A stretch of 64,000 nt of DNA from Salpingoeca rosetta (Eukaryota; Protista; Choanoflagellata), in the NCBI GenBank assembly GCA_033442325.1, contig JAWQFM010000013.1:1457847-1521846 (forward strand), read 5' to 3'. Position 1 is the stretch's first letter. Each line of letters opens with the position of its first letter. Both the position numbers and the translations under genes were made by a program. Shown here piece by piece: positions 1 to 64,000 of this stretch. The notes beneath the pieces were generated by a model. It searched no databases, was not told the DNA's origin, and saw only the letters and a program-made list of their open reading frames with translations.

Positions 1-1137
1 CTGCGTGGGCGGTGTACTTGCTGCAACGCCAGCAAGCGTCGGTTCATGCAGCTGCTGGTGGAGCTGCCATGGGAAATGGAGCGGCAGGGGCAACGGAAGT
101 TGTTGCTGGTGTTGCTGTGGCGGTGGAGCAATGTTGCCTTCGTCGAGATCAGCTTCAGCAAGGCTGCCGCGGGGCAACCCTTGTTCGTCAGCATCAGCTG
201 CTGACAGGAATGCCGCTTTGGTGTCAGGCAGCCCGGCGCTTGTTGAGTGTATACGCCGCTTCCCCTGCTGCTTCCCCGCAAACCCGCTACTGTTGGTGTT
301 GTTGGTGTTGTTGGTGTTGCTGCTGCGGCCACTGGCGCTCGCAGTGCCTGCCGTATCCGTTGTTTGGTTCGATGGGCGGGGCTGCCTACGCTGTGACCGT
401 GTGGGCACAGCAGTAGCAGGCTGCGGCAGCGGTTCCATGGTGCTGGACAGATACGGCATGACGGGCGCGAGTGGTGTTGGTGCTGCATTGGGGTGCGCCT
501 GGGCTGAGGGTTGTGCAGGCACACCCACGTGCTGCGGCCACCCAACATGCTGTTGTTGCTGCTGTTCCAGCGTCTGTTGTGGGGAGAAAAACTGAAGAAG
601 CGCAAGCAAGGCGTCGTTCGGCAGCTGGTCCTGACGATGGGCGTTGCCTGCAGGCACGGTGGATAGCGCAAGACCGCCCCCAACCAACCCAGTTGCCGTT
701 GACGGTGCAGGCGCTTGCTGTTGCTGCTGCTGCTGGTGCTGGTGCTGGTGCTGCCGTTGCTGGTACTGTTGTTGTGGTTGTTGTTGCGCTGTGGCAGGGG
801 GGTTGACTAGTGAAGAGGGGGAGGATGATGACGGGTGCGGGGTGCGCACAGGCGCACTGCCATTGGTGCTCCACCGCACCAACGATGCAGCGGGTATCGG
901 TGTCTGCTGCACCTGCGCATCAACCACAGCCGGAGCGGACGTGACAGCAACCGAGTTGGGCTGGTGCTGCTGGTGCTGGCGTTGTTGTTGGTGCTGCTTG
1001 TGCTGGTGCTGCTGGTGTTCTGGCAGGGATTGGATGAAGGAGACCAAGCTGGGCGTCGTCAGCGGCGGGTTTCCTTGTGCATCGGGCTCATGATGCACGT
1101 GTGGTGCAAGCAGTGCCTCCAACACCTGCTGCAGCTG

Positions 1138-1168
<31 letters not shown>

Positions 1169-1179
1169 TGTCGTCGTCG

Positions 1180-1214
<35 letters not shown>

Positions 1215-2142
1215 GCTGTTGTTGTTGTTGTTGTTGTTGTTGTTGAGTGATGTGGGTTGGCGCTGCTTGCACGCCGGCCACCACCTGTCCCTGGTGTGCA
1301 GGGGCGGTTGCGCTGCTGGCCTCCCCTTCGACAGGAGCTTGCTGGGTCTTGCTTGTGGTGTCGGCTGTGCGGTCGATGGTGGTATTGCCATTGACAACAC
1401 TGCCAGCGGCACTCGTGGCGCTGCTGTGGTGGGCAGGTGCGGCATGGGCGTTGTGTTTGTTGACTGTGGCTGACGCAGGGGATGGTGTCACTGCCTGCTC
1501 TGGCGGGCGTCCGTGCTGCTGAGGATGCTGAGGCTGGGACGGCTGCTGCCATGCGAGAAATGGGGATGCATCGAACGATGGCATGCTGGCAACACCAACA
1601 GCACCGTGTGCCTGTGGGATCGGTTGCTGTGAGCTTGTGGCTCTGCCGGCTTGGCCAACTTGGGTGGAAGCCCTACTCGCAACTTTTGCGTTACCCTGCT
1701 GCTGCTGCTGCTGTTGCTGTTGGAGCGCGCCCTGCAAGATCGCCAGCTGTGACAGTTGCTGGCATGCAACCAGCGCAGCCTGCGGGCTGGGCCGATTGGC
1801 ACTGGTCGGGGACATGAGCCATTGTGTGAGGGTGGCAAGTGCCTGCATGTGCTGGGCGTCCGCGCCATGCCCTGTCCGAATCGCTTGCGCCTGTTGTTGC
1901 GGGTGCTGTTGTGGGTGTTGTTGTGGGTGTTGTTGTGGGTGCTGTTGCTGAATGGGATGCAGCGCTTGCGGTTGCAGGGGATCAGAAGAATGTTGTTGTT
2001 GCTGCTGCTGCCGTTGTTGTCGTTGTGAGCGGAGGAGAGTACGAGCCGTCGTGCCCGGGTCGTCCACAGCTTCGGGGGGCAACCAGCCCGCTCGACGTCG
2101 CTGCGGCTGCCGCGGTGGCTGTGTTGGCGGCGGCTTGCCCAT
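1..2142 (-). CDS. Glutamine-rich low-complexity hypothetical protein, 3'-partial (runs off window, >=714 aa)
   Basis: Manual translation from ATG 2142 (MGKPPPTQPPRQPQRR...) shows no stop down to base 1. Contains polyQ tracts and short amphipathic segments (LQQVLEALL, DALLALLQFF). Missing from the ORF track, presumably because no stop lies in the window. Upstream exons are possible. Confidence 0.7.
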
Positions 2143-3847
2143 GCTTCATGTATGTGTGCAGCGTTGTCCGAAGATCGGGCCCATGCAGAGATCAAAGCGA
2201 GTTGTTGAATGAGAACAAAGGCCGCCTTGTGGTGTGCAGGTTCACGCGCATGCGCGGACCACAATCCTGAGGCAGCCGGGCCAGCCAAATACAGGTGCGA
2301 ATCAAACGCTTGTTTGGTGATGAATGGGGATGTCCTTGGAGACTGTTGCCTGTACCAGGCACGTGTGGGCGGTGCTGGTGTGGAGATGGGGCGTTTGGTA
2401 TCGCGGGGGTGTGGTGTGGTGTGGTGCGACCTTTGTGTGAGCTGTTAGAAAGTGCGCACCGCCCTCTGCTCGCGCATGTGCGTGTGTGCGTGAGTGTATC
2501 TTGGCTGCTGGGGGGGGGGGGTTGCTGTGGCCGGGGTTGCTGGAGGTTGCCTCCTTGGGTGGTGGTTAGAGCTGGTGGGGCAGGTATGCAAGCAGAGGCA
2601 ATGATGAAGACGCACGAGTCTGCAATGACGTGCGTGTTATGTACAAACGCGTGGGGCCACACAAAAGAACGCTGGTGTTGTTGGTGTTGGTGTTGGTGTT
2701 GGTGTTGCTGGTGCTGGTGCCGTGAGGTGTGGGTTTGTAGCGGTTGTTGTGCTATTGCTGTATCGACCGCACACACCGAGACAGACAGCCAGCCACCCGC
2801 AGTCCTGTTGGTGCAACCTGAGCGGTGGTTGCTTTGCTGTGGAGGATGATGCAAACACGCGTGCGAGTCTTCCGCGAAGGGTGACGTGGACGCAACGCAA
2901 ACGCCTTTTGGACAGGGGAATCAGACGCAATGTTGCACGCTGGCCAAGCAGACAGAGGGTGTGCTTGTTGCTTCTGCGTGGTGTGGCGTATGCTTGGTGT
3001 GCGTCACTTTGGGTGGGGTCGCAACCGGTTTGAAGCGCGTCTTAAGCAAGCTTGTTGGGGCGGTGGTGGGCGAAGGTGGACGCACACCAAGCAAGCAATC
3101 AATCACGTTCGCACACCAATCAAGCAAGCACAACAACCCAAAGCACGATCTCTCAAGTGGATTGGTAACGAGTGGGCGAACACGCGCGCGAGCACCTCAC
3201 GAGGGTGGCCAAAACACAACCACAAGCAGGAGGAGGCGGACGAGGCAGAAAAGGCAATCACACACATGCCACACGCACAAACGCGAACCACCAATCAATC
3301 AGACGCACGCACGCAAGCAAGCACGCGCGAGCAATCGACCCATGAAGATGGGAGTGGAAATAGCAAGAAACACCCTGCCGTTGGCAGATGCGCAAGTTTG
3401 GCCCAGGCGCAAAGCAGCACAATAACGCAACGCTACCGCGAAGTGGAAATCCAAAACCCATCGCCCCAACGAACCAGGCCAGTCGCCCGTGATGATGATG
3501 ATGATGTTTTGCAAGCATGCACCAGCTGCTGGCGTGTGTGTGTTTTCTTGGAAACTAAACGAAACGATTTTGCAATCCACTTCCAAGAATCAGCGGGTTT
3601 GATGCGACTTTAATGTTGCAAAAAACGCTCACGAAGCAACGCAACGCGGGCGTGAGCAAGCAACAAACACACGCAACCCACCAAACAGGCACGAAAAACA
3701 AAGAGAGGCAACAACGTGTCAACGAAGAGAAGCAACAAGGCAAGAGCGGACAAGCCACATCTCACATCATCACATCAAGGCACGTCATGTCTCATGCTGC
3801 AGGCAAAGCGCATCTTCCCGCCCCCCTGCCGCTGGCCGCCTTCAGCT

Positions 3848-4111
3848 TCAGGATGGCGGCACGCCAATGGTCGGGTAGACGTTGTCGAAGAGGATGCCGC
3901 AGGTGCCGCACACCTATGGCCAAAGCAGACAATAGCACGCGATGTGAATACATGAGCACTTAGGGTCACATCACTCAAGAATGGCATCGAGTCAAAGCGA
4001 CGAGAGGTCTGGGGAGGAGGGAGAAGGGTGTTGCAAGCACAACCCAGCAAGCATAACCCCCTCCCGCTTTACATCTCTCCATCTGTCTCTGTTTCTGTCT
4101 CTGTCTCTCTG

Positions 4112-4208
<97 letters not shown>

Positions 4209-4368
4209 CGCGCACACACACGCACGCACCTTGACTTTGTCGGGGCCGCCCTTGCAGCCGCTGCCGTCCTGGGGAGTGATGTCCATGCCACAGCGACCAC
4301 CCTGATGGGACAAGCGGGGCGAGGGGGCGAGGAGATAAGGAGGGGGGGGGAGTGAGGGGTGAGAAATG

Positions 4369-4426
<58 letters not shown>

Positions 4427-6365
4427 CCCGACCAATTGTGAGCTGATGAAACACTCAGTTTCACGTCAGACAAAAGCCTCAGACAACAAAACAACACATA
4501 CACATACACATGTATATTGTAATCGCACGTACACATTCACACGCCCACAAAGGGGGAGCAAAACAACACACAGGCAGAAGCACACGCAGTGCAGTACGAA
4601 TCACATGTCCTCCCTGCTCTTGCAAACACACACACACGCACGCGCGCGCGCGCGTACCTCGTTGGCGGTCCTGCGGATACGGATGTACCCGCTCTCACCC
4701 CAGTGTGGGGTCCAGCTGTTACGCACGAGCCAATAGCCCTGGGAGTTGTCGTCACCGTAGCCAACAAGCTGCACGGCGTGGTCAATGTCCGGGTTGGTCT
4801 GGTTGCAGCCATCAAAGATGCCGCTCTCGTAGTTCTTCCACTGTCGCCCAGCAGACACGACAACACCGGCAGCAGCAGCAGCAGCAGCAGCAGCAACAAG
4901 AGGGCAGGACCGATGATAACGGCAGAGGTGAGACGGAGCAGCAAAGAAAATTAGCCAAGTGGCACAAGCCTCCAAAATCTCGCACACGGGCGACAGTCAG
5001 CCAAGGACCTTTCGTCGCACAAAGCGACAGCAAGGATGGACAAGGACAGCCGGTAACGGGCGACAGACAACTACGGCGACTCACGGCAACGGCCTCGACG
5101 CTGATGGAGATGGGGCCCTTGTTGGCAATGGCGTCCATGAGGGGCTCGTACTGGTTGGAGGGAAGCTTGACGTACCCGGTCACGTTCACAACGGACATCT
5201 GCGCGGGATGCGTGGAAATAGGTTGAGGACCGGGACAGCGGTGTCAGCGTGCGTGCATGTGGAGGCGAGGGAATTACTTTCAGTGAGTGTGTATGTGTGT
5301 GCGTGTGTGCGTGCACAAGAGCAAACTTGAGCAATGCGCGGCGTGCAAGCAGCAGACAACCACGAGCAAGCAAAAGGAATCAAGCACACCTCCACAGCTC
5401 TGGCTACTCCCGCTCCCCTGGTCTACACCTCGAGCACACCTTCTCCTTGAAGTGGCACTTGTAGTTGTCGCCGTACCAGGACAGGTAGGGGTAGGTCCAC
5501 TCGGTCTGGAGACCGCCGTGCTTGGCCATCTAGTCACGCAACGACAACAAACACACAACATGAGCAGCGGATTACAACTTGCTGCATGCGTGTTTCTTCT
5601 CCCTTGTGTACACACACGCTCACACAAAACCACAACCCTGCGAAAACGGATGCGCACGCGCCCACGTCCACAACATGGAACGCACGTGCTCGTATGCAAT
5701 CTCGGCGGTGCCGCCCTGGCAGCCGCCAGTGCCGCCGCACTCCTCGGGGTTGGGCGTGCAGTCGAGGATGTTCTGCACAACCAAGGCAGCAAAGAAAAAG
5801 AATGAGAGTGTGTGTGTGTGAGAGAGAGAGTGTGTGTGTGTGTTTGTGTGTGTGAGAGAGAGTGTGAGTGAGTGAGTGAGTGAGAGAGTGAGAGAGAGAG
5901 TGTGTGTGTGTGTGCGACGTTGTTTGTGACAACAAGGTGCTGCTTTGTTTTGTGCAAGCACTTGAACGCGCACAACCGTGCATGACATCATCACACGGTG
6001 GTGCGAAAAGCTATGCAGTGGAGAATGTGGCACCACCCATCAATGCGTGTTACCACTACGCAGTCAACACGGCTCACCTGCTCGGACAGAACCTCGAGGG
6101 TACCGGTCTGGACGGCGACGTGGCTCTCGAGCGTCTCCGCGGAACCAAACGACCTGCACAGTCACCGCACACACACACACACACATGTTGATGCGGACAG
6201 GGACCAAGTCGCGTGAGCAGATTGTGCGTGTGTGTTTGGGGGGGGGGCTAATTGAGCAGCGCCAAGATGTCAGGACCCACTGAAAACCAGAAGCAACGCA
6301 CAAGGGATGCATGCATGCATGCATGCATACAGCAGCAGCAGCAGCAGCATCACCACCACCACAAG

Positions 6366-6416
<51 letters not shown>

Positions 6417-6642
6417 GTGCGCACCAGCAGGAGCCGCACTGGCCCTGGTCCTTGACGGCGGTGACGACGTGCTTGGTGCGCCAGTCGACAGAGTCGGGGA
6501 GGCCGTTCACATCAACGTTGGCCTGCAGTACAGAAAGACGGAGCGGGAAAGAAAGGGGGGGGGGAACAAGAAAGTGTCGGTTTGCGGATGAGCATGCGTA
6601 CGTAGAAATACGGGTACACCCAACTGACGACAGCAGGCTCGC

Positions 6643-6701
<59 letters not shown>

Positions 6702-7576
6702 TGAAGCCAGGGGGAGTAGGGCGGTGCAGGCTGTAGCCGATGCCCTTGTCATAGCCGAGGAGACGCTTGAACTGCAGGAGGCACAAGCAAGCAAGGGAGC
6801 AAACAAGTGAGCAAGCAAATACAAAAGCAAACGAGTGGGCAGGGAAAGCCAGCCAGCATGCATGAGCGACTGGTTCTGCATTCACACACACACACACACA
6901 CATAGTGTTGTTGTCTCGTATCACGTCACATCATGCCACAACAGACGGAGCGCGCTACATCATACGGAGACGTCAATGTCATGTTGTGTCACACCTCGCC
7001 ATCGGTCCAGTCGGACATGTGGTTGATGCCCTGCTTCCAGGTCTTGGTGGGGTCGCTGTTGTGGGCCTTGACAGATGCAAGGGTCTGCGCAGACAGGCGG
7101 TCAGCAGCCACTTGCACGTGAGAACCGCAGTTAAGCCGTGTACAAGGGAAGGGGGCTGGCAGCACTGAGCGCGCAGGTCAAGCAAGGCACAGCGCAGATT
7201 TCAAAAAACGTACGCGCTCAAACACTTGACGGCGGAAGTCATGCTCCTCAGAAGAGAGGTAGCGCTTGCCGTACTCGGCCTTGAAGTGCTGTGAACCAAA
7301 GCCACACAACAAGCAACCAAGTCGTCCAGTGAGTCAGGAGGTGGTGGTCGCTGTTTGTTGACATTTCGCCACCTTCCTGTTTGCCCTAGGGTGTTTGCAC
7401 TAAGCCAAAGCCTGATTGAAACACACACTGCAACACCCACTTTGCAACACGCATTGCTGCACAGGGCACACACGGACCTCAAAGGAGTAGCCATCGAGCT
7501 GGTGCCAGAGGGTCTTGGCAGAGACAGTGGTGGCCACAAGGGCGACCAGAGCCGCAACAACGACAACAGCACGCAT
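3848..7576 (-). CDS. Cathepsin L-like papain-family (C1A) cysteine protease, prepro form, 11 exons
   Basis: Signal peptide [16 protein letters not shown]29-type propeptide ([29 protein letters not shown]). Mature domain [18 protein letters not shown] (catalytic Cys), [10 protein letters not shown] (His), YWLVRNSW (Asn), ending [17 protein letters not shown]. Last five exons 5440-5529, 5085-5198, 4658-4840, 4230-4301 and 3848-3913 are phase-consistent GT-AG. Confidence 0.95.
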
Positions 7577-7851
7577 CGTGTGGCGTAAGTTTGTCTTTCT
7601 CTCTTCCTCCAAATCAGATGTAAAATGAGGGTGAAGCAACAAATGGCCCATCCCTTACAATGAGAGGAAAATCCCATTTGGACAGCCTTCGACAAATGAG
7701 CACTTCTCTCCAATTTCGCGTTGGCCCTCTCGCACTGCAAGCAGACACGTGAGCCAAGGGAACAAGCATCTCCCACGTTGTCTGCCAGCGAAAGCACACA
7801 GACCAACCCCCCCCCCCAACACTCCCAACACACACACACATCATCGCCGCC

Positions 7852-8070
7852 ATGTCGATGACAGTGCTGTACGAGTCTGCGGTGGGCTTTGCCCTCTTCG
7901 ACGTCGTGGAGACCGAGGAGATTGGCATCAGCCTCCCCTCCGTCCAGGTGTGGTGAATGAGAGCTTGTATCTGTGTATGTGTGTGTTTGACGTGTACGTG
8001 TGTGCGTGGTTGTGATTGTGCGTGGTTGTGATTATGTGTGGTTGTAATTGTGTGTGATTGTCGTGAATGG

Positions 8071-8101
<31 letters not shown>

Positions 8102-9535
8102 ATTGTCGCTCCTCGTGCTCTTGTCGTTCCTCTTGTCGTTCCTCGTCATCTTGTGGAGGGTGCGTGCTGTTTTGTGGATTCGTCATGTTCATTTGCTGCT
8201 GTGCCCCCTTCGCCTTCGTATTGCTCATCGTGCGACACTTGCCTACGGCGACACTTTTTCAGGATGCCGTCAACGACCTCTCCAAGTTTGGCAAAGTCGT
8301 CAAGTTCAAGGCCATCCAGCCATTCCGATCAGCACAGGTGCGCGCGCGCGTGTGTGTGCTTGAGCTGTTGTGTGTGCGTGTGCGTGCGTAGTGTGCTTGA
8401 TCTGGTGTGCTTGTGTCGTTGGAGATGGAGGCAGAGCCAGCAGGATCACTTTCAGTGTTTGGAAACACTCGCACCAACGCACAAACCGCCCCACACCACC
8501 TCCATCACCAGCGACAACGCCAATCACGACAAACTCACCTTTGCCCATCACATGACGACCTCCGGGTCGGCTTTCTTTTGTTGTTCACTGGCACGTGTTC
8601 TGGTGGCCAACAGGAAGCGTTGGAGAGCATCAACGCCGTGAGTGAGGGTGAAGTCCCCGACCTTCTGCAGGACTTCCTCGAGACCAACGTCCTGCAAGCC
8701 CAGTCCAAGAAGAAGTCGAAGATGGTCCTCGGTGTTGCCGACTCAAAGTGCGTGTGTCTGCGTGTGTTCCGTGTCATGTGATTGATGCGTTTGATGGTCC
8801 ACACCTCCTCGCTGATGACAGTAGTATGCGCGCGTCTTTTTGTGTGTGCACTTCTGCCGGCTCACATTGCTGTCATCGTCGTCATCATTGCCACCACCCT
8901 GCTCACGTTCTGCGCACCACGCACTTCCTCACTCGCCCCACCCGCGGTTTGCTCATGCATCCCCCATCTTCGTCACATCAACAACAACGATACAGGCTTG
9001 GCCAATCGATTGCACAGGCTGTCGGCTGCAAATGCGACCACACTGGCGTCGTGCCCGAGCTTCTCCGTGGCATCCGCCTCCACTTCACCAAGCTGTACCC
9101 CAAGCTCTCCGAAGTTGGCCTGGACAAGGCCCAGCTTGGTCTCGGTCACAGCTACTCCCGTGCCAAGGTGCGGCTCCTTTGGCGCAGCAATCCACACACA
9201 CGCCCACGCACGCACGGAATACCGTGGCTTTGTTGTGTTTTGCACGATAATCATCTCACCCCAGCTGTGCTTCCTTGGCCGTTGTTGTTGGGGCTGCAGG
9301 TGAAATTCAACGTGCACCGCGTGGACAACATGATCATCCAGGCCATTGCCCTCCTGGATCAGCTTGACAAGGACATCAACACATTCGGCATGCGCGTTCG
9401 GTGAGTCACGCACACGAACCTACACGCGAGATGCGACATTTCACGCGTTGCATTTTTGTCTCGGACTGCACACCTGCTCCGACACATCCTCCTTTACACC
9501 CATTTTCGCTCACGCACATTTCCATTGTCATGGCG

Positions 9536-9572
<37 letters not shown>

Positions 9573-10887
9573 ACCCAGCGAGTGGTACGGCTACCACTTT
9601 CCGGAGCTGTCCAAGATTGTGACGGAGAACATCATTGTTGCGCGCCTTGCCAAGATGATTGGTCGCCGCTCCTCCCTCACAGAGGACAGCCTGGAGAAGA
9701 TTGAGGAGATCACCATGGACTCGGCAAAGGCCGAGCAGATTATGGCTGCGGCCAAGTCGTCCATGGGTACGTCTTCGCCGATTGCTCGCTGCACTTCTCT
9801 CCTTGTTTGCTTCATCATCGCCTTGTGCTTACCATCCATCTTCAACACACATGGACACGCATCATGCCGCACACACACACACTCACACACACGCACTCAC
9901 ACTCACACTCACACTCGCACACATACACACACACACCTGTCTGTGGACTTGCAGGTATGGAGATTTCCGACATTGATCTTGAGCACGTGGAGTCGTTTGC
10001 AAATCGAGTCATCTCCCTCGCCGAGTACCGCGCCAGCCTGCAGGAGTACCTCCGCTCAAAGATGGCCTCCTGTGCTCCAAACCTTGCAAACCTCATTGGC
10101 GAACAGGTGCGCATCCTCCGCACAGAGGAAGTTGTGTGTGTGTGTTGTGCGCTCATGTTGTTTGTCTGTAGTGTGCCCATCTTGGTTTGTGTGTGTGTGT
10201 GTTGTGCGCTCATGTTGTTTGTGTGTGTGCACTCTTTTCGAACGCTCGTTTCAGCAAACTCACTGACACGAACCCCCCCCCCCCAACACATTCACACACA
10301 TTCTTTTGAAACGCGTACTCGTGTCCTCTCGTCGTTTGTGGTCTCAGGTTGGCGCTCGCCTCATCTCCCACGCGGGCTCCCTGACCAACCTTGCTAAGTA
10401 CCCGGCCTCCACCGTCCAGATTCTTGGCGCCGAGAAGGCTCTCTTCAGGTGCGAGCACAATCCCGGACACGCGCCCCGTCGTGTTGTGCATACATTTACA
10501 TGTACACGTGAAGCAGTGTGTCGGCAGATGTGTGGTGTGCTGTGCGAGTTTGCCCACACGCTTCACTGTATCTGTTGGTACTGCTTGAATGACGCCATCC
10601 CCTTCTCGTTCCCTCATAATTGTCGGGGGGGGGTTTTTTTTTTTGGTGCACACAGGGCCCTCAAGACCAAGGGCAACACTCCCAAGTACGGCTTCCTCTA
10701 CAACTCTTCCTTCATCTCCCGCGCTGGCGCCAAGAACAAGGGCCGCATCTCCAGGTAACACAAACTCATTTGACGAATGACGCTCCGTTGGCTCTGTTTT
10801 GACGTCATTTCGCCTCAGCCGCGTGCATGAGTTGCCGTGACGGGCAATGTGTACACCTGCGGCTGACGTTTCATCTTTGTGTTGTGC

Positions 10888-10922
<35 letters not shown>

Positions 10923-11743
10923 TTTTCAGGTATCTGGCGAACAAGTGCTCGATTGCGGCGCGAATTGACTGCTTCTCGGACACGATGACGGGCAAGTTTG
11001 GCGATGAGATGCGCTCGCAGGTGGAGGAGCGCCTCCAGTTTTACGAGTCTGGCGACCCCCCGCGCAAGAACATCGACGTCATGCACAAGGTGCCCATCCC
11101 ATGTGTGTGTGTGTGTATATGTGTGTGTGTATGTGGCTCTGTGTGGCTCTGTGTGGCTGTTTTCAGCTTTGTCATGCTGTCCGTATGTTGCTTACTTCTC
11201 TTCGCTGTGCATCTCACGGTTCATACGTGCCCATGTACTGTTTCGTGTGCTCTTGATCTAGGTGATGGAGACACTGCAAGGGGAGGAGAGCGCTGCTGAG
11301 GAGGAGCCCAAGGATATGGATGTCGATGCCAAGGTACATGCTTTTTTCCCCTTGTAACAACACAGATCGCGCATACTTTCAGTGACACGCGTGTACATGG
11401 ACACAACCTTTCCCCTCTCACACACTCACACACTCACACACGCGCGCGCGGGCGCGCGGGGGGGGGGGATGCCTTTCATCTTAATTCCATTGTTTGTCGC
11501 TCACGGCACGTGCGCTGCGCCTGCTTTGCGCTTTAGACGCCGGAGAAGAAGAAGAAGGAGAAGAAGAAGAAGGCCAAGCGTACCGCTGCTGAGGCTGACG
11601 CAGACGAGGAGGAGGAGACTGTGGCGAAGACACCAAAGTCAGACAAGAAGAAGAAGAAGAAGAAGTCCAAGGACAAGGACGCCGAGACGCCAAAGTCTGC
11701 AAAGAAGGACAAGAAGAAGAAGAAGCGAAAGAGCGAGGCCTAA
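7852..11743 (+). CDS. NOP56: Nucleolar protein 56 (box C/D snoRNP core), about 12 exons
   Basis: [132 protein letters not shown] and a KKD/E-rich tail ending at TAA 11741-11743. Confidence 0.96.
8772..8820 (+). ncRNA. Candidate intronic box C/D (K-turn) element in NOP56 intron 3
   Basis: TGTCA...TGACA terminal stem flanks box C-like GTGATTG/TGATGCG and box D CTGA (8812-8815). Only 49 nt, and no rRNA target was identified. Confidence 0.35.
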
Positions 11744-12754
11744 TAACCGTTTTCCGTTGTTTGTTGCCTTGGTTTGTTGCCTGTGTTTGGGATCTGTCCC
11801 CCTCTGCTTCGTGTCCCTGTGCTGTGCTGTGTGTGTGTGTGTGTGTGTGTGTTCCTGTGTGGGCTTGATGCGGGTGGACTGTAATCGATGATTTGCCTGC
11901 ATGTGTGTGTTTGTGTTGTGTGGTTTTTGTGTGAGCAGCACAGTTGCTGGGACAGAAGTGTGCTTGCATCACATGCGGTTGTGTGCTTCAGCTGGTTCCT
12001 TCTTTCCTTTGTCGTTTCATACACAGTGTGCCCTCTTGACCATTGATGAGCGAGGGGGGTGGAGATATGAGAGGCAGCAGGAACAACGCGTGGGCGTGCA
12101 CGTGTGATGAACGAACGGAACATGGGACAAGTTGTGGCAACAGAGCGCACGAACAACAGACAGCGGATGCTGTCGTTTGCGTTCTGCATTTGCTGAGTCA
12201 GCACAAATCGTCTTGCGCAATTCTGTGAACGAAAAAAACGCAAGCAGCAATCGACAACAACAGCAGTGCACACACTTCGCTGACACACAACGGCTAACCA
12301 GCAGCCAGCCTGTGCTCTTGTGTGCACTTCTTCCTTCATCTCTTCTTGCTTGCTTGCTTTGCTTCGCTTCGCTCCCTTGCTGACGTGCGTGCGTGTTCTC
12401 TGCCGCCAACCACAAGAGGTAACAGACCACCACATGTTCCACCACCAAGCAAGGTGCTTGGTGCTTGCATACCATGTTGTTGTTTTTTGAGCTGATCGTT
12501 GTCGTCCAACTGGCCGGCTTGTGCGTGAGCTTCATGCGCAAGCAGGCTGTCAAGCAAGCAAGCAAGTCATCATATTCGTGAGGCTGCTCTTGTTGTCTTT
12601 CTTTGCTTTGCAGACACCCACTTACCGCCGTATTTGTGCTTTGCTCCCTTGCTTGCGTGTGAACTCCTTCCTCAAACGGCACTGCTTCGCTCGTCGTCGT
12701 TCACTACCCTCCCATTCCAGCCAGATCCCACTCCTCCCAACGCCAACAACAACG

Positions 12755-14205
<1,451 letters not shown>

Positions 14206-15162
14206 ACGTGGAACTGCCCCTCGCCTCCCTCTCTCTCCCTCTCTGTCTCTGCTTTCAAAGCGTGCCTGCTTGCGCTTGCGTGCCTGCTTCCGGCAGCCTT
14301 CTCTAAGAGTGTGCGCACATGCACACGCACCTTCGCTTTCTCTCTTTGGGATTTCAGCCACGTGCGCATCCGGGTGTCTGCGTATCTGTGTATCTGTGTA
14401 TCCGTGTGCGTATGTGTTTTGTTGCACTTGTAGTGATGCTGCTTACTGCATGCATGTCCTCAAACGCAGTAAAACCACTGTTTGCAACCCCCCTCCCCCC
14501 ATCGTCGCCACCGCGCTCTCATGTTGTCAGCGGTTTTATGGTGCAACATGCACGCACGCAAGCAATGCACGCTGCTTGCAAGGTGCATCGAGACACCGCG
14601 ATGTGCCACAACCAAACAACCAGAGAAGAAAAAGGAAAGCAGATAAGTTATGTCATCACGTGTCACGTGAGCATAGGTTAAAATCTCGCACATCAACAAT
14701 ACACACACATACAGCAAATAGCGCGCGGCACAGGTGAAATCTAACAGCATGCGAAGGGAAGCTCTTCTGATCGAACACACACACACACACATCCATACAA
14801 CATCAGCGCATCAAAACACATCTTCTGTCTGGTCAAACAATACAATACAGCAAGTTCTCAAAGTCAGGCGCAAGGCACATGTGAATTGCTCAGTTCTCCG
14901 AGGCCTGGCTGTCGTCGTGATCAGTCGTCAGCAGCGACTGCGACGAATCAGCCTGGAGCACACACGCAAACACACACGCACACACACACACAGAGGCATA
15001 TGAATAACAACATCACATTCATCAGCCAATCTAGCAATTACACAAGGGCACATGCACACACACACACACACATACAAACAAACATCCAAACACACACATG
15101 CAACACACATTCATCAACATTCATACATACACAAACATCCAAACACACACACACACACAAAA

Positions 15163-17461
15163 TCAAAAGCCACGCTCACAACACACCTTCCGACGATGTG
15201 CACTGGTGCCTGAGGTGGTGCGGTGCTTGGTCCGATCGTGATGATGTCCACGACGGTGGACGTGACCAGATGATGAGCGAGCATACCCAGCGTGGTTCAT
15301 GGCATCACCGTCATCGACGTAATCGTCGTCGTCGTATTCGCCGTCGTCGTCATCGTCATCCTCGACATCATCGTCGTCGTCAGCACGGCGATGGTAGTCA
15401 GCGAGCTCGTACAGCGACGTTGGTGATCCCTGCACACCGCTGCCAGGGCCACCACGCATTTGACCCGTGGCTCCCCGTCGGTCGTCAACGTGGTCCGGTG
15501 TGCCATGCAACATCGACGATGGCGGTGGCGGCAGCGCAGCAAGGTCGGCTGCAATCTCCAGATCACGATCGTAGGCAAGCGTGGCTTCAACAGCAGACCC
15601 ACGCGTGCCCATGCGATTCAGCCCCTGTCGGAGGTACTCCTGCACCTCATCCTGCCCGCCTTCGTGCTGCGTGTGCCGAGCGCGGCTGCGGTGGCTGCGG
15701 TGGCTGCGGTGGGATGAGGCAACACTCTGCGCATCACCACCCCCGCTCCGTTGGCCAGAGGACGCCCCACCACTGCCGCTGCTGGCCTTCACGCGCCCTT
15801 CAAACCGCCGGCGCCGGCTGCTCCGCGCCACATCCGAGTCAGACGAGTTGCCGTCGCTGCCATCGTCATTGCTACTGCTGCTGTTACTGCTGCTACTGCT
15901 TGTGCTGTTGCGACGTGAGCGCACATGCTGGTCCGCGGCGCCATGCCCATCATTGTCGCCGTTGTCGGGGTGGCGGTGGCGACGACGCTGCGGCACGTTC
16001 GCACTTGTCACGGCGTGGGGTGTGCGCATGGGAGTGCGGCCCTTCGGCGTGGCGTAGCTCTGGATGGAATCCCGGTGCACGTGGTGCAACCGCTCTCTGT
16101 TCAGCTCAAGCAGCCCGCGCGAGCTGCGGTTATCGTCCGTGTCCGTGGCCCGGGTTGGATCGACCGACTGGCGAAGCCGTGGCACTTCGTCCTGCCACGC
16201 AGAGTCTGGGCGGTCAGAGACTCGCGACACGCGGTGAGATGACGGCGGACGCTGGGACGGTGGGGGCGGCAGATGCACGGATGGGTGCCCGTGGTATGCT
16301 GGTGAGCGCGAGCGTGCACGGGACCGCGAGCGCGAACGCTGGCGCATGCGAACATGTTCGTTCTCATCAGCACCGTCGGCGCCATCAACATCATCCAGCA
16401 AGGTTTGAACGTTCACCGCCGTTTGCGATGTCGGCGTGCGCACGCGCGATGGGGAGCGGCGTACCCCGCTGAACGGCCGTGCAGAGTGCGCTGGGCTCGG
16501 TGGCGGGCGGCTGTGCGGCGTCACGTCCCGTGTGGGCACTGCGCTGGCCACACGCGTGCCCTGGCGCTGCGACGCTCCGCTGCGAACTGACACGTGGTCA
16601 TCAGTCTCCCGGCGAATGTTGGAGCTAGAGCGCACGCGGCCAGAGCCGGTGCCCTGGTCGGGAAACGCCTCCACAATCTCCCGGCGGCGGCGGCGTGGCG
16701 TGCGCGTGGGCGTCGTGTTCGCCGTGGCACCATGCGCTGCTGCTTCTGCTGCTGACATTGTCGTCGGCTCGTGGGTGCTGACGGCGCGGCTTGCTGTCGC
16801 TGCTGTTGGTGCCCGGCTTCGGCTTCGGCTTCGGCTTCGACTCCGGCTCGCATGACGGCTGCGGCTGGCTTGGCGGCTCAGCCTGCTTCGCGGGCGGTGG
16901 CCGTGATGGTGGTGGTGGTGGTGGTGGTGATAGTGGTCAGCGGCAGAATCTGGATGCAGGCGGTCCGTCATGTCCACGACCTGGTCGCCCTCAGGCAGCG
17001 GCTGCGCTGCAAACTCCTCGTCCGCACGATGCGCATCGACAATGGTGGGTGGCCCAGCGACCACGGCATACTCGTTCTCCTCCACCTCAGCACTGCCAGC
17101 GACGCTGCCGTGTGTGGACGCCATGTGGCGACTGGCGACGGAGCGTGGTGAAGGCTGGTGCGAGCGCGGTTGCAGCGGGCTGTGCTGTGGTGCCTGCTGG
17201 TCAGCAGGATTGCTGGGCGGATACATTGCCACGGGCTGTTGCGTTGTCACTGGTGGGTGCGCAAGGTGTGATTGTGGCGACGTTAAGTTTGAGGCGCCAT
17301 GCCCGTGCTGCGGTGCCGGGGGATACATGCCCGTTGGTGCAAATGCACCGGCATTGTACTGCTGGTGCTGGTGTTGGTGCTGTGGTTGTGGAGCTGTTTG
17401 GTAATATTGCTGCGGCTGCTGTTGCTGTTGCTGATAGTGTTGCTGGTGTTGCTGCGGGTAG

Positions 17462-17505
<44 letters not shown>

Positions 17506-20500
17506 AGGGGCCGCAAATGCATGAGGTGGATGGTATGGCTGAGGTACAGCAATGTGACTGGGAGCATGACTGGGGGCATGGCTAGGGGCATGGCTAGGGG
17601 CATGGCTGTGAGCGTGGCTGGGGGCGTGGCTGTGAGCATGGCTGCGAGTGGACATGGGCGTCGTCGCTCCACCGCCGCGGCCCTGCGAAGGCATTGGACT
17701 CACGCCAGTGTCCCGGACACTTCGGGTGTGAGAGACATTGCCCCGTGCATCTTCACCGAGGGGATCACCCTCAACCGCCCCCGTCTGCAGGTCTTTGTCG
17801 TCAATCAGAAGCATCTGCTTGCTTGGTGTGGCGTGCGATGTGTGCTGATCGTGCTGGTGCGACGCACTTGGTCGGCGAGAGGTGGCAGCAGCCTCGCTCT
17901 CACCATGGCCATCCTTGTCACCGTCGCCATTGTGTGTGCTGGCGTTTGCATCGCTCTTGTTGTTGTCGCCTGCATCAGCAACGCTGCCACCTTCGCCGTG
18001 CACGTCCACCATCTTGGCGTCCTCAGGATCAAACTTCTCACACGAGAACGAGGCATGCGAGAAGTCAAACCCACACAGACAGCGGTGGTGGCACTTGCAC
18101 GTCGGGTGCTCGCACTTGCACTTGTGCCTACATCTGCAGTTGTGGTGCATCTTCCTGTGCATCTTCTTCTTCTTCTTCTTCTTCCTCTTCTCCTTCGCCT
18201 CAGCTTCGGCCTTGGCCTTGGCCTCTGCCTCCTCATCCGTTGTTGGTTCACCATCGTCAGAGGCCGTGCGAAGGCGGAGCGTCACGCCGTGACCGTTGCT
18301 CAAGTACACACGCTGCCGCTTGCGTCGTCGCTTCTCCTCGGCAAGCTTTGCCTCTTCCTCCTCCTTCTGCTTGCGCCTCTGAGCAGCAAGCCATGCTGCA
18401 TACTTGAGACGCTTGCAGCGCCAGCAGCGGTTGCGGTCACGCAACGTCTCCGCAAGCAGCATGCGGAAGCCACCATTCAACAGGAACCCACCCCGCGCAC
18501 TGCTCTCAGACTCCTCAGAATCATCACTGTCATCACTGTCATCACTGTCGCTGCTGCTGCTCTCACTGCCGCTTGACGAAGAAGACGAGGAGGAAGACGA
18601 CTCATCGTCATCGTCCTCCTCATGGCAGTCACACATGCAGCAGTGCTCAGTGTCGCTGCTATCCCCGCTGGAAGTGCTGCCAGAGGAGCCCGTGGAGCTG
18701 CTGTTGGCGCTCTCCGAATCACCATCGTCACCATCCGAGCGAAGTTCAGGAAAGTACAGCTTGAGAATGTCGTACAGCGTGGCGGGGCGCGCCTTGTCTG
18801 CGGCCTTGCGCTTCTGACGACGACGACGACGGCGGCGGCGGCGGCGCTTTTCCTTCGCACGCTCCTCTGCTGCAGCCGCCTCGCGTTCTTGCTGCTCTTT
18901 CTCCAGCGCGCGACGGTACGAGTCAAGCAGGTGGTGGATGCGTGACGCAAGATAGTCCTCAGCCTCGCGGTCTAGCGTGATCTGCGGTGGAAAGCGCCCG
19001 TCAAACTCAACGATGTCGCGCAGAGGAGTTTTTCGCCCAACAAACGGACAGCCGTCACCCGGTTTGCCGTCATCATCCGAGCCATCACCGTCGCCCTTGT
19101 CGTCTGTGGGCAAGGATTCCAGCACCCACTTCTTGTCGCCAATCTTCACCGTGAACAGCTCGGTGCCCTTCTGCACAGCCCGCGCTTCTTCCTCGCTGTC
19201 CTTCTTCTTGCTCTTCTTGGACTTCTTCTTGCTCTTCTTGGACTTCTTCTTGCCTCTTTTCTTCTTCTTGTCTCCCTCGTCGTTGTCATCGTCGTCATTG
19301 TTGTTGCTGTTCATGATGAGACGAAAAGCCATCTTGCCTCCACGAGCAGGTCCCAGCTTCACCAGCCGCAGCTTCCCGCGGTCATCAGCCGTCTGCGAGG
19401 GTGTGTACACGTACAGCGCTGGCGTGAGCTTCTCCTCGTCCAGCAGCACAACGGCCTGCTGTTTCTTCACGGGCGACTCAAAGATCTCCACATCTGCAAG
19501 TGGCGGCACGTAGTCGTCCTCGCTCACAAAGATGAGCTCGCGCGCTGATCCTGGTGGCAGCGGCTTGCCGTCTTCACCGGGCATGGGCATGGCAAACACC
19601 CGCCCCGGCGAGAAGCCAAGAAACCCCGCAGCATCGTCATCCCCATCGCCGCCTTGCTTCTTCTTGTCGCTCTTCTCATCATCCTTGTCCTTGTGCTTCT
19701 TGCTCTTCTTCTTGGGCTTCTTGCCCTTCTTCTTCTTCTTCTTATCATCCTCACCATCCACGACATCACAGATATTGCCGTTCTCGCCACAGATCATCTG
19801 AAACACCAGCCCATTCCGCAGTCTGCGTCGTTCCTCTTCTTCCTTCTTCTTCTGCTCGGCAGCCACGTGCTTTTTCGCCTTGCGCTCCTTCTCACGTCGC
19901 TTCTTCTCACGCTCCATGTGCAGCTGAAACAGCTCTTCAAACGTGCGGGGCTCCTTCTCCTTTCCCTTCTTCTTCTTCTTCTTCGCCTTTTCCTTCTCCT
20001 CCTTGTCCTTCTTCAGCGGCACAATGCGGATGTGCCCATCAGAGTCAATCTTCACTGTCACTTCATCTCCGCCGTCATCGTCATCGGCATCGCTGTCTGA
20101 ATCGCTACTGCTACTGCTGCTGTCGTCACTGTCATCGCCACCTTGGTGTCCGCACAAGACCATTAGCTGTTCTTCGAGCGTGAGTGGCTTGTCCTTGTCT
20201 CCATGCTTGGATGCGTTCTTGGCCTTCTTGTCCTTCTTCTTCTTCTTCTTTTTCTTTTTCTTCTTCTTGTCCTCCTTGGCATCCGCGCGTGACTCGTCCA
20301 CAATCTTGTATTCGTGTCCGTCGATGATGATGGAGGCGTTCCACTTGTCCGCGTCGTCATCCTCCTCCTCATCGTCATCCTTGTGCTTGTCCTTCTTCTT
20401 CTTCTTCTTCTTCTTCTTCGCCTTCTCTTTCTTCTTCTTCTCCCTCTCCGTCTTCTTCTTTTCCTCTTTTGCTGCCTTGAGCAAGTCTGCGCGGCTCATG

Positions 20501-22024
20501 AGCTCCAGCTTGCCGTTTCGCGTCGTAAACACAAACTCATTGGCCAGGCGGTCCTTCACAAACTCCTCCTCGTGCACCTGGTCGTAGCAGTTGCTGCAGA
20601 ACAGGTCGCTGCACACAGTCAAGTTGAAGTCGTCGAGCGTGGACGTATCGGCCTGCGACTCCGACGAATCGTCATCAGACTCATCCTTGTCCTTCTTCAA
20701 GTTGTCGAGGTAGAAGGAGACCAGCTTGCACGGGCCAGAGCACGCCGTGGAGGTGGTCGAGTTTGCATCGCCTTCGCTCTCGCTCATGCAGGACGAGTCA
20801 ATCGCCGCAAACACGAAGCGGCCCGTGTTGTCGTTGCGGTGGCACTTGGAGCACGATGCCTTCTCCCCGCGCCTCTGCAGTGAGCGGAACAGTGCCTGGC
20901 GCAGGAGCTGTGGCGACTCGCGCGGAGGGCTGGGCAGTTCTGCAGCCACAAGCCTGGCAAGCTCTTCCTCATGAAGTCGGCACGCCTCCTTGAACGCTGC
21001 CGCTTGCTGCTTCGCCGCTCGCTCGGCGCGCTTCTTGTCCTCCTTGCGCTTCTTCTTGTCCTTCTGCTTGTCCTTCTCATCGTCATCCTTGGCTTCAATC
21101 ACCTGCCGCACCAACGTGCCGGAGCGTGTGCGCCGAATCACGAGCTTCGGACGGCACTTTGCATCAGACCCTTCCTGTGCCTCCATCGATGCGTTGGACG
21201 AGTCTTCAGCATCATCATCGTCAACATCCGTCTCGTGCATGCGTGAGTCCATCAGGCGGTCAAAAACGGCAAACGGATCCTCAAAGTCGCGCAGCAAATC
21301 ACCAATGGTGTCCTTTGGCCGAATGCCTGCGGTCAATTGTTTGTGTGAGCGGGGCGTGTGAGTGTGTGATGTGATTGAGTGTGTGAGTGTGAGTGTGTGA
21401 GTGTGAGTGTGCGTTGGGAGTGTGTGAGTGTGAGTGTGTGAGTGTGAGTGTGCGTTGGGAGTGTGTGAGTGTGTGAGTGCGTGTGTGAGTGTGTAAGTGT
21501 GTAAGTGTGTGAGTGTGTGAGTGTGTGAGTGTGTGAGTGTGTGAGTGTGTGAATGCGTGAGTGCGTGAGTGCGTGAGAGAATGTGTGAGTGTGTGAGTGC
21601 GTGAGAGAGAATGTGTGAGTGTGTGAATGAGCCAGTCAGTCATGTGTGTGAGTGTGTGAGTGCGTGAGAGAGCATGTATGTGTGTGCAAAGTAGAGGCGG
21701 TGAAAGACACATGTGCCTGTGACGTACACTCGACTTGTGCACATCATGGTCAGTCGAGCATGCGATGAACACACTCTCCTAGAGATAGCTCTCCACACGT
21801 GAACATGGATATTTCCATAGAACCCTAACCTTGTCGCTTCTTGGTTTCCTTGTCGACCTTTTCTTTGCGTTTCTTGCGCTCTCGACGATCGAGTGCATGC
21901 AGCGCTTCGAGCTGCTCAGCAGACTGCAAACACGAAACATAATGGCAGCATGCGGAAGTGTTCAGTGTGCATGTGCGTTGTATTTGTCGCGAGGGTGTTG
22001 CATGTTGCGTGTTGCGTGGTGTGC

Positions 22025-22070
<46 letters not shown>

Positions 22071-25000
22071 TGTGTGTGTGGGTGTGTGTGCTTTGTGTGT
22101 GTGTGTGTGCTTTGTGTGTGTGTGTGTGTGTGCTTTGTGTGTGTGTGTGTGTGTATGATGGGATTGGCAATGTACGGGAATACGAGTGCACGTCAAGTCA
22201 GAAGAACACAGACTCACGATACGTTAGGACACACACGCGCGCATGAACAAAGAACTTGCGAGTTGCACCTTTGCAGTTTTGTCATTGGCCTTTGCCACTT
22301 CTTGTTCAAGGTGCTTCTGTCGCACAGCGGCTGCATCGAGCTCCTTCTTGGCTTTCTGTTGTTGTGCAAAATGTGAGTGAAAGATGAGAGTGAATCGGTG
22401 ACTTGTAGTCGAGGACACTGAAGACAGCTTTGCCGTTCAAGAACACTCAAGACAAGCTCTGCAGCTATCACGACTCGCAGAGTGCCACGCTTGATCACAC
22501 AAACACGCACACACGCACAGCCACATAAGGTCACACACTTGACACACATAAGGTCACACACCTGTGTTTCGGCCTCATGGGCCTGGTTTAAGCGGGCCTG
22601 CTCAGTCTTCGTCTCCTTGAGCTCCTTCTCAAGCTGTTGCCCGCATGCACACAACAACACGATATCCACGGCATCAGATACGAATCAACATCGACCCTTG
22701 CATGATGAGATGATGTACTCACATGCGTGTGTCAGCGAGCAAATTGAGTGCAGGGGAGGGGATGTCGTGTTGTGCAATCACACCTTGACGCGTTGATCCT
22801 CCTCACGGTGAAATTCCATGGAGCGACGCTCTCTCGCCTGCAGCAGAAACGAGCAATGACACGGCATATTGTGGGTGAGTATGCATTGGAAATGATACAG
22901 GAACAGGGAATGGCGTGCGTGCATGCGTGCATGCGTGCATGCGTGCATGCGTGCATGCATCCATCCGCACACATGTACACGTGTGCGCTTGCGTATGCAC
23001 ACAATTGTGTCGCTGCACGCCCATGCTCGCTATCAACGACAGCTCAGACAGCAGCGTGTTTCACACGGGTACAGTACAAGGCCTCACCTTGGACAATTTC
23101 TCGTTCTCGGCCTTGAGCTGCTCCACTTGCTTGGTGAGTTTCTCCACGTCTGCCCTGAGCGCTTTGTTCTCTGCTTCCAGGCTCTTCGTCCTCTCCTTCT
23201 CCGCGACCAGCTGCCCTTCCGTTGTGGCGAGCTGTAAGCACACGGTACGCACGGAGTGCACAAGAGACAAAAATAGGTTGTTAAAAGCAGGCGGGCGCAG
23301 GATGAGCCATATTGCGACATGCAACGTGACGCAAATGCAGTGCAGTGACGTCACACAAGCAAATATGAGGCGACAAAACTCGCACGCACATGTGATCGCA
23401 ACGCGCGCACACACACGCATGCACACGCGCATGCACACGCGCACACATGCGCACATACACGCATGCACACATGCACACGCACACGCATGCACACACATGC
23501 ACACTCAGGTACATACACCCCAAACACAGAGGTACACGCTCGTACCTTGTTCTCAAGTTGGCGGATGACTTTGCGCAAGTCGCCCTCCTTGGCCTGGCTG
23601 TTCTTGGCCACGTCGTTGTGCTGCTGTGACACCGCCTTCACATCATCGCGCAGGGTCTGAATGGTGTTGTCACGCTCCTCCAACGCACGGTTAGCGGCCT
23701 GGCAAAACCGAAGCGACAGTTTGATCAGGGGCAGAGGTGCGAGTGAGAATTGCAGCAGACAATGACAAAGGTTGTGCATGCCCGCCCAAAGAAAACAACA
23801 AAAACTTGTATGCAAATGCGCGGCGAGTATGCTTGACCGTTGCACATGTCATCAAGGCCAACAAACAACACAACATGTCCAACCATAGCACACAGCTTTG
23901 GTGAAGCAGAATGCACCGACGACGCAACGAAACAGATTGTGCGTGATTGCATGTCATGGATGCGTGTGTACATGCGATGTGTGTGCGTGAGTGCATGCGC
24001 GACTTACATCCAATGCTTCCTGGAGATGACGAGCTTTGTTCTGCTCGTGCTTGAGCATGCTGCTCAGTGTGTGGTTTTCACCCTCTGCAAGTATACAAAG
24101 TAAGTGGGAGGAGAGAAAGGCGTCAGCATGCACGCACGCAAACATGACAGTTTGAAGGTCACAACTGTATCTCAAAGAAATATTGAGGATGTGATAACAT
24201 GCGTTGCTGATGACGATACAAATTGTTCAGCTTCGTGCATTTGTACGCGTGCATGCGTGCATGCGTGCATGCATCCCACAGTAACTTACGCATGCGGTAG
24301 GTCTGCTGCTTCAGCATGCTGGCCTCCACTTCTTGCATGTTCCGGTCCGTCTGCATCGGTGGGGGAGGGGAAGGTGTGTTGGTTGGTTGGTGGTTTGTTT
24401 GCGCGTGCGAGTCAAGGATTTCGTGAGTATTTCGAACAACGGTGCTGGAATATGCAACCCTTGGCAGCGAAATAACCATTCGTGACACCATACAAATGAC
24501 GGAAACTCCACGTTACACACATGCACACATGCACACGTTGCACACGTTGCACACATGCACCCAAATAAACAGCAGCCACACAAACAAAGCAAGCACACAC
24601 ACACACACAAAGCACACGCGCATGTGCACACGAGGAAGCATGCAAACATCCACAATGTCACACGAGCCCACGCACATGTGCGCTCACCTTGAGGTCTTCA
24701 ATTTCGCCGCCTGTGGACGAGAGCTTCAGCTCAAGCGCCTGTTTGTCCCTCTTCATGAGCGCAAGCGCCATCTTCAGGTCGGCAATCTCAGACTTTGCCT
24801 TCTCCAGTGCAAGCGCCTCGTCGCTCATGTCCTTCTTGTGTTTGTTCTTGCTCTTGCTCTTGTGCTTGCCTGGTGAAAGCTCCACAGCCACCTGCTTCTT
24901 GGAGGGTGACTTGATCTTGCTGCTCTTGTGTTTGGACTTGGACGTGGGTGATCGCTCCGTCATGTTGCTGAGCGAGAGCACGATTGTGGGCGGCGTGCCA

Positions 25001-26096
25001 ACCGACGTGTTGTGCAGCTTGGCGTTGTGGTGGTGATGACGTGCCTTGTCCTGCTTGTCCTTCTTCTTGTGCTTCTTTGCCTTCTTCTTCAGTTCCTTCG
25101 CCAGAATGTTCTCGAGCTCCGTGTCGCGCTCTTCCTCCCGCTGCTCCTGCGCGTCCTGCGCTGTCAGGCGGCTCAACTGTGCAATTCAGGCAATGTGGTG
25201 AGGTGGCGACACATGTGTGTGCTTGTGTGTGAGCATTTTTGTGCTTGTGTGTGAGCATTTGTGTGCTTGTGTGTGATTGTGCTCGTGTATGTTTATGTGT
25301 GATTGTGTGCTCGTGTGTGTGTGCTCGTGTGTGTGTGTGTGTGCGTATGTAGTGCGAAGGCTTGTGATGTGAAAGCGCAAAACTGTGGTAACATGTGTTG
25401 CGAGTGCGGCGTTCCCCGTACCTCAAGCATCAGTTCCTTAATGGAGTCCTTTGGTTTCCCGGGATGTGTCCTGCAGTCAGCATTGGAATGCAAACGTGCA
25501 CGTCAGCAGCGGGGACAACAACAACAAGAAGTCACAAGCGACTCTCCAATAGCACATGCATTGGACACACGAACGAGGACAGGAGCAGAAGAATACAAGT
25601 GGATTGTCGGGACTCTGGGAATGCCGCTTGCTTGAGGTTCGTACCTGTCTTCGACTTGCATGGGCGTTGGGTCGTGCTGTAGGAGGGACTGCATGCTTGG
25701 GTCCTTGCGCCTGCTTGGTGTCTTGTATTCAGACTTTACCTGGACGTTGGGAGAAACCAGAGATAGTGCAGGTGTCATTGAGATTGTGCATGCTCAGTCA
25801 TAGCGACCAGTTGGCAAGCCCTTCTCTTGCTTCACACAAACTCACTCACTCACTCACGCACTCAGACACATACACAAACACACACTCACACACACACACA
25901 CACAAACACTTACTCACTCACTCACTCACTCACTCAGACACACACACTCACACACACACACACACTCACACTCACACACACACTCACACACTTCCTCACT
26001 CACACTTCCTCACTCAGACACACACTCACTCAGACACACGCACTCACACACCTTTGTCTGTTGCGGGCTGAGCAAGCTCCGCTCCGCGGTTGACAT
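15163..26096 (-). CDS. Very large hypothetical protein (about 2,600 aa): N-terminal coiled coil, Lys/acidic tracts, Cys/His clusters, disordered C-terminus
   Basis: A 2057-codon open frame at 15163-21336 has an acceptor giving exon start 21326 (phase 1), matching the phase-1 donor CAAG|GTTAGG at 21829. About 12 upstream coiled-coil exons lead back to ATG 26096 (MSTAERSLLSPQQTK). The join is inferred; this could be two genes. Confidence 0.7.
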
Positions 26097-26726
26097 GGCT
26101 GGTTGTCACTGCCTGGAATCCTCTCCCAAGCGCACGTGAACTAAGCATGTTGATGGTGCAACACAGAACATGGGGGAAGGAAGTGGTTTGAGCACAGTGA
26201 GAGGCTACAAGAACAACACCGTGCACATAACATGCACATAACATGCATATGTAGCACGAGGCAAGTGCATGTGTGTGCAGTGCGGATGATGCATGCCACT
26301 GCGTTCTATCCATTGTCCCCATGTGTGCCTCTCTGTGTGTCTCCTCCCTGAGCCACCCTCTTCTATCACATCTCCATTTCATTCGGGCAGATGCAGGAGG
26401 AGTCAACGCATCCTTATCATCATCAGCATCATCATCATCCATCGACCTTGTCGTCGCGGAGGAGGTGTGATGATGTGATGTAGGATGCGATGAAGTGCCG
26501 CTGGCTGTTGTTGTGGGTGGAAATGAGGGGCAACAGCAACAACAGCAACTTTTTTTTCGACTCGGCGGCGATTTGAAATTGGCGGTGCGAAAATTCATCT
26601 TTTACTGTGGCGACATCCCAAAGTTTTCACAACAGGGCAAACGAACAGCCCATTTCATCTACTAACACCACAAAATGCAGTGGAGAAAGCACGCTTGGCT
26701 GGCTGGGTGAATGCGAGCGCGCACAC

Positions 26727-26817
<91 letters not shown>

Positions 26818-26856
26818 CACGCACGCACACACACACACACACACACACTATCGGTG

Positions 26857-27120
26857 CTATGATGATGCGGGCTGCATGAGGCCCAACCATCCTCGGGTGC
26901 GAGACGTCGTGGAGTGCAACACCTGCGATGACAACAACAGCAGCAGCGGAGACGGGTGAGGAGATGAGAAGCAATTGCAACTAGACACAGATGCATTCGC
27001 GAGGATATGTACAGAAATGTGGGTGTTTCTGTTGGTGACGCGAACCTCTTCGTGCTCTTTTGGGGTGAACTGCAGTATCGTGGAAATGACCTTGGCCAAC
27101 TCCTACATGAGCACAAGTGA

Positions 27121-27161
<41 letters not shown>

Positions 27162-27890
27162 AGTGAGTGAGTGAATGTGCGTATGCGTGTGTGTGAGTGT
27201 GTGAGTGAGTGTGTTTGTGTGCAAGGAGTGGCTGCATCTGCGAGACAAAAAAAGTGTTGGGTGTTGGTTGGCATATGCACACACACGCGCATACGCATAC
27301 ATAACAAACACATACATAACACCACACACACACACACACCCAGCGCGTACCTCCTGGTGGGAGCCAAGCATGTATTGGTAAACGACGTTCTTGAGATACA
27401 GCAGTTGGTTATCGGTGTCGGACCTGTTGGAAGCAATGGAATCACACAGGAAAACGAAGAATGTGCGTGTGTGCGAGTGTGTGGGTGAGTGAGTGAGTGA
27501 GTGAGGGGTGGAGGTAAAGGGGGAGGTAAAGCCAGCATGCACGCACATAGCGACACACCCACGCACACCCACGCACACCCACGCGCACACACGCACACAC
27601 TGAATAGTGTCACGAATAGCACGCACTTTTGCTGTTGGAGGACAGCGAGTCGATCCTTGAGGTCTTGGATGTGCTGCTGCTGCTGCTGCGTGGATAAGTC
27701 ACTGCCAAGCGCAGTCTCGGGGCTGGCCTGCAGCGCAAGCTGATGCGTCTTCACATCCAGCTCGTGTTGCAGCTGTGTGATGTTGGTGCGATGGCAGGCA
27801 TAGAGTACATGAGCAAGCCTCACAAACAGGGACACAACCACATTCTCGCATAACAAGACGCACACACACACGCACACACACACACACACA

Positions 27891-27931
<41 letters not shown>

Positions 27932-29289
27932 GCATGCACGCATACGCATGCACGCACACACACGCATGCACACACACACGCACGCACACGCATGCACACA
28001 CACACACACCGCAGCGCAGGGCACCTGCTGGATTTCCTCGTCGCGGGCTGTTAGCGCATCATGGAGTTCGTCCACTTGCTGCTGTAGCTTTTGCAACGCG
28101 GCTTCCCGCTCTGTCGCCGCCTCTGTCAACTCAGCAATGTGTTGCTGCTGTTGTTCGACCTTCGCCTCGAGCGCCTGTGCTTGCTGCTCGTCGCGTTGCC
28201 TGTTCTCCTCATCATCATTCTCCTCGTCGTGTGCGGCTGCACTGACAACGAGATCAGCGACCATCGCCACAATGCGACGGGCGCGCGCCTGCAGCTGCAT
28301 CTCACTGCCGGCACCACTGCCATCACCATCTTCTTCATCGGCTTCCTCCTCCTCCTCGTCGTCGTCTTTGATGGCGAGATGTTGTTCAAGATCAGCAAGC
28401 AGCGATTCAAACGAACGCCGAACACTCGCAGCAGCGCCTTCCTCAGCTGCCGCCCGATCCTGTTGATTGGTTGTTTGGGATGGGTTGTTGGCCTTATGTG
28501 AGCAAGCGAGTGTGTGTGTGTGTGTGTGTGTACGTGTACTTTGTGTGATGGTGCGAGCAGCGTACGCAGTGTCAACGCAATATGTGTGTATGTGCAGGGC
28601 AGAACCCACAACACCAAAGGTGCATGTGCAACAGCACGTGCTATAACCTGCATGGCGAGCTTCAGCTGCTTGATCTCCGCCTCGTGATCATCACGTTCGC
28701 GTGTCAACGCTTCAACCCGCGCCTCCAGCTGTATCGTCGCACACATCCGCACAGTGCACGCACATGAAGTGAGCACGCCGACGCTCGTGCAACCATACAC
28801 GCACGCGCGCACACACACGCACGGACACACATGCACGCACACTGTTGCACTGACTGCTTGCCCCTCAACCTTCCCTCTCCCAACGTGCCCTCTCCCAAAT
28901 ACACACTCACACACGTGTATGTGTTCACCTTCTGTGCGCGGTCGTCTGTCTCCTGTGCAGCGTGCTGCTTGTCCTCGTGTGCCCTGTCCGCCTCCTCCTT
29001 CGCCACCTGCAGCTCAAGCTTCACCTCGGCCAGTGCCGCTCGCTCCTCTTCAAGTGCACGTGCAATCTCCTCCGCTTCCGCCGTCTTGTGCTCAAGCTCG
29101 CTGCGCACTGCTACCAGCTGCGTGTCTCTCTCCGCCATCTCAGCCTTGAGCCGCTCCACCAGCACTTCCGTGTCCTCCAGTGCTTGCTGCATCTCGCCCA
29201 TCTCCTCCTTCATCTCTGTTGTCGCTGCTGCTGATGACTCATCGCGCACCGCCAGCTGCGCCCGCACCGCATCCAGCTCCTGTGGCGGT

Positions 29290-29387
<98 letters not shown>

Positions 29388-31305
29388 GTGACCATCGTAG
29401 GGCAACATATACACATGCATGAGAGGTGTGCATGAGGATATGTAAATGGCTTGTCACGCATGCATGCTCAGACACACGCATAACCACACACGCACACAAA
29501 CACACACACACGTACCCGCGCACGCACACACACGCACACGCAAACACAAAGCAAATACACACACACCTGCTGGGCCTGTAGCAGCTCTTCCTTCTTCGCG
29601 TTGAGGGAAGTGATGACAGACTTTGCCTTTGAGCGCAGCTTGGCAATCAACGTTGCGTTGTTCTGTGCATCTTCCTCCAGCTGGGGCACCTTCTCTGCCT
29701 CCTTTTTCGCCTCTCGCAGCTGCTCCTTCAGCTCGTCCATCTGTCTCGCTGCCGCGTCCTTGTCCTTCAGTTGCTCTCGAAGGTCAGACAAGTGCTCGTT
29801 CAGCTCCTCTTGATTGCGCGCCTTACTCTCAAGCGCCTTCACTTCCTCCTTCAACGCCTGCATTTCCTCGGCGAGTGCCTCTGCCTGTTGTTCTTTCTCC
29901 TCCTTCGCTGCGGTCACTTCGTCTAGCGTGGCAGCCAACCGGGCCATCTCCTCCTTCGCCTGCTTTCCCTCCTCCTGTGCTGTCTCTACTTCACCTTTCG
30001 CCGCTTCAAGCTGTGCCTGCAAGGATGCCTTCTCCGCCTGCACCGCCGCCACCTTCTCCTCCGCCTCCACCAACTGCTCCTGTGCGTGTGCATGTGCGCG
30101 TGCTTCTTCTTCCAGTGCGTCAATGCGCTGTGCCAGCTCGTCGCGCGCCTCACGCACCGCTGCAAGCTCACCCTCCAACGCGTCCACCTTCGCTTCAGCC
30201 GCCTCCTTGGCCTCTGTGGCAGCTGCAACCTCTCGTGCCAGGGCCTCTGTGCGCGCCTGCTGTGCCTCTGCTTCCTCCTTTGCAGCAGCGACAGCGGCGT
30301 CACGCTCATCCATTGCCTGCTTCACGCTGTCCATCTCCTTCTGCAGGGCGTCGCGTTCACCCTTGACCTCCTTCAGCTTGGCCTTAAACTTGTCAAACAA
30401 GTTTGTCTTCTGCTTCGCCGCGTCTGTTGCTTCCTGCAACTGCGCGCGCTCGCTGCTCCACTCCTCAGCCTTCTTTTCCATCGCCTACAGATGCAAAGGG
30501 AGGACGCAGGTGGATGGGTGAGGGAAGGTGGGAGGGAGAGGTATATTGAGGGAGTGAAGGGGGGAGGTGAAGGAGGAAATGTGTGAGGGCAGGCGCGTGT
30601 GATTGTAAAAGAGGGATGTGTGTGGAACTGTTTGTGCAGTGCATGTGTTCATGTGCACACACTCAGACATTCAAGCAAACAAAAGCACACAAAATAAAAG
30701 CACATTGACACGAGTTTCGTATCCCATGGCAACAGCACGTAACAATTAAGCTCCCCGGCCGCACCTGCTTTGCTTCCGTGGCCGTGTCCAACTCCTTGCT
30801 GAGCTGCTCACACTTCTCCTCCAGCTTCCGCGTTGCCTCCACGGCCGCGTTCATCTCCTGCTCGTACAGCTGCGCCCGGCTCTGTGCTTCCTCTTGCGCC
30901 TGCACAGCAGCAGCGCGTGCTGCCTCAAGCTTCTCAAGGTCGTCTGCCTTGGCTTCAAGCTGTTCCCGCAGCGCTGCCACGCCCTCCTCATTTGCGCGCA
31001 CCTGCGATGCCAACTGTCCTTGAAGGTCTTCAATCGTCTTCTCCGCCTCTGCGTGCTGTGCCTGCACGGCATCAAGCTTCGCCGCTAGCTCCTGCGTCTG
31101 CTTCCCGCCATCCTCTTGCTCTGTGCGCAGGCGGTTGTTGTCCTCCAGCCAGGCCTTGGCTTTCTCCTTCAACTTTGACAGGCGAACCTAAATACAAGCG
31201 TGTGAGAGCACGGGGTGTGAACGTTACATGGTGTGATGACTCATGTGTATGGAGGGACATCAAACCCATAAAGATTGGGCCTCCCAGCACGCACGCACGC
31301 ACACG

Positions 31306-31351
<46 letters not shown>

Positions 31352-34300
31352 CGCTTTGCACATGCACGCTCAAGCAGACACGTACACTTACATCCACACA
31401 TACGCACACAAGCATGTCCACAAGCATGTGCACGCCGCACAGTTCCACATGCACATGCACACGCACACGCACACGCACACGCACACGCACACACACGCAC
31501 GCACGCACGCGTACCTTCAAGGAGTTATTTTCCTCCTCAAGGGCGGTGTGATGCTCCTCCGTTTTCGCTTCAAGTGTGGCCTGCAACCCCTTCAAGTCGC
31601 TGCGCAGCGCCTGCAGCTGTGTCTCCTTCTCTTCAGCAACAGCGATGCTGGATTGCTCGCCGTCCTCCTTCGTTGCTGCCAGCGCTGCCTGCAGGCTTTC
31701 AACCTGTCCTTGAAGGTCCTCCACCTGCTCGCGGGCAGCCTGAGCGCCCTCCGTGGCCGTCGCCAGCTCCTCCTTCACCTCCGCCAGCTCTGCGGCGATG
31801 GCGTCGCGCTCCCTGCACGCCGCCGTCTCGCCCTCCGTCTGCTGCGCGTGCGCGTCTTCGAGCTTCCCCTGGGCGACCTCCAACTCCAGTGCCAGCTTCT
31901 GCACCTCCGCTGTCAGCTCGTCCACCTTGCCCGTCGCCGCCTCCGCTTCGCTCGCCTTCGATTGCAGCGCTTCCGTCAATTCAGCCATGTCCTCCCCCAG
32001 TTCCTTGCGCGCATCCTGTGCAGCACGCAGCTGCTCCGCCCTCTCCTCCTTGTCCACTTGCAGCGCTGACAGCTGTGCTTGAAGGGAGGACCGCTCCTCC
32101 TCATGCTCGGCCTTCAGTTGTGCAATCTGCTCCTGTACGCCTGCGCTGGACTGCTGGTGCTCCTCGGCCTGCCTGGACGCGGCGTCGACCTTCTCCCTGA
32201 GCGAGGCGACCTCCTCCCTCGCCGCTTGCAGCGCCGTCGTGGTCGCCTCGAGGTCAGCGCGTACCGCCTGCTCCTTCTCCATCGCAGCCCGCCCCTCCCG
32301 CAGCCACGTCTCCGCCTTGCCCTTGAGCTTCGTCAGGTGCACCTGCAACTCCTTGATCTTCCCCGCTTGCTCCTCCGACCGCTGTGTGGCTGCCGTGTGG
32401 GCTGCCTCTGCCTCACCGCGCACCCGCTGCACCTCCGCCTTCAACGCCGCCACCTCCTCTTCCTTCTGCTGCACAGCGCTCGCCTGTGCCTCCCTGTCTG
32501 CCTTCGCTGCTGCCACCTGGTCGGTCAGCGTTGCGGCACGTGCCTCTGCGTCCTCCTTTGCTGCTGTCAGCTCACGTGCGCGTGCGTCCAATGTATTTAG
32601 CTCCTCTTGCAGTGCATCTCGCTTGTCCTCTGCTTCCTTCAGCGCCGTTTGCAGCTGCTGCATTTGTGTTGTCGTCTCGGCAGCAAGCTTCTCTCGATCC
32701 TCCTCCCCCGCAGACTGTGCACTCTCCAGTGCCGCTTGCAGCTCGCTCACCTGCGCCTCTGCTGTGTCCGCACGATCGCTTGCTGCCTTCTCCTCCTCCT
32801 GTGCACTCTCCAGTGCCGCTTGCAGCTCGCTCACCTGCGCCTCTGCTGTGTCCGCACGATCGCTTGCTGCCTTCTCCTCCTCCTGTGCACTCTCCAGTGC
32901 CGCTTGCAGCTCGCTCACCTGCGCCTCTGCTGTGTCCGCACGATCGCTTGCTGCCTTCTCCTCCTCCTGTGCACTCTCCAGTGCCGCTTGCAGCTCGCTC
33001 ACCTGCGCCTCTGCTGTGTCCGCACGATCGCTTGCTGCCTTCTCCTCCTCCTGTGCACTCTCAAGTGCCGCTTGCAGCTCGCTCACCTGTCCCTGCATCT
33101 GCTGCTTCACTTGCTTGGCTGCCTCCTCGCTGCCCTCCTGCACAGATGCCTGCAGTTCGGCGAGCTGTGTGCGCAGGGCGTCTCGCTCCTTCTCCGCCGC
33201 GTCCACCGCCTGTCGGTGCTCCTGTGATTCCCGCAGCCACGACTGCGCCTGGCACAATGACAACACGTGGGCCGCGAAGCAGAGGTGTGTGTGTGTGTGT
33301 GTGTGTGTGCACAAGTTGACGTAAAGTTCCGTGGTGGCTGCTGTGTGCGAGGGTTGGTTGCGGCACGCCTTGCTTGCTTGCTTGCAAGCACCACACACTA
33401 CACACCACACACCGAATGCATACACAGACCTTATCTTTCAGCTTTTGGTGCTTTTCCTGCAGAGACGACAGCGACGCTTCAACGCTCTCCTTCTGCATGC
33501 ACAAATACACGCGAGCGCAAGAAAGTTGCAGCATAGGGTGAGCAATCAGCACACGCCTCATGCCTGAGATCACACACGCAAACAAACACACAAGCAAACA
33601 CATGCACGCATGTACGCGCACGCACTGCCAAGGAATCCCGATATTCAGCAAACCACCACCACCACCACCACCACCACGACATCATGTGTTCGTTTGCACC
33701 TGCTCCTGCGCCGCTGTGAGCGCGGCCTCTGCCTTCTCAGCGCGCGACTCCGCAGCAGCCTGCACCAGCGGGCACGTGTGTGTGTGTTGTGTATTGTGCA
33801 TTGTGCGTGTGAGTGTGTGTGTGAGTGTGGGTGTGAGTCAGTGAGTGAGTGAGTGGAATCGATGAGTGTGTGATTGCACGAGTGCGAGAGAGACGCCGAA
33901 GGGCGACAACGACAAGGAAAATTGGCATCACACGCATTTGATTCAGGCGCAGGTGCTCGCAGGAACAAAATACCACTCACGAGCTTCTCATTCAGGCTGG
34001 CCATGTCCGCGTTTGAAGCAGCGGCAGCATCAAGAGCGCTTTGCTTCTCTGCCTCAAGTGCCTCCACCTGCTCCTGCGACGCAGCCAGCTCCTGGCCACG
34101 CATAGTCATGGTGATGCAAACACCCTCGTAAGCACGCGCGCTCACGCTTGCACACAGCGACAGCACTGCTGACAACAAAAGTTGTCGATTGTGCCACAGC
34201 AACAGCACACACACACACACAGAGCCGCAACACACACCTGCTTCAGAGCGGCGATGGCATCATCGTGGCTGGTTTGCAGTTCCTGAGCGCTAGCCTCCAG

Positions 34301-34672
34301 CTCATCAACACGCGCACGCAGCGCTGAGCTTTCGGTCTGGCCCGCGTCTGACCAAGGGACGCGTGATGGTGGCGATGGTTTTGAGATATGTGTGCATTGT
34401 GGGTGTGATAACGTGTGGATATTTGAGTGGATACGTGTGTGTTTAGGTATGTGTGCATTGTGGATGTGTGGATGATTCTGTCGGAGATCAGGGGCTGACA
34501 CGAACCGAGTTGTTGTTGAAGACCTTTCGCTTCTTCCTTCAGCTTTGCCAGCTCCTCCTATCATGCCATATGCAAGTGAGAACAGCAGTTAGAATGAGGT
34601 TAAAACCCGCATGTAAGGAAGACAGGGTCACAACCAAAACCCACGCCATACACGACGCAGGCACACAATGTG

Positions 34673-34718
<46 letters not shown>

Positions 34719-34979
34719 CTGCATGATTAGCAGTCCGTCTATCCACCGACACCCCCCCCCCCTAGCGGTTACCTGCTGTTGGGCCAACTGCTCCTTGAGG
34801 GTTGAATTTTCTTGCATCATGTCGTCCATGCGGTGCATCATGCTCTGCTTTTCCTCTGTCACTGTGGCAGTGGCGCTGTCCTTCTGCTTGCGCATGCGTG
34901 CAATCTCATCCTCCAACTCGGCGATTTTCGCCACCTGGCGCGCATGCTCCTCGTCATCCGCATCAGCTGCGTGTGTGCA

Positions 34980-35032
<53 letters not shown>

Positions 35033-35508
35033 GTGTGTGTGTGTGTGTGCATGTGGTGTGTGTGTGTGCATGTGGTGTGTGTGTGTGTGTGTGTGTGTGC
35101 GTGTCAATGTATTGTTGTCTTGGTTGTAGGAGATCGCAGTTGGAAAAGCAGAGAGAACAACCATCCTGTTTCGTGTAAGCATGATAACCACCACCACCAC
35201 CACCACCACCACCATGACAACAATGCGTACATGAGAGCTTTGCGGCGTGTGCGGTGATGTACTGCTCCAGCTCCTGCAGATCAACCCGCCCGTCACCGTT
35301 GGCGTCAATTTCCGCCCAGAAGTCCTTGGGCGGATAAGTTGGAGGAGGAATGTTAGGGGTTGGTGGTGGTTGTTGGGTGAGCGGCAAATTGGGAGTCAGG
35401 GGGGGGGGCGAATGCACGTGGCACGCGATCGATATCATGGCAGGCCTCCACACAAGACAACGCGCAAGACACAATACACATCACATCACGCCACACTTCA
35501 CACATCAC

Positions 35509-35563
<55 letters not shown>

Positions 35564-36198
35564 ACACACACACACAGATCAGACACCAGGACAGGACGGC
35601 ATGTGCATGCGCGCACCTTCCACCTGCGGCCCGCGATTCCAAGCTCCCTGCGCATACTGTCATCGTCGTGGATGACGCGCTTGAGCTCACGGTGGGAGAG
35701 AACGCCGTTGCCGTCGCGATCGGCGGCAGTGAACAGCTCGCGTGCGCGCTGTAGCACTCGTTCCTCTGAGGTGGTGGTGTGGCGGTGATGGTGATGTGAA
35801 CAAGGGTGCAGTATAGCAACAAGGCGGAATGAACACACACACATACATACATACATACATACATACATACATACATACATACATACATACATACATACAT
35901 ACATACATACATACATACATACATACATACACACGCGCACGAAACACAAGACACAAGGCCAATGCACCTGTTGGAGCGCTGAGTGTCTTCAGCTGCGACT
36001 TGAGTGTGTTCCTCACATACTCCGCCTCGCTCAAATTCTCCGAGAGCGATCGGTTCTGTTGCAACAGCTCATCAATGCGCGCGGCCATCTCGCCCTCCTT
36101 CTCCTCCCACGCCGCTGCGGCCTTCGCGTGCTCATCAGCAGCCGCACGCAGCCTGTGTTGTGTTGTGTGTTGTGTTGTGTGTGTTGAGTTGTGTTGTT

Positions 36199-36278
<80 letters not shown>

Positions 36279-37513
36279 GCAGCAGGGATGCACGCGCAAC
36301 AGCTCACCCTTCTCGCATACGACCACAACCAACACAATCACCATCTTCTCCTCCTCCTCCATCACCAGTACCAGCACCACAACCATCCGCATCATCTGGG
36401 CACCAACGCACTCTGCGATGTCCTGTGCGTGTGTGTCTGCGGTGTCGGCTGCGGCCTTGAGTTCATCGCGCTCTTTCGTCAGCGACGCGACCTGCTCCTT
36501 GAACGACCTGCAAGGGCGTCACGTGATGGTGGTGGTGGCGGTGTTGAGTGAATGACGAGTGAGTGAGTGAGTGAGTGAGTGAGTGTGTGTGTGTGTGTGT
36601 GTACAGTGAGTGAGTGTGTGTGTGTGTGTGTACAGTGAGTGAGTGAGTGAGTGAGTGAGTGCGTGCATGAGTGAGTGTGTGTACAGTGAGTGAGTGAGTG
36701 AGTGTACAGTGAATGAGGGAGTGAGTGAGTGTGCGCGCACGCTCGAATGGCAGTGACAGCGGTGACGCAAATGCTCGAAACAGCTCACACACACATGCAC
36801 ATGCACATTCGCATGCATGCACGCGTCCGTACTTGATTGTTTCCTTGCATTTGGCCAGCAGCTTCTCGTGCCGTGCCAGCTTCGCCTTTGTTGCCTCCAC
36901 GTCCTGCCCTTCCCTCTCCGCCTTAACCTTCGCCTGCTCCTCCCTGTCGGCCTGTGCGCCGGCTGCTGCGTTCGCCTGCTGCTGCAACTCGACCTTAAGT
37001 GCCTCCACCTGCGACTGCAGCACTCGTCGCTCCTCCATCTTCTCCTCAGCACCCCCGAGCTCAACCCGCAGCGCTGCAACCTGAACACACACACACAACA
37101 CACACACACAACACACACACACAGACATGAGTGGAAGGAAGGCGTGAATGGAAGCGGGACGTAAGCAGGCGTGTATTTGTGTGTGTGAACACAAATAGTG
37201 CTATGTCGGATGCAGCCACTCCAAACAGCACACAACACGCTAAAATGATGTGTGTATGTGCGTGCATGTGTATGTGTGTATGTGTGTGTGTGTGTGCAAT
37301 GCGCCACCTGGCTCTGCAGGACGCGGTTTTGCTCCTGCGCCTCCGCCATCTCGTTGTTCTGGATCTTCAGCGCTTGCACCTGACCGCGGACACGACGGGC
37401 GGTGCAAAGGGAAGGGAAGTGGAGCGTGTGAAGCAGGGTGTATGTGTGTGTGTGTGTGTGTGCGTGTGAGTGAGTGGGTGAGTGTGTGTGTGTGTGTGCG
37501 TGTGAGTGAGTGG

Positions 37514-37575
<62 letters not shown>

Positions 37576-37687
37576 TATGCACATCAAACGCGCTTCAGCC
37601 ATCCGACACACCACTACTCCGCCTTCGACGTTTCATGCCAGTGCATCACCACCACCACCACCACCACCACCATCATTACCCTCACCC

Positions 37688-37736
<49 letters not shown>

Positions 37737-37747
37737 TACCCTCACCC

Positions 37748-37831
<84 letters not shown>

Positions 37832-39076
37832 CCTGTGTCTGGAAGACGCGGACCTGCTCCTGCTGCTCCTCCAGCTGGTTGGCGAGCGCCTGTCTCTCTG
37901 CCTGCGCCTCAGCCAATCGCTGCTTGTACTTCTCAACCCGTTTCACCTGTCGCCACCACCACAACAGCAGCACGCATCGCCCCATCCATGGCCCCGTGAA
38001 GGCGGTGATGAACCAATTTGGGCAAGAAGCACCGATACTGACATCACACAACAACGACACGCAGCTCTGCAATGTAATGTGTAATGCGCAAACGCACACA
38101 CACACACACACATGTGCGTGCAAACACAAGTACACGTGCACATGGCCATCGCACGCAACGCACACACACACCTGCTTCTGGTACGCCTCTGCGGTGATGG
38201 CTCCCGGTGCAGCGGCCTTGTTGGAACCCGGCAGGCTCGTGTCAGAGCCCTGATACGTACGACGTGGGGGTGAGTGCGTGAAAGGACGGAAATGTGAATG
38301 TTGAAGCAAGGATAAGTGCTTGTGCTTGTCGTGTGAGTGGTTGATTCAACACCACATGTACCTGCTTCGGGAGGTCCTTTGGCTTGGTCGCATCCTGCAG
38401 GCAATCAAGCAAATGTGGTGAGAGTCGCATCCAGATATTTTGCTTTCACGTACACACACACACACACACACACACGAGACGGTAGTCAGTCATAGATACG
38501 CACTGCACGACGATGGTTGTGTGTACCTTCACGGCGCCCTCCATGCGCTTCTTCAAGGAGGAGAACATGCCGCCGGCCTTCTTTGGCTTGGGCGTCTTGT
38601 CAGTGGCACTGGCATCGCTGGTATCGGCCTATCGTCACACGAGCACGAGCAGGGCTCAGGGTGAGCGACAAAAGCCGGGCATTTGGGTGTTCTTGTTGAA
38701 GTATCACTCCCATGCATTCCAGCCACAAAACGCACGCACACATGCACGCACACACGCACACACACATGCACGCACACACGCACACACGCACAGGGACGCA
38801 CGCACACACACACACAACCCACACGCTGGCAAACGTGTTTGCACACACCCCACATGCATGTGCTGTCACGCTTGCCTTGTTGGCTGAGGATGAAGATGCG
38901 GGTTCAGTGTCAGCGGTTGCGGGATCGGTGGTGGTTTGCGGTTGCTTTCCGTTTCCGGCCGGTTGCGCTTCCTTCTGCTTCGTGTCAGTGGCACCTGTGC
39001 TCGCGGAGGACTCTGTCTTTTCCTCCTCCTCCGCAGCCGTGCGTTCAATCACCTTCTTCTTCAGCCCAGCAAACAT
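26857..39076 (-). CDS. GRIP-domain trans-Golgi golgin (GOLGA4/golgin-245 or golgin-97-like) with an internal EF-hand pair, multi-exon
   Basis: N-terminus MFAGLKKKV resembles animal GRIP golgin starts. [12 protein letters not shown] resembles GOLGA4. Long E/A/Q/K coiled-coil exons lead to a C-terminal GRIP domain [12 protein letters not shown]...[16 protein letters not shown]...RGWLG. Confidence 0.85.
32716..33089 (-). repeat. Coding 84-bp tandem repeat (about 4.5 copies) in the golgin
   Basis: Near-identical units encoding [28 protein letters not shown] (28 aa). Confidence 0.95.
35511..35930. repeat. (TA)n and (TACA)n microsatellites in golgin introns
   Basis: (TA)n at about 35511-35559 and (TACA)n at about 35842-35930, representative of dozens of intronic simple repeats. 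Confidence 0.9.
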
Positions 39077-39272
39077 CGTCGTCGCTGGTGCTGGCTGTTG
39101 TGTTTGTGTTGTTGGTGTTGGTGTTGGTGTGCTGTGTTGTGCTGTGTTGGTTGTGCCGGCTTCTGCTGTGTATGTGGAGGTGAGACAACGGCCTAAAAAT
39201 AGGACAGTGGTTGCTGCATTTGCGACGTGAGACTGAGGCGAACGACAACCACCACGACCACGCCAACACAAG

Positions 39273-40414
39273 ATGACAACAGGCAAGCAAGAGATGTGCG
39301 AGAGAGCTTGCGCTTGTCTTTGGTAGCTAGCCGTGTTGACGGGCCTGAATGAGGCTTGATCTCGACTGCAGGGCTCGCGTTCTCACGCGTCTGCGGGTGG
39401 CATGCATGCATGCATGCTTGCTTGCTTGCTAGCTTGCTTGTGTGGTTCTCTTTCTTGTCTTTGATCTATGTCGCTCACCTGTGTGTGTGTGTGTGTGTGA
39501 CTTCTTTTGCTGTTTGTGGGTTGTTTGTCAATCCCTCAGCGCACCGCCCCACATGGACACCCGCCCAGGGTGGCAAGGGCAAGTACGACTCCAGCCTCGG
39601 CCTAATCTCCCAGCAGACATCTGTTCGCGATGCACCGGCACACACCAAGCTCAAATTCAGGTGTGTGCGTGCGTGCGTGTGCGTGTGTGCGTGTGTGCGT
39701 GCGTGTGTGGGTGTGTGCGCGTGTGTGTATGCGGTCACAGGCGCATTGCTTGATGCTGCGCACGACAAACAAGTACATTCCTCTTTCATTCGTGCTCTGT
39801 CGCAGGCACGATGTTGAGACCAAGGACGAGGAGGAGATGAAGCGCGAGCTTGAGCAGCGCGAGGCCAAGCACTTTGACGACATTCGCAAGGAAGAGGAGA
39901 AGCGGGGTACGTGTCGATGGTGTGTGCGTGTGTATGTGTGTTGTGTGTGTTGTGTGTTGTGTGTGTGTGTGTGTGTCTTGTGTGTGTATGTGTGTGTCTT
40001 GTGTGTGCGTGCGCCCTTGTGTGCACTTGTTTGTGTGCGCTTGGCGTGTGTACGCTTGTGTTTGTGAGCGCGCCGGCTTGCGTGCTGTCTGACGCCTCTG
40101 GCTCGCCTTGCCGGCTTGCCTAGCTACCACGCTCCTCCCTTGCCTGTCTTTCATCTCACCGTGCGTGTACGCGTTGGGCCGTGCAGCGGGCATCACCGCC
40201 ATCACGGGCGCGGCGGACGAGGCAAAGACATCGAGGCCGTCAAAGCTGCTGGCCATCACCACGGACGAGGCAGACGAAGACCTGCCCGAGGATGACGAGA
40301 GTGCGGACGAGAGCGACAGCGACAGTGATAGCGACGATGATGACGATGACACGGCGCAGCTTCTTGCTGAGCTGGAGAAGATCAAGAAGGAGCGCGCAGC
40401 GGAGCAAGCACGCA

Positions 40415-40497
<83 letters not shown>

Positions 40498-40591
40498 CTG
40501 GAGTGCTTTCTTGAGCGGGTTGTTCTTGCACTACGCATCTTGCTGTCTCCTGCTCACCCATAGATACACACACACACACATCCGCACGTAC

Positions 40592-40631
<40 letters not shown>

Positions 40632-40800
40632 AACCCCTCCTCCTTCCACCTGTTGTCAGGAGGAGCTGAAGGCTGAGGAGGAGTCTCGGGTGCGGCTTGC
40701 GAGCATCGTCAAAGGCAACCCCCTCCTCAACGACGGGCAGTCCGGCGACTTCACCGTCAAGCGCAGGTGCCGCGTTGTGTTGTGTGGTGGTGTGTGTGTC

Positions 40801-40866
<66 letters not shown>

Positions 40867-41123
40867 GGTGTATGTGTGTGTGTGTGTGTCGGTGTATGTG
40901 TGTATGTGTGTGTGTGTGTGCGTGTGTGTGTGTGCTCCCAACTCCTCGCCCATTTTCCTTTTCGCTCACGTGCTCATTCTACCACCACCGTTTCCTCTGT
41001 TCATCTGTGCACGTGTGCGCGGCAGGTGGGATGAGGACACCGTCTTCAAGAACTGCGCACGAGGCGAGAAGCAAAGCAAGGTGTGTGTGTGTGTGTGTGT
41101 GTGAGTACGTAGGTGAGAGAATG

Positions 41124-41173
<50 letters not shown>

Positions 41174-41444
41174 TGTATGTGTGTGCTTGCGTGTGTGTTC
41201 CTCTCTGCCTCACGCCCGCCCCTGCTCTTCTTCTTGTGCTGCAACTGTGTGCCTCCTGAACATGTGTACATGTATCGCCCCGTTTGCACGATTGTATCGC
41301 TCACATGCCACCACCACCACCACCACCACCACCACCATCATCATCATCACCACCACCGCTGGCGACGTGCAGAAGCCGCGCTACATCAACGACACTCTTC
41401 GCTCCGAGTCGCACATGAAGTTTATGGAGCGGTACATCAAGTGA
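39273..41444 (+). CDS. CWC15: Spliceosome-associated protein CWC15, with a GC-AG first intron
   Basis: Reconstructed [15 protein letters not shown]...[12 protein letters not shown], acidic tract, [42 protein letters not shown] and [20 protein letters not shown]. Confidence 0.95.
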
Positions 41445-41906
41445 TGATGCGTTGACTTGGTGTGCTGTGTGTTTGTCATGTTGTTGTGCATGTGCATGTG
41501 CGTGTGTGTGTCAATGTGCATGCTTATCCTTGTGAATTGTTCCTCAGTGCGTGGTCCCTCCCCCTGTCTTGATTCATGTGCTGTAGCTGTCACGTGTCTC
41601 CTTATTCCCTCTTCATTTCTCGACGTGTTGTGGTGCCTGGCGATCGGTCTATTCACCAAAACCAAAACAAACAATACACGACCTGGTTGACATGCGATAT
41701 GCTCACACGTGCACTGAACGTGGACACACACGCGCGTATCGGAGAATGCACACGCATGAACACACATTCACACACACACACACACACACGCTCACATGCG
41801 AGACCCTCGAGTGCGGGGCATGAAAAGCAACGTGAACTCATGCAACAGGGTGCCGGTAATAACAGGAGGCGATAACTGATGAAAGGAGGGATTGAAATCA
41901 AGTCGT

Positions 41907-41980
<74 letters not shown>

Positions 41981-41983
41981 TGT

Positions 41984-42495
41984 TCAGGGCTCATCGCTTG
42001 GCTCAGGAACGGGGTCGGTGAGCTCATAAGACTTGTAGCACTTCATGTTGTTCTCGGGAAACTTGGACATGCCGCACGCGCCCTTATCGAGGTACTGTGC
42101 ATCGCGTACGCCGACGTCGTGCAGCAGCTGTGTGCAGAACTTGGCGCGGCGAGATGTGCGGCACCCGGTCACCACCGGTTTTGTTGCAGACAGAAGCTTC
42201 TCCAGCCCTTCCGAGTGCGCACCTGAAGGTGATGTCGTGATGATGGTGGTGGTTGAGGTAGTTGTAGCGATGGAGGGAGATGAGGGAGATGAGGCGTGTG
42301 AGGACCTGACCATCATCCTCATCTTCAAGCACATGCGAACACACAGACACACAAACACACAAGCATACACATACACACAGACACATGACACACATACACA
42401 CACACACAAACATACACACACCGCACATATACACACGCATACACAAGAACACGACTCACACACACTCACACACACACACACACACACACAAACAT

Positions 42496-42526
<31 letters not shown>

Positions 42527-43441
42527 CACACAAACATACACACACAAACACACACCTTGGTTGAGCTGTCGGAGGAGCTCGTGCAAGGGGATGTGCACGG
42601 CATAGCTGAGCATGCCAAAGTTGTCGACTTCATCTTGCCGGCGAACGTCCAGGAACACAAGGTTGTCCCCTGTGCGATGGTTGGATGTGGATGGAGCGTT
42701 GGGGAGGGTGGTGTTTGAGCGTTGGGGTTAGCGTGGGGGGGGGGTCGCAGACGCATGCAAGGACTTGAAAGTTGAAATCGAACAAAGCTGAGCACAGGCA
42801 TCGCTCACATGCACACCCAAACACACACATGCACACAGGCACAAATGTGCGTACGTTCGGTCATGACGGTTTGGCAGTCCTTTGACTTGAGCTGGAAGGA
42901 GTCGCTGGCTGCAGGTTCTGTGTTGACGTTGAAGAAGACGACGGCGCGATCGGACTTGAACTCTGGCGCGTCGCTGCTATCATACACAACGACGGCGCAG
43001 CCATCTTCCGCAACGAGGTCGTCCAAGTACTCGTCGGGCTTGACCACCTGTATGTCCAGAACGCATGCGTCACAGCGTGAGATCGTGGGTGAGTGAGTGA
43101 ATGAACGTGTGGGTGAAAGACTTGGTATTAAGGCATGAAAGGTACGCTGTCGTGCAGCTGTGTGATCGTGCAGCTGTGTGATCGTGTCGCTCTTCCCCAG
43201 CCCACACACAAACTCACACACAAACTCACTCACACACAAACTCACTCACTCACAAACTCACTCACTCACTCACACACACACACACACTCACTCACACACC
43301 AACGCAGCGCACCTTTGTGTTGTATTCTTCGACGGCGGGGATGGCCTTCTCCTGCGACGCGCGGAAGTCCACGACGACGTGTGGCACGGGATCGTTGGAG
43401 ATCAACGAGTGGAACGACTCGTACGTGAGGGACAGCGGCAT
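41984..43441 (-). CDS. Rhodanese-domain protein (putative sulfurtransferase), 4 exons
   Basis: FLDVRRQDEV...AVHIPL...VVTGCRTSRRA...LLHDVG...YLDKG. The N-terminal half (VVVDFR) resembles a degenerate second rhodanese module. Confidence 0.85.
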
Positions 43442-43513
43442 GGCGTGCTTTGTGTGCGAGAGAGAGAGAGAAGGGGGGAAGAGGGCTTGAGAGACTTTTG
43501 GTGGTTGAGACTA

Positions 43514-43602
43514 GTGGATGGCTGCTGTGGATGGGTGCTGTGGATGGGTGCTGTGGATGAATGCTGTGGATGGGTGCTGTGGATGGGTGCTGTGGATGAA
43601 TG
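43514..43602. repeat. 13-bp minisatellite (GTGGATGGGTGCT), about 6.5 copies
   Basis: Directly visible just upstream of the rhodanese ATG. Confidence 0.85.
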
Positions 43603-44502
43603 GTTGCTTGCTTCGTTCGTGTGTGTGTCTCCACCATCCCAGCCACCGCGCTGTCTTACTTTCTTGCTGCTACGGCGCAGAACGCAACGGACCGAACGCA
43701 ACAACGCAACCTGCCTCGAACACACCCTAACTAATTTATGCAAATATTTTAATTCTGGTGCCATGTCAGCAAATTTTAGTGTCCCGGCAAGTACGCAACG
43801 CAACACGACAACGACCAGAAACTGGACACTCGACACCCTCGCTTGTCCCGGTCTGCCGCTCACGGACCTGCTCGTTTGAAGAAGGTTGCGAATAAACACC
43901 GCACAGGTGTGACACGGTGACGTTCTGGCCTGTTGTCTTCTTCGCGATCTCCTGGGTGCGTATGTCTGTGTGTGTGCGAACATGTCATGTGTTGCTCGAA
44001 GTACCCCATATCGCGGCCTCGTTGGAGCACTGACCACGCGCCACACACTGCGTTGTTGTGGCGTTGTGGCCATGCTGCTTCTCGAAGGCGAATTTGGCAC
44101 AACCTGCGATCGGTTGATGCAAACGCAAAGCAGACTTGCGCACAGCATTGGGTTGTTGATTGTGACTTCGCTACCCCCCCCCCCTTGTTCTGTGTTGGTG
44201 GTGGTCGTGGGTGTGTTCTTTGTTCTTCTTCTGTGGGCGAGTTCGCTCGGTTTTGTTTCCCAAGCCATGCGCTTCTTGCTTTCCCGCTTCATCTTGCTTG
44301 TTTGCCTTGACAAAACCCCGCGTGCTCACTTTTCCTGTTTCCACCACCACCACACCTGCGACGACGACGTGCCTCAGATCCTTCAAGCTGTCCTTTTCTC
44401 TCCTCTCCTTCGCGCCCTCCACCAAACCAAACCAAATCAACACCTCCCCCCCCCGGTCCGCTTCTCTCTTTCTTTTTTCCACCCATACACGCAAAGGCAA
44501 GC

Positions 44503-46140
44503 ATGGCGTCCGTGGACTTCCCAGAGGTGCCCATCCCCGTGCTGGACATCAGCCCGTTCTTCTCCGAGTCGGCAAGCGCGGAGGAGAAGCAGAAGGTTGC
44601 CCACGACTTTGACCAGGCCTTCCGCAAGTACGGCTTCGCCTGCATCAGCGGCCACGGCGTCGACATGGACATTGTCAACCGCGTGGAGCAGGAGGCCCGC
44701 AACTTCTTCTCCCAGCCAGCACAGGAGAAGACCAAGTTCAACTGCTCAAAGAAGTACGCACACCCGCATCATCCTCTTGCTGGTTTTTCATTTTGGCCTG
44801 CGTTGCGTCCTGTGCCAAAACACGCTCTTCTCTCGCCCATGTGGCAATCATGGCTTGGCTCTGCTTTCCGTTCTCCACGCTCGGTTTCGCGCTTGTGCTC
44901 CTTCTCCTCCTCTCACCAATGCCTGCACCGCACGACGTGCATACACGTACGCGCACTCACTCACACTCACTCACTCACTCACTCACTCCCGACACACACT
45001 TATCGTCCCACCTCCGTTCTCTCTACCTCCCACCCCCCCCCCTTTGCTTCCTTTGACAGCTACGGCAATGGCGGGTACACTGGGCTCAAGTCCGAGACGG
45101 TGAGCGTCAACGGCGTGTCTGACCACGTGGAGAGCGTCGAGTTCCGCGGCAACGGCAACGAGATGGTTGTGCCCTGCGAGGGCTGGAACCAGGACTTTAT
45201 GGACGCCGTCAAGGCCTACTGGGGCCAGGTGGAGGGCCTGAGCATGCGCATCCTCAAGGTGGCTGCCGCCGCGCTGGAGGTTCCCGAGAACTTCTTTGAC
45301 GAGTTCTACAACCCGATCCAGATGGACCTGCGCCTGGCCAACTACCCCTGCGTCAAGGACCGGGTTGAGATTCCGGATGCCACCATGGGCTACGGCGCGC
45401 ACACAGACTACACGGGCTTCACCGTCCTCAAGGCAGACTACGAAGTCCAGGTGTGTGTCTGTGTGTGTGTGTGTGTGTACGTGTTTACGTGTGTAGTGCG
45501 TGTGTTTGTGCGTGTGTACGTGTGTAGTGCGTGTGTTTGTGTGTGTGTGTGTTTGTGTGTGTGTGTTTGTGTGTGTACGTGTGTACGCGTTTGCATGTGT
45601 CTGTGTTTACGTGCTAAAGGTGCGTACGTTCGTGCGTCAAATGTACGTGCGTTTGCACACGCACTACGCGGCACAGTACCCTCCCAAAAAACAAAAACAA
45701 ACAAAACAAAAAACACCTAACTTACCTTCTCCCCTGCACCCCATCCCCCATCCCCCCATCCCCCTTTGCTTTCAACCCACCCACCAACACAGGGCCTGCA
45801 AGTGCTGCTGCCTGGCGAGACGACATGGAAGACGGTGATCCCACCAGAGGGCACGTTCATCATCAACTCGGGCGACCTCATTGGCATCTGGACCAACGAC
45901 CGCTGGCCCTCGGTCGTCCACCGCGTGCTCCCTTGCGGGCCCCTCCCCGATGGCCGCTGCAAGGACCGCCTCTCCCTCGTCTCCTTCACGGGGCCAAACT
46001 ACGCCTCCCAGATTGAGTGCGTGCCCACGTGTGTTGGCGAAGGCGCCCGCTACAAGCCCGTCAACGCCGGCGAGCATTTCCAGCAGCGCCTTGTTGCCGG
46101 CCGCTACAAGGGCGACGACAAGGATGGCAATGCCAAGTGA
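44503..46140 (+). CDS. 2-oxoglutarate/Fe(II) dioxygenase (DIOX_N + 2OG-FeII_Oxy, IPNS-like superfamily), 3 exons
   Basis: IPVLDISP...YGFACISGHGV, LRLANYP, GAHTDY (HxD), GLQV, FIINSGD...WTNDRWPSVVHRV (distal His) and RLS (RxS 2OG-binding motif). Confidence 0.93.
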
Positions 46141-46202
46141 GCTGCATGAGCAGCGAGGCATGGCATGAGCCACCAACGGCGCCCGCATTCACCTCATCAC
46201 CA

Positions 46203-46266
<64 letters not shown>

Positions 46267-46787
46267 AACAGTGTGCTTCAATGGCACGTCTATCATTCAT
46301 GTTTTGTGAGAAAGTTGATAACTGTGCTGCAACTGCAATTACATCGACCGCAACCCCGCTCCTAATGAACCCATGTCTGACACAACAGCTCTTTTTTAGT
46401 CTTTCCCTTTTTCTTTTATCACCTTGCTGTTTCGTGTTGTTTTTGGCTTTGTTTCGGTTCTTTTCAATGTCGTGTAAATGTATGTGTGGGTGTGTGCGCT
46501 TCGCACACCGTAGCAATGGAAATGGATTGATCCATGGATGGGCTGCTGAAAGCAATGTGTGGGTGAGACATGATGATGATGATGACGATGATGACAACGC
46601 GACAGTGGGCTTTCAGTGGGCGTTCTGTTAGCGTGTTCTTCTTTCAAGGCAGCGCACTTTGCTTGCTGTCCTTGCGTCCACGCCTTTTGTTTATGTCTTC
46701 AATTCATTTTCCAAAACCAAAACACCACAAACGAACAAAGAAGGAAAAGGCACAACAAGCAGCAAGGAGCAAGCACAGGAGCAAGTC

Positions 46788-47191
46788 ATGCTTGCAGCTC
46801 CAAGCGCCGCAGCTGCTGCTGCGGCAGTGCTGATGGTGGTGCTGGTGAGCACCCTGGGCACCCTTGTTGTCGCCCAAAGCACAAGCACAACAACCACAAC
46901 GGGTTCGCCAGCAGCACCAGGCTGCGCATACACGGAGTGGTCCCCTTTTGGCGCATGCGCTGTGCAAAGCGATGAGTGTGTCCGTGTCCGCGTTCGATCC
47001 GTTTTGGCCGCGACAAACACGCCCGCCACCACAACAAACGCAACAAGCACCGCTGCCCCATGCACGAACACCAACCACGTGGAGTCCTGCGACCCACAGA
47101 GCTGTGCAGGTGCGTACAAGATCGTGACGGCTGACCGTGTTTGTTGGAGGGGGGCAGGGATCATGGTGTGTGTGTGTGTGTGTGTGTATGT

Positions 47192-47222
<31 letters not shown>

Positions 47223-47225
47223 CGT

Positions 47226-47279
<54 letters not shown>

Positions 47280-49394
47280 GCGTGTGCGTGTGTTGGGGGT
47301 TTGCGGCCTTGTGCGCTGCCAGCCCACTGCTTTGGCGCATCCTTGTGCTCGAGTACTTGTTGACATTCATGCGCGCGCGTGTGTGTGTGTGTGCTTGCGG
47401 TACCACGAAGCAGACGCCCTGTCAATTGTCCTTGTTTTGACTTGCTGCTGATGCTTCATGTTGCTTGATGCTGTCTGGCTCACCTCTCCTCCACCCTGCA
47501 ACACCAACAGAGGAGTGGTGCAGCCTTGGCGAGTGGTCGGAATGGTCCCCGTGCAGCGTGTCTTGCGGCGACGGCGGCATGCAATTCCGGTCCCGCCGCA
47601 TCAACACCATCCCAAACGTTACATGCCCTCACCTCCAAGGAGAAGAGCTGCAGCAGACCCAGCCATGCCCTGTGATCGAGTGCCGTAAGTTGTACGACCT
47701 TGCGTCCTTGTTTCTGCATGCGTCCGTGTTGCTGTTTGTGTGTCTCTGTATGTCTGCGTCTCTGTGTGTGTGCATCTGTGCATCTGTGTGTGTGCATCTG
47801 TGTGTGTGCATCTGTGTGTGTGCATCTGTGTGTGTGCGTCTGTGTGTGTCTGCATGCGTGTGTGTGCATCTGTGTCTCTCCCTCTGTGTGTGTACCTGCG
47901 AAAAGCTCTTCTCTTCATGTGTGTAACCGTGAACGCGCGTGTCCTTGCCCAATGGCCTCACACGTCTGTGTTCCTGTTCGCCATCAGCCACGCCGGAGGT
48001 GGTTGCCGAGAACGGCGACCTGTACCTGACGGTGCCCGACGGAAACGCAGTCTACTTCAAAGAGGGCGATATCGTCACCTCCCTCGACACCCTTCGTGAT
48101 GAAATCGGTGTGTGTGTGTATGCGTGTATTGTGTGTATTGTGTGTGCCTCTCTGTGTGTGCGTGTGGTGTGTCTGTGTCTGTGTGCGTGTGGTGTGTCTG
48201 TGTCTGTGTGCCTGCATGTGTGTGTGTGCGTGTATTGTGCCTGCATGTGTGTGTGCGTGTATTGTGTCTGTGTGTGTGTGTGTGTGCAATGAGTGCCTGC
48301 CTGACAGCCGTGCCGTCACAATCCGAAAGCACTGGCACTCACAACCCACTCATCCTCCTTCTTCTGCACCTCTTTCCCTCGGCCTTTAACCTCTTCATCC
48401 CCCCTTCCTACCCCAGCGATGGCAGTGGATGAGCTTGGGGATCACCAGTCTGGGCAGCTTGATCTGGTTCGACAGTTTGCTGCAGACGAAATTGGACTCC
48501 TTCGCACAGCAATCAACGACAAAGCAGCTCAGACACTCCGTACTGCAAAGGTACCGATCTGTGCGTGGTGTATGGTGTGTGGTGTGTGTATGTGTCTGTG
48601 TGTTTGTGTCGTGTCTGTGTGCATATGTGTGTCGTGTCTGTGTGTTTTGTGTGCATATGTGTCTGCGCGCGTGTGTGTCGTGTGTGTCGCCTGTACCATC
48701 TGTGACGTGGTCACCTGCCCTTAACCCTTTTCCTTCCAAAGTCACATCGTCTTTCACCATGTCTCTGCTTTGCATGTGGATGCAGGCGTACACTGACGTG
48801 GCTGCTGCTGATTTGGAGTTCAACATCACCGCTGCAGCCGAGCGACTGGATGGACGCATTGACACTGTTCAGGGCCGCTTCCTGCGTACGTTGAGAGAGA
48901 GAGTGTGTGTGTGTGTCTGTGTGTGTGTGTGTGTCTCTCTGTGTGTGTGTGTGTCTGTTGTCTGTGTCTGTGTCTTTGTTATGCGTGCGTGTGCATGTGA
49001 TGCAGGTGTGCTTTGCCATTCAGCTTGCTTGCTGCCACGTATTCTTTGCTGCTCATCCACATCACCACTAACACGTTCAATGCAATCACACTCGCACACT
49101 CGCACACACACACATACACAATCGCACACGATGTAAACACACAACTGCACGGTTGTAGGGGAGCTGGCGCTGCTGGAAGACCTTGTTGCACACAATCTGA
49201 CTGTGATTGACGACAAGCACGGCGACGGCCACGAGAGCCAGGCCGCCCTCATCACGGACCTGCTTGCTGATCTGGCAGATGTACAGGAGGACGTGGCGTC
49301 GCTCGTGATGTCAAAGGCTGACGCTGCCGATGTGCAATCCGAGCACGCAAGCATTCGCCAAGAACTCAATGCCGCCGTCGGCACCCTCAACAAC

Positions 49395-49465
<71 letters not shown>

Positions 49466-49770
49466 ATGGTTGGGTGGATGAAAGCATCCGAGTTAACCAG
49501 CCAACCGACTTGTGTTGATTCACGCCGCTTCCTTGGTCGTGTGCCCATCAATGATTCTGTTGACACTGTTACAGATTGACGCCATCATGACTGGTCTCCT
49601 CCCATCCACCATCGCGAAGCCGACAGCAGCGGTGCGCAGTCGCTTTCTCCTCTTGCTCACACGTCCTGTGCTGTGGCATGCTTTTCAAGGGTTCACACAT
49701 TGGCTCGCGCATGCCACACTCCACTGTCGAAACCATGACCTCCACGCATGTCGCATGTAGTATCATCTTC

Positions 49771-49833
<63 letters not shown>

Positions 49834-50966
49834 CACGCACCACATGCATCCTACGCGTGATGCATTACGCACAACTCACCCAACACCACCACCACCAACA
49901 CCACTGCGCATCGACACCAACACCACTCACTCACACCACCACCAACACCACGCATCACCAACACCAGGCCACGCGCTCCGCCGTGACCATCACGTGGCAG
50001 GCGCCGCCATCTGCGCTGCCCATTATCGGCTACACCATCTTCTACACCGTAGCTGATGGCGATGAACAGGTACGTGATGTCGTTGGAGCAGTGGTGTTGC
50101 GGTCCTGCTTTGATTTGCTTTGAGCGTTGTGTTTTCCGCGTTTGCTTGTCATTGACAGTGCCGGCTTGCTTGACCTTGCCTGCTGCGGCTCGTTGTGCCC
50201 CACACCTCCAAGGCACCTCTGCCGTCATGCTCACCCCGCATGTGTTTGCGTGTGCAGGAGGCGGAGGTGCCAGGTGACACGACCACCTTTGAGCTGACCA
50301 ACCTCGAATCGGGGCAGTCGTGTACACTCGCCGTCGCCGCCACAAACGGCCTCGGTGCAGGTGGGAGCCAGCAGTGGTGGTGATGTGGTGGCTGCGATTG
50401 ATGTGACATGTGCATAGTTGTGTAGAGTGGGTCGACTGTGACGTGGTTGAAGTGACATGACAGCATGTGGTCTGAGCGGTGAGTCTCCTCTTTTGTCTCG
50501 TCTCCTCTTACCGTACCCCAAAACCTCCCCTCACCACCACCTTGCGTCTCTCGGTTACCAACTACACTTCCCGTGTGTACGTGCAACAGCACCTCAGCGC
50601 AGCACTGCTGTGACTGTGGCGACGAGCGGGCTGGTGGCGGCTCGTCGCTACCACTGCCAGCCAGGGGCGTGGGAGGTGACATCAAGCCCCTCCATCAAGA
50701 CAGCGTGCAGCGTGCAGATTCCAATCTCCGAGCCAACCATCATCCACGCCACATTCACAGGTTTGTTGTGCAAGTGGCTCACGCGAATCGGGCCTGTGGT
50801 TCAGCTGGCCATTTGCTGCTGCCATGCACACAGTTTTACATCATTGCCTGATCCCCTGCGACGGCACACGCTCACCCGCTGCAGTTCCCCTCACTCACTC
50901 ACTCACTCACTCACTCACTCACTCACTCACTCACTCACTCACTCACTCACTCATTCACTCATTCAC

Positions 50967-51041
<75 letters not shown>

Positions 51042-51208
51042 GGCCATGCCATCTGCGGGAGCGCGTGGATATACGGTGCCATCTCCGTCAACGGCGACAT
51101 TCCAACGCCCGGCTCGCACCAGTCAGAGGCGCCCGCACACACGTACACGCGCACGTGGGAAACGTTTGGCACAGATCGCGTTGTCGCCGTCGACTCGGGT
51201 GCGCTTCA

Positions 51209-51299
<91 letters not shown>

Positions 51300-53025
51300 A
51301 CGCGCTCCCTCGCTCGCTCGCGCCTTTCGACTGTTTTTCACTTACACCCATCTCCGTTCGCACCCTCCTCCTTCTCATCATTCTAACCGCCCTCCATTAC
51401 AACAGGCACGGCAACGGTGGAGCTGCGGCTTCGCTTCGGCAGCTCCTCCTGCCAGTTTAACGGCGGCTCAATGGTGAGGAACGCCCATTTCGATGAACAC
51501 ATGCACGTGTGCATGCCTTTGCCTTGCGGTCATTCGCAACCTCATACACGGTCGCGTACATTGCATGCACATTCGCACGTTCGCACATTCGCGTACGCAC
51601 ACACACGCACGCACGCGCGCGCTTGCAGCACGTGGTAGCCATCACTGGGCGGCAGGCCGGTGAAGATGAAGCATTCGCCTGCGCACCCAGGTATGACACA
51701 CACGCACGCGCACACACACACACACACACATAAATGGCGGCTGCATGCCCTGTAGTTGCTGCCGCTTAATGCTGTTGCTTGTGTCACGCCACCCCGTTTA
51801 CAACACTGCCAAACACATGCGTGTCTGCGCGCGTGTACTTACAGCGGCAATTCGTTTGCTCCTCTTCTGTGTTCATGGCCACACCCCCTTCTCCACTCTT
51901 CGTGCTGCCGCCTACAGTGTTTGGGGCACCAGCACAGGCACGCAGCAGTATGATTTCAAGCCGTGTACAACCGCCATCCACGCGCCTTTCTCCAGCTCCC
52001 TCTTCTCCTTCTTCACGGGCCACGTCGTTACCAGCGGCGCCGTTTATGGTGCAGTAGAGGTGCGTATAGTGTGTGTGTGTATGTGTATAGTGTGTGTATG
52101 TGTGTGTGTAGGTGTGTGTGTAGGTATATATATGTGTGTGTCTGTGTCTGTGCGCTGGCATATGTTGCGTGTTCGCCAAAGCTGACCTTGCATCGTCGTG
52201 CCACCAGGTTGATAACACGCCACGCGGCCCCGATATTGGCACTCAACGCTATGCGTACGTTACCGACAACTATCAGTGTGTGTGTGTGTGTGTGTGTGTG
52301 TTTATTCAAAGCCTGTCCCTCAGAGAACGCTCGCTGACAGTCGTCTTGCTTTGCTCACGTGTGGGGTGGATGTATTATTCGGCTCTGCTGTTCAGTCCCG
52401 CCCACTCGTACACGTCTGGGAGCGACTGGAACACGTTCCGCGCATTCCGAACAGAGAACATCGACGCGGTGCGCTCATGTTCCTGTGTGTGTTTGGGTGT
52501 GGCGTGTTTGGGATATTACGGACATTTGGATTACTCTGGTTTGGCTGGGGGCGCTTTTTCCTAGTATCTTCTCCCCTATGATTTACCATTCTTTGTGCCT
52601 TGGATTCACATTTAGTTTCCATGATTGGCACTTTTTCCTATCTTCNNNNNNNNNNNNNNNNNNNNNNNNNNNNNNNNNNNNNNNNNNNNNNNNNNNNNNN
52701 NNNNNNNNNNNNNNNNNNNNNNNNNNNNNNNNNNNNNNNNNNNNNNNNNNNNNNNNNNNNNNNNNNNNNNNNNNNNNNNNNNNNNNNNNNNNNNNNNNNN
52801 NNNNNNNNNNNNNNNNNNNNNNNNNNNNNNNNNNNNNNNNNNNNNNNNNNNNNNNNNNNNNNNNNNNNNNNNNNNNNNNNNNNNNNNNNNNNNNNNNNNN
52901 NNNNNNNNNNNNNNNNNNNNNNNNNNNNNNNNNNNNNNNNNNNNNNNNNNNNNNNNNNNNNNNNNNNNNNNNNNNNNNNNNNNNNNNNNNNNNNNNNNNN
53001 NNNNNNNNNNNNNNNNNNNNNNNNN

Positions 53026-53105
<80 letters not shown>

Positions 53106-53559
53106 CCCCTCCCCCACTGCTTGCCTGTGTTCTGCCAAGGCCATCATCTGCCTCTTCTGCTCTGGTGTGCCGCGCATGGTTCCAATCCCTCACCCACGGA
53201 TGGTATCCTGGCTCACATCCCATACAGACACTGTCTTGCCGCTCCTCCCTCTCCTCTCTCGCTCATCTTAACCCCCCCCCCCCACACACACACACACACT
53301 CACACACTCACACACGCTCGACTCGTCGTTTGTTCAGTTTGATGGGGATGCCAATACACCCCTCCAGCAGTACGGCACTGCCTTGCAGCCACTTGGCCCT
53401 GCCCACTCCTACTCACCGCAGTGGGAGACGTTCCAGAACGCGCGCGCAGTTGTGCTCGATGCTGGCCAGCACACCGTGTCGTTCGCGTTCCGCTGTGTCA
53501 ACTCGGGCTCTCTCAACGGCGCTGGCCTGCAGGGGTACTTCATCCGATATGACGAGTGA
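46788..53559 (+). CDS. Secreted multidomain protein: signal peptide, 2x TSP1, short beta motif plus coiled coil, FN3, three C-terminal beta-rich repeats (spans a gap)
   Basis: Hydrophobic leader. TSP1 motifs [12 protein letters not shown] and [28 protein letters not shown]3 motifs [36 protein letters not shown](S/T)Y..W(E/N)TF occurs three times. Stop at 53557-53559. Exons near the gap at 52646-53025 are uncertain. Confidence 0.8.
52646..53025. other. Assembly gap (380 N)
   Basis: Run of N; the roughly 150 nt before it look like a low-quality read end. Confidence 1.
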
Positions 53560-53878
53560 ACTCCAGGCCTTAGGGCCTGCCCATTCATCCCTTTTTGGGG
53601 GGTTTGTTTTCTGTACCACACCCTGTTCTCTCTTCTGCTGCGTTGGTACAACTTGGTCTCCTATGCGTCATCTCTCCTGTCAACCTTCGTTCACTGCCGC
53701 ATCTCGCCCTGTTATCTTCCATGCCTCGTTGCACTCGCCCTGTGTGTTATCCCTTCTTGTTGCGCTTGTTTGCCTTCTGCTCTGCTGTCTCTTCCTGCTT
53801 GGCTGCCGCCAAACTCAAAAAATCGCAGCAACAAACAAACACACACAACCACACGACAACGCAATCCGCACCACCACG

Positions 53879-57358
<3,480 letters not shown>

Positions 57359-57361
57359 CAC

Positions 57362-57477
<116 letters not shown>

Positions 57478-57788
57478 CATCCCTTTCTCGTTGCGGCTCT
57501 CTTGCCTCCTTGCTTCCGGTAACTCACCCTTTAACTTATTTTGAACCAAATTGATGTCACAACATAATCGAGCGTGTGTGATGCCGTTGTTTCAGAAGAG
57601 TGTTTGTATTGAATGAAGCACGCAATGAACAAAACATCACAGACGTATGTTGAGCCAGCAGACCACATCACACATCACATGGCAGCAGCGGATGGGCGTA
57701 ACAGATGTGACAGGGAGCCAGAGGGTGCGAGAACGCATGCAAACACAACATCACACGCGAATTCCGCTTGCTTGTCGTTGTGGTCAAG

Positions 57789-58522
57789 TCAAGCAAGGGA
57801 GACAACAAGCTTCTGGCCAGAGACCTTGTGGTTGGCGAGCATGTCCAGGCCCTCCACAACCTTGTCCAGACCATTGAGAACAGTCAGGTGTGGCGGCTTG
57901 ACCACACCGGTGCTGATGAGCTTCTCGTACTCCTGGATGTCCTTGGCCAACGCCGCGTACTTCTCGGCGGAGTGTGGAAGGTAGATGTCACCAAGCATTG
58001 TCGTCTCAAACGTCACGTTCTTCGTCTCCTTGCTCAGCGCGCCGGCACAGCTTGACACCATGCACGGCTGTGTCGTATTCAGCGCAGACGCAGCCTCATC
58101 CACCTTGCCAACGGCATCAAACGCCAGCGTGAGCGTGTCGTTGCACGCTGCCTTGATGTCATCAATGACGCTTGCAGAGTGGTAGTCAAACACGGCGTCC
58201 GCGCCGTAAGTCTTGACAAGCTCAAAGTTGCGCTTGCTCGCGGTGGCCACAACCTTCAGCCCGCATGCCTTGGCGAGCTGGACACAGAAGAGCCCAACCA
58301 CGCTGGAGGCTCCCCACACGAGCAGCCACTTGTCCTCGAGCCCAGAGGCCTGTAGTGCAAAGAGGCACGGTAGCACGGTGGTGTTGGGGGGGGGGAGGGC
58401 GGGTTGTGAATGCTGATGTTGTGGATGCAGGTCGTCGCGGTAGTAGTGGGTGGTTGTGGAAAGTGTCTTGGAGGAACAGGATGGTGGGGGTGTTGGTGCA
58501 AGCAGGCAGGCAACCGTGCAAC

Positions 58523-58600
<78 letters not shown>

Positions 58601-59488
58601 TGGGGGGGGGGGTGGTTCGTGTCTGTGGCTTGGTGCATGGTGCAGTAGCTGCTCGCACAGCACGTCACGTCACCCCAGTCAGTCAGTGAGGCACCCAATG
58701 CACAGACCACGCGTCAAGCATACCTTGGAGGGCAGTGGCAGCTTCATAGAATGGAAGAGGCCAAGGCCAGCAGTGAGCATGCCAACTGGAAGGGTGCACG
58801 CCTTATCAAAGGGCATGCCCTCTGGAACATGGAGCACGAGCTCTTCGGGGCACTTGCAGTATTGGGCAAAGCCGCCGCAGTCGCGCGTGCCGAGAGGCGT
58901 GAACGCGGCAATCTTGTCGCCCACCTTGAAGCGCTTGACGTCTTGGCCAACGCCAATCACTTCCCCGGCCACATCGCAGCCAAGCACGATGGGGTACTCG
59001 TGGGTGAGGAACCCTTGGTCTGCCATTTTCCTGTGAGCAAAGAAGAAGGCGGGGGGGGGAGGGAGGTGTGTGGGTGGTGGGTGGACAGAGTACGAGAAAC
59101 GTGTGTGTGTGTGTGATGTGGTTGGATGGAGTACAAGTCCAAAGCATACCGCTCGCTGAACATGGGTTACCTTGTTTCTTTGCTTGCTTGCAAGCAAACA
59201 GGGGCTTTCAATGGCAGCGTCACCATGTCACGCACGAGCAAAGCACAACGGCGTCAACGAGGCCACAGCAAAGAAGCAAACAAACGAAACACGAGAGATC
59301 AAAGGAAGCAAAGATCACTCACGTACGCACCAGTCAACGGGGTTGAGCGCAGTGGCCACCACTTTGATGAGGATGGACGTCTTGTCCTTGTCATCCGCGC
59401 CAAGTGTCGGCTTCTTCACATCCTCCTTGAGGTGGAAGTTGGCTGTAGGATGGCCCTTCTTGGCCAGCACAAGCGCCTTCATCGTCAT
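57789..59488 (-). CDS. MDR-superfamily NADPH oxidoreductase, enoyl-reductase-like (ToxD/LovC/YNL134C type), 3 exons
   Basis: ILIKVVATALNPVDWK, VLGCDVAGEVIGVG..V.RFKVGD, GGFAQY, TAGLGLF, LLVWGASSVVG..VQLAK, ATASKRNFELVKTYGADAVFDY and KVSGQKLVV. Confidence 0.92.
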
Positions 59489-59796
59489 CGTCTCGAGCTG
59501 TGTGAGAGCCGCTGGTACCCGTGGAGAGGTGAGGGTGGTCTTGCTTCGCTTCACTTCTTTGCTTGCTTGGTGGGTCGGTTGAAATGGCTCACACCACCAC
59601 CACCTTCATCATCAACCAGCGGTGTCATGACGCGTGTATTGCTTCTTGTGCGCAGTACTTTATTGCAACAGCAAGACTTGCGAAGATTCGGTAAGATTGT
59701 CAAGTATTGTCAAGGCAAGCAAGGCAACCCAATTCAATGTTTGTTGTTGACACACACACACTTTCACACACACTTTCACACACACACGCACACACA

Positions 59797-59856
<60 letters not shown>

Positions 59857-59889
59857 CACACACACACACACAAACGTGCCACCGCGCGT

Positions 59890-61316
59890 TCAGCAGTAAG
59901 AGCTCTTGATGTTGTGCTGGCGTCTGAGGGTGGCGAGGGAAGGGCGACGGCGGCGAGGCACCGTGCTACAAATCAGGCGACAGCCACGACGGCGACGATA
60001 ATACAATAGGCGAAACCGCTGCAGGTGCAGCTGCTCCTCGTCAATGCCTTCATCAAGCATTGGGATGTCCAGCCACGGGGCATACTCCTCAAACCACTCC
60101 ACAGTGATGACTGGCGACGGAGGGGCCGGTGCTGGCGGCGCCCCGGTGCGCTGGCCCGTCAGGCGGCTCACCGAAGGCGCACACAGATGCATCAGCGTCA
60201 TGACCAGTGGCACCGTGGCAACGACGCCTGTCCCAGTCACAGTGGCGTGGATCACCTGCCGACGCGGCGGGGCCACAGGCTGCGCACGGCCCGTGCCTGC
60301 CTCCTGCCACGTGCCTTGCTGTACTCGCATGTGCATGTGCATCCGCACCTGATTCTGGTCTCGGGCCTGTACTCGCACGTGCACCGTGGTGGCGTGGTCG
60401 TCACCATCGTCGTCGTCGTCGTCGTCGTCGTTGGCCAAGTCGGAGAGCTGCGCGAGTGCCGTTGGGGATGCAGATTCGCTGCGGGAGATGGCAGAGGAGG
60501 ACGACACCCGCTGCTGCTCGAGGTCCCGCTGCACCGCCCCCGTGGCTGTTGTGCTGGCGCCGAGCAGGGCAGGGACGGAGTGGGTTGCTGGCATGCGCGG
60601 GCGCCCGTCCCCGCCATGGCCAGCAGGCACGTCCTCAAACGAGAACTGTGCCGAAGCTGCCGTGCATGCGTACGTGTGTGAATGTGCGTGAGTGTGTGAA
60701 TGTGTGAGTGTGTGAGTGTGCAAGTTCATACGCATGTACATGCGTGCTTATGTGAGGTTGGTTGCATGCGTGCATGTATGCAAACCGAGGTGAGGGAAAC
60801 TCGTGAATGCAGGCAGATGAAGACGGAGCAAGGCTGTGGCAGCGTGCATGAGAGCAAAGGCAGGGCCGAGTGGCCGTAGCAGCACCACCTTGCGTGGGCA
60901 GGGAGGTGCGGCTGCGGGTGGGCCTTGGTGGCGGCGGGTTGGCCGGGCGGCGGCCGTTGCCTTGCGTGCTTGCATGCACGTCAGCAGGGGTGCTTGGCTT
61001 GGCTTCCACTCGGGGGCTGGATGGCTCAGCGGGGCCCACGCTCGGTGACACGTTCACATCTGCAGCAGGCGACAGCGCACAGGTGACAGGCAGGCGAGAA
61101 GCGAACGAGTGAGGAGTGAGAGGGGACAGGGCGAGCAACACAGGTGGGCTGTGTTGTGCGGTGATGCAAAGAAACCGTGAACTGTGGACATGGATGGATG
61201 GATATGAGGGTGGTGATGGTGATGTTTGCAAGGTTGCTTGCTTGCAAGCACGCACACCAAGAAAGGCACAGAAACACACACGAGCACTTCACACAACCTT
61301 CGTTGGTGCGAGACAT
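59890..61316 (-). CDS. Hypothetical disordered protein, at least 3 exons
   Basis: Phase-consistent exons MSRTNE|DVNVSPS...PTQ|ASAQFSFED...KSSYC*. No recognisable domain; upstream exons are possible. Confidence 0.45.
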
Positions 61317-61499
61317 GCTTGGTGGTGCTGAAGGGAGAAAAGGAGGAGGCGGAGAAGGGACAAGGGAAGGGAAGGGGGGAGGGGGGCAGCGGGTCGTGCG
61401 ATGGGATCTGGGCACAGCAGGTGATGGTGGCAGGGCACGGGAGCGACAGTGTGCTTGGCAGACTTGACCACGTTGTGTGTGCGAGAGAGAGGGAAGTGT

Positions 61500-61599
61500 N
61501 NNNNNNNNNNNNNNNNNNNNNNNNNNNNNNNNNNNNNNNNNNNNNNNNNNNNNNNNNNNNNNNNNNNNNNNNNNNNNNNNNNNNNNNNNNNNNNNNNNN
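61500..61599. other. Assembly gap (100 N)
   Basis: Run of N. Confidence 1.
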
Positions 61600-61728
61600 G
61601 AATGTGCAATGATGTCCCCCACCAAGCCACCACACACAGCCACCCGGGACCAACAGCGGCCGCATCAGAAATATACATGTTGGGACAAAACGCGTGGGGA
61701 GGAAGAAGAGAACAGGAACACAGCTCAA

Positions 61729-61812
<84 letters not shown>

Positions 61813-61888
61813 TGGTGGTGGTGGGGTTGCAAGCAGGAGTAACAGCAGCTTGAAAGCAGATCGCCAGGCCACGCATTGGTTGGCTGCC

Positions 61889-61977
<89 letters not shown>

Positions 61978-62228
61978 GTTGGTTGGTTGGCTGTCAACAG
62001 GCCACAACCACCTGCATGGGTTGGAAACAATAATAAAAGAAAAAGCAGTCACAATGACCCAATGGAACCAGCCACAACGCTGCCGTGTTGATAGCACGCC
62101 ATACAACGGCCGCAACCACTCCCCCAAGCAACAGACGGGGAAGCAATGGTGGAGGCAGCGGGTGGGGAAAGAACGGAAGACGAAAGGGAAGCGGTGGGAG
62201 GGGAGAGCTGAGAAAAAGTGGGCGACAA

Positions 62229-62291
62229 GAGGAAAGAGGAAAGAGGAAAGAGGAAAGAGGAAAGAGGAAAGAGGAAAGAGGAAAGAGGAAA
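62229..62291. repeat. (GAGGAAA)n heptamer repeat, about 9 copies
   Basis: Directly visible. Confidence 0.9.
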
Positions 62292-62711
62292 GAAAGGAGC
62301 ATACCAGCCCCAAGCACACACGCGCACACAATTGAAATGCGCACCAAAGCCAGGGAGGGGAGGGGGTTGGCGAGGGAAGGGGAAGGGGAAGGGTGACACG
62401 TCAGGACATGGTTGCACCCCAAGCGCAGAGCCACGTTCTATGGACGCGGGTGCGGCATACCGATCGCCCAGCTGAGGGACACACAGCAACTGCGGGACGG
62501 GGGAGGGGTCGGAAAGGTAGATCACCCAACGTATTGTTCGCAAGTGTGTGTGATTGTGGTGGAGGGTGAGTGTTGTGTTGGTATTGGTGGTGGTGTGACT
62601 GGTGGTGTAAGCGAGGTTGGTGAGAGTGAAGTTGGTGTGAGTGAAGTTGAGCAGGAGACAAAGAGGCACATGCAAACACACACACGCAGAAACAGACAAC
62701 GAAGTTCATCC

Positions 62712-62801
<90 letters not shown>

Positions 62802-64000
62802 TGGGCAAGCAAGCACGCCGATGGACGCGTGGTGGTGGATCCACATTGGTCGAGGGCATAATCATACCCCCAGTGATGTGCAGTTGCTTGCTTGGCTAGT
62901 CCTTCTGTGTGTTCCAGGTTTGGTGTCCGGTTCGCAATCCTTTGGTTGACGGAGATTTGGCGTGTTCCGACGAGCGCAGTCGCCTTCATCTGGTCCAAAA
63001 CACGTCCTTTGGACACGCGGCAGGCAGCCTTGTCAGCATGAGCAGGGGCGAGGAGTCAACTTCAAGAGAAAGTTGTCGTGGACGTCGTGGCCTTGCTTGG
63101 CACATGCACACACACGCACACACGCACACACACACGCGCACGCGCATATGCGAGATGCGCTCATCCATGTCGGTTCAGCACCAGCATCATCAGCGGTTTG
63201 AGGAGAACGTCCATTGGGAGCAGCGACATCAACACGGTGGGTTGGTCGGTTGGTGGGCGGTTCGTGGGGGAGACAGCGATTTCAGCGAGCGAGCGAGCGA
63301 GCCGAGTGAAGGCGTTAGGGGAACGTTGGAGACGGGGAGGTGGGATGGTGGAAGGGTGAAGAGACAACAAGCCAGCCAATCCAGCCAAGCCAGCCAAGCG
63401 AGGAGAACAAGGTCGTTCGTTCTCTTCTTCCGCTCTGACTTGTTTTGCTGGTGCGGTTGTGGAGGATTGCTTGAAGATTTACACAAAACGGCGATCGGAA
63501 GGACAGCACGAACAAACCCAAAACAACAACCAACACGCACCAACAAGCAAGCAAGCAACAAGCAACAGCGCTTCTTGAGTTGCAGTTGTGTGGGTGATGT
63601 GTGGGTGATGTGTGGGTGATGTGAAGCATGATGGTTCGCACACACATGCACACACACACACTGGTGGTGTGTGCACATTCACATATCCACACAGAGCAAG
63701 CAAACCAAGTGGAGATGAATACAACAAAGGAGAAGAGCAGCACGAGTGCATTCAATCTCACACACGCACACGGTGCATCGACGTGGTTCGTACGAACAGC
63801 TGCAGGCCGAAGTCAGCAGCCGATAAAGGTACGCAGTGTTGGCTGAAATGAAGTGCGTGCATGTGTTGAATGCGTGTTGTGGTGTGTGTGGTGTACGTGC
63901 GTGTGTGTAGCGTACGTGCGTGTTTTGAGTGCGCTTGTGCTCTGTATTCTGTGTTGTTTCTTCATGCAGGTGCAAGCAAACACGCAAGCAGGCCGTTTCT

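Follow-up and report, generated by a model that had tools for sequence, protein, structure and literature searches.

An EF-hand pair encoded within a GRIP golgin gene of Salpingoeca rosetta: a candidate calcium input to a trans-Golgi tether

Introduction

Can a golgin of the trans-Golgi network (TGN) carry a calcium sensor within its own coiled-coil rod? The common view of golgins is that of passive ropes under the control of small GTPases, and we know of no protein of the golgin-245, golgin-97, or Imh1 type that carries an EF-hand insert. The question is raised by a 64,000-nucleotide stretch of the genome of the choanoflagellate Salpingoeca rosetta (the window, to which all plain coordinates below refer). 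A sequence-only reading of this stretch proposed that two exons of a GRIP golgin gene encode canonical EF-hand loops, that the intron phases of these exons (1-0-1) fit those of the flanking coiled-coil exons so that the pair forms a symmetric module, and that the pair arose by exon shuffling. A literature search found no paper on an EF-hand-bearing GRIP golgin and returned nothing for the probable locus tags of the gene; the protein itself is already in public databases, where it has gone unremarked.

Results

A 27-exon golgin gene

Exon-by-exon reading of the minus strand yielded a 27-exon model at 26857-39076 that encodes 2,083 residues, or about 2,000 residues when the two EF-hand exons (exons 10 and 11, hereafter the cassette) are left out. 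No exon of the model contains a stop codon, and all 26 introns (112-453 nt) have GT-AG boundaries. Twenty of these introns are in phase 0, three in phase 2, and three in phase 1; the cassette is flanked by two of the latter. The overall coding range and the exons needed to place the cassette are as follows.

26857..39076, minus strand: whole coding range, with the ATG at 39076 and the stop codon at 26859-26857
35968..36152, minus strand: exon 9, the coiled-coil exon upstream of the cassette, with a Pro-containing break followed by a phase-1 end; sub-threshold coiled-coil Pfam matches only
34773..34966, minus strand: exon 12, with a phase-1 start, an acidic linker, and then coiled coil again (searched as 34773-34964)
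31515..33248, minus strand: exon 18, the largest coiled-coil exon (578 aa), with an 84-bp repeat inside
26857..26922, minus strand: exon 27, a short C-terminal tail and the stop codon

Sequence searches were run on individual exons rather than on the joined product. All large internal exons matched only coiled-coil Pfam families, and these only below the cut-off (e.g., Filament and ATG16), and the Atlas look-alikes of exon 20 were fragments of HOOK, GM130, and periplakin, i.e., generic coiled coil. The approximately 2,000 residues between the Met-Phe start and the GRIP domain are predicted on this basis to be coiled coil. The 123-nt intron before exon 27 is in frame and would still be readable if retained.

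Several further features of the gene and its surroundings were recorded. The repeat in exon 18 is a coding repeat of 84 bp (28 residues) at 32715-33089, present in 4.5 copies; as the copies are 99% identical, the expansion appears to be recent. The golgin gene lies head to head with a gene for CWC15, which is 100% identical to PTSG_05731, and the approximately 196 nt between the two coding starts (39076-39275) probably mark a shared bidirectional promoter. Downstream of the golgin gene, 2,158 codons (15166-21639, minus strand) without a stop, very rich in Lys/Glu/Asp/Ser low-complexity runs, are probably a single giant exon of the next gene; a word search with this frame, which was aimed at the annotated 3' end of the golgin gene, was dominated by low-complexity words and yielded no match.

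GRIP domain and N-terminal motif

Assignment of the protein to the golgins rests on its two ends, which are encoded by the following exons.

27351..27423, minus strand: exon 25, N-terminal half of the GRIP domain, including the Tyr of a Y-L-K-N-V motif; Pfam GRIP score of 20.0-20.7 bits
27046..27102, minus strand: exon 26, C-terminal half of the GRIP domain; Pfam GRIP score of 23.9 bits, profile positions 26-43
38870..39076, minus strand: exon 1, a Met-Phe start followed by a basic (Lys-rich) stretch; by translation, a putative vesicle-capture motif like that of golgin-97/245

Taken alone, each GRIP half scores slightly below the cut-off of 24.4 bits for PF01465. The two halves are, however, encoded by consecutive exons, in the right order, and match complementary ranges of the profile (positions 4-17, and up to 4-22, for exon 25), with a sum of about 44 bits against that cut-off; a scan of the S. 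rosetta genome for GRIP domains also matched exactly 27046-27102. As judged from these profile matches, the predicted golgin carries a genuine GRIP domain that is split across exons 25 and 26. The Tyr of the Y-L-K-N-V motif in exon 25 aligns to the start of the Pfam GRIP profile and is probably the invariant Tyr that contacts Arl1 in the golgin-245 structures. A PDB sequence search with the 24-residue GRIP exon found nothing.

At the N-terminus, exon 1 had no Pfam or PDB match, and its likeness to the golgin-97/245 capture motif presumably extends beyond Phe2. Exon 2 (38527-38628) contains a second Met-Phe plus basic motif, approximately 90 residues into the protein; by its sequence, this motif may have arisen by internal duplication of the capture site. 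In golgin-97 and golgin-245, vesicles are captured by the first 21 residues, with a conserved Phe2 (Wong 2017, PMC5267433), and it is this 21-residue motif that the Met-Phe and basic N-terminus of the S. rosetta golgin resembles.

At least three more loci with a GRIP domain were observed in S. rosetta (G000:C2:337162-337284, C19:118941-119222, and C5:806490-806603). Outside the metazoans, one GRIP golgin per species is stated to be typical (Wong et al., PMC5267433), and the presence of these further loci suggests that an animal-like set of GRIP golgins may predate animals.

Two exons encode a canonical EF-hand pair

The cassette consists of two exons and the intron between them.

35617..35765, minus strand: exon 10, entering helix, canonical EF loop 1, exiting helix, and linker; phase 1 to phase 0
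35325..35616, minus strand: phase-0 intron between the two EF-hands, six codons ahead of the first Asp of loop 2
35231..35324, minus strand: exon 11, EF-hand 2; entered in phase 0 and left in phase 1; the sole AAG acceptor in the golgin gene

Conceptual translation of 35617-35763 and 35231-35324 on the minus strand recovered both of the 12-residue loops that the sequence-only reading had quoted, each in a helix-loop-helix context and with a spacing of 29 residues between them. As read from this translation, positions 1, 3, 5, 9, and 12 of both loops are occupied by ligands that are either acidic or polar, position 6 by Gly, and position 8 by a hydrophobic residue. The two exons also matched the Pfam families EF-hand_1, EF-hand_5, EF-hand_6, and EF-hand_7 when searched separately; the E value was 3e-5 for exon 10, whereas the match of exon 11, at 8e-6, reached the gathering score of 25.4. 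These matches are not due to chance, because a six-frame search of the S. rosetta genome identified nine paralogous copies of exon 10 elsewhere, in tandem on contig C3 (51-68% identity, E values down to 4e-13).

Both exons are bounded by an AG acceptor and a GT donor, and their lengths of 149 and 94 nt give the intron phases 1-0-1. The introns 5' and 3' of the cassette are both in phase 1 and match the phases of the flanking coiled-coil exons, and joint skipping of exons 10 and 11 preserves the reading frame. The proposals that these exons encode canonical EF-hand loops, that their phases fit those of their neighbors, and that the pair is a symmetric module within the GRIP golgin gene thus all held.

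In the protein, the pair occupies 81 residues (approximately residues 379-459 of the model) and is separated from the rod by short linkers that are not helical, with a Pro-containing break before it and an acidic linker after it. The pair, together with the extra N-terminal-like motif in exon 2, distinguishes the S. rosetta golgin from golgin-245 (GOLGA4), golgin-97 (GOLGA1), and yeast Imh1, with which it shares a C-terminal GRIP domain and, by prediction, a very long coiled coil; at approximately 2,080 aa, its length is close to that of golgin-245.

The cassette belongs to a local EF-pair family

The closest relatives of the cassette are tandem multi-EF genes at G000:C3:565000-571100 (locus L009), in which the copies found on contig C3 are spread over two neighboring genes. 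The first has four EF-pair units and the second has five and runs on into a coiled coil. Identity between the cassette and these units is 51-70% over the whole unit (up to 70% by tblastn), and the similarity includes the inter-hand linker as well as the helix that follows loop 2. In contrast to the cassette, the C3 units are encoded by phase-0 exons, with introns that interrupt loop 2 after its position 4 and before its position 5, have one extra linker residue, and lack GRIP. A contig C3 gene as the direct exon donor was therefore ruled out, as its introns fall within loop 2 and not in the linker; with no exon boundaries shared with the closest paralogue, no donor gene can be named, and the outer boundaries of the cassette are common to none of the paralogues found.

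The position of the internal intron is, by contrast, found elsewhere in the family. Three EF-pair genes (C1:3352472, C22:277842, and C1:90387) have the same phase-0 GT-AG intron between the hands, at the position of the internal intron of the golgin cassette; their pairs are 39-56% identical to the cassette and differ from it in being N-terminal and followed by acidic low-complexity tails. Comparisons of the cassette with six C3 units gave dS values that were 1.4 or above or saturated, with dN of 0.28-0.41 and dN/dS of 0.14-0.27, which argues for an old and constrained module.

With regard to how the cassette came to lie in a golgin gene, the presence of paralogous units elsewhere in the S. 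rosetta genome, an internal intron whose position is conserved in the family, and two phase-1 flanks in a gene whose introns are mostly in phase 0 support the earlier proposal of exon shuffling. By its sequence relationships, the pair can be assigned to a choanoflagellate-local EF-pair family, and the data fit a scenario in which a phase-1 intron of the golgin gene would have received the cassette as a genomic module of two exons, with purifying selection acting on it thereafter. A word search with exon 10 (within its 211-aa open frame) was blank in the 116-369 aa class; such a search covers proteins whose length is 0.55-1.75 times that of the query, and the longest stop-free piece of the golgin has 725 residues. 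A metagenome scan with exon 10 was also blank.

Some additional observations concern the relatives themselves. In L009 (G000:C3:563000-572999, approximately positions 1100-8100, minus strand), both multi-EF genes begin with the same short N-terminal peptide, each unit lies on a phase-0 exon cut within loop 2, the coiled coil of the second gene is approximately 300 residues long, and the array consists in part of near-identical segmental duplicates. In the genes of the same local family at G000:C1:3352472-3352609, C22:277842-277955, and C1:90387-90473, which have an N-terminal EF pair with an intron between the hands, the tails are acidic, Gln-rich, or of Lys/Glu-repeat type.

Inclusion of the cassette in the transcript

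Indirect evidence bears on whether the EF exons are part of the mature golgin mRNA. First, the annotation of GCA_000188695.1 (placed by locus L010, with positions equal to window + 29272) contains a minus-strand gene whose upper end lies exactly at window position 39076, the ATG of our model. The annotated product, which was compared by start and length only, has 2,081 aa, as opposed to 2,083 in the model and approximately 2,000 without the cassette; the model gives exactly 2,081 aa if the acceptor of exon 18 is moved 6 nt downstream. This annotated product has no Pfam record. Second, the share of sampled 31-letter words of 34700-36300 that was found in eight sequencing runs from two studies, which we guess to be RNA, was 0.33-0.34. 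For an intron-free transcript that contains all of exons 9-12, a share of 0.32 would be expected (50 +/- 6 of 157 words), and for one that lacks the EF exons, a share of 0.20 (32 +/- 5), a difference of about 3.5-4 SD. From annotated length and word share, we infer that the EF exons are included in the mature mRNA.

A different reading is that the cassette is alternatively spliced and mostly skipped, such that the main isoform is a plain golgin and the EF-hand form is minor or condition-specific. Removal of both EF exons is, as noted, neutral for the frame, the AAG acceptor of exon 11 is unique in the gene, and exon 9 has an internal phase-0 GTGAGG donor that could join downstream phase-0 acceptors; the acceptor and this donor together make alternative forms possible. 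We nevertheless consider predominant skipping to be quite unlikely, as the word share in the eight probable RNA assemblies matches full inclusion, the annotated product length requires the 81 residues, and the donor sites of the EF exons are typical of the golgin gene.

HMMER comparison of exon 23 (145 aa) against a representative library of 1.84 billion sequences recovered neither the golgin itself nor relatives, so that either the protein lies outside the library or the annotated model lacks exon 23. The sole match in this search, a cadherin-repeat protein, was rejected, as the similarity was through acidic low complexity.

That the EF exons lie outside the golgin mRNA altogether, either as unexpressed relics or as part of a nested gene, and that the agreement in length is a coincidence, appears very improbable: while the golgin itself was missing from the matches in the representative library, and the annotated protein was compared by start and length, the introns around the cassette (202-292 nt) leave no room for another gene, exon 10 could not start a coding sequence of its own because it is entered through a split codon and has its only Met after the first loop, the phases are compatible on both sides, dN/dS is well below 1, and the word share agrees with inclusion.

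Discussion

A possible calcium input to the tether

On the evidence above, we give a little better than an even chance to the reading in which exons 10 and 11 are normal parts of the coding sequence of a tether of the golgin-245/97 type, into which an EF-hand module was inserted, retained, and now acts through Ca2+. The intact EF loops argue for Ca2+ binding, as a prediction from sequence. If both loops bind Ca2+, binding would be expected to open the hydrophobic cleft of the EF pair, and, since the golgin presumably dimerizes in parallel, two such pairs would lie side by side. The opened pairs could then alter the local stiffness of the rod and form a Ca2+-dependent hinge near the capturing end; alternatively, they could alter binding of a helical partner approximately 380 residues from that end. 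With either outcome, vesicle capture at the TGN would be coupled to cytosolic Ca2+.

A precedent for such behavior is available, as the EF pair of CRACR2a, which lies beside a coiled coil, binds a helix of dynein LIC1 in a Ca2+-dependent manner via an opened hydrophobic cleft (PMC7655957). The more specific proposal, that the S. rosetta tether is Ca2+-gated, with EF modules that would bend or collapse the rod or recruit a helix (e.g., that of dynein LIC), such that vesicle capture or positioning at the TGN tracks Ca2+ transients, is tentative, and we regard it as rather unlikely in this full form.

The pair may instead be structural, i.e., either unresponsive to Ca2+ or always Ca2+-loaded, and provide a fixed break, a hinge, or a dimer contact in the rod. 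Conserved breaks are a typical feature of golgin coiled coils, and purifying selection on the cassette is equally compatible with a structural role. Ca2+-independent EF pairs also exist; those of FIP3 and ninein have degenerate loops and act independently of Ca2+ (PMC7655957). EF-hands of this kind usually lose the canonical ligands, as in FIP3 and ninein (PMC7655957), whereas all canonical ligand positions are kept in both loops of the golgin pair, and a purely structural role is thus unlikely.

Finally, the pair could dock a motor, in which case it would bind a dynein LIC helix, with the coiled coil running along dynactin and the GRIP domain on the TGN, possibly as a Ca2+-gated adaptor. The order of EF pair, long coiled coil, and C-terminal small-GTPase or membrane module is the same as in CRACR2a, Rab45/RASEF, Rab11FIP3, and ninein, and the nearest C3 paralogues likewise join EF pairs to a coiled-coil tail. 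Unlike in the EF-hand dynein adaptors, however, the golgin pair is internal, approximately 380 residues from the N-terminus, the C-terminal module is a GRIP domain, and kinship in sequence is that of generic EF-hands only, as the family matched calmodulin-type EF-hands best among PDB sequences, rather than those of adaptors. No sequence signature predicts LIC1 binding (Lee et al., PMC7655957). We consider motor docking distinctly unlikely.

Implications

If the reading of exons 10 and 11 as a Ca2+-responsive module of the tether is true, a Ca2+ sensor in a golgin would represent a direct route from Ca2+ signaling to vesicle capture at the trans-Golgi, of which we found no earlier description. 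Choanoflagellates are the closest living relatives of animals and S. rosetta is genetically editable; as the cassette can also be removed in frame, the idea is testable in this organism. Exon shuffling has been discussed mostly for extracellular proteins of animals, and the golgin locus, in this one species, is a clear example of how exon shuffling can insert a domain outside animals.
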